Positions 1 through 64,000 of a DNA stretch of 64,000 nucleotides are shown here, piece by piece. Made by a program: the position numbers and the translations under genes. The DNA is from Thalassotalea sp. (GTDB lineage Bacteria; Pseudomonadota; Gammaproteobacteria; Enterobacterales; Alteromonadaceae): assembly GCA_051251725.1 (NCBI GenBank), contig JBPOFN010000018.1, forward strand, positions 15,811 through 79,810, given 5' to 3'. The notes below the pieces were generated by a model that saw nothing but the letters and a program-made list of their open reading frames with translations, ran no database searches and had not been told where the DNA came from. Positions within the stretch are counted from its first letter, which is position 1. Each line of letters opens with the position of its first letter.

Positions 1-843
1 TTTTATTGTACGTGGGGGCTGATAAAAACTGCCATTTTTGTATTGCTCTATATACAAGGGAAAGTTATCACTTCTTTCAATTTCACTCTCACTATAACTA
101 ACTATTAAACCAAGTTGAATAGCTTCTGATAATGGGTAACTTATCGAAAATTCTCCTTGGTTAGCATATACAGCGTTTAGTTTAATCTTACTTTCATCAT
201 AGGAAGATAAGAAGCTTATGGCTAAGGTAGGATTAAATGCTTGAGAGCGCCAAATTTTTAACTGCCAATTGAATTGAAAAATTTGCTTTACTTGCCAAGC
301 AAGCCCTAAGCCTACCATTGGTATGTGATACCTTTCTTTTAGCCCAGTGATATTGCCATTTGATAGAATATCTCGTTGGGTTCCTTGGTGTTTTATCACA
401 ATAAAAGCGTCTAGCTCACCACACCTTAAGCAGTTTAAACCTGAGAAATGGATAAGTTTATTGGCTACTAACAGTTGAATAATATCTTGCTTAATAACTG
501 TTGTGGTACTTGCTTTTCGACCTAGTTGGGTTGTTCCTATGTAACTAATTGCTCCTTTACTTTTATCCATAGAGGCTGTTATGCGCCAATTTTTACTCAA
601 AAAACTTATCTGATAATTAATGCCACTGACTGAGCCTTGTTCTTGGTTATATAGCTGCTGTTGCTCAGACTCTATATTCTTTATATTTTGGCTATAGGGG
701 GTTAGCGCAATTGAGTAGTGGCTTTTTTGCTCTTCGGCCATGGATGTTTCATGTAACGAAAGTATCAGCAGAAGATAAATAAAAAATTGGCAAACTCGCT
801 GAGCCGCCACATTTCTCAAATTGCCTCTAGGTAAAAATAGCAT
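1..843 (-). CDS. hypothetical secreted protein, partial (C-terminal part lies beyond the window start)
   Basis: Not in the supplied track because there is no stop inside the window. Hand translation of the minus strand from the ATG at 841..843 gives 281 codons with no stop down to position 1. The N-terminus MLFLPRGNLRNVAAQRVCQFFIYLLLILSLHETSMA resembles a Sec signal peptide. It starts 30 nt downstream of the lipoprotein gene 874..1893 on the same strand. No family recognised. Confidence 0.55.
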   Translation of the reverse strand, partial: MLFLPRGNLRNVAAQRVCQFFIYLLLILSLHETSMAEEQKSHYSIALTPYSQNIKNIESEQQQLYNQEQGSVSGINYQISFLSKNWRITASMDKSKGAISYIGTTQLGRKASTTTVIKQDIIQLLVANKLIHFSGLNCLRCGELDAFIVIKHQGTQRDILSNGNITGLKERYHIPMVGLGLAWQVKQIFQFNWQLKIWRSQAFNPTLAISFLSSYDESKIKLNAVYANQGEFSISYPLSEAIQLGLIVSYSESEIERSDNFPLYIEQYKNGSFYQPPRTIK

Positions 844-873
844 AGTACTAGGTTCGGTATGACTAAATGACAA

Positions 874-1893
874 TTAATTCAAGCTAGCCCAAGTTACTAC
901 TCGGGTGTCGTCAACCGTATTATTACCGTCAAAATCGGTGTCTAATTGCACGTCACTATTACTTAATATAGTTATTAATATTGAAGCGTTGGTCTTTGTA
1001 GTAATTTTTAAGCTACCGGATGAGGGGACATCACTTTGTTGATCATGAAATTGAATTTCTTCTATGCTAGTAATGGTATAAGAATCATCCCCTAAAAGAC
1101 TATGTAAATTGGAACTTGAAATCGTCATTGCTTCGACGTCGGTATTCTTCGTAAGTATTGTCTCAAGAGTCATGTTGGTGATCGCTTGCTGGAATGCTGA
1201 CGAGAATACAGTGATTAACGGCGCGGTTATTTTGATTGTCGATGAGTATAAATCTTGATTTATAACGATAGAATAAATACCTGCTATTGTTATGGCTTCT
1301 GTGTTACCGATGACTTGTACTTTTAAACTATCATACAAAATTATCAAGCCCAAGGTAGAATATTGCTGTAAATTTTTAAAATCAGTGGTCTTGGTAAATC
1401 TAACGGTAAATTCCCCGTTGATAGTAGTGGAGCCATTATTACAATTTGTCGCTTGGTATGAAAATGAATCGTTAGGTGTAATCGTCAAAGGGTCTTGTAA
1501 ATTGATTGTCATTTCTAGAGTGCCGCTTACATCGCAATCAAGTTGTTGAGTTGCTACCACGCCGGTAAAGCTATCTGGTTTGCTGATAGATATTTCAATT
1601 AAGTTAAGAACCCAATCGATATCATTAAGACTAAATTGAGGCTTCACTTGTTGCTCTGTTATTACGCCGGTGAAAGACTTAGACGTAACTAATGCTAAAT
1701 TGTTAAATACAGAGGATAAAGCCAGTTTAGTTGTTCTTTCAACATTATTGCTGTTGAGAGTGACGCCACTTGACGGAGTTCCTGATGCTTCTGGTAATAC
1801 TGGTTTTGCAGAGATGGTGTCAGAGCCTGAGCCACCACAACTACTAAGTAAAACGATTAATGCGAGGATTAAGATATTTTTATTCAATTTCAA
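874..1893 (-). CDS. lipoprotein of unknown function
   Basis: 339-aa ORF. The N-terminus MKLNKNILILALIVLLSSCGGSGS has a lipobox (LLSSC) and a Gly/Ser linker. No catalytic motif recognised. Confidence 0.7.
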   Translation of the reverse strand: MKLNKNILILALIVLLSSCGGSGSDTISAKPVLPEASGTPSSGVTLNSNNVERTTKLALSSVFNNLALVTSKSFTGVITEQQVKPQFSLNDIDWVLNLIEISISKPDSFTGVVATQQLDCDVSGTLEMTINLQDPLTITPNDSFSYQATNCNNGSTTINGEFTVRFTKTTDFKNLQQYSTLGLIILYDSLKVQVIGNTEAITIAGIYSIVINQDLYSSTIKITAPLITVFSSAFQQAITNMTLETILTKNTDVEAMTISSSNLHSLLGDDSYTITSIEEIQFHDQQSDVPSSGSLKITTKTNASILITILSNSDVQLDTDFDGNNTVDDTRVVTWASLN

Positions 1894-2118
1894 ACCAAAA
1901 TTCCTTATTGGTACTTTTATATGTAAAAGTTCATGTTATGGCAAGGGGAAATAATATGCCAGAATTACTTCTATCTTTGACACAATAAAATATACAATGA
2001 GAGGCTACCAATTCCTCATTAATAGCGTTTGGGATCTTGCTGGTAAACACAGTACAGTATAGAAATACACTAGTCGGTGTGAACATTTTTATATTAGCGT
2101 TAGTCTCAAAAGCAGGCG

Positions 2119-3075
2119 CTATTTCTTGAGCTTTTCAAGTGATTGCGCGGTCCACTCTTTAACGTTTTCTTTTCCTTTGAGGTAGCCTAGTCGGGAAAGG
2201 AAGCAGTCGGTTTTGGTGAGTACATCTTCAAATATTTTTTGCCCACCTTTACTGATGTGAAAAAATCCATGTTTTTGATTTTTATAAAGATGAGTCTGAC
2301 TGTCGTTACCAGCTTGCTCCATTTTCTTTTGAAATGCATTAATTGTGCTAACGGGAACATGTTTGTCTTTTGTCCCCAAAAAGATGATGCTTGGCGGAAG
2401 GTTCGAACGAATATTGTGCATAGGTGATATATCTTGCCAGTAAGCTTTTACGCGGTCATGTCCGTAGCCGTTAGGGCCGTTGTCATATACCGGATTAAAA
2501 AGTACTAGGGAGTTAGGAACGGCGGAAAGAGGAGAATTCGGCGTACTATCTATTTTTGCGCACATTACTGTGCAGGCTGCGACATGGCCACCTGCAGAGC
2601 CCCCAGCGGCTATGAAATTTTCTGGATTAATCCCTAGTTTTGCTGCGTGTTCTCGTAGGTAACGAATGGCAGCTTTACCGTCCTCGACACTCTCTTTGGG
2701 CGATGTGCCGTGACTGTTTTTAGTTCTATACTGGGCAGAGACAGCAACGATACCGCGGGAGGCGAAGTATTTACTGTAGCCATAGAATTGCTCAGTGTTA
2801 CCTGCATTCCAACCACCACCAAAAAAGAATACGATGACAGAGCGAGACTGGTTAGGATGATGACCTTCTGGAAAAAAAATATCAAGCTTGAGTGGACTGC
2901 CTATTTTCGGAGTCGAATATAGGATGGTTTTATCTGGCTTATAGCCTAGTGTCCACGGCGCTTTGATAATTTCATTTGCTGATAAATTGCCTAGAGTGAA
3001 CATACTTATCAGTACTATTAATAGCTTAATAAAACGAAAGTGGGTCGTTAGTGATATCATCAGTTTTTTATTCAT
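2119..3075 (-). CDS. secreted alpha/beta-hydrolase esterase (Abhydrolase_3 / BD-FAE-like; carbohydrate deacetylase candidate)
   Basis: 318 aa with a hydrophobic N-terminal signal. Oxyanion-hole-type block VIVFFFGGGW and nucleophile elbow AAGGSAGGH (G-x-S-x-G). Confidence 0.75.
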   Translation of the reverse strand: MNKKLMISLTTHFRFIKLLIVLISMFTLGNLSANEIIKAPWTLGYKPDKTILYSTPKIGSPLKLDIFFPEGHHPNQSRSVIVFFFGGGWNAGNTEQFYGYSKYFASRGIVAVSAQYRTKNSHGTSPKESVEDGKAAIRYLREHAAKLGINPENFIAAGGSAGGHVAACTVMCAKIDSTPNSPLSAVPNSLVLFNPVYDNGPNGYGHDRVKAYWQDISPMHNIRSNLPPSIIFLGTKDKHVPVSTINAFQKKMEQAGNDSQTHLYKNQKHGFFHISKGGQKIFEDVLTKTDCFLSRLGYLKGKENVKEWTAQSLEKLKK

Positions 3076-3379
3076 CTTTTTTTTTCTTTTTTTAGATGCT
3101 CAGTAATAGCTTTTATTTACTATTTTTTGGGCTTGTGTGATTTTAGTTTGGCCTGCAATTAAATGGTAAACACCTATTTAACCTGCTGTTTAATATGTAT
3201 AAATTAGTCAAAAAAATCGATTGGTCTGATCTATCCCAATATAAGTTTAAACAACAGCAAAACAGGTGTTTTTGAGCTTTAGCAACAAGTGGCAAGATAT
3301 TAAACACTTCGAATTATACTAGTGCTGTCGGCGAAGTTTCTTGTTTTGCCCCCTAGCTTTTGCAACATTTTAATATCGG

Positions 3380-3607
3380 TTAAATTTCAGCTTGAAAAGT
3401 GACAAAATCTGGCTCTGGTGGCCCCGTTCTAATGGGTTGCCCTTGCTGTTTTTTGTATTTAGAATGAAGAGCACCTGCAGCCTTTACCTCTTCTAAAGTT
3501 ATAGTATTTGGCTTAGCAACTAGCTGATTACTAAAGGTTAGCGCTAAAGGAAAAGTGATTAAAACCTTGCTTATTAATTTCATATAACGCTTCTTATTCA
3601 ATGCCAT
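3380..3607 (-). CDS. small secreted hypothetical protein
   Basis: 75-aa ORF with a signal-like stretch MKLISKVLITFPLALTFSNQLVA. It sits isolated in an intergenic region with no homology clue. Confidence 0.3.
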   Translation of the reverse strand: MALNKKRYMKLISKVLITFPLALTFSNQLVAKPNTITLEEVKAAGALHSKYKKQQGQPIRTGPPEPDFVTFQAEI

Positions 3608-3840
3608 CGCCTTACTTAGAAACCTCAGTTGGATTGGCTACCTAACATGAATGAAGGTGTTATATTTATTATTGTTATTAGCTTATTGTCGTGACATAGC
3701 TAAAGTGTTTCATTTAAATATCAAATATTACGAATATATTTATAATTTTATTTAAGGCTATTTTAATTATTCGATAGTTATAGACTTTTCATTAAAAGAT
3801 TTTTATTGTTTATTATAGGTAATAAAACACAGGTGTAAAG

Positions 3841-4851
3841 ATGAAAATATATGTCATGTTATTGGCTGTTTGTTCACTTCTAACGACAAGCAGTCTATTA
3901 GCCAATAATCAGTTTGATAAAGCAAAAGATCTCTTTATTGCGCAATTCGACAATCTTCCAGATTCTGATGATATGCACGCGCAAGCAGCGGTTGCTTCTA
4001 TGCTCGCTCATGCAGATTTTAAAGGCGTGAATTATTTTTGTGTCGCAGGCGCATGGGGCGCACAATCAGTACATGAACGGTATAAGTACAATAATTCTAA
4101 CTCACTATTTGCACTTGTTTTTGGCGAAGAAGCCAAGAAAGGCTTGGGTGAAGCTCAGTGGGAAAACGCTCGTTGGGTAGATGCCCATGCGCGCATGGTG
4201 TCAGGTCACAAAGATAAAATCGTTAATCCGCAATCACCAGAGCGAGTTGAACAATTAGACTTTGCCTCTGATGTTATCGCATTTAAAGCAAAACAAGCGT
4301 TAGAAAATGGTGGCCGTGTTTTTGTCATGGAAGCAGGTCAATCGGATATAACCGCTGATTGGATCCGCAAACTGCATGTCATGAACGTACCTAATGTAAA
4401 AACCCATGTCACCGTTGTGCAACACAGCATATTTAACGAACGCTTTACTTCTGGCCATCGATTTATCTTTGCTGACGATAAAGCCAAAGGTTTGAATGAC
4501 TGGGAATACGTCACCAACGGAAAAAACAATCAGTACATAAAAATTCCAGATGGAAACTCAACAGGAAAAGGCACGCCAGGCCACGGTACACCAGACTTTT
4601 CCCTTGAAGACACCGTGTTTCAACAGGAAGTACTAAGCGATAACAACCCTAACAAACATGTTCGCAAAATATGGTTAGAAACAAGACGATTAGTTGACCT
4701 ATCTCCTTATACTAATGGCCATATTCCCAAAGGCGGAACAGATTTCTCCGATGTAGTAGAGGCAATATGGATATTTGACTTATTAGAAGAAGTACAGGAT
4801 ATGCGCACTTTTTGGGATAAATATGTGGTTAACCAACCAACTGAAGGTTAA
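3841..4851 (+). CDS. secreted protein of unknown function
   Basis: 336 aa with a clear signal peptide MKIYVMLLAVCSLLTTSSLLA. The acidic block FDNLPDSDDMHAQAAV is only weakly reminiscent of the DxDxxxDD motif of nucleoside-hydrolase-like folds, which is not enough for a call. Confidence 0.6.
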   Translation: MKIYVMLLAVCSLLTTSSLLANNQFDKAKDLFIAQFDNLPDSDDMHAQAAVASMLAHADFKGVNYFCVAGAWGAQSVHERYKYNNSNSLFALVFGEEAKKGLGEAQWENARWVDAHARMVSGHKDKIVNPQSPERVEQLDFASDVIAFKAKQALENGGRVFVMEAGQSDITADWIRKLHVMNVPNVKTHVTVVQHSIFNERFTSGHRFIFADDKAKGLNDWEYVTNGKNNQYIKIPDGNSTGKGTPGHGTPDFSLEDTVFQQEVLSDNNPNKHVRKIWLETRRLVDLSPYTNGHIPKGGTDFSDVVEAIWIFDLLEEVQDMRTFWDKYVVNQPTEG

Positions 4852-4879
4852 GGACTGATAACCCTCCATTTCCATAAGA

Positions 4880-4916
4880 AACTGGGTAGCACGTCTATTT
4901 ACTGTGCTACCCAGTT
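4880..4916. terminator. hairpin between convergent genes (bidirectional terminator candidate)
   Basis: Perfect 13-bp stem aactgggtagcac / gtgctacccagtt with an 11-nt loop, between the stops of 3841..4851(+) and 5015..7414(-). The flanking T-runs are weak. Confidence 0.45.
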
Positions 4917-5014
4917 CAATACCTTTCTCCATTGCAACTCAAGGGCCTGTAAATACAGTGATTAAATCATCGATTAGCCATGTAGGTTTTGACGTTATTT
5001 CACTTGATAAAGGC

Positions 5015-7414
5015 TTATTGATAAATATAATTTTGTCCGATAATTGTGCTTTTATAGGTTACTAATTTGCCATCAGGTGATTTGATTGTCATCGGCTTGC
5101 CCAGTAATGAGGTTATTTCAGCTTTCACGAGTTTGTTATTTTTCCAATTAATTGATACCTCAAAGCCACCACGCGCACGTAAACCCGTTATTGAACCATT
5201 CGGCCATGCTGAGGGTAATGCGGGTAATAAATGTAATAATTGGTGCCCGTCTTTGGTTTTAATATGGCTTTGTAATAGCATTTCAGCAATGCCGGCGGTA
5301 ACGCCAAAGTTCCCGTCTATTTGAAACGGCGGATGCGCATCAAATAGGTTAGGGTATAAGCCACCTTTGCGTTGCCTTTTACCGGGTTGTACTTCAACAA
5401 TTTGCATCAGGTTATCTAAAATTAATTTAGCGTGGTCGCCATCAAGAAATCGGGCCCAAAAGTTGATTTTCCAACCCATGCTCCAACCTGTTGCTTCATC
5501 ACCACGGTAAATAAGCGATTGCTTAGCGGCTTGAAATAACTCAGGGGTGTCTTGCCAATTAATTTCTTCACCTGGATGAAAACCCCAAAGGTGTGACGCG
5601 TGTCGATGTTTGTTTTTAGGATCGTCTTGATCTTCAAGCCATTCTTGTAACTGGCCATGTTTGCCTATTTTATTTGGGGCGATCTTTGCTTTCATGTTTT
5701 GAAGTTGTTGACGTAATTCATTATCGGTTTCTAAAATTTCTGATGCCGATATAACATGGCTAAATAAATCACGGATGATTTGATGATCCATGGTTGGCCC
5801 CGCCACTAAACCACCTTGCTCAGGTGAGTTACTCGGCACGCTGATCAATAACCCTTGGTCATTACGTGGATCTTCAATGAGAAAATCAACAAAAAAAAGT
5901 GCCGCGTCTCGCATGATCGGGTAAGCACGGTTTAAAAAGGCTTTATCACCACCAAATTCATAATGCCACCACAAGTGCTGACTGAGCCAAGCACCGCCGG
6001 TTACCCAAATGCCATGATTGGCGTGGTTAATTGGCGCCGTTCCTCGCCATAAGTCAAAGTTGTGATGCACTAACCAACCACGGGCATTGTAATGATTTTT
6101 TGCGGTTCTTTTACCTGATACTGCCAGCTCAGCTATAGCATCAAACAGTGGCTCGTGACATTCCGCTAAGTTGGTTAATTCTGCCGGCCAGTAATTCATT
6201 TGCGTATTGATATTAACAGTGTAACGACTGCCCCATGGTGGGCTTAATTTGTCGTTCCAAATACCTTGTAAATTCGCTGGCTGACCGCCAGGTCGACTAC
6301 TCGAAATAAGTAAGTAACGCCCATATTGAAACAGCAATGCGACAAAACTATTGTCTTTCGATTTAGCGATATTTTTTAAACGTTGATCAATAGCTAATTG
6401 GTCATGCCCACCACCACCTAAGTCGATAGATACACGATGAAATAGGTTTTGATAATCGCTCACATGATCAGACTTTATCGCCTGCCAATTTTTTTTGGTA
6501 ATGTTAGCTAATGTTTGTCGGCTAATTTTTTCAGGTTCCCCACTAATATCTTGAAAGTTTTTATAGCTAGTAGCTGCCGATAAAATAAACGTAACCGCGT
6601 TAGCATGGGTAACAGAAATCGCTTCATTAGTCGTTTTTACAATGCCGCCGTCGGTGCGCACTTGTAATTTTGCGGCAAAGCTTAATGAGGTATCAAAACT
6701 AAGTTCAGGGTACTTTTTCTTATATTTAAACTCTTTGGGTAATTGTCCACTTAACGCTAATTGGTTGTTATTTTCAGCCACGATTTTACTATTTTCATGC
6801 GGTGAATTAAGCGCTGCAGTTAACGTTATACTGCTATTTTTATCAGCGCTAATACGTACAGCAATCACCTTATCAGGATAGCTCGCGATCACTTCACGGG
6901 TATAAGTAACGCCATCAATTTGATAAGTAGTGGTTGCCACCGCGTTATCAAGGTTTAAGCTACGTTGGTAATTAGTAGGGCTTTTATGCTCAGGAAACTT
7001 CAACACAAAATCGGCAAATGGCTGGAAAGGCATTTGAGTAATAGGCTCACTCATGAACTCTTTCATGGCTAAGTCTTCAGCCTCGGCGCGTTTATCGGTG
7101 AAAAGTAATTCACGAATAGTAGCTAAATGCTCTGATGCGCCAGCACGTGAATAATCATGTGGTTGACCAATATACAAGGTTGACTCATTAAACTGAATGC
7201 GATCTTCCAGCACACCACCAAATATCATAGCCCCTAACTTTCCATTACCAACAGGCAACGCTTCTGTCCACAGTGCTGCTGGCTGATTAAAGTGCATGGA
7301 TAATGTGTTATTTTCTTTAGTTTCTGACGGTGTCCCCGCAATTACTGCATTAGCAAACAGTACCCATATGACGACGGTAATCGTTTTAAAAAAGGAGATA
7401 TTTCTAATATGCAT
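5015..7414 (-). CDS. glycoside hydrolase family 95 alpha-L-fucosidase
   Basis: 799 aa with a signal peptide. GH95 hallmark blocks are present: [66 protein letters not shown]. Confidence 0.92.
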
Positions 7415-7436
7415 AGTGTTTTCCGTTTTGTTATTT

Positions 7437-8993
7437 TTATGGCTTAAAATTGTCAGTACGAAATGGCTGGGCTGGTAACCTCGTTTTGTTTACTAGGTTA
7501 ACTTTTGGCGCACCTGTAAACGCGTAACGCACATATAAAGGTTGAGTTATTTCTTTATGTCGAAGCACAACCGTATTATTAACAATCTTAGCTTCGGCTT
7601 TGAGCCATTGCTGCTTGTCATTTGCCAACCAAAATTCAGCTGGTGCTTCACCATTAGTCGTAGTTAAACCTTCGTTATGTTCAAAATGTAGGATAATGCT
7701 ATTTTCAGAAGTAATGGCTTTTTTGAATACCGGCCCCTGTGCTGAAAAATTAAGCTGGGCAATATTCTGCGCCAACGTGTCGCGAGCGGCGAGTTGTGCA
7801 AGGCGCTGACCAATAGGTAACTTGTCACGCGGGTGAATATTCTTTGGATCACCAAGATCTATGGTATTTACTACAGATACATTATGTAGTTGTCCTACCG
7901 CAAGTTGTGATTCACGCATCCACGCCCAAGAGTGAGAAGTAGGGTGCTCGGCATCTTTTGTCGGTGATGTACTTAACAGTTCTCTATAACGGGGTAACAT
8001 TACAATCAAAAAATTCATGTTGTCGTTATGCCATTCTTCACGATAGCGCTTGACCCAAGCTTGTAGCGCTTCTTTATACTTCAACATCCCTGAGTTCATT
8101 TTATACCAAGGCTCAGGCATTAAGCCGAACATACTTTGCGTATTACGTTCGCCCTGATACCACACTAAGCCTCTTACCGTAAAAGGCGCGATCGGTTTCA
8201 TCATGGCATTAAAAAGTAAATTTGGCTGACGACGTAAGTAGACATCGTCTTTTCGTGACCATGGTAGAGGGCCAGACAATATTTTTTCAATGGTTTCAAT
8301 GCGCTGCGTGTCTTTATCAAAATCCTGCATGATAGTATTAAAATAAGGTAATTCGGCGGTTAAATCGCGCGGCATCCAAGCTTCTAGTGATGAACTGCCC
8401 CAAGCCGTTAAAATAATACCAATAGGTACATCAGCTCGTTGTTGTAAATAATAGGCAAAAGAGAATGCTACGGCACTGTCAGGGATCACTTCTTCCCAGC
8501 TACCTTGCATTGACGATTGCTCGGTGAAAGCGACGGTACGTTTAACGGTAAAACTACGAATATGTTTCGCTGAGGATTTAAGTGCTTCAACCTCCTTCAC
8601 CTTGTTTATCGTCAATTGCATATTTGACTGGCCAGCACAAATCCATACTTCACCAATTAAAATATCTTGCAAGGTAATGCTTTGAGCAGCACTTGATGAA
8701 ACCTTCATACTTTGCGGGGTGAAACTCGCGTTAAGTGCAGGTAACTGTAGTTTCCAGTCACCATTTTTATCGGTCGTTGTGGTTGCTTGTTGCTTAGCAA
8801 AAACGACGGTGATTTCGCTACCCGCTTGGGCTTTGCCCCATACAGAAATAGGTTGATCACGTTGCAATACCATATGATGCTGAAATATCGAAGAAAGCTG
8901 TAGCTTACTTTGCGATATGCTGTTTTCCTGTGCCAATACCGTATTGCATTGAATAATAAATATAATAAAAAACGAAATAAGCTTCATGAGCAA
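7437..8993 (-). CDS. SASA-family (sialate O-acetylesterase-like, DUF303) carbohydrate acetylesterase
   Basis: 518 aa with a signal peptide. Blocks [14 protein letters not shown] and [13 protein letters not shown] (catalytic-Ser GQSNM block). The stop is 22 nt from the GH95 start on the same strand, so a probable operon. Confidence 0.88.
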
Positions 8994-9366
8994 ATTAATC
9001 CTTAATGAGTATCAATCTTTTTTTGAAAGTATTAAATCATGTATTTGATGCTAATCTTTCCTATCGAAATAAATTAAGATAGCGCTAACAGCTCATTTTT
9101 TACCAATATGTTTTTAAATTGTTTATATTGCTTAAGTTGTTTATTTATAAGTAATTATTATGGCATTTTGGTGTAGATGTAATGTTAGCGATAACGTATG
9201 TTTTTTGTTTTTGTCTGTATTTTGAAGATTATATATGGTGTTTTGTATATTTTCATTATAAAGTGTTATTTTAAATATAAAGTAACACTACGTTGACGTG
9301 GGTAGTTTGTTATTTAAATAACAGACCTTATGTTCTTGGTCTTATTGTAATTGAGAGTAAATATTT

Positions 9367-10248
9367 GTGAAAAATTATATGCTTAATATTTTTTTTGTCG
9401 TTTTTAGTTTATCAATGATCTCACTAGCTACAGCTGAAACTTCTTCATCTAAACCTTCTTACCCTGAAAATAATGAAGGATTTAAACCATTATTTAATGG
9501 TGAAAATTTTGACGGCTTATATTTAAAAATACGCAGTGGTGATGCTGAAATGGCGAAAAAAGTTTTTGCCATTGAAGATAAAATGATCCATGTGTTTAAT
9601 GATGAGTTCCCTCAAGAATATAAACTAGATACCGGTGAAAATGATACCCATGGTTTGTTTTATACCAAGAAAAAATACAGTAAGTATATTTTAAAATTTG
9701 AATACAAGTGGGGCACTAGAAAAGCGAATAACTTCAAACAATGGCAATATGATGCAGGTGTTTATTATCATGTAGTTAAAGATGATGTTTGGCCGGTCGG
9801 TATTGAATATCAACTTAGATACAATCATATCACTAAGCGTAATCACTCTGGCGATTTGATCCGTCCTAAAGGCGCTGATTATTTCTGGTTTCCTGATGGT
9901 AAAAATACCCTGGTTAACTCCAAATTTAATGGAACAGCGCATGGTCAATCGTTCTTACATCCAAATAAAGGTGGTAAAGAAACTAAAGTTGCAGGTTGGT
10001 TACATTTAGCAACCGAGACCGATAATTTTAATGCCTTAAACGATAAGTGGAACACTGTTGAAATTATTGTTATGGGGGAAGAATATGCCATTCACAAACT
10101 TAATGGTGATGTGATTAATATGGCGACTAATTTAAAACCTAGTGCCGGTGTCATTGGCTTTCAAGCGGAAACTGCAGAAATTTTTTATCGTAATATAAAT
10201 ATTAAGGAACTGGAAAACAGTATTCCTATGGAAAAATTCTTAAGGTAA
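9367..10248 (+). CDS. DUF1080 (3-keto-disaccharide hydrolase-like, ConA fold) secreted protein
   Basis: 293 aa with a signal peptide. Blocks FKPLFNGENFDGL, GIEYQL, WNTVEIIVMGEEYAIHKLNG and IGFQAETAEIFYRNINIKEL. The track start is GTG at 9367; the ATG at 9379 is an alternative. Confidence 0.85.
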   Translation: MKNYMLNIFFVVFSLSMISLATAETSSSKPSYPENNEGFKPLFNGENFDGLYLKIRSGDAEMAKKVFAIEDKMIHVFNDEFPQEYKLDTGENDTHGLFYTKKKYSKYILKFEYKWGTRKANNFKQWQYDAGVYYHVVKDDVWPVGIEYQLRYNHITKRNHSGDLIRPKGADYFWFPDGKNTLVNSKFNGTAHGQSFLHPNKGGKETKVAGWLHLATETDNFNALNDKWNTVEIIVMGEEYAIHKLNGDVINMATNLKPSAGVIGFQAETAEIFYRNINIKELENSIPMEKFLR

Positions 10249-10314
10249 CAATTCTTAAAGTGAAAATGCATCCGATATTGTGGTTGTAAGTACAAAATAA
10301 TAAAAAGGTAAATT

Positions 10315-12918
10315 ATGTTTTTTAAATCATCCAAAGCTTTAGTTGTGATAATCATGACATCAAGCTTTCTTTGTTCTGTTGCGTCAGCTAAGGATTATGA
10401 TCCTAAGTTACATGAAAAAGTTGCTCCTTTGTCTCCTGAAGCAAGTTTAAAAACTATGGTCGTGCAAGAAGGCTATTCAATGGAAATAGTTGCAGCTGAG
10501 CCATTAATAGAAGAGCCGGTAACCATGGCCTATGATGGTAATGGGCGTATTTACGTCGCTGAAATGCTTACCTACATGTTAGATGCTGATAGCACAGGCA
10601 CATTTAATTCTATTAGTCGTATTAAGCGTTTGGAAGATAAAGACGGTGATGGCCTTTTTGAAAGTTATTCTATCTTTGCCGATAACTTGCTTTTGCCTCG
10701 GATGATTTTAACATTAGATGATGGTCGTATTATTGTTCGTGAAACCAATACCTTAGATTTATTGTTATTAACCGACACTAATGGTGATGGTATTGCTGAT
10801 TTAAGAGAAACTATTTATCAAGGTGGTAAACGAGGCGGTAATTTAGAGCATCAACCGAGTGGTCTTATTTATGGTTTAGATAATTGGCTTTATGTTACAT
10901 ATACTAATAAACGCTACAAATTCACTGATGGTAAAATCATTTCCCAAGAAATTCCTTATGGCGGTGGTCAATGGGGCTTAACTCAAGATCACCTTGGTCG
11001 ATTATACTATTCTGCAGCCGGTGGACAAGATCCTGCGTTCACCTTTCAAGCGCCTAGTGTTTATGGCCAAGTGAGCGTGGCAGGCGAACAAGCTAAAGGT
11101 TTTAGAGAAGTTTTTCCACTTGATAACACACCTGATGTGCAAGGGGGGAAAAAAATGTTACGCCCCGACAATACCTTAAATCACTTTACTGGCGGTGGTG
11201 GTCAGTCGGTGTACCTTGGTGGTCTTTTTGATGATATGCAAGGGGATTACATTATAGCTGAGCCGGTAGGTAACTTAATTCGCCGTGCTAAAATCACCCG
11301 TGAAGAAGGCGTGACTGTGCTGAGTCATCAATACCAAAGTCAACGTAAAGAGTTTATTGCTTCAACAGACGCTAACTTTAGACCGGTATGGACAGCAACA
11401 GCACCTGATGGCTCACTGATGATTTTAGACATGTATCGAGGCATCATTCAAGAAGGAAACTGGACTAAAGAAGGTTCTTATCTTCGTGGTGTTATTGATA
11501 ACTATGGCTTTGATAAAACCATTGGTCGCGGTCGCTTATTTCGTGTGAAAAAAGACGACGTAGCATTAACCAAATTACCTAAAATGTTTGATAAAAAGCC
11601 AGAGCAATTAATTCAATACTTGAGTCATGATAATCAGTGGTGGCGAATTGAAGCGCAAAAGTTAATTGTATTAAAAAGTACAAGTAGTGATGTGAAATTG
11701 GTTGCAGCGTTGCAAGAACTTGCGCGTAATAATAAGGCACCTTTGGCTCAAATACATGCGTTATGGACACTTGAAGGTTTAGGGGTTTTAGATAAAAGCA
11801 TATTAACTGAGCTATTCAATAGTGAACACAGTGATGTCCGTGTTACTGCTATTCGTATTTCTGAACAACTGGTTGCTGCCGGTGATAAATCCATCACTGA
11901 AAAATGGCTTACCTTAGCCAGTGACAAAGATGTTGAAGTGGCTCAACAAGCTATTTTGTCAGCGTATTATGTTTATAGTGATAATCATCAAGCGATATTA
12001 AAAGCGGCTAAAAAATCTCATCCAAATAAAAAAGGCGTGTTAGCAATAGAGCAAGCTATGGCTAAACTTATTGCTCATAATGAAAAACGTCGCAAACTTG
12101 CCGAAGGTGATAAAAAGCTGGCTGCTGCAGTAATAGCCGGTGAAAATGCATTCAAAGGCTTGTGTTATACCTGTCATGGAGCTGATGGTAAAGGAGCACA
12201 TGCGGGCAATGATTTAGTAGCCCCGTCTTTTCATAACAACCCGAGAGTGATTGGTAATACCGCGGCGCTGATAAATTTAGTCAGCCATGGCATGCAAGGG
12301 CCAATTGATGGGATTAATTATGTTGGCGGTATGATGCCTTCGATCAGCTCTAATGGTGATGAATATGTTGCTAATGTTTTAACTTATATTCGCAATGACT
12401 TTGGCAATGAAGCAAGCTTAATAACGCCTGAAGATGTTGCTGCTGTTAAAAAAATGAATTATGCCCCTGCGGCAATGTGGACTCAAACTGAATTAGATAA
12501 AATGTTCGCTAACGATTTGACTGACAAACACCAATGGAAAGTCAGTACTAATTTTAAAGTACATCCAAGATTTGGTCTTGAAAACCTCACCGATAATAAA
12601 TTTCAACGACCATTCTTTAGCTCAAAAGGGAAGAGAGCTAAAGGCAATGCAATAACGATTGAATTACCTAAAGTAGCTATCGTATCAGAGGTTGTTCTCG
12701 ACTCTACTTTATTGACCGCTTTTTATTCTCGACATCATACTATTGAATTCTCTGAAGATGGAAGTAACTGGCTGACTGTGATTGAAAATCGTACGCCAGG
12801 TGAGATAAATAGAGAGCAAACCTTAGGGCATAAAGCAAAATATATTCGAATTACCAACCAAGTTAATGGGAAACCTTGGCGTATACATGAAGTAAGCTTG
12901 TTTGGTAGTTATTTGTAA
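10315..12918 (+). CDS. PVC-type heme-binding CxxCH protein (membrane-bound-dehydrogenase-like beta-propeller + HEAT + cytochrome c + discoidin-like C-terminus)
   Basis: 867 aa with a signal peptide. N-terminal block SPEASLKTMVVQEGYSMEIVAAEPLIEEPVTMAYDGNGRIYVAEM. HEAT-like DNQWWRIEAQKLIV..LWTLEGLG. Heme-c motif CYTCH at 12163..12177. C-terminal YIRITNQVNGKPWRIHEVSLFG is discoidin-like. Confidence 0.8.
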   Translation: MFFKSSKALVVIIMTSSFLCSVASAKDYDPKLHEKVAPLSPEASLKTMVVQEGYSMEIVAAEPLIEEPVTMAYDGNGRIYVAEMLTYMLDADSTGTFNSISRIKRLEDKDGDGLFESYSIFADNLLLPRMILTLDDGRIIVRETNTLDLLLLTDTNGDGIADLRETIYQGGKRGGNLEHQPSGLIYGLDNWLYVTYTNKRYKFTDGKIISQEIPYGGGQWGLTQDHLGRLYYSAAGGQDPAFTFQAPSVYGQVSVAGEQAKGFREVFPLDNTPDVQGGKKMLRPDNTLNHFTGGGGQSVYLGGLFDDMQGDYIIAEPVGNLIRRAKITREEGVTVLSHQYQSQRKEFIASTDANFRPVWTATAPDGSLMILDMYRGIIQEGNWTKEGSYLRGVIDNYGFDKTIGRGRLFRVKKDDVALTKLPKMFDKKPEQLIQYLSHDNQWWRIEAQKLIVLKSTSSDVKLVAALQELARNNKAPLAQIHALWTLEGLGVLDKSILTELFNSEHSDVRVTAIRISEQLVAAGDKSITEKWLTLASDKDVEVAQQAILSAYYVYSDNHQAILKAAKKSHPNKKGVLAIEQAMAKLIAHNEKRRKLAEGDKKLAAAVIAGENAFKGLCYTCHGADGKGAHAGNDLVAPSFHNNPRVIGNTAALINLVSHGMQGPIDGINYVGGMMPSISSNGDEYVANVLTYIRNDFGNEASLITPEDVAAVKKMNYAPAAMWTQTELDKMFANDLTDKHQWKVSTNFKVHPRFGLENLTDNKFQRPFFSSKGKRAKGNAITIELPKVAIVSEVVLDSTLLTAFYSRHHTIEFSEDGSNWLTVIENRTPGEINREQTLGHKAKYIRITNQVNGKPWRIHEVSLFGSYL

Positions 12919-12940
12919 TTTCTACCACGCTTAAAAAAAT

Positions 12941-12973
12941 AGCCCTTTCTATTCATTAGAAGGGGCTTTTTTT
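12941..12973. terminator. Rho-independent terminator, probably bidirectional
   Basis: Stem agccctttc / gaaggggct (one G-U pair) with a 9-nt loop, followed by a T7 run on the plus strand and preceded by an A7 run. It lies between convergent genes 10315..12918(+) and 13036..13812(-). Confidence 0.7.
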
Positions 12974-13035
12974 ATCAACGTTTATCTGGACGGGACAAAA
13001 TGTAAAGCCTTTACTTAGCGACTATTGATCTTTGA

Positions 13036-13812
13036 TTATTTTTGTATGGTGGTATTTAGGTTTTGACCGTACCTATGGTAAATTGGTGCTAAGAGATTTA
13101 ATTCTTTAGCTTTATAATAAATCGCGTTTACTTCTTCAACAGAGATAGAGGCATATTTAGGAACTAAAAAATGCCTCGAGTACTGGGTGTCAAACTTTTC
13201 CGATATAATGAGTTTTTCACGAGCATCAGGATTTGAAGTTAAAAACCAATCAATTGCAGACAAACTTGCAATACTGATATCACAACGCTTAAGTAGAGCC
13301 ATTTTGATTGATTCGGCTTCGGTTCTAATTAAACTTATATTATATTGAGATTTTAATTTTCGGTAATCTGTTTCGTAGTTGAAAAGTTTATAGTGATAAC
13401 CATTAACGGCACAGATTCTTTTATTTTTTAAATTATTGAAATAACTTTGATCTTTGTTTTCCGAAAAAAATGAAACGAAAGTATCCTTGGTAGTGAGCAG
13501 AGGAGTTGACTGGATCAATGAAAAATGTTCATCCCAACCCCATTGAATATTGTCCCACATAACAATATCTACCCAGCCTTCTCTTAGCGACTCCACTCGT
13601 CGAGCAATTGGAACAGGGATTAATTCAAACGTAAACTGGCTCTGGACTAGGTTAAATGCGTTGAGGATATCTATGCCCAACCCATTATTGTTAGCTAATA
13701 AAAAAGGAGGTCGAATTCCAGCGCCAACTTTAATATGAATTTTCTGACTGGTGGCTGAAAAGCTTAATATTAAGCACAGAATAATAGGTAATAGCGTTAT
13801 ATGATTACGCAT
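13036..13812 (-). CDS. periplasmic solute-binding protein family 3-like protein (orphan)
   Basis: 258 aa with a signal peptide. Overall pattern (PPFLL..., GLGIDILNA, ...RVESLREGWVDIVM...) resembles type-3 amino-acid/solute-binding proteins. No ABC permease or ATPase is nearby. Confidence 0.55.
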   Translation of the reverse strand: MRNHITLLPIILCLILSFSATSQKIHIKVGAGIRPPFLLANNNGLGIDILNAFNLVQSQFTFELIPVPIARRVESLREGWVDIVMWDNIQWGWDEHFSLIQSTPLLTTKDTFVSFFSENKDQSYFNNLKNKRICAVNGYHYKLFNYETDYRKLKSQYNISLIRTEAESIKMALLKRCDISIASLSAIDWFLTSNPDAREKLIISEKFDTQYSRHFLVPKYASISVEEVNAIYYKAKELNLLAPIYHRYGQNLNTTIQK

Positions 13813-14073
13813 TTAAATCTTCCTGGAGCTATCCCATTTTAAATAAAATGTACTCTATTGTATCGCAAAATGCGAGACACATATTTTTTGCAATTAGTGA
13901 TTTACATCACATCAGTTCTAGAGAAACCGAGCCTCTCGATAACGCCTAGCTGCGTTGTGTTTTTCTAGTAATACTCGCTATTACTAGAAAAATATCATTG
14001 TATATACGAAAATGTTGTCATCGAGTAAACATTAACATCAACATAACTTAATGTATATTTTAAGTGTTTGAAT

Positions 14074-14545
14074 TATTGATGAATTTCAATATAAGACGAC
14101 ACGCACTTTCCCGAATTCAGGTTAACTAATCTCAAGCGGCTAAAGTTATTTTTCTCAGCAAAGCTATACGTGCCTATCAGGGTAAGCTTCCAATAACTCG
14201 TTATGGGCTCTCCTAAATACCTGATAATCCAAAAATTTCGTTACTGAAATATTTAAAGGTGAATGATTATCTCTTTTTTTTGCAAAAGTCTGTAAATAAT
14301 CTTTATAAGCCAACAAATGATAAAACCTGTTAAACCATGTTTGTTAACTAATGCGTTTTTCAAAATGATTTAAATGAACTGCCGTGATGCAAAGTATAGT
14401 CTTTATCACTGAAGCTTTAATCTATCCTTTAAGTATCTTCTGCGTTGGTGTGAGTCACTGCTCCTGCAACCCATACGCCATCAGTATAACCATCAATACT
14501 CTTGACGACAAACCGCCATTGACGGTTGATGATTAAGTTGCAATG
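14074..14545 (-). pseudogene. decayed discoidin / F5-8 type C (fucolectin-like) domain remnant
   Basis: Hand translation of the minus strand 14545..14432 gives HCNLIINRQWRFVVKSIDGYTDGVWVAGAVTHTNAEDT followed by a stop at 14429..14431. This closely matches AIDGDTNGAWSGGSVTHTDAEDN in ORF 16595..18082. A second frame ending at 14074..14076 reads SRLRLVNLNSGKCVSSYIEIHQ*, like a discoidin C-terminus (compare YIRITNQVNGKPWRIHEVSLF). The frames are broken in between. Confidence 0.45.
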
Positions 14546-14565
14546 CTAATTAACAGTTAGTTACC

Positions 14566-15822
14566 TTATTCAGAAAGTGTAATGTATTCAGAGCTAACCA
14601 TTAACCCGCGAGTATCAGTTGCAGTAAAATAGATAGTTGTTGCGCCAGCAGGTACACTCGCGGTAATAGTATTTCCAGAAATAGTTGCATCAATCGCAAG
14701 CCAATATCTATCATACCAAGTACCATTATCTGTTGTATAAAGTAATTGTGCGCTGCTTAAACCTACGTTGGTAGTAAAAGTAACCATTGCTACCGATGAT
14801 ACATTAACAACGGGTGTGTCTAATTCGGGCATAGCTTGCGTACCTTTAATTACGGTATCTGCAAATGCGGCAATTTCTTCTAGCCGAGTGACATAAGTAT
14901 TGTTATGTCTTAGCCTAAGTGAATAACGTAACTTAGCGGAATACGAAAGCGCTTGTGAAGATTGCTTTGTAACAGGCATAGCAAAGTTACTGTCATTGGT
15001 ACCGTTAATCCAAAGTGTAGGAATTGTCACGTTTGAAAAATAACTTCGCCCATCAAAATTTTCATTAACAACCTCTCGAATCGCTTCATTTTGTAAAGCG
15101 AGACCTTGCGAGCCATCAGAATCAGATAAATAGCCACCACCATATACAGGTACCGCCCATTTTAATCGGTTATCAAGCCCGATAACCGTACTGGTTAAAG
15201 TGCCGCCCCAGCTTGTTCCTGTTATTCCTATTTTATCGCTATTAACTTCATCAAAAGAGCCAATTAAAGAAGTTGCGCTTATAACCTGAGCAACTGCATG
15301 GTAGTACCACTGTTCGTCTATCGGTAAATCGTAGTCTCCCCAAGTACCATACTTATCTGGCCCAGGGTTAGGCGTATTGGTTGTTCTATCAGGGTAATGA
15401 CCATGATGATCCATAGAAATGGCCGCATAACCGCGATCATTCCAGTATTGAACCCATGTAGGTAGCGCGGAGCCTTCACCACCATGAACATACACAGCGG
15501 CTGGCCAACCACCATCAGGCATAGTACCGCTGGGTGCACTGTAATAAGCAAATACTTCTACTTTTTGACCAAGATAATCGATAGATTCGTATAAAATCCC
15601 CGTCATACCTTCTTCAGCATAATCGGTTGTTATTGTATAAGCAGGTACACTTTTTAATTGTGTAATATCCCAAGGACCAATGTTAATGTCAGCGCTAGAG
15701 TCATTGCTTGTGCTTGTTTCATTACTAATGTCATTGCTAGTGCTGCTGTCACAGCCGTTCAAGCTAAAGAGTAATAATGTTATTGCAAGTAAATGTGTTT
15801 TTATTTTTATTAATTGGTACAT
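14566..15822 (-). CDS. lipoprotein alpha/beta-hydrolase esterase (AXE1 / dienelactone-hydrolase-like; acetyl esterase candidate)
   Basis: 418 aa. Lipobox LFSLNGC, block AAVYVHGGEGS and nucleophile elbow GITGTSWGG. The C-terminal ~90 aa look like a beta-sandwich. Confidence 0.75.
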   Translation of the reverse strand: MYQLIKIKTHLLAITLLLFSLNGCDSSTSNDISNETSTSNDSSADINIGPWDITQLKSVPAYTITTDYAEEGMTGILYESIDYLGQKVEVFAYYSAPSGTMPDGGWPAAVYVHGGEGSALPTWVQYWNDRGYAAISMDHHGHYPDRTTNTPNPGPDKYGTWGDYDLPIDEQWYYHAVAQVISATSLIGSFDEVNSDKIGITGTSWGGTLTSTVIGLDNRLKWAVPVYGGGYLSDSDGSQGLALQNEAIREVVNENFDGRSYFSNVTIPTLWINGTNDSNFAMPVTKQSSQALSYSAKLRYSLRLRHNNTYVTRLEEIAAFADTVIKGTQAMPELDTPVVNVSSVAMVTFTTNVGLSSAQLLYTTDNGTWYDRYWLAIDATISGNTITASVPAGATTIYFTATDTRGLMVSSEYITLSE

Positions 15823-16423
15823 ATGAGTTACTTAGTGAATTAGTGGGCGATTTTATTGTTTTTTTCTCAGTAAATTTTTTCAAAAGAAACTGATATTTAA
15901 GCTAATCAATTTTTACACAGCGTTCACCTCCCTACAAGTAAAATACCGCCAAAACATTGTTTAATTATAAATAATAGCCATAATAAAATAATTAAGTAGT
16001 AATTAAAAATACATTAAATATAATTTTTCTTGTTAATAATAAAAATAAATAAATATAATTTATCAATTATTAAACAATGATCTATCTAATTAATTATTAA
16101 TATTTATAATGTACTCTTATATTTCCATCTTAATAAAAATACTATATTTTCTTGATAATAACTGAGTAGTAATATATAAACATACTGGTCATTATATGAG
16201 CAAGTTATAATGTACTGACGAATGATATTGCTTCTAGTTCACTGGTAAAAACTTAAAGTTAAACTTGTAATAACAAAATATAAAGACACCTACTACGTTG
16301 AAAAAACTGAGTCAGGGGATGTTACATATGCTTGATGAATCACGCTTATGCGAGTCTGTTTTTTGTCAGAACTTGTGACATATGACGAAGACAATAATTA
16401 TAATAAAAATAGGAAAAACCACA

Positions 16424-18082
16424 TTGAAAACAAATATAAAAATAAAAAACATCTTAACTTTGTGTTGGTTAGCTATTATATCGCTACATTCAATCAATGC
16501 TTTTGCCGCAGGCGAAAATGCACAATGGATGAAAGGATCGTGGGGATTAAACTGGAAACCGGTTTAGTACACCAACGAACATGTTGATAAAGACATGTCG
16601 ATAGAACCTTTTTTAGCGCAGATAAAAGACTTAAAGACTATTGATTACATTCAAATTCACTTAAATGAGTCGTATATTTATGCTGCTGCCCATACAGCAC
16701 CTCATGACGTACTTGAAAGTCTTTGGCAAGGTGACCTTGATACAGATGGCACACCAAAGAATCTTATTGTGCCACGTGCATCAACAGGCAAAGACCAATT
16801 TTTAGAATGGTTAACTGCAATTAAAGCTAGAGGATTAAAAACTCAAGTTTATGTCAACTCTGGTCACTTATTATGGGATTTACCTGATGAACTCGCTGAT
16901 GTAGGTGATAGGTTTAAAACATGGTGTGATACAGATTCATCGGCAAGATGGTACATAAATAAGTATGAATTCCGTCAAAGTACTGAGACTTACCCAGACA
17001 GACAATATATGTTTTGTTATGCGCGATTTATCCTTCAAGAATATTCGTTACGCTACGGTGATCTCATTGATTCGTGGATATTTGATACTGCAAGTTTCAT
17101 GAAAACTAATGGCGATCTTCAAACAAGTACAGATGTCGATGATCAACGTATCTTTCAAGTGTTTTCAAGCGCAGCAAAATCAGGTAACGCTAACGCGGCA
17201 GTTTCTTTCAACCAAGGCGTAGGTGAAAGAGAAGGTCCAGACTCTCCGTTTGCAGTACCATCAATGTTTGACGATTATACCTTTGGCCATCCTTTTGGTG
17301 GTGCTGGAGATATGCTTGAGGGAATATTATACGATTATAATTACCGTGTAATGACTTGGATGCATGATTATGAAGGCTATGCGTTTAGAGCGGATAATGA
17401 CTATACCAATGATGATGTTATTTCTCATTTTGACCCTAAAATGAGTACTACTGCATGGAATAGAGGGGCTACACCAGCTTTTACCAACGATCAATTTGTT
17501 GCATGGAATGCAATGGGACTTATTAATGGCGGTGCTATCACTTGGGGCGCACCATTAAAAGTACCATTTATGAATAGAGACGAATCAACAATTAATTTAA
17601 CCATGCATGACTATGCTGTTGAGCAATTAACTTTGATGGACAACCATTTACATATATATCAAGATAATGACGGCAACGTTGCCTTAGCTGGTACTGCAGA
17701 GCAGTCATCTACAACCAATGGCGGTGATGCTTCACGTGCTATTGATGGTGATACTAATGGTGCATGGAGTGGTGGTTCTGTTACACATACCGACGCTGAA
17801 GATAATGCTTGGTGGGAAGTATACCTTGATGCTGAAGTAACGTTAGATCGTATTGTTATTCACAATCGCACTGATGCTTGTTGTACAGAAAGATTATCAA
17901 GCTTTATCGTCTTTGTATGGGATGAGTCTGGTACTCGTACATTAAGAAAAGTGATTTCAACCGCACCTGATTCGTCAGTTACTATTGATGCAAGTGATTT
18001 AAAGGGCTATAGAATCAGAATTAAGTCGACCGTAGCGGCAACAGCGTTAAATTTGGCTGAAGTTCAGGTTTTTGCTAAATAA
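16424..18082 (+). pseudogene. candidate endo-fucanase (GH107-like) gene interrupted by one in-frame TAG (16565..16567)
   Basis: The ORF ending at 16567 and ORF 16595..18082 are in the same frame, reading ...GSWGLNWKPV*YTNEHVDKDMSIEPF... The upstream piece carries the only signal peptide (ILTLCWLAIISLHSINAFA). Its AAGENAQWMKGSWG matches AAGERAASIRGEWFG of the paralog 49728..52619. The likely true start is TTG 16424, preceded by AGGA at 16411. This is either a nonsense pseudogene or a sequencing error. Confidence 0.5.
16595..18082 (+). CDS. candidate endo-alpha-L-fucanase catalytic domain (GH107-like) + discoidin/fucolectin-type domain; lacks its own signal peptide
   Basis: 495 aa. Blocks are shared with 49728..52619: YPDRQYMFCYARFILQEYSLRYGDLIDSWIFD and FDDYTFGHPFGG. 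The C-terminal ~135 aa (from ~17675) is discoidin-like: RAIDGDTNGAWSGGSVTHTDAEDNAWWEV...LNLAEVQVFA. Confidence 0.7.
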   Translation: MSIEPFLAQIKDLKTIDYIQIHLNESYIYAAAHTAPHDVLESLWQGDLDTDGTPKNLIVPRASTGKDQFLEWLTAIKARGLKTQVYVNSGHLLWDLPDELADVGDRFKTWCDTDSSARWYINKYEFRQSTETYPDRQYMFCYARFILQEYSLRYGDLIDSWIFDTASFMKTNGDLQTSTDVDDQRIFQVFSSAAKSGNANAAVSFNQGVGEREGPDSPFAVPSMFDDYTFGHPFGGAGDMLEGILYDYNYRVMTWMHDYEGYAFRADNDYTNDDVISHFDPKMSTTAWNRGATPAFTNDQFVAWNAMGLINGGAITWGAPLKVPFMNRDESTINLTMHDYAVEQLTLMDNHLHIYQDNDGNVALAGTAEQSSTTNGGDASRAIDGDTNGAWSGGSVTHTDAEDNAWWEVYLDAEVTLDRIVIHNRTDACCTERLSSFIVFVWDESGTRTLRKVISTAPDSSVTIDASDLKGYRIRIKSTVAATALNLAEVQVFAK

Positions 18083-19523
18083 AAAAGTTTTCTTACTCTA
18101 AGGGCTGTTGATCTTTCGAGATTGTTTTTGCAGCAGAATTGCTTATTCCTACATGTAGATCATTAAGATAATGCAGGAGCAATTGTCAAAAATGAGTAGG
18201 CTACACACTGCTCAAAGCGATTCAAATGGTTTAAAGAGCCGAACAAAATTTAACCGCGAATAATCAACAGTCCTCAGTGATATAGGTAATCAACAAAGAT
18301 TGAACTAACTCAGTCTTTGTTGATTAATTAACTAGATATTAGGTTAGCGCCTGTTGATCTTTGTTTGAATTTTATACGTAAGCGCTGATCTCATATAATT
18401 TACTTCAGTAAAAAAACTCGCCCTCGGGAACGCATAGGCATCATGATAAAGGCACAAAATCTTTTTAATATAGAATGACTATATCTAAACTCAGCTCTGG
18501 TTAAAGGGTTTTATAACCCATTGATTAAATGTTTAAAATATTTAATACACGTAGTTTATCAGTAGATTAATGGTTAATTATCTAACCCTGAGGTGAAATT
18601 TAAGTGCTTAGAAGGCTTTTTACAAACCAATAGCTGGATTTGGGCGTAAAAATACGGTTTTTATTCCCGATAAAAACCAAGTACCTGCATCCATCTATGT
18701 AGGTAAAGCAGGTAACACAGATCAGCGATTAAATAACATTATAGGGTAAAATAGCTTAACCGGATCTGAGGTTAACTATCTTGAACATAGACAAACAACA
18801 GAAGAAATATTGTTATCGCTAATAAAGGTTTCAATAGTGAAGCCATCAAGGAAAAGTTTATGTACGAAATTGAAACCCAGTTATACCTAACAAACAAAAT
18901 CAAAAACAGATAATGGTGATATTGTGCTTATATATGGCACTTTTTCAAAGCTATAGTACTGCCGTTTTATAGCGACAAGAGACAATAAATTAAAGCTACA
19001 ATTTCAAAGTGTGTTAGCACTGGCATTTATGATGATTTGGCTGCCATTGTCCAAGTTCAACCCTAGATAAAAATCCTACTGTAGATATTAAAAACACCTT
19101 GAGTGGGAATGCTGAATTTCTATGGAATTGTGTTTATGAACTCACAAACATTCGTAAGTTAAAAGCTGAGATTAAAGCGTTATCGAACAGTCATTTATTT
19201 ACTTCGAGACATTATTGTTACTTTTGTAAAACCTTACTGGTTTTTAACATTAATCATACAAAGTACAACAGTAAATTAAAGTCTAATAGAATATGGCAAT
19301 GTAAATATATGTAAATAAAAAGGTTAAAGTTGATTAAAAAGGCAATATGTTTAATTATATTTAATAATCTTTGTGTCGGTGTTCATAAAATTAAATTTAC
19401 TCCCCTTATAACAAGGTAAGTATCAAGGTGATTTTGTCATATTTCCGATTAAACAGATTACTTAGTGGGATTTTATACAATGATTTACCCCAAGAATAGT
19501 GCTGTTTATTATATGTAATTAGG

Positions 19524-22500
19524 ATGTTCGTGAATGTTATGAAAAGTGAAACAATAAAACCTTACTTTTTTATCGTCAGCTTGTTAAGTGTTGTCCTTGC
19601 CGGCGGTGTACTTGCAATAGTCACTATTTTATCACCTTTAGATGGTGTTTCGGGCGAGGGCGTATTACGATTTTTTGGTCGTTTTCACCCCTTAGTATTA
19701 CATTTTCCAATTACTTTATTGGTGCTTGCTTTAGGTTTTGAATTATTACGGTTTTTATCTAAGCCTTGGGCTCGTTGGTCAGCTATTGGTCTTCCTTTGC
19801 TTGTATTAGCTGTGATCACCGCTTGTATAACGGCAACACTTGGTGTGTTGTTGGCTGCGAATGAAGGGCATATGGGAGCACTGGTTGAAAGACATCGATT
19901 ATTAGGTATTTCTGTTGCTGTTCTGGCTATCCTAGCATTAGGTTTACGTTGGTTATCAGCTAAAGTTAAGTCAAAGCAAAGCAGTTTACGGTTAACTTCT
20001 TTAGCGACATTATCGCTTACTTGTTTTGTGATGATGATCGCTGCCCATGATGGCGGCAGTATGGTTCATGGTGCAAGTTATTTATCGCAATACGCGCCAG
20101 CGCCATTAAAAAGTCTATTAACACCTTCGTCAGTTGTTAAACATTCACCTGACGAAGCAAAGAGTTTATCTTCAGCAAAGTCACCTAATTCAGAGAAACT
20201 AAATACAGAAATACTAAATACTTATCATCACGATATTGCGCCTATTCTCGAGCGTAACTGTAGTAGTTGTCATGGTGACAGTAAACAAAAAGCAGGCATT
20301 CGGTTTGATCAACTTAGTCCTGCAATGGAAACTGATCATGAAGTTGAACTGTGGTCGTCTGTTCGTGATGCGCTAAATTCTCATCAAATGCCGCCCAAAG
20401 AAGAAGGGCGTCAACCGAGTAGTGCCGATCGGCAAAAAATTGTCAACTGGATTGGCACGGCATTTAATCAAGTTGCTAAACAGCGTTTGGATAAAAGAGT
20501 GTCGCCAATGAGAAGGCTGACAGTCAATGAATACCAGCATACGCTGCAAGATTTATTTAGCACAGAATTCACGTTTGGGGCGAACTTACCCTCAGCTCCG
20601 ATATCAGAACATGGCTATTCACGCGATGCTAAACTGGTTAGCGTATCGGCCTTAGAGCTTGAGTACTTTTTAGATATCGCTCGCGAGAGTGTTGAAAATT
20701 ATGTCATTTTTGGAGAACGGTTACCTGAAATCGAACATTTTTTAATTGAGTTTGAAGATGTCAAATATCGCCCAGGTGTCGATGGTGGGTATTCGGTTGA
20801 TAAGCCTTTAACTGCACAAGCGCTAGCTAAAAAACGTCAAGCTAGAGAGCCAAATCCGGTGGTTTATTCGCCAAGAACACTATTCCCGCTACCTGATGGC
20901 CCCGCTTTAGCGAGCACTTTATTGCAGCGTTCGGTATTACAAAAGTTCAATGGGCAATATGCCAAGTTTAAGAGTAATCAACCTCACCAAGCTGGCGAGA
21001 TGATTGTCAGAGTGCATGCTGCAGCAAAAAAAGGCGATGACGGCTCTGTTCCGCGTTTACGGTTTATATCAGGCAACCCCGAAAGTGCTGGTTTTAAAGG
21101 TCCTATCGCTGGTGAATGCGACGTCACCGCCACGGTTGATAATCCACAAATTTGTACTTTCCGATTACCACTGAGATCATTGCCGGTTGATTTTGGTGAA
21201 AAAGGCAAGCTACTTCAGTTTTTTGTTTTTAATGTGTCTCATGATCCCGATGCCATTTTTGATATTGTGCCAGAGGGCTTGAACTTTCACCCTAAAAGAC
21301 GTGGCTTAATGTCGCGTTATCGTAAGAGCCAAGCAAAAGCGATTATTAGCAAGGCGACTATGCGTGAAGCTGGCGTCAATGAGCTGTATTTAGATGCGAT
21401 CGAAATTGATATTGTGCCGTTTGGCGCTGATATTGAAAATAGTGTTAATGCATTTCGAATTGATGCACTGCGTGCTAATCAAAATGGCGGAATTAATGCG
21501 CGAGAGGTAGCGCAGGAGTCGCTACAAGAATTTATGACACGAGCTTATCGCCGCTCAATATCCGCATCTGAATTGAACTCGATGCTTGCTTTATATGATC
21601 AGTTTATCAATGAAGGTGATAGCTTTGAGGGAGCGCTGAAAGAAACCTTTAGTACGGTGTTAGTGTCGGCGCCATTTTTATATGTTGTTGCTCCTTTAGC
21701 ACAAGAGGTTGCAGAGCAAATATCTGAAGAAGAACGTATTCAGTTCGCCGCCAGACTTTCTTACTTTCTGTGGAATGGCCCACCGGATGAACGTTTACGA
21801 GAGCTTGCCGCTCAAGATAAGCTTCGTGATCCTGGGTTACTTGCCGCTGAAGTCAATCGTATGTTGGCTGACGAAAGATCTCGTCGCTTTAGCAGTAATT
21901 TTGCAGAGGAGTGGTTACGCTTAGATAAATTTGATTTAGTGGCCGTTAACCCTGAGTTCTATCCTCGATATGATCAAGATTTGGGTAACGATATGGTTAA
22001 AGAAACTATTGCTACTTTCCAAGATATTTTTCATAACAATAAAGATAGCCGTGAACTGGTTGCCTCAGATACCGTGTACATAAATCAACGCTTAGCGCGT
22101 CATTATGGTTTACCTACAGTTGAAGGAGGCGAAATGCGTCCTGTTAAAGTACCTGATTATCGTACCCGAGGCGGGTTGCTACATCAGGCGTCGATTTTAA
22201 CTATGACAGCAGACGGCGCTGAGTCTAATCCTATTTATCGCGGGGTTTGGGTGTTAGAGCGTTTGTTAAATGATCCACCACCACCTCCACCGCCAGCAGT
22301 TCCTCCCCTTGATACGACAGCGGATGATTTTGCTTCATTGACCCTGAAACAAAAGATTGAGCTGCATAGAAAACAAAGTGCATGTTCGGCTTGTCACGCT
22401 AAAATTGATCCTTGGGGCATTGCCCTTGAGAATTTTGATGCGATAGGTGCATGGCGTGATGCATCTTTGATCATTAATGCCAATACCTCTGAACAGTCAT

Positions 22501-22847
22501 TTTTTCCTGTCGATAGTAGTACCGTTTTACCGACAGGTGAAGAAATTCAAGATTCAAAGGAGCTGATGAGTTATTTATTTAACGAACGAGCAGATGAATT
22601 CACTCATGCTTTAACGTGGCATATGATGACTTACGCTTTAGGACGTGAACCCAATTTAGGTGATGAAAAAGATTTAGAAACCATTCATAGCCACTTCCGC
22701 GCGTCAGGGTATAAATTATCGGCTTTAGTGTTAGCGATTATTCAGAGTGAAGCTTTTCAAGCCAACCCTGCTGTGAATGCAAAACCTAAGAATAAAGCTA
22801 AACCAAATACCTTACACACTCAAATTGACACCAGTCAAATTAAATAG
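19524..22847 (+). CDS. membrane-anchored cytochrome-c-motif protein of the DUF1587/DUF1595/DUF1592/DUF1588/DUF1585 (planctomycete PSCyt/PSD) architecture
   Basis: 1107 aa. The N-terminal ~190 aa contain five hydrophobic helices with conserved His (FGRFHPLVLHFPI, AAHDGGSMVHG; DUF2231-like). Then come CSSCH (20259..20273), RRLTVNEYQHTLQDLF, AYRRSISASEL, ARLSYFLWNGPPDERL and FAEEWLRLD. These are followed by RGGLLHQASILTMTA..NPIYRGVWVLERLLNDPPPPPPP and CSACHAKIDPWGIALENFDAIGAWR (22383..). Confidence 0.85.
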   Translation: MFVNVMKSETIKPYFFIVSLLSVVLAGGVLAIVTILSPLDGVSGEGVLRFFGRFHPLVLHFPITLLVLALGFELLRFLSKPWARWSAIGLPLLVLAVITACITATLGVLLAANEGHMGALVERHRLLGISVAVLAILALGLRWLSAKVKSKQSSLRLTSLATLSLTCFVMMIAAHDGGSMVHGASYLSQYAPAPLKSLLTPSSVVKHSPDEAKSLSSAKSPNSEKLNTEILNTYHHDIAPILERNCSSCHGDSKQKAGIRFDQLSPAMETDHEVELWSSVRDALNSHQMPPKEEGRQPSSADRQKIVNWIGTAFNQVAKQRLDKRVSPMRRLTVNEYQHTLQDLFSTEFTFGANLPSAPISEHGYSRDAKLVSVSALELEYFLDIARESVENYVIFGERLPEIEHFLIEFEDVKYRPGVDGGYSVDKPLTAQALAKKRQAREPNPVVYSPRTLFPLPDGPALASTLLQRSVLQKFNGQYAKFKSNQPHQAGEMIVRVHAAAKKGDDGSVPRLRFISGNPESAGFKGPIAGECDVTATVDNPQICTFRLPLRSLPVDFGEKGKLLQFFVFNVSHDPDAIFDIVPEGLNFHPKRRGLMSRYRKSQAKAIISKATMREAGVNELYLDAIEIDIVPFGADIENSVNAFRIDALRANQNGGINAREVAQESLQEFMTRAYRRSISASELNSMLALYDQFINEGDSFEGALKETFSTVLVSAPFLYVVAPLAQEVAEQISEEERIQFAARLSYFLWNGPPDERLRELAAQDKLRDPGLLAAEVNRMLADERSRRFSSNFAEEWLRLDKFDLVAVNPEFYPRYDQDLGNDMVKETIATFQDIFHNNKDSRELVASDTVYINQRLARHYGLPTVEGGEMRPVKVPDYRTRGGLLHQASILTMTADGAESNPIYRGVWVLERLLNDPPPPPPPAVPPLDTTADDFASLTLKQKIELHRKQSACSACHAKIDPWGIALENFDAIGAWRDASLIINANTSEQSFFPVDSSTVLPTGEEIQDSKELMSYLFNERADEFTHALTWHMMTYALGREPNLGDEKDLETIHSHFRASGYKLSALVLAIIQSEAFQANPAVNAKPKNKAKPNTLHTQIDTSQIK

Positions 22848-22850
22848 GGG

Positions 22851-24236
22851 TTGATGATGAAACATATCAATGAACTTAACCGTAGAAAGCTTCTGAAACT
22901 TGGTTTAGGTGGCCTAGCATTGCCGCCACTGGCGTCGCTATTAGGTACTTCTAATTTAGCCCATGCTGATAACTTAGCATCGGCTACAGGCACGGCGACT
23001 AATAAACCCGTCAGGCTAGTGACTATCTTTTTCCCTAATGGTGTGTCATTACCACCAGAGAATGACGCTAGCTTTCCCGATTGGCATTGGTTTCCCCACA
23101 AAGCGGGTACGGACTACACCTTAACTAAATCACTTGAGCCGCTTTCGAAACATCGCAGTAATTTATCAATTTTGTCTGGTTTTTCTCATCCAGAGTTACG
23201 ATCGGTTGTGCCGCATAGCTGTGCCACCAAATGGCTCACGAGTACGGTACCACCTAAGGGTTCAAAAAATCTAATGAGTTTCGACCAAGTGTTTGCCGAG
23301 CAGATTGAAGGGGCGACACGATTTTCATCACTTGCTTTATCTGCTGCTGGAGGCGCCGGTAGTCTTGGCCGTCCGGCTACCTTGTCTGTTAACCGAAATG
23401 GCGCACTTATTCCGTCTTTGTCTGAGCCCAAACAAATATTTGATCGTTTGTTTTCGGTAGATTCTGGAGGGATAGAACAGCGTCGACGAGGTATTGTGCG
23501 TGATCGCACTATTCTCGACCGTATCAGCTCACAATTAAACCAAAGTAATGTTAGGGTTGGTTCAGAAGATAAAAGACATCTTGATGCTTATTTAAACGCA
23601 ACCCAGACGCTAGAAAAGCAATTAGCAAGAGCCAATGACTGGCTTGATGTGCCAAAACCAGAGGTTGATGCCAGGCTTTTTGATTTTGATTCAGAGCCAA
23701 CTCGCGATCTTGGCACAAACTATATGCGAACTATGTTTGACTTAATTCATATGGCACTGCTGACGGACTCAACTCGTGTTGTCACTTATCAAACGTCAAT
23801 GGAAAATGCGGGTGGGCGTGGTAATCAATTACCCTATGCAGCAGGTTTGTCGTTACATCATCATCAGTTAACTCACAGCGCGGCAAGAGATAAGGGCGGT
23901 TGGGAGCGTTGGGCTAAGTATGATCAATATTTAGCCGATCGTTTTTCTGAATTTTTGACCAAAATGGCAGACACACCGGATCCGTTAGCTGAGGGCAGTT
24001 TGCTTGATAATACGGTGGTGCTTTATGGCTGCGGTACCAGTAAAACCCATGTTGGCAGAAACTATCCGTTAATTGTTGCTGGTGGTAAAAACGTCGGCTT
24101 AAAACATGGTGCTTTCCATAAATTTGAAGAAGAACGCCCCTTTAGTGACGTACTACTAACGCTATTACAACAATTAGGGGTTGAAACAGACAGTTTTGGT
24201 GATAGTGAAAATATAGTTTCTGAGATTTTGGCGTAA
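22851..24236 (+). CDS. Tat-exported DUF1552 (HxxSH-motif) family protein
   Basis: 461 aa. Twin-arginine signal NRRKLLKLGLGGLALPPLASLL. Blocks VTIFFPNG, LSILSGFSHP, HHHQLTHS, TVVLYGCGTSKTH and PLIVAGG. It starts 3 nt after the upstream stop; the track start is TTG 22851 and there is an ATG at 22854. Confidence 0.85.
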   Translation: MMMKHINELNRRKLLKLGLGGLALPPLASLLGTSNLAHADNLASATGTATNKPVRLVTIFFPNGVSLPPENDASFPDWHWFPHKAGTDYTLTKSLEPLSKHRSNLSILSGFSHPELRSVVPHSCATKWLTSTVPPKGSKNLMSFDQVFAEQIEGATRFSSLALSAAGGAGSLGRPATLSVNRNGALIPSLSEPKQIFDRLFSVDSGGIEQRRRGIVRDRTILDRISSQLNQSNVRVGSEDKRHLDAYLNATQTLEKQLARANDWLDVPKPEVDARLFDFDSEPTRDLGTNYMRTMFDLIHMALLTDSTRVVTYQTSMENAGGRGNQLPYAAGLSLHHHQLTHSAARDKGGWERWAKYDQYLADRFSEFLTKMADTPDPLAEGSLLDNTVVLYGCGTSKTHVGRNYPLIVAGGKNVGLKHGAFHKFEEERPFSDVLLTLLQQLGVETDSFGDSENIVSEILA

Positions 24237-24238
24237 GC

Positions 24239-25585
24239 TTGATGGCTAAACAATTATTATTTTTATGGTGTTTAACGAGTTTATATTTTTCGGTATTGGG
24301 CTCCGTAGTTGCGCAAGAGTTTAGTTTTCCGTTTAAAGCATTATCAGAAGAACCGCCTTATTATCATGTGCGCTATCCAGCCTCAGATAAACCGGATGAA
24401 CTTGTTTTTGCTGTCAATTATACCGTTTGGCTACCGCCTCAAGCTGAAAAAATTCGAGCGGTGATTGTCCATCAGCATGGTTGTGGTATTGGCGCTGCTT
24501 ACACAGGATTAACCGGTGCCTTTGATTTACATTGGCAGGCGCTAGCGAAAAAACATCAGGCAGCACTGTTAAGTGCGGCCTATGAACAAGCTAAAGGTAA
24601 ACCATGTCCAAACTGGGCCGAGCCACGCAATGGTTCTGAAGCTGTTTTTCTTAAAGCTTTAAAAGATTTAGCACTAAAATCAGGTCATGATGAATTAGCC
24701 TCAGCACCATGGGCGTTGTGGGGGCATAGTGGTGGTGCTGTTTGGGTTGGTGGAATGACCTTACTACATCCCGAACGAGTAGTCGCATTATGGATGCGCT
24801 CAGGCTCGTTTGACCTTCAGTCGGATTCCCAACCAGCCGGTGATGGCGTTTATTCACTAACGGATGATGCGTTGGCTGTACCTATCATGTTAAATCAGGG
24901 CCAAACGGAAGGTATTACAGATGCTACCAGTCGGCATGCGCATGTTTGGCCGCGAAACCAAAAAGTATTTCACGCGATACGTGGCAAAGGTGGTCTTATT
25001 GCTCATTCGGTGGATTTAATAAGCGAACATCAAAATGGCAATCAGCGCTATCTCGCTATTCCTTGGTTTGACGCTATTTTAAGTGCACGGTTGCCTAAAC
25101 ACGTTGGTGAGTCACTTCGAGACATGCCGGTTGACGATGTGTGGCTTGCGCCTTTATTAGGCGCTAAAGCTGTTCCTATGGCAGAATATAAAGAAGATAA
25201 AACCGCGGCTGTTTGGCTACCTAATAAAACCATCGCAAAAGCGTGGATGAGCTATATGCAAGACAATGCTGTTGCCGATATAACCCCACCACCAGCACCT
25301 AACAAGCTATTGATAAAAGATAATAAGTTAACATGGACGGCTGAAGCGGATCTTGAAAGTGGCTTGGCCTATTTTATCGTTGAACGTGATGGTAAATTCC
25401 TCGCTAAGGTCACAGGTAGTGATGTTAAAATGCTCGGCCGTACGATTTTTCAAACCCTCTACAACAGTGATTCACCCAGACAACCCTTACCTAAAATGAA
25501 ATTTACCGATACTACGGCGGTAACAGGCCAAACATATAAATATCGGGTGATTACAGTTAATACGGTAGGTTTAAAATCAAACTAA
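24239..25585 (+). CDS. secreted alpha/beta-hydrolase (serine esterase candidate) with C-terminal fibronectin-III-like domain
   Basis: 448 aa with a signal peptide. AVIVHQHGCG and nucleophile elbow LWGHSGGAVW. The C-terminal PPPAPNKLLIKDNKLTWTAEADLESGLAYFIVERDG...YKYRVITVNTVG is FN3-like. It starts 2 nt after the DUF1552 stop. Confidence 0.75.
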   Translation: MMAKQLLFLWCLTSLYFSVLGSVVAQEFSFPFKALSEEPPYYHVRYPASDKPDELVFAVNYTVWLPPQAEKIRAVIVHQHGCGIGAAYTGLTGAFDLHWQALAKKHQAALLSAAYEQAKGKPCPNWAEPRNGSEAVFLKALKDLALKSGHDELASAPWALWGHSGGAVWVGGMTLLHPERVVALWMRSGSFDLQSDSQPAGDGVYSLTDDALAVPIMLNQGQTEGITDATSRHAHVWPRNQKVFHAIRGKGGLIAHSVDLISEHQNGNQRYLAIPWFDAILSARLPKHVGESLRDMPVDDVWLAPLLGAKAVPMAEYKEDKTAAVWLPNKTIAKAWMSYMQDNAVADITPPPAPNKLLIKDNKLTWTAEADLESGLAYFIVERDGKFLAKVTGSDVKMLGRTIFQTLYNSDSPRQPLPKMKFTDTTAVTGQTYKYRVITVNTVGLKSN

Positions 25586-25647
25586 TTACAGTTTGACACT
25601 AGATTTGATGCATTGTTAGGTATTGTGTACAGCATTATTAACAAAAA

Positions 25648-25678
25648 ATGAAACACTCTTTTAACTCATGACCAATAT
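25648..25678 (+). promoter_or_regulatory. diverged copy of conserved intergenic element (core ATGAAACA..ACT.ATGAC.AAT)
   Basis: atgaaacactcttttaactcatgaccaatat aligns with the cores at 53405.. and 56428.. (atgaaacagtctcacgactgatgacaatta / atgaaacagttttatacctgatgacaatta). It lies ~115-145 nt upstream of the start of 25792..29619. Confidence 0.4.
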
Positions 25679-25791
25679 ATAAAACAATAATAAATTAACC
25701 GTATCAAGGGTCGCAACATTCTTCAACTTATCTTGTGGGTAACGTTAGGGGAAAATTAAGTGACTGATATCAATTAGTGAAATAAAAGCGT

Positions 25792-28700
25792 ATGAATTTA
25801 AAAGAAATAATAAAACCTATCTCATTACTAATGAGCTTGGCCCTATTAATTATGATATTAGCCTTGTTAATACCTTTTAATGGTGTCAGTGGCGATGGCA
25901 TAACCCGTTTTTTCGGTCGGTTCCATGTATTGGTATTGCACTTTCCTATCACTTTAATAGTCTTGATACCTATATTAGAATTAGTGCAACGTAAAAAACA
26001 CCTTCAAAACGTAACCGACATTATTCTTTTAATTTGGTGGTTCGCAAGTATTTCAGCATTTATTACGGTATTGCTGGGCATGACTTTAGCTGCTAATGAA
26101 GGCTTCGATTTTGAAAAAATTCAATATCATTTAATTGCAGGTATTGTTGTCGCTATACTGACGTTTACTTGTACAGGGTTAAAGTATGTTATATCAAAAC
26201 GCGTTAATTCAAATACAAAGTTTGCGTCTACTAACCAAAAAAGCACGTCAATATTAACGACTTTTTACACTACATTGTCGGTAGTTTTATTATGTGCATT
26301 AATCATTGCTGCACATGCCGGCGGAAATTTGGTACATGGTGACACCTATTTAACACGTTATGCACCACAAGCGATTAAGTCATGGTTACCGGAAGAGAAA
26401 CAGGCTATCGATTTAAGCCAAGTCAAAGATCAGCATTTTGTTAAAAAGGTGCAGCCGTTAATCCAGCAATATTGTTTTAGCTGTCATGGTGATGATAAGC
26501 AAAAAGGCGGTATTCAGCTATCAGTACTAAACCCTGATTTTATTAATGGCCATGATGCACCCCAGTGGCATGGCGCATTAGATATGATCAACAGTGGAGA
26601 AATGCCACCAGCAAAAGAACAACAACCCAGTGATGAAGAAAGACAGATAATCGTTGATTGGTTAACGGGTGGTATTAAATTAGCAAAAGAGAGTAAAAAA
26701 GGTAAAAGCAAACAAGTTATTCAGCGATTAACCAAACAACAATATACTAATACCTTGCAAGACTTGTTGGACGTGAAGATAAACTTTGGCGTTGAACTGC
26801 CAGATGATCCGATATCTGAAATTGGTTTTAGCAATAATGCCGAGTTATTAAGCTCATCAACCTTACATTTAGAAACGTTTCAAAAGATTGCGCGCAATGC
26901 GCTAGAGCAAGCCATTAATATTGGCGAAAAGCCGCCAGTTCACCATTACCGCATGCATTTTGGTAAAGGGATTGGTAAAGGGCAGCCGAATACAACTTCT
27001 AGAGGCTACTTAGACTTACCCGTTAGCCAAGATGATTTTTTTGTTGAAATACTATCAGAAAATAACGAGGCTAAATCAGGTGAAAGTGTTGAAAAGTTAA
27101 AGAAATATTTCAGTGCAAGTATGCGTGGTTCTGATCCCAAAAGACTACAAATAAAAGAACAAGGTATTACTTTACTGTCGGCTTTACCACATAAAGAAAC
27201 AACGGAAGGCGGGCAATATGGTGCATGGCACGGTCCTTCACCTAATCTAGCGATGCAAATTAAGGATCAATATCCGAGTGAAGGCGCTTTTGCTATTCGA
27301 GTGAAAGCTTCTAAGGGGGAAACCTTTAATTTACCTTTGATCAATGCAACCTCATTAACGAATGCTAAGTCTCTGGTGAATTTAGATAAAAAAAAGGTTC
27401 CTAAAAAACAACCCAAAAATGGTAGAAACACGCTCGTATTAGCCAGCACTAAGTTTAAAAATGTTCAAGGTTTGGTTAAATCAAAAAATTTAGCAAGAAC
27501 GTTAATTCCTGATAATAGTAGTTCACATATTGCGGGCGAAATCACCGTGGACGTGCCTTATCGAGGCTCTGATTATTTTCAAATTGATCTGGTTCACCCT
27601 GAAGTGAGCGCTGACGCAATGAGCAGTATTACTTTAAGTATCAATGATGAGATAACCTTTAATTCCCCTATATTTCCCACAGGTAAAGCCAAGCCTGGTG
27701 AGTTAGTTACATCAAGTATTGGTATGGCTTATCTTATTCGCGATAAAAAAATAAAAGTAAGTATCAAAAGTGATGCTAATTTTTCAGGTTTTAGTGACAT
27801 AGTATTCACTAAAATTAATGGTGATAATGAGCATGTAAACTCATTAAAACTTGATTATTACGACAACAGTAAATTTGCTAATGCAAAAGCAGAATTAATC
27901 CCTTATATCGGCTCAAGAACAGATGACGGTATGGATTATAAAACCTTTAGTGACAGTGTCACCGTCACTAATAGTACAGAGCATGAAAAAATCTATAGCT
28001 TTTATGGCCGTTTAGAAAATTTGCCGATACCGCCTCATGGTACGCAAGGTAACCACATTACCAACAGTAGCCTTAAAGTGGGGTTGTGGAATCATAACTT
28101 AGTTAAAAAAGACACTGAATTGGGTAGTTCATTACATATTGATTATATTGAATTTGAAGCGCCATACTTTGAAAAATGGCCAAGTCAAACTCACCAAAAT
28201 ATTTTTATTGAATCAAATCAGTCAAACAAGACAAGCGAGCCAGAAGTTTATGCGAAAGAAGTTTTGCAAAACTTTATCACTAAGGCTTATCGAAGACCGG
28301 TAACGGAAGATGAACTTGCACTGTATATGAATTATTGGCTGGGTATTAAAGGTGATTATCCTGTTTTTGAAGAAAGCATTAAAGAAACGTTAGTCGCAGT
28401 ATTGTCGTCGACAAACTTTCTTTATTTAGCCGAGCCTGAACAAGATGAAATATTAGCGAATACCTCGCTTAAAGATGCTGATACAACACAGTCATCTGAG
28501 TCTTTAATTAGCAGTGTCATAGGTATTTCTACAGCTAATGCAAGTACGCAATCTATTGCCGAAAAAGGTAAGCCTAATAGCGAATATGCATTGGCGAGTC
28601 GCTTATCTTACTTTTTATGGAACTCACCGCCAGATGCTGAATTACTCAGCCTTGCTAAAACGGGGCAACTTTCTGCTCAGTTACCCCAACAAATTGAACG

Positions 28701-29619
28701 TTTGTTAGCTGATGATAAGGTGATGAGGTTTATCAAGGTTTTTACCCGTGAGTGGCTAAGACTTGATAGACAGCAAGGTCAAACCGTTGATGTGGCAACC
28801 TTTCCAGATTATACCCGTTTTGTAAAACAGGATATGGCGTTAGAAACGCAACACTTCTTTAAAACCTTGCTACAAGAAAACTTGTCAGTGTTAAATGTGA
28901 TAGATGCTGATTTTACAATGCTAAACCAAAATTTAGCCGAGTTTTATGGCATAGATACCGTATATGGTAGTCAATTTACCAAGGTTGCATTAAATGATGA
29001 AGATAAAACCCGCGGTGGTTTATTGTCTCAAGGTGCTTTTTTAACCGGCCATGCTGATGGTATCCATAGCCACCCAGTAAAACGTGCTGTTTGGCTGAAA
29101 GAGAAAATATTAGGTGATAAGCCCCCACCACCACCGCCGAATGTACCGGAGTTAGATCCTGAAACCCCAGGCTTTGAAAAACTGACTTTAAAGCAGCAGT
29201 TAGAATTACACCGTGATAAAGACTCTTGTCGAGACTGTCATGCCAAAATAGACCCTTATGGTGTCGTTTTTGAAAAGTATGACGCGGTTGGTCGCTTACG
29301 CCAAGCTTATAAAGGCAGAGATATCGATGATCATGTGATCTTACCTAATGGCACGCCAATATCCGGTGTGTCAGAAATAAAAGGCTATTTGATGAAGGAT
29401 CAAAAAGATCAAGTGGCGTTGTCAGTCATCAAACATTTATATGCTTATGCGCTAGGAAAAGAAGTGAGCTTCCATGATGAAGATGCACTTGAAGAAATCC
29501 TAGAAAAAACAAAAAAAGATCATTATCAAATGCAAACACTGATTAACGCCATTGTTGAAAGCTCTGCATTTGACTCTGTTCAACAAATTAACGCCAATAA
29601 AAATGAAAGCGAGGGATAA
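25792..29619 (+). CDS. second membrane-anchored cytochrome-c-motif DUF1587/1595/1592/1588/1585-architecture protein
   Basis: 1275 aa with the same layout as 19524..22847. His-rich 5-TM N-terminus (FGRFHVLVLHFPI, AAHAGGNLVHG), CFSCH (26473..26487), QRLTKQQYTNTLQDLL, AYRRPVTEDEL, SRLSYFLWNSPPDAEL and FTREWLRLD. These are followed by RGGLLSQGAFLTGHA..HPVKRAVWLKEKILGDKPPPPPP and CRDCHAKIDPYGVVFEKYDAVGRLR (29227..). It carries ~170 extra residues in the middle relative to copy 1. Confidence 0.85.
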   Translation: MNLKEIIKPISLLMSLALLIMILALLIPFNGVSGDGITRFFGRFHVLVLHFPITLIVLIPILELVQRKKHLQNVTDIILLIWWFASISAFITVLLGMTLAANEGFDFEKIQYHLIAGIVVAILTFTCTGLKYVISKRVNSNTKFASTNQKSTSILTTFYTTLSVVLLCALIIAAHAGGNLVHGDTYLTRYAPQAIKSWLPEEKQAIDLSQVKDQHFVKKVQPLIQQYCFSCHGDDKQKGGIQLSVLNPDFINGHDAPQWHGALDMINSGEMPPAKEQQPSDEERQIIVDWLTGGIKLAKESKKGKSKQVIQRLTKQQYTNTLQDLLDVKINFGVELPDDPISEIGFSNNAELLSSSTLHLETFQKIARNALEQAINIGEKPPVHHYRMHFGKGIGKGQPNTTSRGYLDLPVSQDDFFVEILSENNEAKSGESVEKLKKYFSASMRGSDPKRLQIKEQGITLLSALPHKETTEGGQYGAWHGPSPNLAMQIKDQYPSEGAFAIRVKASKGETFNLPLINATSLTNAKSLVNLDKKKVPKKQPKNGRNTLVLASTKFKNVQGLVKSKNLARTLIPDNSSSHIAGEITVDVPYRGSDYFQIDLVHPEVSADAMSSITLSINDEITFNSPIFPTGKAKPGELVTSSIGMAYLIRDKKIKVSIKSDANFSGFSDIVFTKINGDNEHVNSLKLDYYDNSKFANAKAELIPYIGSRTDDGMDYKTFSDSVTVTNSTEHEKIYSFYGRLENLPIPPHGTQGNHITNSSLKVGLWNHNLVKKDTELGSSLHIDYIEFEAPYFEKWPSQTHQNIFIESNQSNKTSEPEVYAKEVLQNFITKAYRRPVTEDELALYMNYWLGIKGDYPVFEESIKETLVAVLSSTNFLYLAEPEQDEILANTSLKDADTTQSSESLISSVIGISTANASTQSIAEKGKPNSEYALASRLSYFLWNSPPDAELLSLAKTGQLSAQLPQQIERLLADDKVMRFIKVFTREWLRLDRQQGQTVDVATFPDYTRFVKQDMALETQHFFKTLLQENLSVLNVIDADFTMLNQNLAEFYGIDTVYGSQFTKVALNDEDKTRGGLLSQGAFLTGHADGIHSHPVKRAVWLKEKILGDKPPPPPPNVPELDPETPGFEKLTLKQQLELHRDKDSCRDCHAKIDPYGVVFEKYDAVGRLRQAYKGRDIDDHVILPNGTPISGVSEIKGYLMKDQKDQVALSVIKHLYAYALGKEVSFHDEDALEEILEKTKKDHYQMQTLINAIVESSAFDSVQQINANKNESEG

Positions 29620-29624
29620 TAGTT

Positions 29625-30995
29625 ATGAATTTTATTAAAGGATTTACCTTAGACCGCCGTAGTTTTATTAAAGGTGCTGGTGTGGTTGCAAGCTTGCCTT
29701 ATCTAGAGTGTATGGCGCAATCAGGTTCAAAAGTGTCGACTAACGTTGGCCTACGCACCACTGCGCCTAAGCGTATGTGTTACATTTCTGTCCCTAACGG
29801 TGTTTCTTTACCCGGTGAAAACTCTGAATATAAAGAGTGGAATTGGTTTCCGTTTGGCGAAGGTGAAAATTATCAGTTCACCAATGTGTTATCTTCTTTA
29901 GCACCGTTTAAACAAGATATTTCAATTATTAGTGGCTTAAGCCACCCCAGATCAAGAAAGTTATTAGGCCATATTGCTGGCGATACTTTTTTAACCGGTG
30001 GTGATGTTCGCGCTGATTACAATAACAACATTTCCGCTGATCAGTTTGCTGCAGCTATTAAACAACACAATACCCGTTTTCCATCATTAACCTTATCTGC
30101 CGATGGTGGCGTTGGCTTTAAATCAAGAGCATCGACCCTGTCATTTAATGCTCGTGGTAATGCCATTCCCGCTGAACACAGCCATAGGCTAATATTCGAA
30201 CGTTACTTTTCACTAAACGGAAAAACCACTTCAGCAGAGCGAAGAAAAAGCTTACAGCGCGATCAAAAAGTGGTTGATTTATTACTTGAAGATGCCAAAC
30301 GTTTACAAAAAAAATTAGGTGCTAGCGACCGAGAAAAAATAACACAGCACTTAGACTCATTAAGTGATTTAGAAGCACAAATAAAGCGAAATGAAGCATG
30401 GCTTGATATTCCTTTAGCGAACTTTAATAGTGACCATATTGATTTAGCCGTTGATGCTAAAATTGATCCGCAAGCGTATATTCGTACGATGTTCGACTTA
30501 ATCGTTTTGGCTTTTCAGTTAGATTTAACTGAAGTGGTGTCTTATATGGTTTCTCGTGAAGATGGCATGGGATTGGGCGATGCTTACCCGAAAATTGCAT
30601 TAGGCTTAAAAAGTGGTCATCACAAAATTAGTCACGATAAAGCTACCGGCCATTGGCAAGAGTGGGGGCAATATGATCAATGGTTAGCGAGTCACTTTAG
30701 TTATTTTGTTGAACGCATGAAAAACACGGAAGACGGATTTGGCTCGTTATTAGACAATACCCAAATATTATATGGCAGCCCTTGTAGCACGACACATAAT
30801 GCACGTAACTGTCCATTGATCTTGGCTGGTGGAAAAAACATGGGCTTAACACACGGTAGCTTCCATAAATTTTCAGAAGACGTTCCTATGACTAATTTAT
30901 TTGTCAAAATGTTGCAGTCGGCTAGCGTGCCGACTAAAACATTTTCTGACAGTAATGAACATACAACAGGCTTAGAAAAACTGTTTTCAGTGTGA
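29625..30995 (+). CDS. second Tat-exported DUF1552 (HxxSH-motif) family protein
   Basis: 456 aa. Twin-arginine signal DRRSFIKGAGVVASL. Blocks CYISVPNG, ISIISGLSHP, GHHKISHD, TQILYGSPCSTTH and PLILAGG. RBS gaggga; it starts 5 nt after the upstream stop. Confidence 0.85.
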   Translation: MNFIKGFTLDRRSFIKGAGVVASLPYLECMAQSGSKVSTNVGLRTTAPKRMCYISVPNGVSLPGENSEYKEWNWFPFGEGENYQFTNVLSSLAPFKQDISIISGLSHPRSRKLLGHIAGDTFLTGGDVRADYNNNISADQFAAAIKQHNTRFPSLTLSADGGVGFKSRASTLSFNARGNAIPAEHSHRLIFERYFSLNGKTTSAERRKSLQRDQKVVDLLLEDAKRLQKKLGASDREKITQHLDSLSDLEAQIKRNEAWLDIPLANFNSDHIDLAVDAKIDPQAYIRTMFDLIVLAFQLDLTEVVSYMVSREDGMGLGDAYPKIALGLKSGHHKISHDKATGHWQEWGQYDQWLASHFSYFVERMKNTEDGFGSLLDNTQILYGSPCSTTHNARNCPLILAGGKNMGLTHGSFHKFSEDVPMTNLFVKMLQSASVPTKTFSDSNEHTTGLEKLFSV

Positions 30996-31076
30996 AGCAT
31001 ACTTGAATTCTTAGTATGAATTACCTGTTTAAATCAATATAAAATTATAAAATTATAAAAAAACATCGAGGAAATT

Positions 31077-32417
31077 ATGGAATTAAACCAAACAGTCAGT
31101 GATAGCGAGCTTGTTAGTTCGACTGAAACAAAAGCAAAAACGCGGATTATTTCAGCCGGCTTAATATGGCCTTTTGTATTAATTACTGCCTGTTTTGCCT
31201 TATGGGGCGCAGCCAATAACATGACTGATTTGCTGGTGCCAGCCTTCCAAAAAGTACTGAGTATGAGCCAATTTCAGTCATCTTTCATTCAATCGGCTTT
31301 TTATGGTGCTTACTTTTGTATGGCGTTACCTGCGGCCTATTTAATTCAAAAATATAGTTATAAAAATGGCGTTTTAGTTGGCTTAAGTATTTATGCTATT
31401 GGCGCTATCTTATGTTATCCCGCTAGCCAAGCAATGAGCTTTGAGTATTTTTTAATTGCCTTTTATGTGTTTGCGGCAGGTTGCGCCATTTTAGAAACGG
31501 TAGCGGCTCCTTATATTATGACCATGGGGCCAGAAGAAACGGCGACTCAACGCATTAATTTAGCGCAAGCTTTTAATCCTATTGGGGTGTTAATGGGGGT
31601 GTTTTTAGGAAAAGAAGTGATCTTAAAAGGCTTAAATGAGGCAACTGAAGCCGATCGTGCTGCGATGACAGCCGATGCCTTAAGTGGTATTCAAGCACAA
31701 GAGCTTGGCAACGTAGTAACCGCTTACGTTATTGTGGCACTGGTTGCGATAAGTTTAGCGGCAATTATCTTTTTTACTCGCTTTCCAGCGGCTAAATCAG
31801 ATGACAAGTTTGGTAGTTTAAAAGCTTCTTTTAACCGTTTAAAAAGTAATAGCAACTGGAAATTTGCGGTAGTAACGCAGTTTTTTTATGTTGGCTGTCA
31901 AGTGGGCGTTTGGACGTATGCCATAAAATATATTATGGATAACTTGTCAGGCGTTACGAATGTTGCGGAAGCCGGTGACTATGTATTTTATGGTTTATGT
32001 GTTTACACTTGTTTCCGTTTTATCTGCACCTTTTTAATGAGTTACATCTGCCCAGCACGTTTATTAACGATTATGGCGAGCCTTGCTATTGGCTTAATTA
32101 CGGTTGCCGTTTTTGTCGGTGGTGACATTGGTACTTATGCCTTATTAGGTTGTTTTTCGTGTATGTCGTTAATGTTCCCAACTATTTATGGCTTAGGTTT
32201 AACAGGCGTAGGTGAAGATCGTAAACTGGGTGGCTCATTCATTATTATGGCCATTTTAGGTGGTGCTGTTTTAGTACCGCTTCAAGGTTGGATTATTGAT
32301 CAAACCAACAATGTTAATATGAGCTATTTATTACCGTTGTTCTGTTTTACAGTGGTACTTATATTCAGTATTTTTGCTCGTAAAAAAGAAGTTGCTGCTG
32401 GTTATGTCCACGACTAA
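31077..32417 (+). CDS. fucP: L-fucose:H+ symporter permease (FucP-family MFS transporter)
   Basis: 446 aa with ~12 TM helices. LWGAANNMTDLLVPAFQKV, IQSAFYGAYFCMALPAAYLIQKYSYKNG, ETVAAPYIMTMGPEETATQRINLAQAFNPIG closely parallel the E. coli FucP N-terminal half as I recall it. Confidence 0.85.
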   Translation: MELNQTVSDSELVSSTETKAKTRIISAGLIWPFVLITACFALWGAANNMTDLLVPAFQKVLSMSQFQSSFIQSAFYGAYFCMALPAAYLIQKYSYKNGVLVGLSIYAIGAILCYPASQAMSFEYFLIAFYVFAAGCAILETVAAPYIMTMGPEETATQRINLAQAFNPIGVLMGVFLGKEVILKGLNEATEADRAAMTADALSGIQAQELGNVVTAYVIVALVAISLAAIIFFTRFPAAKSDDKFGSLKASFNRLKSNSNWKFAVVTQFFYVGCQVGVWTYAIKYIMDNLSGVTNVAEAGDYVFYGLCVYTCFRFICTFLMSYICPARLLTIMASLAIGLITVAVFVGGDIGTYALLGCFSCMSLMFPTIYGLGLTGVGEDRKLGGSFIIMAILGGAVLVPLQGWIIDQTNNVNMSYLLPLFCFTVVLIFSIFARKKEVAAGYVHD

Positions 32418-32464
32418 TTTTAACGACAAAATGATAATCACACGGCTGAATAAACGGGGATAAA

Positions 32465-32992
32465 ATGAATAAAGAACATCAATTATTTACTTCGTTTATT
32501 CGGCAGTATCAAGCCACATTGAGAAACTACATCCGTGGTTTGGGTGTATTTTCTCATGCGGTTGATGATATTGCCCAAGAGACGTTTATCGTTGCTTATA
32601 AAGAACTTGAAAAATTTGACCAAAGCTTAGATTTTGGTCATTGGCTTAAGGGCATCGCGAGAAATTTAGTTCGTAATGAAATTAGAAAAAATGCCCGTCA
32701 AGCCCGTATAATGAATGATAAATTGTCGTTATTTTTAATTGACTCATTTGAATTAAATTACGAAGCAACGGTTGGTGAACATCAAGAAATAGCGGCTTTG
32801 AACGAGTGCATAAATAACTTACCAATGAAAAGCAAAGAATTACTTAATTATAAATACCATAAAGAGCATGACAGCAAAGAAATTTCTACGGTTATAGGTA
32901 TGAGTGCTACTGCTATACGCTTATCTTTAATGCGCATTCGTCATAAATTAAAACATTGTATCGACTTTAGGTTGGGCTATGAGCAACGATAA
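32465..32992 (+). CDS. ECF-type RNA polymerase sigma-70 family factor
   Basis: 175 aa. Region-2-like VDDIAQETFIVAYKEL..WLKGIARNLVRNEIRK and region-4 HTH ISTVIGMSATAIRLSLMRIRHKLKHCI. Confidence 0.85.
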   Translation: MNKEHQLFTSFIRQYQATLRNYIRGLGVFSHAVDDIAQETFIVAYKELEKFDQSLDFGHWLKGIARNLVRNEIRKNARQARIMNDKLSLFLIDSFELNYEATVGEHQEIAALNECINNLPMKSKELLNYKYHKEHDSKEISTVIGMSATAIRLSLMRIRHKLKHCIDFRLGYEQR

Positions 32993-34676
32993 ACAAATTC
33001 AACGTTTCGAGGAATTACTTTCCTTGCTGCTTGATACGAGTTTAACAGGTGAGCAGTTTGAAGAATTAATAATACTGGCTGAACATGATGAAGCGCTTAA
33101 GGCGCAGTTACGTGATCAACTTAATATTGATCACTTGCTTTACCAAAATGCTGAATCAAAAGAAATTTTAGATACATTTGTTAACGCAACACTTGAACTA
33201 GCCGCTGTTCAAAAAACATCGAATGAATTTGAAACGAATATTATTACTGCTATTCGTAATGAAAAAAACAAGGTGTTAAATCGTAAAGCAAGTAAAAATA
33301 AGCTAAAAACATTTAAGCATTATTATTTCCCTTGGATATTGTCGGGTTTAAGCATGGCAGCTTGTGCTTTACTGTCGATTCAATATTTTCATTCGCCGAT
33401 TGACCCTTTCACCGAGCAAGATACTATTGCGGAGTATCAATACACTGGTGTAGCTGTGATAGCGAATGTGTTGAGCTTAGATCGAAGTTCCCCCTTTAAA
33501 ACGGGTGATATTGTGCAAGCAGGTGAACTAATAGTTTCACACGGTTTTCTTGAGTTGGAATTTTATCGTGGTGCTCAATTAAAAATCGCAGGTCCAACAA
33601 CAATTAACATCATTGATGAAGAGCATATTCAATTACTTAGCGGTAAAGTAATGACAGATGTACCTAAAGTGGCTATTGGTTTTACTATAGACACACCAAA
33701 CAGTGAAATTATTGATTTAGGCACTGAAATTGGCGTAGAAGTATTACCCAACGGACAGTCAAATGTTCATGTGTTTGAGGGGTTGGTCGAAGCAAGAAGT
33801 AAACAAGGTGATAGCCAATTAATTGAAAAAGATCAGGCGGTTAAATTTTCTGGCCAATCAAAATCCAGTTGGTTTAATAGCCCTACATTAGCCAATGACT
33901 TTGCAGAATTTAAACAAATTGATGATTTAACAGGAAACGCGGTAAACGTTAAGCATCAAAAATGGTTACTCAGTAAAAACAATATTTTAAAAAATCCAAA
34001 TTTAGTTACTTATTATGATTTTGAACCCGATTCCCAAAGTCCTAGAGTACTTAATAACCTTTCTAAATACGGAAATGACCATAATGGCGCAATTGTTGGT
34101 GCACAGTGGAGTGATGGCCCATGGAAAGGAAAACATGCCTTAAACTTTAAACAAGCAAGTGATCGGGTCAGAATTGATATTGATAATAAACTTACCAATT
34201 TTACCTTGGCAGCTTGGGTACAAATAGATAGTTTAGATAGAAAGTTCAATTCAATTTTATTAACAGATGGTTTTTCGCCGGGCGATATACATTGGCAAAT
34301 ATCTAATTTTAGTGCCAAACCTAAAGCTGCTGGATCAATGGTGTTGGGTTTAAAATCATTAAAAAACGGTAGTAAAAATTATCGATATGCACCATTTTTT
34401 ACACCAGAGGAGTCTGGTACTTGGTATCATTTAGTGATGCGTTTTTATTATGAGAGTGACATGCTTGCGATGTTTATTAATGGCGAGAAAGTTAAAGAAA
34501 CTAAAATAACTAATCCTTCTAAATATTGGCAAATAGGCTCCGCTTCTATTGGGAATTGGGATAATACCAATACCATTAATCCCTTAAGAAATTTAAACGG
34601 TAGTATAGCTGAGATGGTGATTTTTAGTAGTGCACTTGATGATAATGATATTAAAACACTAGCTTTAACTGATTAA
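32979..34676 (+). CDS. membrane anti-sigma factor, FecR-like domain + C-terminal LamG/ConA-like domain
   Basis: 565 aa. The ATG at 32979 overlaps the sigma gene stop (32990..32992) by 14 nt. One TM (YYFPWILSGLSMAACALLSIQYF). FecR-like block HGFLELEFYRGAQLKIAGPTTINII..LLSGKVMTDV..FTIDTPNSEIIDLGTEIGVEV. LamG-like NGAIVGAQWSDGPWKGKHALNF..FTLAAWVQIDSLDRKFNSILL. Confidence 0.8.
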   Translation: MSNDKQIQRFEELLSLLLDTSLTGEQFEELIILAEHDEALKAQLRDQLNIDHLLYQNAESKEILDTFVNATLELAAVQKTSNEFETNIITAIRNEKNKVLNRKASKNKLKTFKHYYFPWILSGLSMAACALLSIQYFHSPIDPFTEQDTIAEYQYTGVAVIANVLSLDRSSPFKTGDIVQAGELIVSHGFLELEFYRGAQLKIAGPTTINIIDEEHIQLLSGKVMTDVPKVAIGFTIDTPNSEIIDLGTEIGVEVLPNGQSNVHVFEGLVEARSKQGDSQLIEKDQAVKFSGQSKSSWFNSPTLANDFAEFKQIDDLTGNAVNVKHQKWLLSKNNILKNPNLVTYYDFEPDSQSPRVLNNLSKYGNDHNGAIVGAQWSDGPWKGKHALNFKQASDRVRIDIDNKLTNFTLAAWVQIDSLDRKFNSILLTDGFSPGDIHWQISNFSAKPKAAGSMVLGLKSLKNGSKNYRYAPFFTPEESGTWYHLVMRFYYESDMLAMFINGEKVKETKITNPSKYWQIGSASIGNWDNTNTINPLRNLNGSIAEMVIFSSALDDNDIKTLALTD

Positions 34677-34763
34677 CCGCGACAACTGAATCTGGCCCAA
34701 AATTTTTGCTAGCCGGTGTTCATTGTCAATTACGGAAATTTTAGGCGTATTTAATAAATTGTT

Positions 34764-34787
34764 GGTTTAAAAAGTACTTTTTAAACC
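34764..34787. repeat. perfect 24-bp palindrome GGTTTAAAAAGTACTTTTTAAACC (function unknown)
   Basis: Read directly: the first 12 nt are the exact reverse complement of the last 12. It lies 88 nt after the anti-sigma stop and ~370 nt before the GH29 start. Confidence 0.6.
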
Positions 34788-35149
34788 ATACCGTTATGCC
34801 ACTTTAACCGCTAGAAGTAATGGTATTTCCCATTTAATATGTACCCCCGTTCTCACCGACCGGCGTTTTTTAAGACAGTTGCCGCCTAAATTGTTAAATA
34901 GCTTCTTTATAAGGCTTAAATTTGTATTTATAAACACTAAGCTGTATGTTTAAATATAATATGCCGTCTCTGTGTGTTTCGTTAAACCACTAAAATCAGT
35001 TTGGTCGCTAGTTAGGTGATTTATTTATGTAGATAACGTTCCCTGTGATTTAGCCAGCGATGTACCCCATCAACATAATCTGTGATAGCGCCTGATAAAT
35101 TAGTATTGGTTGAGTTTGATGGGCGAGGTAATAACGGATTTTAATTTAT

Positions 35150-37087
35150 TTGAAGCTAAAAATGAGAAAAACAATACAAAAACATTCCCTTGCCCAGCTA
35201 GTTATTACTAGTGTTTTACTTATTATAACGGGTTGCTCAAATGGCAATGTCGATCCGATTAAACAAGCTGATGATTATTGGGTTGTATTTGACCTGAACC
35301 AACAGCCAGAGCAGCTAACAAAAGAGCAAGATGCAACTTGGCCGTTTGAATTAAACCGCGTTGGTAAATATGATATTCAAGTAATAGCTGATGTTTCAGC
35401 GCCATATTCTGACACGGAAATAAATACAACACCGAATGTTTCGCTTTCGATAGACGGTAAAAAGATAACCGCAGCGCTTAAACAAAGCTTTCGCGTAACC
35501 TCACATAATAAACCAGCTAATGTTTTTCAATTTGAAACTGTTCATCAATTTACTCAAGCAGGCTCGCATACGTTAACTTTTAAAAATAACAATACTGTTA
35601 AAATCGGCGGTAAGGTGCAGCAAGTACGGTTAGTGCCTAACTATAAAAATGCCTTTGGAAGTGGCGACTTTCACAAACAATGGTTAACAATGCATGAATC
35701 ACCTCAAAAACAGGGCGCACTGAAGTGGTTTAAACAAGCTCGGTTGGGCATGTTTATTCATTGGGGACTTTATTCAGGCGCTGCCGGTTCATGGCAAGGT
35801 ACTACCATTGAAAATTCTTCAATTCCAGGCCCTAAAGTGGCTGAATGGTTAATGTATAAGTTTCAAATTTCGCGTGAAACATACGCTGAATTAGCCAAAA
35901 CCTTTAATCCGGATAAATCATTTGCGCAAAACATTGCTCGACTCGCAAAAGATGTTGGAATGAAATATGTTGTTATCACCACTAAACATCATGATGGCTT
36001 TGCTTTATTTGACTCGAAAGTTTCACAATTTGATGTGGTAGATGCCAGTCCATTCAAAGCAGATATCGTTAAAGAGCTATATGATGCGGTACGTGCAGAA
36101 GGGTTAGAGTTTGGCGTTTATTATTCTCATGGTAATGACTGGGCTGATGGAACCGATGGTAATTATGCCAACGTTAAAAAACAAAATGATGAGTTAGGCA
36201 TTTACACTCACCCACAAGGAAAAAACCTTTGGGATCCAAGTAACAATACTCATAGTGAATATTTACAAAGTAAGGCTTACCCACAAGTGGCTGAGCTAAT
36301 TAAATTGTTACCTGAACTTCGCCTGTTCTGGTTTGATGGTGATGGTTTAATTACAGAACAACAAGCCTTTTATTTTTACAGGTTGGTTTTTGACATGAAC
36401 CCGAATATTTTAGTTAACCGGCGCGTGGGTTATGACTTTGGTGACTATTTAGACTCAGGCGATAATGTTATTCCTTCATCAAACGATAAACTTGATAAAC
36501 ACTGGGAAACTTGTGGTACCACGAATAATTCTTGGGGGTATAACGACCACGACCATAACTGGAAAAGCACCAAAGAGCTGCTTTATTACTTTATTGATAT
36601 AACCTCGAAAGGTGGAAACTACCTGTTAAATATTGGCCCTGACGGGAATGGAAAGGTACCTGAAGCCAGTGCACTTCGATTAAGAGAAATGGGGCAATGG
36701 ATCCACACCAATAGTGATGCTATTTTTGGTACCACCCCTTGGAAAGTGCAAAGTGAAGGGCAAGCGGAAGCATTATTAAAAGGTACAGGGCACCGTGCTG
36801 AAAAAGGCTTTACTCGCACCTTTAGCCAACAAGACTTTTGGTTTACTGCTCGCAGTGAGCAAGGAGCCAATAAAGTGTATGCTATGTCTTTAGTACAACC
36901 TCAAGGTAAAGTCAGCATCAAATCTTTGAATAGTAGCGCCGGTGAGATCGCCGCCGTTAAACTACTGGGTAGCAATAAACCATTAGCGTGGCAACAAAGT
37001 TCATCGGCACTCGAAGTTGATTTTACGGATGTTAAGTTAAGTGAAATTGATGAAAACGGTTATGCCATTGAAGTGTTATTAAAGTAA
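35150..37087 (+). CDS. glycoside hydrolase family 29 alpha-L-fucosidase lipoprotein with N-terminal accessory beta-sandwich-like module
   Basis: 645 aa. Lipobox LIITGC; the ATG at 35162 is a likelier start than TTG 35150. GH29 blocks GMFIHWGLYS, TKHHDGFALFDS, FWFDGDG and WETCGTTNNSWGY. Confidence 0.9.
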   Translation: MKLKMRKTIQKHSLAQLVITSVLLIITGCSNGNVDPIKQADDYWVVFDLNQQPEQLTKEQDATWPFELNRVGKYDIQVIADVSAPYSDTEINTTPNVSLSIDGKKITAALKQSFRVTSHNKPANVFQFETVHQFTQAGSHTLTFKNNNTVKIGGKVQQVRLVPNYKNAFGSGDFHKQWLTMHESPQKQGALKWFKQARLGMFIHWGLYSGAAGSWQGTTIENSSIPGPKVAEWLMYKFQISRETYAELAKTFNPDKSFAQNIARLAKDVGMKYVVITTKHHDGFALFDSKVSQFDVVDASPFKADIVKELYDAVRAEGLEFGVYYSHGNDWADGTDGNYANVKKQNDELGIYTHPQGKNLWDPSNNTHSEYLQSKAYPQVAELIKLLPELRLFWFDGDGLITEQQAFYFYRLVFDMNPNILVNRRVGYDFGDYLDSGDNVIPSSNDKLDKHWETCGTTNNSWGYNDHDHNWKSTKELLYYFIDITSKGGNYLLNIGPDGNGKVPEASALRLREMGQWIHTNSDAIFGTTPWKVQSEGQAEALLKGTGHRAEKGFTRTFSQQDFWFTARSEQGANKVYAMSLVQPQGKVSIKSLNSSAGEIAAVKLLGSNKPLAWQQSSSALEVDFTDVKLSEIDENGYAIEVLLK

Positions 37088-37145
37088 TTAACTGAAGTGG
37101 TCAAGTAAAATTAGCTAAGTCCATTAAACCGGCCTCTAAAAAAAA

Positions 37146-37171
37146 GGCCTCAAAAACTTTGAGACCTTTTT
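37146..37171. terminator. Rho-independent terminator, probably bidirectional
   Basis: Stem ggcctcaaa / tttgagacc (one mismatch) with a 3-nt loop, then TTTTT. It is preceded by an A8 run and lies between convergent genes 35150..37087(+) and 37246..39066(-). Confidence 0.6.
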
Positions 37172-37245
37172 ATTCGCAATTTGTTAGCCGGTACTATGGG
37201 TTATCACTAGTACCGGCTATAGATTTATCGTTGAACGAGGCAACG

Positions 37246-39066
37246 CTATTTTTTCACTTTAAAACTCTCGCTTTTGATCATGAAGTTATTCTTATCAATC
37301 AAGACAAAAAGATATTCCACAACATCCTTTGGCAGCTTTGCCGTTACTGCTGTTTTCATACCTGCGTTAGTAACGATACTCGCATTTGTTCTGGTATATC
37401 TTTTGTCTTTTTTACCTTTAAATAACACATAGGCATAATCTAACGGAGTTTTGTTATCAGCAAGCTCAATAGTTGCCGTATGTTGTTTAGCATTGTATGC
37501 CTGATTTTCGATTACTGGTAAAGCTTTTTTATCTGCTTCGCTAAGACCTTTATACTCTGGGTTTTTACTTGGAAACTCTGCATTGTGATCAGCTAATAGA
37601 CGTTCAAGCTTAGCTGCAAGCGATTTAACAATATTGGCATACTGGTTATCACCAGCTAGATCACTTTGTTCACCAATATCATGAATTTTTCCTGCTTTAT
37701 ATAAGCGGAATAAAGAATAGCTGTTATCTTTATAGTTTTTGTAAAGTTTAAAATCACCTTCACGTATTGCTGATTGCATTTGAGAGTCTGAGTTGTGCGG
37801 GAAGTGCCACCACAAAAATTCTCGCTCGATACCGTCTGAATCTTTAACAGTATCACTTTTGCCATTCAGCACTGACGAAATATCAAGGCCACTTAGTTTG
37901 GCTTGCTGTTTAGCTGTAAGTGAAGTACCGGTTAGCTTCATAATGGTTGGAAAATAATCTAATTGATTAACCATATTATCAAACTGAGTTCCTGCTTTAA
38001 TGCTTGGTCCGCTAATGATCATAGGCACACGAACGCCGCCTTCTTGTGCATATTTTTTGCCTTTATCGAGCGGGGCATTATCGGTAATAATTTCACGACG
38101 ACGATCTTCAGCGCCGCCATTATCCGAGCTCATAAAGATGTAAGTGGTTTCAATAAGCTTTTTACCCGGGTTACGTGGATCATCGGTAGATTTAAGTAAA
38201 TCAACCACACGGCCTAAGCTCCAATCTACGGTGGTTACCATAGCGCCATAATATGGGTTAGTTTGCCCAGGCGTCGTAATGTCTGACTTATCCTTAGGGA
38301 AATCAATACCTAACTTATCAGTATAATATTCTAACAAGTTACGGTTACGAGTGATGATAGGGTAATGTACCATCCAATGTGCTAAATAAAGGAAAAATGG
38401 TTTTTCGTCATTGGTGCTATCACGAACAAACTTAAGTGCTTCTTCGGTTACTGGTTGGTAAGGGTAAGGGATACCGTTAGGATGCTTTTCACTTGTTGGG
38501 AAATATAGTTCTTTACCTAATGGAAATTTTTCTTTTTTGCCATAACCCGAAAAATCTTTAGAGCGATCTTTTAAGTCGCTGTGCGCGCCACGTTTGGTAT
38601 AAGCAACATCAAAGCCTTTTTTAGCGCCGTGAATGTGCCATTTACCAACTTGTGCTGTACGGTAGCCATTTTTTTGTAGTGCTTCACTAAGGATTATTTC
38701 ACCATCTTCATCGGGTAAGGTATTGATGAAAAAAGGTGCAATCATTTTTTGACTGTTAGCAGAGTTAGGAAGTCGATTGCCATTGACATGGGTAAAATAA
38801 GTTTTGGCAGGGTGCTGACCTGTTAATAAACCTGCACGTGATGGACCACAGGTTGGGGCAGGAGAATAGCCTTGAGTAAACAGCATACCTTCAGCTGCTA
38901 AAGCCTCCATGTTAGGCGTTTCCCATGGGCTGGGCTCACCGACATTATAAATATTGGTATCCTGCCAACCTAAGTCATCAACGTAGAATATTATAATATT
39001 GGGTTTAAATTCAGCATAAACCATGCTGCTGCACAATAAACTAAGAAGTACGCATAATACTCTCAT
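37246..39066 (-). CDS. S1 (formylglycine-dependent, Cys-type) sulfatase
   Basis: 606 aa with a signal peptide. NIIIFYVDDLGW, FGly motif PTCGPSRAGLLTG, GKWHIHG and SSDNGG. Confidence 0.9.
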   Translation of the reverse strand: MRVLCVLLSLLCSSMVYAEFKPNIIIFYVDDLGWQDTNIYNVGEPSPWETPNMEALAAEGMLFTQGYSPAPTCGPSRAGLLTGQHPAKTYFTHVNGNRLPNSANSQKMIAPFFINTLPDEDGEIILSEALQKNGYRTAQVGKWHIHGAKKGFDVAYTKRGAHSDLKDRSKDFSGYGKKEKFPLGKELYFPTSEKHPNGIPYPYQPVTEEALKFVRDSTNDEKPFFLYLAHWMVHYPIITRNRNLLEYYTDKLGIDFPKDKSDITTPGQTNPYYGAMVTTVDWSLGRVVDLLKSTDDPRNPGKKLIETTYIFMSSDNGGAEDRRREIITDNAPLDKGKKYAQEGGVRVPMIISGPSIKAGTQFDNMVNQLDYFPTIMKLTGTSLTAKQQAKLSGLDISSVLNGKSDTVKDSDGIEREFLWWHFPHNSDSQMQSAIREGDFKLYKNYKDNSYSLFRLYKAGKIHDIGEQSDLAGDNQYANIVKSLAAKLERLLADHNAEFPSKNPEYKGLSEADKKALPVIENQAYNAKQHTATIELADNKTPLDYAYVLFKGKKDKRYTRTNASIVTNAGMKTAVTAKLPKDVVEYLFVLIDKNNFMIKSESFKVKK

Positions 39067-39349
39067 CGATATAACCTTTCTCTTGTGTGTAAATAATGTG
39101 ACGAGCGTTTGTTTAACTTGTTGTCATCGTATTTGCCCATCCTGTTGTTGGCAAGCTTACCTATTATTTTAAAAGAAGCCAAAAACTTTACGTAATTTTA
39201 CGTTTATTATATATAATTTTACTTTATGGTTTGTGGTTTTTTAGTGGGAACGTTAATATTATCTCAATTTAATGTCTATTTTACTAAATGTATAGTTATA
39301 TTTTATATGTAATAAGCTTTTGTTTGGTGGGATGCGCAGCTATAAATAT

Positions 39350-40453
39350 TTATGATTTTTCATCGCCCTCGATATATTCCACATAACAATTTCGACCTTG
39401 ATCTTTCGCTTGATATAACGCGTGATCCGCGTGTTTAAATAGCGTTGTTTTATCGGTGTCTTTTGTAACTTGTGCTAAATAAAAACCAATAGAGCAGCTA
39501 ATGTAAGGGCCTGCTTTACCCTTACCGTGTTTTATTTTGGCCACAGCCCATTGCTCAATCATGCTATTAGCAAATTCAAGACACTTTTCATGGGTTACTT
39601 GCGAGGTAATAACAACAAACTCTTCCCCGCCATAACGGGCAACAATATCGGCTTCTCTTCTAAATAATTGTTTTAAATGGTCTGCTTGCTGCTTAATTAC
39701 TTCGTCCCCTTGGACATGGCCATAACCATCGTTATAGTCTTTAAAATAATCTAAGTCGATAATAAATACACACGTAGAATTGCCGGTACGTTTGTTTAAG
39801 CATAATTGTTCGGTAAACCTAGTTTCAAAAGTTCGTCTATTAAAAATACCGGTTAAATGATCTGTTTTACTTAATATTTCAAGGGTAATGTTAGCTTTAG
39901 ATAATTTTTTTAGTGCGTTTTCAATTTGGTAAACGCCAAGAACACCAACCAGCGAGCCGCAAAATACAAAACCTAAATAGACACTACTTTGTCCGCCATA
40001 AATAGGATAAAGAAAAACAATGCATGCGAAACCAACTACTGTTATGACGGAAAAAACTAACGCATATTTAAATGATAACCGAAAAACAAAGAGGGTGAAT
40101 AAGCTATACATTACCGTTCCTTCATACGGAAAAGCGAACTGCGCTAACTGCCAACACTGAATAATTAACCAATAATTAATATAGAGAATACTAAGCATGG
40201 TAACGAGGAGTATTTTTTGATATTGCTTTAAAAATGAAGGATGGAAACTAGATAATAAAAACAAACCACACAGCGGAAACTGCATTTCTAGTCTTGATTG
40301 TAGGTAGACGCTTTTTAAATTTTCAGGAAGCAAGGTAAAGTCAGCAATCATAAAGCTGGCTAATAAGCCAGTGCCAATAATGATAAGTAATCTGATTTGT
40401 TTTAATGACAAAGCACTTTGTTCAATAATTTGTTTGTAAGGGCTTTTCATCAT
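39350..40453 (-). CDS. membrane-bound diguanylate cyclase (GGDEF domain, GGEEF active site, RxxD I-site)
   Basis: 367 aa with ~6 N-terminal TM helices. The C-terminal domain has DHLTGIFNRR, DLDYFKDYNDGYGH and RREADIVARYGGEEFVV. Confidence 0.88.
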   Translation of the reverse strand: MMKSPYKQIIEQSALSLKQIRLLIIIGTGLLASFMIADFTLLPENLKSVYLQSRLEMQFPLCGLFLLSSFHPSFLKQYQKILLVTMLSILYINYWLIIQCWQLAQFAFPYEGTVMYSLFTLFVFRLSFKYALVFSVITVVGFACIVFLYPIYGGQSSVYLGFVFCGSLVGVLGVYQIENALKKLSKANITLEILSKTDHLTGIFNRRTFETRFTEQLCLNKRTGNSTCVFIIDLDYFKDYNDGYGHVQGDEVIKQQADHLKQLFRREADIVARYGGEEFVVITSQVTHEKCLEFANSMIEQWAVAKIKHGKGKAGPYISCSIGFYLAQVTKDTDKTTLFKHADHALYQAKDQGRNCYVEYIEGDEKS

Positions 40454-40747
40454 TTTATTTCATATATAGATTTAATTAATTTGATTACCTTAATTAAAGG
40501 TTAATATTTTTAGAACATCAAATTATAATTTGATTGTTGGTAAGTTAACTTGTTAAAAAAACAGCTAAAGGTAATTTATTGATTTTTAATGTATCTTTTG
40601 CAGTATTACCGAAATAATATTATTTTAAACGTTGAAAGGTAGCGCCGAGGGGAACAATGGATGTTAGAAGAAATAACTTTGTCTTTCTATATCATTTTTT
40701 TATATCTGCTTTGCTATATTCTAACGTTTAAAGCGGCTATAAAATAA

Positions 40748-40776
40748 GGGGCTGTAGATAATTAATCGACAGCCCC
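40748..40776 (-). terminator. terminator-like hairpin downstream of the beta-helix gene
   Basis: 8-bp GC-rich stem ggggctgt / acagcccc with a 13-nt loop. On the minus strand it is followed by ttatttta. It lies 26 nt after the stop at 40802. Confidence 0.5.
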
Positions 40777-40801
40777 TAAACAACTAAATTTTTAATATAG
40801 C

Positions 40802-43045
40802 TTAGTGATTATTTGGCTTAGTGCGTAAACCTACTTTTGATATATCAAAAGGTTTAATGCCCATTTTTAAAGCGGGCGAACCGGGTTTGAAGCTAAAGTC
40901 ACCATTTTCCGGATCAACAAACATTGGGTCGACGTTTTGGCTATTAGCATCAGTGCCGGCACTTTGTAGTTTTTTTAGCACCTTGTCGCTAAGGCTTAGA
41001 TCTTGTTTACAGAAGAAAATATTGTTATCAGAATCTACATCTTGCATGCGAGCAGTCACGCGTCCTCGGCTATCTTCACCAAACTTTTTATCTTTGCCGC
41101 CACCTGGTTGTGAAATAAAAGCACAATCTGGCATCGAAGAATAATAAATATTACCTTTGTTAGTAGCGCCATTCATAGGTCCTTCAACAATTTTCAGGTA
41201 CGTGCCTCGCGGCGCAATCACATCAGCGATAATGTTGTTTTCAAAACGATTGTTTAACTTTAAGGTCATGCCTTGTGATTTGGCTTTGTAAATTAAGTTT
41301 TCGCTGATCAGAGTATCCATTTGTCCACCATCAGTTCGAATTGCCCCTTGTGCGTTAATCTCAGTCACCAAATGGTGAATATAGTTCCGGCGGATAATAT
41401 TACCTGGGCCTGCTCCGCGAATATAAATGCCATTACCGTCGCCTAAAATTTGCATCGCATGATGAATCTCATTGAGTTCTATGAGGTTATTTCGGGTATG
41501 CAAATAGGGAAGAACATCATCTAAGGATGGATTCGTTTTAGGCTTCTCTGCTATTTCATGCCAACGAATGGTTCTTGATGATTCGCGCTTGTTTTGTTTA
41601 ACAAAAAAGCGGGTGACAAAACCGGAAACATTAAGCGCGGTATAATTAGTATGATGGATCAAGTTATTTGCCACGCGGTTGTCACCGCTTTGATTGACAT
41701 AAATTCCCGGCGAATGCCAATAGATCAGTCCAACATGGTGAATATCATTGTTATAAACGAGGTTATGCTTGTTTACGTCTTTTGTACCAGGACCATATCC
41801 GCTGAGCAATATGCCGCCGCCACCTAAATATTCAATATGATTATTAGATATTTTGTTATTAATACCATGTAAATCAACTCTAATTGCACTGCTGCCACTA
41901 TGAAGAAAATGGCTGTTTTCGATAACACAATTTTCTGCGCCACGAAAACGAACAAGGGCATTGGCTTTATCGAGAAAATCCCAGTCGTGTTGTAAGCCTT
42001 TGTCATCTTTGCTGAGGGTAAAGCGTTCACCATGTTTAAAGGTTAAGCCACGAAAGTGTATGTTTTTTACTGGAATATCCCTTGGTCCTTGTTCGTCTAT
42101 CTTACCTTCAACGCGAATAAACTCAATGAGTTGTGGTGCAATTACAGCTGATTTGTTTCTTGGCCATAAGTACACTTTACCGGTTTGAGTATTAAGTGCC
42201 CATTCACCTGGTTGGTCTAATTCTTCTATAACGTTTTCAAGCCAAAAGCCTTTTTTGTTCATGCCATAGGTCGCAGGAACCGACGTGTAAGCAGCACCTT
42301 TTTTTTCATCAACTGATGCTAATGGGAGCACGTTCATCACCCAAGCACGGGTAGGGCGAACTGAGATCTCTACGTCTGCCACATTTGACCAGTTTTTTAA
42401 GCGGCCTTTTGGAAACATCAACTTGGTACTTGTGCTTCCAGGTAAAGGCGTAATTTTCTCAGATTGGGCTCGAGGTAACATGCCCTTTGCATCATAAAGT
42501 GTTAAGAATTTACTTGAGGTGTTGGCTTCCCAAACGTTGCCTTGTGCGACCTTAGGTAAATTAGCCAGTTTGCCTGATACTTTTTTCCAGCCTGTTATTT
42601 CATGGCCGGAGCTGAATATTGGTGTTTCTTCAGGGTAAGCGGCGTAGGTAATGGTTGTGTTGTCAAGCCCTGAGTCTTCCAAACCAAAAACAACGGTTTT
42701 GTTTAATGTGTATGTGCCTTCACGGATCAACACCAAGATATCTGTCGATTTTTTATTTTTCAAATCTCGAACGGCGTCGCGTGCGCGTTCTAATGTCGCA
42801 AAAGGGCCATCGGTGCCTTGTTGGTTTGGCGTTGCAAGTGTGCCAGACCATGCATCTGAGCCTTGCGCCGATAAGTAAAAATCGGCTTGCGGTGACGCTA
42901 GGCAAGATAGGCTTACTACCATTAACAGCCAACTATAAATGAGCCAGTTTTTAATCATCTTTTTTCCTTTGAGTTGTGTGCATTTTTTAGTCTCATTTTT
43001 CATCGTGATTTTTATAAAATAAAAAAAAACAGATAAAAAAATCAT
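40802..43045 (-). CDS. secreted right-handed parallel beta-helix repeat protein (candidate glycanase/lyase), paralog of 53748..56186
   Basis: The track ORF is 747 aa. The probable true start is the ATG at 42958 (MIKNWLIYSWLLMVVSLSCLASPQA signal peptide). N-terminal DFYLSAQGSDAWSGTL..GPFATLERARDAVR. Multiple N-x-I/V-x-N beta-helix rungs (NNKISNNHIEY, VYNNDIHH, VANNLIHH, RRNYIHH). C-terminal PMFVDPENGDFSFKPGSPA. Confidence 0.75.
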   Translation of the reverse strand: MIFLSVFFYFIKITMKNETKKCTQLKGKKMIKNWLIYSWLLMVVSLSCLASPQADFYLSAQGSDAWSGTLATPNQQGTDGPFATLERARDAVRDLKNKKSTDILVLIREGTYTLNKTVVFGLEDSGLDNTTITYAAYPEETPIFSSGHEITGWKKVSGKLANLPKVAQGNVWEANTSSKFLTLYDAKGMLPRAQSEKITPLPGSTSTKLMFPKGRLKNWSNVADVEISVRPTRAWVMNVLPLASVDEKKGAAYTSVPATYGMNKKGFWLENVIEELDQPGEWALNTQTGKVYLWPRNKSAVIAPQLIEFIRVEGKIDEQGPRDIPVKNIHFRGLTFKHGERFTLSKDDKGLQHDWDFLDKANALVRFRGAENCVIENSHFLHSGSSAIRVDLHGINNKISNNHIEYLGGGGILLSGYGPGTKDVNKHNLVYNNDIHHVGLIYWHSPGIYVNQSGDNRVANNLIHHTNYTALNVSGFVTRFFVKQNKRESSRTIRWHEIAEKPKTNPSLDDVLPYLHTRNNLIELNEIHHAMQILGDGNGIYIRGAGPGNIIRRNYIHHLVTEINAQGAIRTDGGQMDTLISENLIYKAKSQGMTLKLNNRFENNIIADVIAPRGTYLKIVEGPMNGATNKGNIYYSSMPDCAFISQPGGGKDKKFGEDSRGRVTARMQDVDSDNNIFFCKQDLSLSDKVLKKLQSAGTDANSQNVDPMFVDPENGDFSFKPGSPALKMGIKPFDISKVGLRTKPNNH

Positions 43046-43456
43046 GAATAGTTTAATTTTTATGTGTGACCAATTGTATGTAAAAGGATTTTTAGTGTCG
43101 ATAATAATTTATGATTTGTTTTTTGTTTATAAATACCTTCAATATAAGTGCTTGTTTATTATGTGGGTTTAGGTTTGTTGTCGTTTGTTCTTATGTTGTT
43201 AATTTATAAAACCACACGCAATATGTGATTATTATAATTAATAATACCGTTCGGGGCGTTGTAATATCTAGATGGAGTTGTTATGTTGGTGCTATCTCCA
43301 AGTGGTTTTTTTTCATACAGCTAAGGAGTTGTTGGGTGTATGGATAGTTGATTAAATAATCGATCAAAAGCTTTGAGATGTTTGTATTCATAAGGGGTAA
43401 GAGATTCTATCTATGATGAATTCATATTAATTAGAACAACAATATAAAGGAAATAT

Positions 43457-43585
43457 ATGATGTTTAAACAAAGTAAACGGTGTCTATTTTTAGTTCTAGC
43501 AGTATTACTTAGTGGCTCACTTCAAGTACAAGCACAGGTGCTTTTTGATGGGAACTCTATTTCTAGTATCAAGTTTATTCAATGA
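43457..43585 (+). pseudogene. 42-codon ORF = duplicated and truncated 5-prime end of the 49728..52619 gene family
   Basis: Hand translation gives MMFKQSKRCLFLVLAVLLSGSLQVQAQVLFDGNSISSIKFIQ*, compared with MICKKNKQCLAFIIGALLSGSLHAEEQVFFDKNSSAILTSIE at 49728. Nucleotide similarity is also visible (tattacttagtggctcacttca vs cattactaagtggttcactcca). An AAGGA RBS lies at ~43448. Confidence 0.5.
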
Positions 43586-43730
43586 AAATAATTAATAAGG
43601 TATAGCCAATAAACTTTAGGATGCTGACAACAGCAGCCGTTGATTGGTTTTATATCTACTTACATCCATAAAAAAACAAACAAACAATAAAAAAATAAAA
43701 AATATTACAATAAAAACTCAAGGGAAAATT

Positions 43731-46700
43731 ATGAGCATCAATAAAAAACCTGCACGTAAACAGTTTATAAAAAACAAACTTACACTGGCGGTGGCAACGG
43801 CGCTAATACCCGTTGCACTAGCGACTAGTCAATTAGCCAACGCAGCTGAAGAAACTACAACTTCAGCTGAAGCAGCAGCAATAGCCAAAGTAAAAGCAGC
43901 AGCAAAAGCAAAAGCAGAAGCGGCAGTAGAAGTTAAAAAACCCGATGAAACTGACGTAATGGAAGTGATTGAAGTCGAAGGTTTTAGAAGTAGTGCCACC
44001 AGACAACTTAATAATAAACGTTTTGCAGATGGCATTAGTGATTCTATCTTTGCGGAAGATATGGGTAAGATGCCAGATGCCAATATTGCTGAAGCTATGT
44101 CGCGTATTACCGGTATTGGTATCGACCGTGTTGACGGTGAAGGCACCGAAATCACCGTTCGAGGTGTTGAAGGTAGTTATAATAACGTGACCATGAATGG
44201 CGTTACTATGACCAACAGTGGTGACGACAACAGTGTTGATTTTTCTAGTATGTCAGCTGATATGCTACGTTCAATTGAAGTTATCAAAAGCCCAAGTGCG
44301 AAGGACGATGAAGGTAGCTTAGGCGCAACAATTAGGTTAAATACTTGGAAACCACTGGATCTTAAAAAACCAAGAACGACTATTAATATTAAGGGCGTTT
44401 ATAATGACTTATCGGAAGATTTTAGTCCATCTATAGGTTTGGCGTTTGGCCGAAACTTTACTGATTCCTTCGGAATGACAGCTTCGGTTAATTACTCAAA
44501 AACTAAGACTCGCTCAGACAGAACAACAAATAGCAAATGGCAATTTCGTCAGTCAGTACTTGCAGTTGACACAGACGGTAACCCGTTAGGGGCTAATTAC
44601 TGGATAAAAGATATGCCGGAAGACTTTGATGGAAATGGCATACCTGACCAACCTTATGTTCCAGGCGAAGGGAGAACAATAACATTCGACCCATACGCTT
44701 ATGAAAGAAACCTTAGCTTTAATGAAACAGAAAACCTTAGTTTGTCGTCATCACTGCAATATATTATAAATGACAATTCAAGTATTATATTAAATCTGAC
44801 CCACTCAGACAAAGATAAGTTTACCACACAGTATAACCTTAATATGCAGCAAGTTTTTACAGCTGAAGGTCCGGAAGCTGCTAGAACTTATCCTACTGGT
44901 GTTCTTGGTGAAGATGGTTCTTTATTACAACTGTGGGGGCCCCTGCCTAATGCGCGCCAAGTGGTATGGGAAAAGCCAATTGTCACGGCAAGTGATAATA
45001 TTGGTTTAGACTATCAACAGCTTCTATTTGATGGTACGTGGACATTAGATGCAAAAATAGGTTATAGCCACTCAACCCAATCGTGGCCTATTGAAAGGTC
45101 TCGTAAAGTCATATTCAACTCTAACTTTGGTACTTCGCCTGCTCAACCAGCAACTGCCGATTGGCGTGATGGTAATGGTGGCTTGTTAATTTCTCCTCAA
45201 TTTGGAACTGCTAGCGGCGAATATTATCCTAGTGAATACATGCCGGTGCAGAATGCTCAATTTATTGTAAAAGAGAGAGACGATGTCAGCATAACCTACT
45301 CACTTGATTTAGAAGGTGATATTGATTTTGGCCCTATTGTCGGCATGTCAATTGGTGCGAAGGTTATTTCTCGCGAGGCAAAAGGTGAAGCCTTAACCTT
45401 TAACTTAGATAGAGGCTCTGAACTCTACCCCGATTCTACCCGAAATGAAGCGGGACAACTGCTATCTGACATTTCTGTGGCTGATTACTCGAAAGAGTTT
45501 ACAGCAAACAACTATTTAACAGACATTATTGGCGGTACTGCTAACGGTTGGGATTTGCCAGATATTGATGCTATTTATAATGACTATTTCCCAGATCCTC
45601 TTGTAGCAACATCATCAAGTAATCCTCTGTTAACTTTTGCCGAGGCTTATGATGCTGATGAGCCAACTAATACACAATTTGCCTCTCAGGCATTTTACCT
45701 GATGTTCAACTATGAATTTTTGGATGGCGATTTAAGGGGTAATTTTGGTTATCGATATAGTGAGACTCAATCTGAGGCAAGGAGCCGTTCAGGATTTCGT
45801 TTCAGAGGATACAACCCTGAAGGCAGAGAAATAGTTGATGAATTTGGCTATGGTACTGGAGAGTACGAGGGTGCTTTTAACGGATCTAACTTCGATATTA
45901 CTACCGTGGTTACTGGTGAAGTTGATTATGGCATCGGTTTGCCCAGCTTTAATGCTCGATACAGTATTTCGCCAGACATGTTGTTACGCTTTAGTTTTGG
46001 CAAAAGTATGTCCAGACCTAGACCGTCTCGATTAATTCCAGCTTACCTCATTACTGCGAGAGCGGAAGGAAATACACCAACTGCTAACGGCGGAAATCCA
46101 GATTTAGGCGCGACAGAAGTTAATTCATATGACTTATCATGGGAATGGTATTTCAAAAAGACTGCGATGGTCTCTATTGCACCTTACTTTAAAGATTTTG
46201 TCTCAATGACATATACGAGAACAGATGACCGTGGGTTTCCTTTGAGCGAATGTGCTTTAGCAGAAGAGTTTCCTACTAATATAAGAACGGAAGAAGAGAT
46301 TGCAGCAGCACTGGAATCCGGAGTTATACTGTTGGATGGTATTAATCAACAACCATACCGTGACTTACATTGTGGACGAATTACAGAAGGAGTGGAAACT
46401 AGAACATTTTTTAATGGTGATGGCGGTAAAATCTTTGGTATTGAAACAGCATATCAACAAGATTTAGACTTTTTACCAGGATTCCTACAACACACCGGTA
46501 TTATTCTTAACTACACCTATACAGATAGTGCAGCGACCTATGTTGACAAAAATGGTACTCAACAAGAGCAAGATGAGGCAAAACTGTTAGATGGATTTCC
46601 TATGCGAAATACCTCTAAAGATACCGTCAATGCTACCGTGTATTGGGAAAATGAAGGGTTCTCCGCTCGATTTGCCTATAATTATCGTTCTAAGCGACTT

Positions 46701-46973
46701 AAAAATGCGAGTAACTGGGATGGTGCATTATGGGAGGATGACCGTGAAACGGTTGATTTCTCGTCTAGGTATAAAATGGACAAAAATTTGTCGTTTACTT
46801 TAGCCGTAACTAACCTGACTAAATCGTATAATCGTACATTTATTACTCGTTTAAAAGAAAGGCCCGGTCTCCCAAGTGAAGGTAGCGCTTTAGATGGCGC
46901 ACCTGATTGGAGAACATACACCGCTGATTACAACGGACGTAACGTTAGAATGGGTATGACATACAGATTCTAA
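43731..46973 (+). CDS. TonB-dependent outer-membrane receptor (polysaccharide/oligosaccharide type)
   Basis: The track ORF starts at 43644. The ATG at 43731 with the upstream aggga gives a signal peptide (..LAVATALIPVALATSQLANA). This is followed by an Ala/Lys-rich linker, the TonB-box-like DVMEVIEVEGF, the plug block DSIFAEDMGKMPDANIAEAMSRITGIGIDRVDGEGTEITVRG and the C-terminal NVRMGMTYRF. Confidence 0.9.
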   Translation: MSINKKPARKQFIKNKLTLAVATALIPVALATSQLANAAEETTTSAEAAAIAKVKAAAKAKAEAAVEVKKPDETDVMEVIEVEGFRSSATRQLNNKRFADGISDSIFAEDMGKMPDANIAEAMSRITGIGIDRVDGEGTEITVRGVEGSYNNVTMNGVTMTNSGDDNSVDFSSMSADMLRSIEVIKSPSAKDDEGSLGATIRLNTWKPLDLKKPRTTINIKGVYNDLSEDFSPSIGLAFGRNFTDSFGMTASVNYSKTKTRSDRTTNSKWQFRQSVLAVDTDGNPLGANYWIKDMPEDFDGNGIPDQPYVPGEGRTITFDPYAYERNLSFNETENLSLSSSLQYIINDNSSIILNLTHSDKDKFTTQYNLNMQQVFTAEGPEAARTYPTGVLGEDGSLLQLWGPLPNARQVVWEKPIVTASDNIGLDYQQLLFDGTWTLDAKIGYSHSTQSWPIERSRKVIFNSNFGTSPAQPATADWRDGNGGLLISPQFGTASGEYYPSEYMPVQNAQFIVKERDDVSITYSLDLEGDIDFGPIVGMSIGAKVISREAKGEALTFNLDRGSELYPDSTRNEAGQLLSDISVADYSKEFTANNYLTDIIGGTANGWDLPDIDAIYNDYFPDPLVATSSSNPLLTFAEAYDADEPTNTQFASQAFYLMFNYEFLDGDLRGNFGYRYSETQSEARSRSGFRFRGYNPEGREIVDEFGYGTGEYEGAFNGSNFDITTVVTGEVDYGIGLPSFNARYSISPDMLLRFSFGKSMSRPRPSRLIPAYLITARAEGNTPTANGGNPDLGATEVNSYDLSWEWYFKKTAMVSIAPYFKDFVSMTYTRTDDRGFPLSECALAEEFPTNIRTEEEIAAALESGVILLDGINQQPYRDLHCGRITEGVETRTFFNGDGGKIFGIETAYQQDLDFLPGFLQHTGIILNYTYTDSAATYVDKNGTQQEQDEAKLLDGFPMRNTSKDTVNATVYWENEGFSARFAYNYRSKRLKNASNWDGALWEDDRETVDFSSRYKMDKNLSFTLAVTNLTKSYNRTFITRLKERPGLPSEGSALDGAPDWRTYTADYNGRNVRMGMTYRF

Positions 46974-47102
46974 ATTTTATTAAAATTTAAGCAGTGCGAT
47001 TAGCGTTCAGACTTTGTGTTAATTATTTACATGTCTCAATTTAATAACGCTATATATCAATGCTCTCTATGGGTTGTTAATACCTTGCTTCTTACAGGCG
47101 AA

Positions 47103-47112
47103 GTTAATTAAC
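47103..47112. promoter_or_regulatory. 10-bp perfect palindrome GTTAATTAAC (candidate operator), also at 61657 and 61683
   Basis: Read directly. It lies 57 nt upstream of the ATG at 47169 and shares the flanking A (AGTTAATTAAC) with the two copies before 61707. Confidence 0.3.
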
Positions 47113-47168
47113 AACCTGCATGGGACTATATAAATAATAAATAATAAATTATAAATAAAGGATACTTT

Positions 47169-48917
47169 ATGAAAATCATGCTTTTTTCGGCTTTTAAACT
47201 TAAGAATATAGCAAAAGCTGTTTGTTTTACACTGGGTGTAAGTGCTTTGGCTGGTTGTGATGTTCAAAGCGATGCAGTGGATGATCCAAATGCTCCAAGT
47301 GGCGATTTGACCCCACCAATTCTAACCTTAACGGGTCCAGCAGAGGTTACTATAGAATCTTTCGAGTCTGGTATTCCTTACGTGGAAATGGGCGCAACGG
47401 GATTAGACTATGTTGACGGCCCTGTGAGTATTTCACCAACGGGTATTGAAGATGTAGACACAACAAAACTTGGAATGTATCTAATTACTTTTGACGCCGT
47501 TGATCATGATGGTAATGCTGCAGAAACTATAAGTCGCACAGTTACCGTTGTACAAGCGGTTGATAGAACTGCACCGGTTATTACTTTGAATGGTGAAGCT
47601 GATATTTCTTTTACCAGATATGAGGATACCTACATTGAAGAAGAAGACGGCGGCGCAACGGCTTTAGATGCATTTCAGAATTTTATCGGTACAGGTGTAG
47701 TTGACGTTACAACATCAGGAGATGTAGTAAACAATGATAAACCTGGTGTTTATACCATTACTTATACAGCCACTGATATTGCAGGCAATACAAGAACTGT
47801 AGATCGTACAGTGACTGTTGTGGGGGATCCAGAAGAACCAGTGCTTACTTTAGAGGGTGAAAGCACAATGACTCTACTTGTTAATCGCCCTTACCGTGAA
47901 TTTGGTGCAAATGCATTTGATCCAGGTGAGAATGGTGATGGAGTTATGACCGTTCCTGCACCTACAGGAGACACAGTTGATGTAACTACCCCAGGTACCT
48001 ATACATTAACTTATAGTGTTACCGATACTCAAAACAAAACTGTAAGTGAAGTTAGAACAGTTGAAGTAGTGACTTTAGAAAATTCACGTCCGTTTGTATT
48101 TGAATTAACAACTTTTGCTCTGGATGAAACATTTAGCTTGAAAACGGCACCGACTGATGACTTTTACATAAATTGGGGCGAGGGAGATGCGGAAGTAAAT
48201 ATAGTCGGTGCTGAGGGAGTTACTAACACTTTCGAAACACCGGGTAAACATACAGTTACTATTCGTACTAATTATGTCGGAGGTTCTTACGATAAATTTC
48301 AAACTGAAATAGCAGAAGATATCTCAAAACTTACATCAATTATGCAATGGGGTGATATTAGATGGTATAACTTTCAAAATTCTTTTCAAAATAGTGGTAC
48401 TTTTACCGTGTGGCCTACGGATGTTCCTGACATAGAAAGAACTAAACATCCTGATACACTTGCAACTGGCATATATCGTAATACATTTAATGGCAGTCAA
48501 TTTAATCAACCACTTAACCTTTGGGATATGGAAGGCCAAACTAACGTGCTTAATATGATGCTAAATGCCGTTAACTTTAATCAACCGCTTGATAAGTGGG
48601 ATATGAGTGCTATTACAGCTGCGAAAAATTCGTTTAATGGCATGGTAAGTTTTGACCAAAATTTAGGTAGCTGGAACTTATCTGCACTTACAAATGGGAA
48701 AAATGCGAATGGCACTTTTAGCGGAACAATTGGATGGAGCGTTGCCAACTGGGATGCTACTTTGGTTGGTTGGGCGGCACAAGGTCTTACAGGTGTCTCT
48801 AAAATTGTTGCAGGATCTAATTATCACAGTAGCGCCGTAGGAACACCTGCAGTTGAGACGTTGATTGGTTTAGGTTGGAGTATTAATGATGCAGGCGAAG
48901 AAATCGTCGCACCATAA
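47169..48917 (+). CDS. surface lipoprotein: three Ig-like (DUF5011/HYR-like) repeats + DUF285 (BspA-type) repeats
   Basis: 582 aa. Lipobox SALAGC. Three ~85-aa repeats end in RTVTVV/RTVEVV (e.g. PVITLNGEADISF...GVYTITYTATDIAGNTRTVDRTVTVV). The C-terminal repeats FNQPLNLWDM / FNQPLDKWDMSAIT / FDQNLGSWNLSAL are typical of DUF285. Confidence 0.8.
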   Translation: MKIMLFSAFKLKNIAKAVCFTLGVSALAGCDVQSDAVDDPNAPSGDLTPPILTLTGPAEVTIESFESGIPYVEMGATGLDYVDGPVSISPTGIEDVDTTKLGMYLITFDAVDHDGNAAETISRTVTVVQAVDRTAPVITLNGEADISFTRYEDTYIEEEDGGATALDAFQNFIGTGVVDVTTSGDVVNNDKPGVYTITYTATDIAGNTRTVDRTVTVVGDPEEPVLTLEGESTMTLLVNRPYREFGANAFDPGENGDGVMTVPAPTGDTVDVTTPGTYTLTYSVTDTQNKTVSEVRTVEVVTLENSRPFVFELTTFALDETFSLKTAPTDDFYINWGEGDAEVNIVGAEGVTNTFETPGKHTVTIRTNYVGGSYDKFQTEIAEDISKLTSIMQWGDIRWYNFQNSFQNSGTFTVWPTDVPDIERTKHPDTLATGIYRNTFNGSQFNQPLNLWDMEGQTNVLNMMLNAVNFNQPLDKWDMSAITAAKNSFNGMVSFDQNLGSWNLSALTNGKNANGTFSGTIGWSVANWDATLVGWAAQGLTGVSKIVAGSNYHSSAVGTPAVETLIGLGWSINDAGEEIVAP

Positions 48918-49016
48918 TTAAATGAGTTTAACTCTGAAAGTGTTGGTTCCTTTTTATAAATTAACACTGAAGATGCGGCCAAGAACCTAACACGATATTG
49001 GCTGAAAAATAAAAAC

Positions 49017-49044
49017 CCGATGAAGCGTATTCATCGGTTTTTTT
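49017..49044 (+). terminator. Rho-independent terminator
   Basis: Perfect 8-bp stem ccgatgaa / ttcatcgg with a 5-nt loop, followed by T7, ~100 nt after the stop of 47169..48917. Confidence 0.75.
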
Positions 49045-49727
49045 GTGCTTTTTAACGCCTAATAAAATATCAATAACTGTCATTTTTTAATTGTGTCGTA
49101 ACTAAATGGAGCCCTAACTAACTTAACTAAAGCCTATAGTCGAACATCTTTCATACGTTTAAAGGAAAGTAACCTTCTATTAATGGAATGGGTATTACAA
49201 ATTTATATTACCTTTCATCTAATCGTACTTTCCTAATGGATCTTGTGTTATGTGCCCTGCTATTAGTCCCATTTTAATATGGCTTTTATAAAATCATTAA
49301 CTCTAGATGAAATGATTTAACTAGCGTTTCCTTGATGTTTTTTAGGTTGTTATATATAAAAGTATATTTATAGGTAGTGATAAGTAGTACTCTTTATTGA
49401 TTGGTTATAAAATAAAAAATAACTACTGATCTGTTTTTGTTGATTATTATTTGATGGCTCTGCTTGTGGCTTTTGATTTTAGTGATTAAGTGTGGTAGAT
49501 CAAAGGTGTGATTATTGTATTTAAAATGTCTTTTGGTGTTTGTATATTTTTACGCTGTAATTCTATTTTATATGCATGGTGGCGCCATAGGTTGTAGAGG
49601 TTATTACCGTTAAAGTTAGTGGTTTGAGAATACTTGAATGAAAAACGGTTATCGATTATTTCTCAGATTGAATCGCATTAATTACAAAAAACTAAAAACT
49701 AAAAAATAAAAATAGGGGGAGGGAAAT

Positions 49728-52619
49728 ATGATTTGTAAAAAAAATAAACAGTGTCTTGCATTTATAATAGGAGCATTACTAAGTGGTTCACTCCATGCAG
49801 AAGAACAGGTGTTTTTCGATAAAAATTCTTCAGCAATTTTAACGTCAATTGAGGGAGGAGCAAATTGGTCTGAAGATTCGATAGCTGGCGCTTTTAACTA
49901 TAACAATAATGGTGAATTAGCATCGCATAGGGCAATGATTTATTCTACTGAGAGTTATCAATCGAACGATGGTTTTCGCTTAACCATAGAGTATAAAGCG
50001 GGTTCACTTAGCAACTTAAACTCTCATAACTTTTCATTTGGCTTGATAAGTGACGATACTGATTTATCTAGTTATCATGGTAGTAACCCATTTGCGGCAA
50101 CACAATCTGTTTACAGTATTGGCGCAAACTTAACCTCTGATAATGGCACTTCTGCACGAGGTTTAAATTTTACTGATGGAAGCAAGCGGGTGACTTTAGA
50201 TGAGTCTGGTACTCGCGTGCAATTTGCTATCGGTCAAACGACTAAAGTGACAATTGAAGTAGGCATCGGTGGTTATTGGTCTTATCGAATAAATGATGAA
50301 TTTGAAGCTGACGGTGTGTTAGCTGAGGGTTTTGACTTGAGTAAAAGTTATCGTGTAGCCGTTTATGGACAAGATGACCAAGGTGGAGAAAAATCCATCC
50401 AATCTATTACCCTTAAAAAGGCCTATGCTGCTGGCGAGCGCGCGGCAAGTATTCGGGGTGAATGGTTCGGTGGAGAGGGAGATGTTGAGTCGGTTAAGCA
50501 TTTTAAAACCCTTGATACGATGAAAGCGAGTTTTACTAATGGTGCAAGTTTGTCAGCAGTACATTCTGCACCTCAAAAACTCTTAGAGAGAATTGCGCTT
50601 TATGGTGCTGATGGTAACGGTCCTGCAATTGATTTGATCGCGCCAACTTGGGGAGATCTCAGCCTAGACGAACCTGAAAGTGATCCTTTTCTTGAACAGG
50701 TTTTAGCCATTAAAGCCGCAGGCTTTAAAGTAAAAGCTTACACCAATAGTGAGAATTTTGTTGGTAGTAACGGAGCAGAACTACAAGAGTTTGTTGACCG
50801 CTGGAAAGCGTATTGTGATACCGACCCTGAAATACAAGCCTTTATTAATAGCCAACCTTTTCATACGGGGATTTGGGATCGTGATTTACAAACTTACGTA
50901 GATGCTTCTGATACTTATCCAAACCGAAAATATATGTTCGTCTATGCAGAATATATATTAAAAGATCAAGCACTACGTTATGGCAAACATTTTGGCTCTT
51001 GGATTTTTGACGATGGCGACACCATGGCTCAAAACGGAGATAAGGCAACCAGTGGTATTATAGAAGAACAACGTATCTATCAGGCGTACGCTAATGCAGT
51101 TCATGCTGGTAACCCTGAAACGCCTATCGCATTTAATAATGGTCGTAGCACGGTTAACTATGATTCTTTTCCTTTTGCTCACGCAGTAAGATTTGAAGAT
51201 TTCACTTTTGGTCATGCTTTCGGTGGTAATAACGATCATGCAAGTAAAACGGGATCTCAGTTCAACAATAACTACAAGCACGTAACGCGGATGACTGAAA
51301 CCGATGGTTATGTTCATGCGGGTGGAGCTTGGGAGTGGGATGATAAAATTGTTGGCAACATGCACTCTAAGCTAAGTACCAGTGCTTGGAAATATGGGCC
51401 TACTCAGGCGTGGGAAGAAGCCGATTTTTATCAATGGAATTTAGAAGCATTGCAAGCCGGCGGTCATATGACATGGGGTGGTTCTACACCAAGAACCTCT
51501 GAAACGCTTTATGGTTGGGCATACACTTTATTAAAAGGTCTTGATGATCATTTAGCTAAGTACCAAAACCCCGGCTCACCTGATTGGGCTCGATATGCCA
51601 CAATTTTGCCAGATGCTCACATAGGACAACCTTATACGCATACCTTGCAAAATAACATTGATTTTTGGGATCCAGAAGGGGATGGCGTGACACTTGAGTT
51701 ACTTGATGCTGAAGATGATGCACCGTCATGGTTGACGCTTACCGAAGATCAAGATAACCCAGGTGCTTGGATTTTAAGTGGTATTCCATCAGAAACGGTT
51801 GAAACAGTGTTTACCTTTAAACTTCGTGTAGCTGCTTACGATGGTGAGAAAGAACGTACGGTAACATTAAACTTAACGGAAGGAACGAGTCCGTATCCAT
51901 TTAGCGGTAATACAGCAATATTCGCCTTACCAAATACTGATTATGGTGTTGATAATGTTGTTACCATGGAATCATCTGTGCTCACCGCACCGGATGGACT
52001 TGCGACTTTTCAGATTGCGATTGACCTAACTCCTGCTGCCGGTAGTAATATTAACAGTAGTGAAACTAGCTGGGGGATAGGCGAAAATAGTCAATTCGCA
52101 GGTTTTGAGGGAAGTACTGTAGATTCTATTGATAACCTTCGACTTATTAACTTTAATGCTAAAGGTGGCAAATTACATGAAGATAATTTTGTTCACTTAT
52201 CATTTGAAAATCTAGATATTGTTAACGCCAGTAATAGATGGGATCGAGTTAGGGTAACAACCAATGGGATACAAAACTCCTCTAATGGTAGTAAAGGATC
52301 TGGCCTATTAGATTTACGTTATGCTGGTGAAGAAGACCTAACTCATCTGATACTGGATACCGGTACAAACGGAGCCGGTTCTAATGTTTGGCAAGTCAAT
52401 AGTATTGGTGTTTCATATATTGTTGAGCAAAACGATACTGTTGATGGCGATTTAGATGGCGATGGCGCTTTAACAAGAGATGACATGTTAATGTTTAGAA
52501 GTGCTTTAGGTAGCAGTGTTGGTGACGGTGCTTATAACGACGCCGCAGATCTAGATAATGACGGTGCTATAACCCGTTCTGATTATAGTATTTGGCTTGG
52601 TTTATATCGAAATCAATAA
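49728..52619 (+). CDS. multidomain secreted candidate endo-fucanase (GH107-like) with ConA-like N-module, cadherin/Ig-like module and C-terminal dockerin-like module
   Basis: 963 aa with a signal peptide. The catalytic region shares YPNRKYMFVYAEYILKDQALRYGKHFGSWIFD and FEDFTFGHAFGG with 16595..18082. GQPYTHTLQNNIDFWDPEGDGVTLELL..SWLTL is Ig/cadherin-like. The C-terminal DGDLDGDGALTRDD...DLDNDGAITRSD is dockerin-like. Confidence 0.7.
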   Translation: MICKKNKQCLAFIIGALLSGSLHAEEQVFFDKNSSAILTSIEGGANWSEDSIAGAFNYNNNGELASHRAMIYSTESYQSNDGFRLTIEYKAGSLSNLNSHNFSFGLISDDTDLSSYHGSNPFAATQSVYSIGANLTSDNGTSARGLNFTDGSKRVTLDESGTRVQFAIGQTTKVTIEVGIGGYWSYRINDEFEADGVLAEGFDLSKSYRVAVYGQDDQGGEKSIQSITLKKAYAAGERAASIRGEWFGGEGDVESVKHFKTLDTMKASFTNGASLSAVHSAPQKLLERIALYGADGNGPAIDLIAPTWGDLSLDEPESDPFLEQVLAIKAAGFKVKAYTNSENFVGSNGAELQEFVDRWKAYCDTDPEIQAFINSQPFHTGIWDRDLQTYVDASDTYPNRKYMFVYAEYILKDQALRYGKHFGSWIFDDGDTMAQNGDKATSGIIEEQRIYQAYANAVHAGNPETPIAFNNGRSTVNYDSFPFAHAVRFEDFTFGHAFGGNNDHASKTGSQFNNNYKHVTRMTETDGYVHAGGAWEWDDKIVGNMHSKLSTSAWKYGPTQAWEEADFYQWNLEALQAGGHMTWGGSTPRTSETLYGWAYTLLKGLDDHLAKYQNPGSPDWARYATILPDAHIGQPYTHTLQNNIDFWDPEGDGVTLELLDAEDDAPSWLTLTEDQDNPGAWILSGIPSETVETVFTFKLRVAAYDGEKERTVTLNLTEGTSPYPFSGNTAIFALPNTDYGVDNVVTMESSVLTAPDGLATFQIAIDLTPAAGSNINSSETSWGIGENSQFAGFEGSTVDSIDNLRLINFNAKGGKLHEDNFVHLSFENLDIVNASNRWDRVRVTTNGIQNSSNGSKGSGLLDLRYAGEEDLTHLILDTGTNGAGSNVWQVNSIGVSYIVEQNDTVDGDLDGDGALTRDDMLMFRSALGSSVGDGAYNDAADLDNDGAITRSDYSIWLGLYRNQ

Positions 52620-52743
52620 ACTATATTCGTAAGCTTTAGCTTATCATCTACAAGCGTTTGTTGTTTAAATGATTGGAAAGCAAATTTAATTAGCATTTAA
52701 TCAGCATTTAAGCTACTAAATAGCAAACTAGTTAGAGGATTAA

Positions 52744-52787
52744 AGAGTTAATACTGTGCCGTTAAGGCAAAGTATTAGCTCTTTTTT
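52744..52787 (+). terminator. Rho-independent terminator
   Basis: Extended hairpin agagttaatact..tgcc gtta aggca..agtattagctct (one G-U pair) followed by TTTTT, ~125 nt after the stop of 49728..52619. Confidence 0.7.
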
Positions 52788-52863
52788 ATGTGTTTAACTT
52801 TATTTAATACAACCTAACACGAGATAACAATAATCACTTCTTCTGACCGAAATATTGTAATAA

Positions 52864-53279
52864 CATCTTTATCTTAACCATAAGCAACAGGTTAGAGCCA
52901 GCATGCCGCACATTCAAGTTTTGGGAACTGAAGAAACCCGTAACTTAACGGTGTTAGATAAGCAATTCAAATATATTCATTGGTATTACCAAGATGAACA
53001 ACAAAATTTAGTTCCCACTGAAGAACTTTATGATTTAGTAAATGCCCCTACGAAATGACTAATATTGCGGGTAATATTCGTTTTGCTGAGACGTTAGAAA
53101 AAATGCGGAATTTATATGACCAGCAAGTAGAACACTGGATACAGAAAAGTGTTAAATACAATGGATATGCTGAATATGGGCAACTATTTGATCGCCATTT
53201 GAATTGGGCAAGTAAGCAACAAATTCTGCTCAAAAAGAATAATAAGAACAAAAAATCAATTAACGTCAGTAAAGGTTAA
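52864..53279 (+). pseudogene. C-terminal remnant of an S1 sulfatase gene with a 1-nt frameshift
   Basis: Frame A (52864..53055) reads ...TVLDKQFKYIHWYYQDEQQNLVPTEELYDLVNAPTK*. Frame B (track ORF 53055..53279) reads (PYE)MTNIAGNIRFAETLEKMRNLYDQQVEHW... Joined, they give the classic sulfatase C-terminal ELYDL-x-N-x-P-x-E-x-x-N motif. The shift maps to the CCCC run at 53045..53048. No N-terminal catalytic part is present. Confidence 0.7.
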
Positions 53280-53306
53280 CTTATCGGTTGATTCATTAGT
53301 TTTAGT

Positions 53307-53332
53307 AACCGCTTTATTCGTGAAGCGGTTTT
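53307..53332 (+). terminator. terminator-like hairpin after the sulfatase remnant
   Basis: 8-bp stem aaccgctt / aagcggtt with an 8-nt loop, followed by tta-t. It lies 28 nt after the stop at 53279. Confidence 0.45.
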
Positions 53333-53394
53333 ATGGACCTTAAGCTCTGTTTGCAAAATATCGCTATTATCAATACTGGCTGAAGCATTTTTAT

Positions 53395-53448
53395 TTCAAC
53401 GTTTATGAAACAGTCTCACGACTGATGACAATTAGAAGTGTTAACTAA
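53395..53448 (+). promoter_or_regulatory. conserved 54-bp intergenic element, copy upstream of beta-helix/PDZ gene
   Basis: ttcaacgtttatgaaacagtctcacgactgatgacaattagaagtgttaactaa matches 56418..56471 at 46/54 positions by hand alignment, with no gaps. Confidence 0.6.
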
Positions 53449-53747
53449 TCCAAGTCTAATAAATCAGTCGCCACTCAGTGTGTACACAAATGGTTTGAAA
53501 ACAACTGGAATATTTTTGTATATAGTTATACTGTGTAGAGGTGTTCTGTTTGGTAATCACATCGTTTGAAAGCTCAACAAAGTCGAGTTTTAATTTCGTA
53601 CAGCCTGTGTTAGTGATTTTTTAAGAATACCGAATGGATGTAGTTATTAGAGATGGTAGGAACATATTTCCTGCATAACAATTCTCTTCAATCAATACCT
53701 ACCTTTAAACATTTTATCACTCGCTGAGTGGGAATAAATTTATTGGA

Positions 53748-56186
53748 ATGGTTATATTATTTAAAATAGGTTTTATGATGAAAAAATATACACCTAGAGT
53801 TATGTGTCTGTTATTTGGGACACTAATCTCTTCTGCTCACGCCTTAGATGTATACGTGAGTCCTAATGGTTTAGATTCAAATAGCGGCGCTGCAAGCGCC
53901 CCGTTAGCGTCACTGGCCGCTGCCCAACAAAAAGCACGCACGGTTGCGGGGAAAGAAGCGGTGACTGTGCATGTTGCCGATGGTATCTACTATCTCCCTG
54001 ATACCCTAGTATTTACCCCAAAAGATTCCGGTTCAAAAACGCACCCCGTACTTTACAAAGCACAAAATGAAGGCGGTGCGGTACTTAGTGGTGGTTCAGA
54101 ATTATCTCTAAAGTGGCAACCGTATGAAAACGGTGTATTTAAAGCGAAAACGCCAGAAGGGTTGGTGATTGATCAGTTATTTATTGATGGCGAAAATCAA
54201 CGAATGGCGCGTTATCCAAACTACGATGCTGAGAAAAAAGCAGAGCCTTATCAAGGCTATGCCTCAGATGCTTTTTCTAAGGATCGTGCTGCAAGGTGGG
54301 CAAACCCTACAGGTGGCTACATTCATGCCATGCACAGAGCTCAGTGGGGTGGTTACCATTACCTCATCACAGGCAAAGACAGTAATGGCGAAGTAACTTA
54401 TAAAGGTGGCTGGCAAAATAACCGTATAAGTGAAATGCATTGGGGCTACCGCATGGTAGAAAATATCTTTGAAGAATTAGATGCGGAAGGTGAGTGGTAC
54501 CATAATACCAAGCATGACTCTGCCAGCGCACCGCAAGAAAACACTCTTTATTACAAGCCTAGTAAAGGTGTTGATTTGAATGCGGCTAAAGTTGAAGTTG
54601 TACGCTTACGTCACCTTGTTGATTTTCAAGGTTCAGAAGCAAGCCCTGTGAAACACATTACGTTACAGGGTTTTGTGGTTCGTCACGCGGCACGTACATT
54701 TATGGACACCAAAGAGCCATTGTTACGCTCTGATTGGGCTATTTATCGTGGTGGTGCCTTTTTGCTGACAGGTACCGAAGATGTTCAAATACTTGATACA
54801 GAATTCGATCAAGTTGGCGGTAATGCGATTTTCGTCAATAACTACAACCGTAATACCCTTATCAAAGGTTGTCATATACACGATACCGGTGCTAGCGGCG
54901 TCGCCTTTGTCGGTGATCCAAATGCAGTACGTGATCCTTTATTCGAATATAGAGAGACCAATGACTTAACAAAAATTGATCGTACACCTGGACCTAAAAC
55001 GCCTAATTATCCAAGTTTAGGCACGGTTGAAGACTGTCTTATACACGGTATTGGTACGGTAGAGCGTCAACCTGCCGGCGTACAGATTTCTATGGCGATG
55101 AGTATTACCGTACGCGATACCTCCATCTATGATACTGCTCGTGCTGGTATTAATGTTAGCGAGGGTACATGGGGCGGTCATTTGATTGAGCGTTGTGATG
55201 TTTTTGATACCGTACTTGAAACTCACGATCATGGTTCATTTAACTCCTGGGGACGTGACCGTTTCTGGCATAAAGACCGCAAGGTTTCACAAGCTGAAAT
55301 CGACAAAGATCCAAAACTACCTTTCCTAGATGCGATCAAAACAACAACCATTCGTGATAGCCGCTGGCGTAGCGATCATGGTTGGGATATTGATTTAGAT
55401 GACGGCTCAACTAATTACGATATTTATAATAATGTCATGTTAGCGGGTGGCTTGAAGCTCCGTGAAGGTTTCCGTCGCCATGCTTGGAATAACATTACCA
55501 TTAACCGAGGTTTCCACCCTCACGTTTGGTATAAAACCAGTAAAGATCAAGTTTACTCTAATATTTTTATGGTGCCGCATAAACCTGCTGGGATGAAGGG
55601 GAGCTATACAGACGAAACACGTGTCGATAAAAATTTTTATTCTGCTGATAAATCAGCAGTCATGAAGATCTCTAAGCCATTAGGTTGGGATAAAAACTCT
55701 GTTTACGGTGAGCCGATGTTTATTGACCCTGCTAATGGCGACTTCCGAATAAAGAAAGAGTCGACAGCACTTGATACTGGTTTTAAAAACTTCCCTATGG
55801 ATCAATTTGGTGTGAAAAAACCGTCGTTAAAAGCGATAGCTAGAACACCGGTTATTCCAAAAGTGGGTGATAAATCGATAGTTGGCTCTAAAAAAGGCGC
55901 CAAACAGATGAGGTGGTTCGGGGTGATTTTAAAACAATTATCAGGTTCTCAGTTTTCAGCCTATGGTGTGAGTAAAGATTCAGGTGGTGTGGTACTTTCA
56001 GATTTTAGTAAAGGAAGTAGAGCTGCTCGAGAAGGTTTTGAAGACGGCGATGTAATCCAGGCGGTCAACGGTAAAGGGCGACTAAATTTGAAAACATTCG
56101 AACGCGCTTTTGCTTCAGCTAAAGGTGTTGTTACACTGGAAGTTGTACGTAATCAGGAGGCGATAGAACTTAAGGTCAAGTTGTAA
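53748..56186 (+). CDS. secreted right-handed parallel beta-helix repeat protein (candidate glycanase/lyase) with C-terminal PDZ-like domain
   Basis: 812 aa in the track. The likely start is the MMKKY at 53775, with signal peptide ..LLFGTLISSAHA. DVYVSPNGLDSNSGAASAPLASLAAAQQKAR, beta-helix rungs and C-terminal-proximal PMFIDPANGDFRIKKESTA are shared with 40802..43045. The last ~90 aa (from 55908) GVILKQLSG..GVVLSDFSKGSRAAREGFEDGDVIQAVNG..LEVVRN are PDZ-like. Confidence 0.75.
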   Translation: MVILFKIGFMMKKYTPRVMCLLFGTLISSAHALDVYVSPNGLDSNSGAASAPLASLAAAQQKARTVAGKEAVTVHVADGIYYLPDTLVFTPKDSGSKTHPVLYKAQNEGGAVLSGGSELSLKWQPYENGVFKAKTPEGLVIDQLFIDGENQRMARYPNYDAEKKAEPYQGYASDAFSKDRAARWANPTGGYIHAMHRAQWGGYHYLITGKDSNGEVTYKGGWQNNRISEMHWGYRMVENIFEELDAEGEWYHNTKHDSASAPQENTLYYKPSKGVDLNAAKVEVVRLRHLVDFQGSEASPVKHITLQGFVVRHAARTFMDTKEPLLRSDWAIYRGGAFLLTGTEDVQILDTEFDQVGGNAIFVNNYNRNTLIKGCHIHDTGASGVAFVGDPNAVRDPLFEYRETNDLTKIDRTPGPKTPNYPSLGTVEDCLIHGIGTVERQPAGVQISMAMSITVRDTSIYDTARAGINVSEGTWGGHLIERCDVFDTVLETHDHGSFNSWGRDRFWHKDRKVSQAEIDKDPKLPFLDAIKTTTIRDSRWRSDHGWDIDLDDGSTNYDIYNNVMLAGGLKLREGFRRHAWNNITINRGFHPHVWYKTSKDQVYSNIFMVPHKPAGMKGSYTDETRVDKNFYSADKSAVMKISKPLGWDKNSVYGEPMFIDPANGDFRIKKESTALDTGFKNFPMDQFGVKKPSLKAIARTPVIPKVGDKSIVGSKKGAKQMRWFGVILKQLSGSQFSAYGVSKDSGGVVLSDFSKGSRAAREGFEDGDVIQAVNGKGRLNLKTFERAFASAKGVVTLEVVRNQEAIELKVKL

Positions 56187-56196
56187 ATTCAAACTT

Positions 56197-56232
56197 GTAG
56201 TTCAATAATTATTTATCTAGTTATTGAACTAC
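56197..56232 (+). terminator. terminator-like hairpin
   Basis: Perfect 12-bp AT-rich stem gtagttcaataa / ttattgaactac with a 12-nt loop, 11 nt after the stop at 56186. The T-tract (ttaattgtt) is weak. Confidence 0.45.
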
Positions 56233-56417
56233 TTAATTGTTACGGAGACGGCTATTTTCAACGATTAGAAGTGTCAATTAGAAATATCGGCATGCTGTTT
56301 GGTTAGCCATTAAACTACAGAAAATAGACTTTAAGTTTAAAACACACAACATCTCAAATTTGCTTAAACAACTTGCCAATTTTCCTACAGCACTACATTG
56401 AGCAGTTGCTGTATTTT

Positions 56418-56471
56418 TTCAACATTTATGAAACAGTTTTATACCTGATGACAATTAGTAGTGTTCACTAA
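56418..56471 (+). promoter_or_regulatory. conserved 54-bp intergenic element, copy upstream of sulfatase-GH29 operon
   Basis: ttcaacatttatgaaacagttttatacctgatgacaattagtagtgttcactaa lies 113 nt upstream of the ATG at 56584. See 53395..53448. Confidence 0.6.
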
Positions 56472-56583
56472 AAATAATTATTTATTACAAAATATAAAAT
56501 CTAATAAACAATAGTGATACTCATATAACATTCATTCGTTTGAATTTATGTTATTAAGTTCCGATAAAAATTGAGTTATAAAA

Positions 56584-58197
56584 ATGACAATAAAAAGTAT
56601 TCATATGATCCTGCTGGGTATTGCTTTGTGTATTAGTAATACTCAGGCAAAAAACTTATCAACCAATTCTGCTGCTAATTTAAAGAAGCCTAAACCCAAT
56701 GTTGTACTGATTTTTTCAGATGACCAAATGTGGAATAGTTTAGGTTTACTTGAAAATAGCGAGGTAAAAACCCCAAATCTCGACCGATTAGCTGCCAAGG
56801 GAGCGGCATTTACTAATGCCTATAATATGGGCTCATATGCGCCCGCAGTCTGTGTTTCAAGCCGTGCAATGCTTAATACCGGTGCGTTTCTATGGCGCGC
56901 AGAAGCACTGACAAAGAGCAGACGCAATCACCAAGATCGTAATACACCTAAAAACCTTCAGACAATTAATTATAAATTGGATAAAAGCATACCAGATGCT
57001 TATTGGTCGCAGTATATGCAACAAGCAGGTTACGAAACCTACTTCGCTGGTAAATGGCATGTACAAGGCGTAGACGCGAGTCAAATATTTGATCATACAC
57101 TGAATGTTAGAGGTGGCATGCCGAAAGCACATAGTACCTTTTACTCACGAAAATTTGAGCAAGGTAAACCTGACGGAGTACCTTATAACAAAGCATTAGA
57201 GGGTTTTTGGCGAGGCGGAAAACATTGGAGTGAAGTACTTGCCGATGATAGTGAAACGTTTTTTGAACAAGCTAAAGTCAGTGACAAACCTTTTTTCATG
57301 TATCTAGCGTTTAATGCGCCACATGATCCCCGCCAAGCACCGAAAAAATATATCGACATGTACGATGTTAATAACATCAAAGTACCGACAAATTTCTTAG
57401 CTGAGTATCCTTATAATGAGGAAGCTGGTGCGGGCCGATCTTTGCGCGACGAGCGAACGGCACCCTTTCCGCGCACCGAACATGCAATTAAGGTGACACG
57501 ACAAGAATATTTTGCCTTAATTACTCATATGGATGAGCAGATCGGACGAGTTTTAGCTGCCTTAGAAAAGAGCGGAAAAGCGGATAATACTTATGTCTTT
57601 TTCACCTCGGATCACGGATTAGCGGTTGGCGACCACGGCTTTTTAGGTAAGCAAAATATGTATGATAGCAGTATGAAAGTCCCTTTTTTAATTACGGGTC
57701 CAGGTATACCTGCTAGTAGCACAGTAGATGCACCCATTTATTTGCAAGATGTTATGGCAACATCACTTGCTATTGCGGGTGTTGAAAAACCGGCACAAGT
57801 TGATTTTCACAATATCTTGCCGTTAGCTCAAAGGAAAACAACCCAAGGTAAATACGACAGTATTTATGGCGCATATATCACAACACAACGTATGTTCCGT
57901 CATGGTAAATATAAACTCATTATGTACCCAAGAGCGAATGTGATCCGTTTATATGACATGGAAAATGATCCGCTAGAGACTATCGATCTTGCTGAAGGTG
58001 AAAAACGTCCGGTGGCATTAATTAAAAAATTGTTTAATGAATTTCAACTTCAACAACAGCTAATGCATGATCCTCTTAATGTAAGTGACCTAGTTGATAA
58101 CTTTTTAAACAACATACCGCCCACCACTATTGCTAAAGCAAGTTCAAAAGGCAAAAAGGCTTCAAAAAAATCAAACAATAATAATCAGGTTCATTAA
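56584..58197 (+). CDS. S1 sulfatase with non-canonical C-V-S-S-R active-site motif
   Basis: 537 aa with a signal peptide. NVVLIFSDDQMW, PAVCVSSRAMLNTG (56851..56865), GKWHVQG and TSDHGLAVGDHG. Lys-rich C-terminal tail. Confidence 0.88.
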   Translation: MTIKSIHMILLGIALCISNTQAKNLSTNSAANLKKPKPNVVLIFSDDQMWNSLGLLENSEVKTPNLDRLAAKGAAFTNAYNMGSYAPAVCVSSRAMLNTGAFLWRAEALTKSRRNHQDRNTPKNLQTINYKLDKSIPDAYWSQYMQQAGYETYFAGKWHVQGVDASQIFDHTLNVRGGMPKAHSTFYSRKFEQGKPDGVPYNKALEGFWRGGKHWSEVLADDSETFFEQAKVSDKPFFMYLAFNAPHDPRQAPKKYIDMYDVNNIKVPTNFLAEYPYNEEAGAGRSLRDERTAPFPRTEHAIKVTRQEYFALITHMDEQIGRVLAALEKSGKADNTYVFFTSDHGLAVGDHGFLGKQNMYDSSMKVPFLITGPGIPASSTVDAPIYLQDVMATSLAIAGVEKPAQVDFHNILPLAQRKTTQGKYDSIYGAYITTQRMFRHGKYKLIMYPRANVIRLYDMENDPLETIDLAEGEKRPVALIKKLFNEFQLQQQLMHDPLNVSDLVDNFLNNIPPTTIAKASSKGKKASKKSNNNNQVH

Positions 58198-58202
58198 CTA
58201 AG

Positions 58203-59672
58203 ATGATATTTAACATGATAACTAACTTAACATTAAAAAAGCTAATAGCAGTGAGTGCGCTAGTGTTGTTTACAGCAACGACCTTAGCCGAAGCTCCAAC
58301 ACACTCGGATAAAACTGCACCATTAGGCACAGCCCAATGGTTAGATGAAGCAAAGTTCGGCATGTTCATTCATTGGGGGGTTTATTCAGAATTGGCCCGT
58401 GGCGAATGGGTGATGAATCGCGAAAAAATTTCTGTTGATAAATACTCTCAATTAGCTAAAGACTTTAATCCAGTTAAATTTAATGCTGAACAATGGGTTG
58501 CCATTGCAAAAAATGCCGGTATGAAATACATCACTATAACTGCAAAGCATCATGACGGTTTTGCCATTTATGACTCAGCGGTTGATGATTACAATATTGT
58601 TGATGGCACACCGTTTAAACGAGATGCCCTAAAAGAATTACAAATAGCGAGTGAAAAAGCGGGCATTAAACTCGGCTTTTACTATTCACAAACACAAGAT
58701 TGGTATCACAAAGGTGGCGCAGGAAGAAAATGGGATCGTGCACAACACGGCGATTTCCGCCAGTATTTAGAAACCGTTTCTTTTCCTCAAATTAAAGAAT
58801 TATTAACTTATAACCCTACGCATTTATGGTTTGATACGCCGCACTCAATGACTGCCGATATTGGTCGAGAAATTGTTGATATGGTACGAAAGATTAAACC
58901 TGATACCTTGGTGAATAGCCGGTTAATGTATCATGGTAATCAAGTTCAAAAACTTAAACCTGCTCAATTAACTGAGCTGACTGATATTGGTGTCGATTTT
59001 CTTTCCTATCGCGATCGCACGATTCCACCGAATAGCCCGTGGGATTATTGGGAAACGTGTATGACCTTGAATAATTCATGGGGTTATAGAGCATCTGATA
59101 ATGAATGGAAAAGTAGCAAAAAAGTTGTGATGCAACTGGCTGAAGTTGTTAGTAAAGGAGGCTCCTTTTTATTAAACGTAGGGCCGACGTCTGAAGGTGT
59201 TATCCCACAACCAGCGGTAGAGACTTTAGCCCGGGTAGGTGATTGGTTAAAAATAAATGGTGAAGCTATTTACGGCGCTGAAAAATCAACATTGGTAGGC
59301 GAAAGCTACGTCCCGAATACGTCAGCTAAGCAGCAAGCGTTACTTGAAAAAGAGGCATTAGCAACGGGTGCCGGTAAAAAGTCGAAAAAACATGCTGAAA
59401 AAGCCTACAACTGGATTGCCACAGAAAGATTAGCAACGAATACACAGCCAGCTAAAACCTATATACATGTGTTTGAATGGCCAGAGAAAAAATTCGAAGT
59501 GTCAGGCATCACTAAAAAAATAAATAAAGTGTATTTGCTAAGTGATAAAACCAAAACACTGAGTTTTTCACAAAAAGGCGATGTTCTTAACGTGGTACTG
59601 CCTAATAAAGTACCAGACTCAATTGCCGATGTGTTAACGCTAGAATATCTTTCTTTTAAAAGTATATTTTGA
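58203..59672 (+). CDS. glycoside hydrolase family 29 alpha-L-fucosidase
   Basis: 489 aa with a signal peptide. GMFIHWGVYS, AKHHDGFAIYDS, HLWFDTP and WETCMTLNNSWGY. It starts 5 nt after the sulfatase stop. Confidence 0.9.
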   Translation: MIFNMITNLTLKKLIAVSALVLFTATTLAEAPTHSDKTAPLGTAQWLDEAKFGMFIHWGVYSELARGEWVMNREKISVDKYSQLAKDFNPVKFNAEQWVAIAKNAGMKYITITAKHHDGFAIYDSAVDDYNIVDGTPFKRDALKELQIASEKAGIKLGFYYSQTQDWYHKGGAGRKWDRAQHGDFRQYLETVSFPQIKELLTYNPTHLWFDTPHSMTADIGREIVDMVRKIKPDTLVNSRLMYHGNQVQKLKPAQLTELTDIGVDFLSYRDRTIPPNSPWDYWETCMTLNNSWGYRASDNEWKSSKKVVMQLAEVVSKGGSFLLNVGPTSEGVIPQPAVETLARVGDWLKINGEAIYGAEKSTLVGESYVPNTSAKQQALLEKEALATGAGKKSKKHAEKAYNWIATERLATNTQPAKTYIHVFEWPEKKFEVSGITKKINKVYLLSDKTKTLSFSQKGDVLNVVLPNKVPDSIADVLTLEYLSFKSIF

Positions 59673-59847
59673 CAAGAACACGCGGTTATTAGCGGCTAGT
59701 ATGGGGTATTTCTATTATGAGAATTTGGTGACCTAAGCACTTTGCGCCGTGTTTATTAAAGGCACCATGTTTGATATGGGGACTAACGCTAGTAAGCCAC
59801 AATAAAAATAAAAAACAACATTACTTTTAGCTAAGTTTTTAATAAAA

Positions 59848-59905
59848 CTAAGGATAATCAATTGAAATTACAATATTCATTTAAGCTTATGACTTTAAGC
59901 CTAAG
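59848..59905 (+). repeat. duplicated RBS + TTG start + signal-peptide-start module (copy 1)
   Basis: ctaaggataatcaattgaaattacaatattcatttaagcttatgactttaagcctaag matches 61693..61750 at ~50/57 positions by hand alignment. Confidence 0.8.
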
Positions 59906-61577
59906 TACCTTGAGAACACTATTTTCTCTGTTATTAATTGTGTTACCGTTTGCTTGTGCGCAAGCCGCCTCAACAACTGTTTCAACCACATCATTATTAA
60001 AAGAGATGATTGATAGAGATAAAATCGCCAGCTTTCCAACTGACGATTTTCGTTTAAAGCAACACAGCAGTTATAACCAAATATCGACCACACCTGAAGA
60101 TAAAGAAACATGGTTTGCTAATTCTGACTACACCACGCCAAGAGCAAGTGGCTTAGATGACAGTAAATTTATTCGACTTGAAAAAAATGCCCAAGGTAAA
60201 AAAGAATGGGTGTTAATGGATCATCAAGGCCCCGGCGCACTGGTTAGAGTGTGGATGCCAGAAGATAATTTAAGAGGCTCAAAAGTACGATTTTATTTTG
60301 ATGGTGAAACCACACCAAGATTTGAAAGAGACATAGCGACATTTTTTAATGGCGATGGTGAAGTGCCTTACCCATTAGCGCATAAATCGTTGTTTTCAGC
60401 CGTTTCATTCTTCCCTCTGCCTTATGCTAAAGGCTTAAAAATTACGGTATCTAAAAAGCCGTTCTTTTTTCAGTACACGTTTAGAGAATATACTGATAAA
60501 GCTAACATCAAAACATTTGAATTAAGTGACTTAGAAACGAACAAAGCCTTGATTAAAGAAGTAGGTGAAACATTACTCAACCCTAAAAACACCACCAAGG
60601 GTAAAAAAGTTTCGTTTGCAGCAAAGCTAAACAAAAACCAAGAAAAGTCTGTAGCACTCCCTAAAGGCAATGCCGCCATTAGAACCTTGCAAGTAAAATT
60701 AGGTGATTACGCGTCTGATCCTGAGGTTACCCGTAAAGTAATCCTTAAAATTGAGTTTGATGGCAAAGAAACTGTATGGACGCCAATTGGAGACTTTTTT
60801 GGCACTGGCATTGGCTTAAACCCTCATCAAGGTTGGGACAAAACCGTATCAGAAGACGGTACATTATCAACACGTTGGGTAATGCCTTATCAACAATCAG
60901 GTAAAATATCGTTAGTTAACTTAAGTGATAAGCCGGTAGATGTGCAATTAAATGCGGTGATTGGTGATTGGCAGTGGGACAAGCAGTCATTGTATTTTAA
61001 CTCGGCTTGGCACGGACAATACCCAGTAGCAACCGTACCTCATTCTGACTGGAACTACGTAACGCTAAAAGGTCGTGGTGTTTATGTGAGCGACACCTTA
61101 ACCATAATGAACCCGACTGCTTCTTGGTGGGGTGAAGGCGATGAGAAAATTTGGGTTGATGGCGAAGATTTCCCATCACTTTTCGGTACAGGTACTGAAG
61201 ATTACTACGGTTATTCGTGGGGCGGTAAAGCCAATGACTTTTATGAACATCCATTTCATGCACAACCACGTTCATACATATATAACAAACTAAATAGAAA
61301 GCCTACATCAAACCTGACCTCAAGAAACACGGCAGGCTATAGCACTGAAGTAAGAAGCCGCGCATTAGACACCATGCCGTTTGGTAGCTCGTTACAGCTT
61401 GATATGGAAGTATGGTCAAAAACAGATTGTGATATGGGCTATGGCGTAGGTATGTCGTGGTATGGCGATGCTAATACGACATCGAATAGAGTGGCAGATA
61501 TTAAAGAAGTACTTAATGTTCCACCATTGCCAAATCCGTTACCACCAACACCACCGAGTAAAAAGAAGAAAAAATAA
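59862..61577 (+). CDS. DUF2961 (glycoside hydrolase family 172-like) secreted protein
   Basis: 571 aa with a TTG start and a signal peptide. Blocks GPGALVRVWMP, FYFDGE, PLPYAKGLKIT, IGDFFGTG and WWGEGDEKIWVDGEDFPSLFGTGTEDYYGYSWG. Pro/Lys-rich C-terminal tail. Confidence 0.85.
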   Translation: MKLQYSFKLMTLSLSTLRTLFSLLLIVLPFACAQAASTTVSTTSLLKEMIDRDKIASFPTDDFRLKQHSSYNQISTTPEDKETWFANSDYTTPRASGLDDSKFIRLEKNAQGKKEWVLMDHQGPGALVRVWMPEDNLRGSKVRFYFDGETTPRFERDIATFFNGDGEVPYPLAHKSLFSAVSFFPLPYAKGLKITVSKKPFFFQYTFREYTDKANIKTFELSDLETNKALIKEVGETLLNPKNTTKGKKVSFAAKLNKNQEKSVALPKGNAAIRTLQVKLGDYASDPEVTRKVILKIEFDGKETVWTPIGDFFGTGIGLNPHQGWDKTVSEDGTLSTRWVMPYQQSGKISLVNLSDKPVDVQLNAVIGDWQWDKQSLYFNSAWHGQYPVATVPHSDWNYVTLKGRGVYVSDTLTIMNPTASWWGEGDEKIWVDGEDFPSLFGTGTEDYYGYSWGGKANDFYEHPFHAQPRSYIYNKLNRKPTSNLTSRNTAGYSTEVRSRALDTMPFGSSLQLDMEVWSKTDCDMGYGVGMSWYGDANTTSNRVADIKEVLNVPPLPNPLPPTPPSKKKKK

Positions 61578-61656
61578 TGCACTAGCTGGACACACTAAGT
61601 TGTTAAAAGCGCGGAAAGAATCGGGCTAGCACTGATTATAAACAATCATTATTACA

Positions 61657-61692
61657 GTTAATTAACTTTTACCCGTGTTCAAGTTAATTAAC
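61657..61692. promoter_or_regulatory. two copies of the palindrome GTTAATTAAC spaced 26 bp apart (candidate operator pair)
   Basis: The copies are at 61657..61666 and 61683..61692. Each is preceded by A. The pair sits immediately upstream of the RBS of 61707..63488. Confidence 0.35.
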
Positions 61693-61750
61693 CTAAGGAT
61701 AACCAATTGAAATTACATTATACATGTAAGCTTATTATTTTAAGCTTAAG
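61693..61750 (+). repeat. duplicated RBS + TTG start + signal-peptide-start module (copy 2)
   Basis: ctaaggataaccaattgaaattacattatacatgtaagcttattattttaagcttaag; see 59848..59905. Confidence 0.8.
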
Positions 61751-63488
61751 CCTCACAACACTCTCGGCCTATGCAAAGCCTACGGTGGGAGCAGATGACA
61801 AGAAACGACCTAACGTTATTATAGTTATGACTGACGACCAAGGTTATGGCGATCTTTCGGCGCACGGTAATCCAATACTTAAGACGCCCAATCTAGATCA
61901 ACTTTCTTCGGAATCTGTGCGTTTTAATGACTTTCACGTCAGTCCTTTTTGTACACCCACGCGTGCTGCACTCATGACAGGTAACCACCCTGGTTATACC
62001 GGCGCCTTCCGAACGTCATCGGGACGCACAATGATGCACCCAGATGAGAAAACCATGGCTAACCTGTTTGCTGATTCTGGCTACGTCACAGGAATGATTG
62101 GCAAATGGCATTTAGGTGATAATGCCCCGCACAGACCACAAGACCGTGGATTTCAAGATGTTGTTTGGCATCGCGCTGGTGCTGTTGGGCAAGCACCTGA
62201 TTACTGGGGAAATGATTATTTTGATGATGTCTACGAACGTAACGGTGAATATGAGAATTTCAACGGTTATGTCACCGACATTTGGTTTCGAGAAAGCATT
62301 CGATTTATTGAACAAAATAAGGAAAAACCTTTCTTTCTATATTTATCGCTTAACGCACCACACGGTCCTTACTTTGTTCCCGAAAAATGGGAAAAACCCT
62401 ATTTAGATAATCCGGCCGTTTATAATTCGAAGTTCTATGGGATGATCGCCAATATCGATCACAATATGGGGATATTACGTAATCGTTTAGCAGAGCTTGC
62501 TCTAGATGAGAATACTATTTTGATATTCATGACTGACAACGGTACGGCTGGAGGCGGAAAATTTAAAGGCTTAGACTCTGAAGTGGTTGTTGGTTATAAC
62601 GCGGAGATGCGCGGGAAAAAGTCGTCTGTATACGAAGGCGGGCATCGCGTGCCATTTTTCATTCATTGGCCGAAAGGCGGGTTACAAGGCGGACGCGATA
62701 TAGATACCTTAGCCGCACATATTGATGTACTGCCAACCTTGGCCGAGCTAACTAACATAGAAGTTCCTGCGTCATTTGACGTCGATGGTCTATCTCTTGG
62801 CCCCTTACTAGAAAACAGTGATGAACCTTGGCCACGTGACCATCTCGTTGTTCAATTTCATGGTGGTGCCCGCGCCGTAGGGTTTCCGCTACAGCCATTA
62901 GAGAATTCTGTTGTACTTACCGAACGTTGGAGATTGGTGAATTCTAAAGAGGAAGAGCTATATGATATCCAAAAGGATCCTTCGCAACGTAATAACGTGC
63001 TGGCAAAACATCCTGATGTAGTGAAGGAGTTAAGAGCACTTTACCAACCGTTTTGGCAAAGGGTTTCACCACGCATGGCTGACCCTGTTCGTATCGACAT
63101 CGGTAACCCTAACGAGTTAAACACTGTACTTAGCTCGCAAGATTGGTATATGGAAAAAGGTAATCCTCCTTGGAACTTCCCCATGATTAAGCGTTTACCG
63201 AAAGTAACCGGCCCTTGGTTTGTCGACGTTAATCAAGCAGGATCATATAAGCTGACGTTGCGCCAGTGGCCGCGTGAAGCGGGTAAAGCGATTAAAGCAG
63301 ATCGCGCTGTATTGAAAATCTCCGGCTTGGAAAAGTCGAGTGCAATTAAACCTGGCAGCTTAGGCGTTGAATTCAATATAGATTTGCCAGCAGGCCCTAC
63401 TAAACTGCTCACTTATCTTCATACCAAAGACGGTAAAGTTGGTGGCGCCTATTTTGTCGATGTTGAATGGTTAGGAAATTACAAATAA
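61707..63488 (+). CDS. S1 (formylglycine-dependent, Cys-type) sulfatase
   Basis: 593 aa with a TTG start and a signal peptide. NVIIVMTDDQGYGD, FGly motif PFCTPTRAALMTG, GKWHLGD and MTDNG. Confidence 0.9.
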   Translation: MKLHYTCKLIILSLSLTTLSAYAKPTVGADDKKRPNVIIVMTDDQGYGDLSAHGNPILKTPNLDQLSSESVRFNDFHVSPFCTPTRAALMTGNHPGYTGAFRTSSGRTMMHPDEKTMANLFADSGYVTGMIGKWHLGDNAPHRPQDRGFQDVVWHRAGAVGQAPDYWGNDYFDDVYERNGEYENFNGYVTDIWFRESIRFIEQNKEKPFFLYLSLNAPHGPYFVPEKWEKPYLDNPAVYNSKFYGMIANIDHNMGILRNRLAELALDENTILIFMTDNGTAGGGKFKGLDSEVVVGYNAEMRGKKSSVYEGGHRVPFFIHWPKGGLQGGRDIDTLAAHIDVLPTLAELTNIEVPASFDVDGLSLGPLLENSDEPWPRDHLVVQFHGGARAVGFPLQPLENSVVLTERWRLVNSKEEELYDIQKDPSQRNNVLAKHPDVVKELRALYQPFWQRVSPRMADPVRIDIGNPNELNTVLSSQDWYMEKGNPPWNFPMIKRLPKVTGPWFVDVNQAGSYKLTLRQWPREAGKAIKADRAVLKISGLEKSSAIKPGSLGVEFNIDLPAGPTKLLTYLHTKDGKVGGAYFVDVEWLGNYK

Positions 63489-63544
63489 TACTGAAAGCCA
63501 AGTAAAACCATTACCTTTAATCAATGTCTTGCCTCCAAGTAATG

Positions 63545-63578
63545 CCAGTCAGTTAAGCTGACTGGTATTTTTGTTTTT
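63545..63578 (+). terminator. Rho-independent terminator
   Basis: Perfect 8-bp stem ccagtcag / ctgactgg with a 5-nt loop, followed by tatttttgttttt, 57 nt after the stop at 63488. Confidence 0.75.
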
Positions 63579-64000
63579 ATTCCTTGGGTATTTTGATGGT
63601 TTTGGTTTAATCCACCTGCGATACCTGCTTTCTTCGCGTCTTGCGGGCAGCCTAAAGTAGCTGAATTGTTAAAGTAACAATGCCTAATGCTTCGGTATAT
63701 TACCCGGTGAGGTTAACGGTATTGTTGCAAAATTGAGTGACAGCCATAGAGCAACTAGCAAAACTCAATTGATTAGGCGCTACACTATCAAGCCTACCTG
63801 CTGCCCATTGTGCTAATTTGAGCTTCCCATAGTGATACATCCAAATTAAGTGTGTTACGCCAAGTTTTGGCTAACGCAAATAATCAATTATAACGCTGAG
63901 TATCGTTTACGGTTATTAGTGTGAAACATTGATAAATGTGGATCAAGTAACAGTTCCAGTTCATTGATATAAGATAAAGACTATAAAGAGGAATTAACAT

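Follow-up and report, generated by a model that had tools for sequence, protein, structure and literature searches.

Two non-identical 'group III' PSCyt3/DUF1552 two-gene modules lie side by side in the window, i.e., the whole stretch of 64,000 nucleotides of Thalassotalea sp. DNA analysed here. In each module (pair A1/B1, 19524-24236; pair A2/B2, 25792-30995) a gene for a large CxxCH-containing membrane protein, A, precedes that for a Tat-signal DUF1552 protein, B, and the co-oriented, almost abutting pairs are 1.5 kb apart (Table 1). The module as such is already known; what is new here are the separate lineages, their contexts, the DUF1552 fold, and an ECF-type motif. The PSCyt3/PSD and DUF1552 Pfam families reportedly originate from Studholme et al. 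2004. In He et al. 2017 (PMC5615132) the PSCyt3 and DUF1552 gene pairing is described with its function unknown, and PSCyt gene density is found to be opposite to that of glycoside hydrolases and high in oxic-layer genomes. A DUF1592 protein carrying a CBM2 has been found in a straw-degrading metasecretome (PMC6004670). The searchable literature on both families states that 'nothing is known', and it contains no measurement of haem, metal, complex formation or activity for either of them.

Table 1. Features of the two modules and of their surroundings (window coordinates; nt, nucleotides; aa, amino acid residues).
Feature	Position (nt)	Strand	Residues (aa)	Remarks
A1 gene	19524..22847	+	1107	Membrane-anchored group-III 'planctomycete cytochrome' protein
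A1 TM/His domain	19560-20069	+	13-182	
A1 predicted class-I cytochrome c		+	221-323	CSSCH at nt 20259-20273, aa 246
A1 beta-sandwich		+	~394-646	
A1 all-alpha PSD5-PSD4-PSCyt3-PSD2		+	648-1079	
A1 H948-x5-CSACH-AKI-DP	22365-22412	+		Inside the all-alpha block; CxxCH at nt 22383, aa 954
B1 gene	22851..24236	+	461, counted from TTG	Tat-signal DUF1552 protein, B1-type lineage
Esterase, alpha/beta-hydrolase-like, secreted	24239..25585	+		GHSGG motif, N-terminal signal helix; directly 3' of B1
ECF-type promoter-like motif	25649..25674	+		TGAAACA-N14-GACCA; 144 nt upstream of A2
A2 gene	25792..29619	+	1275	Paralogous membrane-anchored protein, architecture as A1
A2 CFSCH	26473-26487	+	228	N-proximal motif
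A2 middle insert		+	~390-805	Larger than in A1
A2 CRDCH-AKI-DP	from 29227	+	1146	C-terminal motif
B2 gene	29625..30995	+	456	Tat-signal DUF1552 protein, B2-type lineage
FucP, L-fucose:H+ symporter	31077..32417	+		NCBIfam TIGR00885, 431 bits (cut-off 280)
ECF sigma factor, Rhodopirellula/Verrucomicrobium family	32465..32992	+		NCBIfam TIGR02989, 134 bits (cut-off 124.55)
FecR-type anti-sigma factor	32979..34676	+		C-terminal Laminin_G_3 (lectin-like) sensor domain (Pfam)
S1 sulfatase	37246..39066	-		Pfam
GH141-like beta-helix protein	40802..43045	-		Pfam
ECF-type motif, additional exact copies	53406-53431	+		
	56429-56454	+		
	3686-3712	-		

The open reading frames coincide exactly with the two closely spaced gene pairs of the first-pass annotation. 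The A1 stop codon (TAG) ends at 22847 and B1 could start at TTG 22851, ATG 22854 or ATG 22857, which leaves a gap of 3-9 nt; one of the two ATGs is the likely start rather than the TTG. The A2 stop codon is separated by 5 nt from the ATG of B2, whose Shine-Dalgarno sequence, GAGGGA, lies inside the final A2 codons. The pairing is a conserved unit, the A gene being located upstream of the B2-type gene in 77 of 80 species and the three exceptions being contig ends. Together with the short gaps and the position of the Shine-Dalgarno sequence, this order was counted in favour of an obligate pair. A chance pattern is excluded by the pair order and by the C-terminal CxxCH, of which C954, C957, H958, D962, and P963 (A1 numbering) are invariant in 46/46 diverse A homologues.

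The paralogs are clearly diverged, as had been noted: A1 and A2 are 38% identical over the N-terminal 380 aa and 35% over the C-terminal 480 aa (BLASTP), and B1 and B2 are 38% identical. The description of the pairs as tandemly duplicated did not hold. An origin by local duplication of a single ancestral pair in tandem, with later divergence, suggested by the shared orientation and architecture, the short distance between the pairs, and the presence of further tandem A-B/A-B arrays in loci L084 and L091, is barely credible, since A1 is much closer to its orthologues in other bacteria (60-79% identity) than to A2, B1 and B2 are placed in different 50%-identity clusters, and the closest A2-B2 relatives (83% and 77%) have no adjoining A1-B1 pair. 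B1 is 70% identical to its cluster representative, P0197, and the B2-type lineage extends, with 54-88% identity, across Gamma- and Alphaproteobacteria, Bacteroidota, Verrucomicrobiota, and Planctomycetota; B2 itself has a 100% identical counterpart in a Thalassotalea sp. MAG. On these identities, the pairs belong to two old lineages, each with 55-88% orthologues elsewhere.

A Pfam HMM search recovered in both A proteins the claimed block order, preceded by DUF2231 and then PSCyt1/Cytochrome_CBB3: PSD3 (DUF1587), PSD5 (DUF1595), PSD4 (DUF1592), PSCyt3 (DUF1588), and PSD2 (DUF1585), with E-values of 1e-13 to 1e-40 for the PSD/PSCyt3 domains. DUF2231 passes the Pfam cut-off of 26.4 bits in A1 (36.5 bits) and stays under it in A2 (19.3 bits for the whole protein, 23.6 for its N-terminal 200 aa); the C-terminus of A1 gives a weak, sub-threshold match to PSD1 (E 0.041). 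Five transmembrane helices per protein, as previously proposed, are seen by hydropathy in both and also in the AlphaFold2 model of A1 (pLDDT 87.1, pTM 0.79; helices 13-36, 60-77, 82-114, 119-147, and 149-182). The five-helix DUF2231 domain anchors A in the inner membrane, and the parts that follow it are periplasmic. Six histidines of the membrane domain of A1 (55/60/116/124/175/182), conserved in 23-25 of 25 homologues, are all located at the periplasmic helix ends, and a single weak match of a DUF2231 region to cytochrome b561 (E 0.0075) hints at haem b binding. The membrane domain is absent from 9 of 11 planctomycete A2-type proteins and from the A1-type proteins of PVC bacteria, and therefore a quinone link is not essential to the module. 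A stand-alone DUF2231-PSCyt1 protein is present in locus L007.

The four CxxCH motifs stand where they had been placed. PSCyt1 of A1 and A2 scores above the Cytochrome_CBB3 gathering threshold, and its CxxCH and MP motif align with the haem domains of QcrC and CcoP; as CxxCH…MPP occurs in all 72 complete A2-type proteins, the domain is classified from its His/Met signature as a class-I c-type cytochrome. The second motif, H-x5-CxxCH-x3-DP, is found in 71 of those 72 proteins. The all-alpha domain of A has no match in PDB, and it is therefore from the motif that a haem site is read there. In A2 the CxxCH cysteines are the only ones outside the membrane helices, and A1 has one extra periplasmic pair, C532/C544. 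The variable, lineage-specific beta-sandwich of A looks like a carbohydrate-binding jelly roll.

Both B proteins were confirmed as DUF1552/HXXSHH members (Pfam; 1.6e-65 for B1 and 8.9e-73 for B2), and the reported twin-arginine signals (NRRKLLK in B1, DRRSFIK in B2) and His clusters (HHHQLTH and HHKISH, respectively) are present. The Tat RR is retained in 93-95% of 127 diverse DUF1552 members, a set with pairwise identity under 50%. The resemblance of DUF1552 to the alkaline phosphatases and sulfatases, labelled speculative in the first-pass annotation, is real at the fold level. With the AlphaFold2 model of B2 (pLDDT 79.7) the top 50 Foldseek matches in PDB all belong to the sulfatase/alkaline-phosphatase superfamily (best E 2.3e-5, probability 1.0), at TM-scores of only 0.31-0.40, and a profile-profile hhalign comparison of DUF1552 with 43 sulfatases gives a probability of 83% and E 8.5e-6 with 359 columns in register. 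A single-sequence hhalign comparison and a profile search of PDB sequences with B found nothing; given these results and the weak TM-scores, it is one model and one profile-profile match that suggest this fold.

The S1 sulfatases have in common with B the core fold, the secondary-structure register, and the LTG and NT-x-V/I-x-Y/F-G/T-S blocks. Nevertheless, B does not qualify as a classical sulfatase-like metal enzyme: it lacks the C/S-x-P-x-R formylglycine motif, the DD after strand 1, and SDHG, and it carries a Tat rather than a Sec signal. In the hhalign alignment the CxPxR…LTG of sulfatases faces G115-H116…L123-T124-G125 of B2, the formylglycine position is Gly, Ala or Asp, and S106 is found in only 43/127 members. 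H116, D139, H333, and H337 are invariant in all 127 and H391 is retained in 126 (B2 numbering). By this alignment, DUF1552 has a family-invariant four-His/one-Asp set in place of the formylglycine nucleophile and of the Asp residues that are the usual ligands. In B a long helical hairpin is also inserted at aa 204-260, in which D218/D235/E250 are invariant.

The Group III pairs of Planctomycetes and Verrucomicrobia share with those described here the Pfam families, their order, gene adjacency, and carbohydrate-binding-type inserts, whereas the Thalassotalea pairs are gammaproteobacterial, possess the N-terminal five-helix DUF2231 domain, and represent two lineages side by side in a fucoidan locus of the TonB-receptor type. 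For the PSCyt1/PSCyt2/PSD1 and DUF1501 modules an 'electron transport' role was proposed, not tested (Kamneva et al. 2012, PMC3542564). They follow a parallel logic, a multidomain CxxCH protein with lectin-type inserts beside a Tat-signal protein, but the Pfam families of both partners differ from those of A and B, and the PSD1 match of A1, being sub-threshold, makes no significant sequence link. In MsrPQ-type systems a membrane haem protein feeds a Tat-exported periplasmic catalytic subunit. By analogy only, A and B resemble them in the His-rich membrane domain and the adjacently encoded Tat-exported, in the analogy cofactor-bearing, partner; the folds are unrelated, and the membrane domain of A is fused to a c-type cytochrome and glycan-binding-like domains. 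LPMOs have cytochrome-domain electron donors, e.g., the CBM2 electron-transfer proteins of Cellvibrio. This likeness, a carbohydrate-binding module with a cytochrome domain that supplies a His-ligated metal enzyme with electrons for its attack on recalcitrant polysaccharide, is also an analogy only; DUF1552 lacks the histidine-brace fold, and A/B are periplasmic and membrane-anchored, not secreted.

Around the pairs the window contains GH95, two GH29, three sulfatase-family ORFs, GH141-like beta-helix proteins, a TonB-dependent receptor, and GH172. The esterase following B1, with a weak NCBIfam match to PHA-depolymerase-type esterases (1.8e-5), has no counterpart next to B1 orthologues; it is specific to this locus and outside the conserved module. 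Orthologues (82-83%) of the S1 sulfatase adjoin A1-B1-type pairs in L004, L005, and L088, in two of them directly after B1, and orthologues (65-81%) of the GH141-like protein are encoded directly upstream of A1-type genes, divergently in L004 and L005 and co-directionally in L090. The link to sulfated-fucan degradation proposed for both pairs is upheld for pair 1: all seven other loci with B1-type orthologues (68-88% identical) encode S1 sulfatases, most of them also GH141-like, GH29 or TonB-receptor genes. An equally close tie of pair 2 is not supported, as GH29/GH95/GH141 genes adjoin B2-type pairs in no more than 3/80 species and sulfatase genes in 21/80. Downstream of B2-type pairs, 35/80 species have a gene for a FucP-like or ABC monosaccharide transporter, in 29 of the 80 a FucP-like MFS gene directly 3' of the pair; both MFS copies scanned, that of the window and a flavobacterial one (495 bits), are fucP equivalogs. 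In about half of the B2-type loci the vicinity lacks transporter and carbohydrate genes alike.

The gene order A2-B2-(fucP)-sigma-antisigma recurs in Saccharobesus, Paraglaciecola, Agaribacter, Aliiglaciecola, Psychrosphaera, and, without fucP, in Gayadomonas. The pattern TGAAACA-N13-15-GACMW has four matches in the window versus 0.09 expected, a number reached in 0/100 shuffles, and the copies precede A2, a beta-helix/PDZ gene, a sulfatase-GH29 operon, and an esterase gene. Its TGAAAC half-site is located 67-105 nt upstream of A2-type genes in eight other ECF-carrying Alteromonadales loci, six of which have the complete pattern, and is absent from L093, a locus without the ECF pair. The motif can be considered a putative ECF-type, promoter-like element that keeps its position in front of the A2-type genes of Alteromonadales.

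Our best guess, a tentative one, is a periplasmic metalloenzyme with A and B as its two subunits, wired to the respiratory chain. B would be the catalytic, metal-loaded subunit, exported folded through Tat; A would tether it to the membrane, its beta-sandwich may position B on the glycan, and its two c-haems and His-rich membrane domain would link the metal centre to the respiratory chain. The chemistry would be redox-linked sugar processing, not hydrolytic desulfation. Recurrent periplasmic redox neighbours were counted for such a reading: of the 80 B2-type loci, 16 have a PQQ_2-like propeller and 5 a MauG/MbnH-like di-haem enzyme nearby, and both the window and L095 encode a DUF7133-cytochrome c together with a 3-keto-disaccharide hydrolase. 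A non-redox Zn or Mn hydrolase would fit the His/Asp site on the B fold equally well. B as a divergent metal-dependent sulfo-/phospho-esterase or transferase with a His-rich site, A being an anchor and glycan presenter with structural, regulatory or haem-free CxxCH motifs, would agree with the superfamily fold, the canonical sulfatases beside all B1-type pairs, the beta-sandwich, and the HxxxH and T/S-H motifs of B, which may resemble those that provide Zn ligands in alkaline phosphatase and NPP. It is nonetheless rather unlikely: the nucleophile position is unconserved, near-universal Tat export is unusual for sulfatases, and a full class-I cytochrome c with its Met motif is hard to explain as decoration.

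The propeller adjoins pairs of both lineages, which, with the nearby DUF7133/cytochrome c/3-keto-hydrolase genes, the stand-alone protein of L007, and the cytochrome b561 match, would also suit A as a membrane cytochrome c passing electrons from periplasmic sugar dehydrogenases to the respiratory chain, with B as an accessory or assembly factor. We consider this improbable, as dehydrogenase-like neighbours are missing from most loci (the 3-keto hydrolase is found in 1/80), B is strictly co-inherited with its own invariant, catalytic-looking site, and ~800 aa of A past the cytochrome domain would be left without a role. Still less credence is given to a sensor in which A-B would respond to a ligand derived from fucan or, through haem, to the redox state and signal to the adjacent ECF sigma/anti-sigma pair. 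The adjacent, co-oriented sigma and lectin-domain anti-sigma genes of Alteromonadales and some Verrucomicrobiota favour it, but apart from short loops nothing of A is cytoplasmic, the anti-sigma factor already bears a sensor domain, the ECF pair is limited to 8 of the 80 B2-type loci and to a single one of the seven other B1-type loci (there on the opposite strand), and the promoter-like motif suggests that the sigma factor acts on A2-B2 rather than receiving its signal from it.

With A and B as a redox-linked metalloenzyme, the substrate of pair 1 would be sulfated fucan or oligosaccharides derived from it, beside the sulfatases and GH141-like enzymes, and that of pair 2 a small fucose-containing product just before import by FucP. 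Pair 2 is probably transcribed from the ECF-type promoter under its own lectin-domain anti-sigma/sigma pair, and several fucoidan enzymes of the island may be controlled together with it by that system. The fucose-transport and sulfatase neighbours make this two-gene module open to experiment.

Both gene pairs, A1–B1 and A2–B2, consist of a gene for a membrane-anchored PSCyt3/PSD protein with two CxxCH motifs (A) followed by a gene for a DUF1552 protein with a Tat signal (B), and both are surrounded by a fucose-rich sulfated-glycan island. Its content comprises GH95, a SASA esterase, two GH29 and three sulfatase-family ORFs, and additionally two GH141-like beta-helix proteins, a TonB-dependent receptor and GH172. 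Only 3–9 nt lie between the A1 stop and the B1 start, and 5 nt between the A2 stop and the B2 ATG, with the ribosome-binding site GAGGGA located within the 3' end of A2. A Thalassotalea sp. MAG, from a gammaproteobacterium, encodes a protein 100% identical to B2. The transporter gene following pair 2 scores 431 bits against the L-fucose symporter equivalog (cut-off 280.4). The alpha/beta-hydrolase encoded between the pairs has no Pfam match, weakly resembles PHA-depolymerase-type esterases, and was not found adjoining B1 orthologues elsewhere.

Features of the two-pair region and promoter-like motifs in the window
Feature	Coordinates	Strand	Remarks
A1	19524-22847	+	1107 aa; six-frame ORF list
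B1	22851-24236	+	six-frame ORF list
Secreted alpha/beta-hydrolase	24239-25585	+	GHSGG motif; between the two pairs; ORF list
A2	25792-29619	+	1275 aa; six-frame ORF list
B2	29625-30995	+	six-frame ORF list
FucP	31077-32417	+	TIGR00885 equivalog
ECF sigma factor	32465-32992	+	NCBIfam TIGR02989
FecR/Laminin_G anti-sigma	32979-34676	+	six-frame ORF list
Promoter-like motif	25649-25674	+	before A2
Promoter-like motif	53406-53431	+	before beta-helix/PDZ gene
Promoter-like motif	56429-56454	+	before sulfatase-GH29 genes
Promoter-like motif	3686-3712	-	before small signal-peptide ORF and BD-FAE esterase

Several further features of the island were recorded. Between the F5/8-type-C gene and A1 lies a 1.44-kb AT-rich stretch (18083–19523) without any ORF of at least 100 aa, unusually long given the dense gene packing elsewhere in the island. 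The database protein corresponding to A2 (P0186, 1251 aa) starts 24 codons downstream of 25792, which would cut away most of membrane helix 1; the ATG at 25792 restores an A1-like five-helix domain. A GGDEF diguanylate cyclase gene (39350–40453, minus strand) is placed between a sulfatase and a GH141-like gene, and GGDEF genes also flank the A2-type modules of Paraglaciecola, Agaribacter and Psychrosphaera. A 3-keto-disaccharide hydrolase (DUF1080) gene at 9367–10248 is followed by a gene (10315–12918) for a DUF7133, cytochrome c and F5/8-type-C protein labelled by NCBIfam as a 'PVC-type heme-binding CxxCH protein'; genes of these three families (3-keto-disaccharide hydrolase, DUF7133, cytochrome c) also immediately precede an A1-type pair in an Opitutaceae MAG (L095), which points to a further, cytochrome-linked oxidative route for sugars in the island. 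The sigma factor belongs to the 'Rhodopirellula/Verrucomicrobium family' of NCBIfam, so that TIGR02989 sigma, PSCyt and DUF7133, all PVC-typical families, are found here in a gammaproteobacterium.

The first-pass annotation described the pairs as a tandem duplication, a view which the comparison with homologues does not bear out: neither A1 and A2 nor B1 and B2 are each other's closest relatives. A1 and A2 share 35–38% identity in their N- and C-terminal thirds, their middles being unalignable, and B1 and B2 are 38% identical. Counterparts of A1 with 60–79% identity occur in Shewanella sp. 10N.7, a Litorimonas MAG and metagenomes, and relatives without the membrane domain, 62–67% identical, in Stieleria, Fuerstiella and Opitutaceae. 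In the 50%-identity library B1 and B2 are assigned to separate clusters, represented by P0197 (70% identical to B1) and P0063 (57% to B2). The nearest relatives of A2–B2 are encoded on a metagenomic contig (83%) and in Psychrosphaera (77%), and in both A1–B1 is absent beside the A2–B2–MFS genes. Judged by these identities, the two pairs are two old lineages lying side by side. Recent insertion of pair 1 together with the esterase was also considered; the overall GC of this segment is higher (0.43–0.44) but the GC3 of its three genes, A1, B1 and esterase, stays inside the spread seen across the window, so composition is uninformative on this point. Tandem stacks of two different A–B pairs were also seen in a Planctomycetia MAG (L084) and a metagenome (L091), hence the stacking of distinct lineages is recurrent.

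The genomic surroundings of the two lineages differ. B1-type pairs were compared in seven other loci, from Shewanella (L004) and from metagenomes (L005 and L088–L092), with B proteins 68–88% identical to B1. S1 sulfatases are present in all seven, an 82–83% identical orthologue of the window sulfatase 37246–39066 in three, and a 65–81% identical orthologue of the GH141-like gene 40802–43045 directly upstream of A in three of the seven; GH29, GH95, GH172 and TonB receptors are recurrent. The Opitutaceae A1-type pair is located among sulfatases, GH43, TonB receptors and the 3-keto-disaccharide-hydrolase/cytochrome c/DUF7133 trio, and a planctomycete A1-type pair (L096) is directly preceded by a PQQ_2-like propeller gene.

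The B2-type set comprises 80 loci obtained in one scan of species-representative genomes, with B proteins 54–71% identical to B2, from Alteromonadales, Flavobacteriia, Cytophagia, Alphaproteobacteria, Verrucomicrobiota and Planctomycetota. An A gene is directly upstream of B in 77 of these loci, and the remaining three start at a contig end; A and B constitute an obligate, translationally coupled pair. In 35/80 loci a sugar transporter is encoded at most 3.5 kb downstream, 29 times an FucP-like MFS protein and six times an ABC system with a monosaccharide-type binding protein; the MFS neighbour in Wenyingzhuangia is an L-fucose:H+ symporter equivalog (495 bits, against the same cut-off of 280.4). 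The order A2–B2–fucP–ECF sigma–FecR/Laminin_G anti-sigma is conserved in Alteromonadales, with Gayadomonas lacking fucP. In Flavobacteriia a hybrid two-component regulator is often found upstream of the pair, and fucP, a MauG/MbnH-like di-haem enzyme and a PQQ_2-like propeller downstream. Sulfatases occur within 10 kb in 21/80 loci, and GH29, GH95 or GH141-like genes in only 3/80. The link to fucoidan processing proposed for both pairs alike therefore holds, by context, for pair 1 with its constant sulfatase company, and is not borne out to the same degree for pair 2: one lineage is linked to sulfatase-rich fucoidan loci and the other to fucose import. Among side observations, the uncharacterised PQQ_2-like beta-propeller gene accompanies the B2-type pair in 16/80 loci, those of Flavobacteriia being L002/L018, L020, L058, L059 and L070, with the MauG/MbnH-like enzyme alongside. 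In five loci of Cyclobacteriaceae/Flammeovirgaceae (L074–L076, L080, L085) the pair is directly followed by a gene for a PSCyt2/PSD1 (group II) protein without a recognisable DUF1501 partner gene behind it; no DUF1501 gene was found among the 96 fetched loci.

Pfam searches recovered in both A proteins, in this order, DUF2231, PSCyt1/Cytochrome_CBB3, PSD3 (DUF1587), PSD5 (DUF1595), PSD4 (DUF1592), PSCyt3 (DUF1588) and PSD2 (DUF1585), in agreement with the domain order read earlier from the DNA alone; the positions given there for CxxCH motifs, twin-arginine signals and His clusters were likewise confirmed. With PSCyt3, PSD4, PSD2, PSD3 and PSD5 above threshold and a DUF1552 gene 3–9 nt downstream, both belong to group III of the PSCyt3 proteins as delimited by He et al. 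2017. The DUF2231 domain (PF09990) scores 36.5–40.5 bits in A1 (threshold 26.4) and lies below the cut-off in A2 (19.3–23.6 bits), where it aligns to that of A1 at 38% identity, all His motifs included. The AlphaFold2 model of A1 (mean pLDDT 87.1, pTM 0.79) consists of five membrane helices (13–182), a helical cytochrome domain (221–323), a beta-sandwich (about 394–646) and an all-alpha part (648–1079). Six histidines, H55, H60, H116, H124, H175 and H182, are kept in 23–25 of the 25 homologues having the membrane domain, and the positive-inside loops together with the model would place all of them at the periplasmic ends of helices 2–5. One weak, sub-threshold match of a homologous membrane domain to prokaryotic cytochrome b561 (E 0.0075) is only a hint of a haem relation. 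All A2-type proteins from Gammaproteobacteria (9/9), Bacteroidota (47/47) and Verrucomicrobiota (4/4) carry the membrane domain, as does the single complete alphaproteobacterial one; of those from Planctomycetota only 2/11 do.

The PSCyt1 region is matched by Cytochrome_CBB3 in the two A proteins (29.2 and 30.6 bits, cut-off 27), its CxxCH and MP(P) motifs align with the haem domains of QcrC and CcoP and are at least 90% conserved, and CxxCH…MPP is found in 72/72 complete A2-type proteins; by sequence criteria it is a bona fide class-I cytochrome c domain. The PSCyt3 motif, H-x5-CxxCH-x3-DP, shows no exception among the diverse A proteins compared (46/46) and was found in 71/72 of the A2-type set; the all-alpha domain around it matches no PDB structure. 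A2 contains no Cys outside the membrane except those of the two CxxCH motifs. Searched against the PDB by Foldseek, the full-length A1 model gave no match at E < 0.01, the weak matches being exclusively of the jelly-roll/CBM type (BcsB, the CocE C-domain, meprin MAM, isomaltodextranase), which fits the beta-sandwich as a variable substrate-recognition part. In other family members Laminin_G_3 occupies this position, and in a DUF1592 protein listed in PMC6004670 (Table 1) a CBM2 does. PDB sequence searches with both proteins and both family profiles returned nothing beyond weak cytochrome c matches for PSCyt1. Thus A is a membrane-anchored protein with a second invariant CxxCH and a variable beta-sandwich.

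Both B proteins are members of the Pfam family DUF1552/HXXSHH (PF07586, gathering threshold 30 bits), B1 with 222 bits (E 1.6e-65) and B2 with 246 bits (E 8.9e-73), and carry the HxxSH(H) motif as HHHQLTH and HHKISH, respectively. Each has near its N-terminus a twin arginine followed by a hydrophobic stretch, DRRSFIKGAGVVASLPYL in B1 and NRRKLLKLGLGGLALPPL in B2. The Pfam TAT_signal is sub-threshold on B2 (16.8 vs 22.7 bits); it was recovered in 34/40 B homologues at E up to 10, and the RR is kept in 93–95% of 127 family members.

The model of B2 (pLDDT 79.7, pTM 0.81) was compared with the PDB by Foldseek, and the top 50 matches all belong to the alkaline-phosphatase superfamily (best E 2.3e-5, probability 1.0), including S1 sulfatases, choline sulfatase, LtaS, EptA and YejM, with modest TM-scores of 0.31–0.40. 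At the sequence level, 40 B homologues showed no link to alkaline-phosphatase-clan families in Pfam at E up to 10, and hhalign of a shallow B profile with a single sulfatase as well as a B profile search of the PDB were negative. The link appeared only when a diverse B profile of 127 members, mostly 50%-identity cluster representatives, was aligned with a profile of 43 sulfatases from the fetched loci (probability 83%, E 8.5e-6, 359 columns); this alignment runs from strand 1 to the C-terminal core with the order kept.

In the same alignment the sulfatase C-x-P-x-R-x-x-x-L-T-G corresponds to G115-H116-I-A-G-D-T-F-L-T-G of B2. The C/S-x-P-x-R formylglycine motif is absent from B, the family column being Gly, Ala or Asp; the Asp-Asp after strand 1 is missing, the aligned residues being V-P-N-G; and in place of the (S/T)-D-H/N-G ligands (T-S-D-H-G) there is G-S-P-C-S and then T390-H391, of which only H391 is conserved. 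The S106-H-P-x-x-R sequence, with S106 nucleophile-like in both B1 and B2, was tried as a sulfatase-like nucleophile motif and rejected: its spacing is wrong, only 43/127 members have S106, and in the hhalign alignment the FGly motif comes nine residues later. With the fold retained and the catalytic motifs absent, B is a sulfatase-fold protein without sulfatase chemistry; the sulfatase likeness suspected in the first-pass annotation accordingly survives for the fold and fails for the catalytic motifs and metal ligands. H116, D139, D235, H333 and H337 (B2 numbering) are invariant among the 127 members, and H391, D218 and E250 are kept in 99% of them. B carries a His4-Asp constellation resembling a metal site, and it is exported folded. 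D218, D235 and E250 are situated in a long helical hairpin (204–260), modelled at low confidence, which would fit a partner-binding surface. Residue 303, beside the conserved D300/T302, is Glu in all Alteromonadales B2-type proteins compared and Arg in 120/127 diverse members including B1, a fixed, lineage-specific change.

A bipartite motif, TGAAACA, 13–15 nt and (T)GACAA, precedes A2 and likewise the A2-type genes of the eight other Alteromonadales loci carrying the ECF pair, 67–144 nt before the start codons, and is missing in L093, a locus without the ECF pair. Its upstream half, which contains AAC, is similar to an ECF -35 box. Four exact copies of TGAAACA-N13-15-GACMW lie in the window, where 0.09 would be expected, a count of four being attained in none of 100 shuffles; the fetched loci, about 1.8 Mb in total, yielded only ten, six of which stand ahead of A2-type genes at the position predicted. 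A search allowing two mismatches gave 14 matches against 9.7 expected, which is noise; information resides in the exact pattern only. No copy precedes A1, where the AT-rich non-coding 1.44 kb are located. A scan of 18–37 kb for sigma-70 promoters and terminators gave counts equal to those of shuffles and was uninformative. The four sites represent a candidate regulon of the sigma factor encoded downstream of fucP. In the simplest reading, binding of a glycan by the lectin-domain anti-sigma would release the sigma factor, which would then drive its own operon, A2–B2–fucP–sigma–antisigma, as well as several fucoidan enzymes.

As to mechanism, A and B may form a periplasmic complex in which B would be the catalytic metal subunit and A would tether it, present the glycan and link it electronically to the respiratory chain. 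Such a respiratory-chain-linked metalloenzyme is our first choice, held tentatively and with rather less than even confidence. It takes precedence because the nucleophile has been lost, the cytochrome features are strictly conserved and Tat export is near-universal. These features weigh against a non-redox hydrolase for which A would be only a scaffold, which we regard as somewhat unlikely. The recurrent periplasmic redox neighbours also fit the first choice. That the pair would serve as an electron conduit for other dehydrogenases appears improbable. A sensor, which the first-pass annotation had placed beside a redox complex, is more improbable still. The respiratory-chain-linked reading also fits the report (PMC5615132) that PSCyt gene density runs opposite to glycoside-hydrolase density and is high in oxic waters. 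The most specific form of this preferred reading, in which DUF1552 would be a sulfatase scaffold turned into a redox, His-ligated metalloenzyme with the two c-haems of its membrane-anchored, glycan-binding partner as electron donors or acceptors, is doubtful, a little more so than the hydrolase.

It is about two decades since the PSCyt/PSD and DUF1552 families were first catalogued. Pfam families cover every part of the proteins described here, which NCBI names 'DUF1592/DUF1552 domain-containing', so that nothing lies outside known families; the feature is real and conserved, and its mechanism is what we infer. DUF1552 alone comprises 15,359 clusters at 50% identity, and in marine and freshwater bacteria that degrade polysaccharides these families have undergone massive expansion. 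He et al. 2017 noted that DUF1552 genes usually adjoin PSCyt3 genes and that nothing was known of their function (PMC5615132), and Kamneva et al. 2012 stated the same of the function of the parallel DUF1501 module (PMC3542564); full-text literature searching by DUF, PSCyt and Pfam name turned up no study of function. New are the two lineages separated by context and the fucP linkage across phyla, as far as sequence comparison goes, together with the fold assignment of DUF1552 and the absence of sulfatase catalytic residues, the predicted periplasm-facing His cluster of the membrane domain and the candidate ECF regulon.

The proteobacterial and flavobacterial versions make the old question of the PSCyt/DUF1552 families testable, since cultured carriers exist (Saccharobesus litoralis, Paraglaciecola aquimarina, Gayadomonas joobiniege, Shewanella sp. 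10N.7, Wenyingzhuangia spp.) and the handles include two substrate contexts, sulfatase-rich fucoidan loci versus a place just ahead of a fucose transporter gene, a probable regulator with its promoter, and concrete residues to mutate. Should DUF1552 indeed be such a repurposed redox metalloenzyme, thousands of PSCyt/DUF1552 pairs would perform respiratory-chain-coupled, non-hydrolytic periplasmic processing of sulfated or deoxy sugars, and would form an enzyme class of their own next to glycoside hydrolases, lyases, sulfatases and LPMOs; the last step ahead of fucose import would then fall to pair 2, and PSCyt2/DUF1501 pairs would perhaps be part of a respiratory-coupled sugar route too. The redox reading as such, if true, would add an oxidative, respiration-linked step to models of algal-glycan turnover in the ocean.
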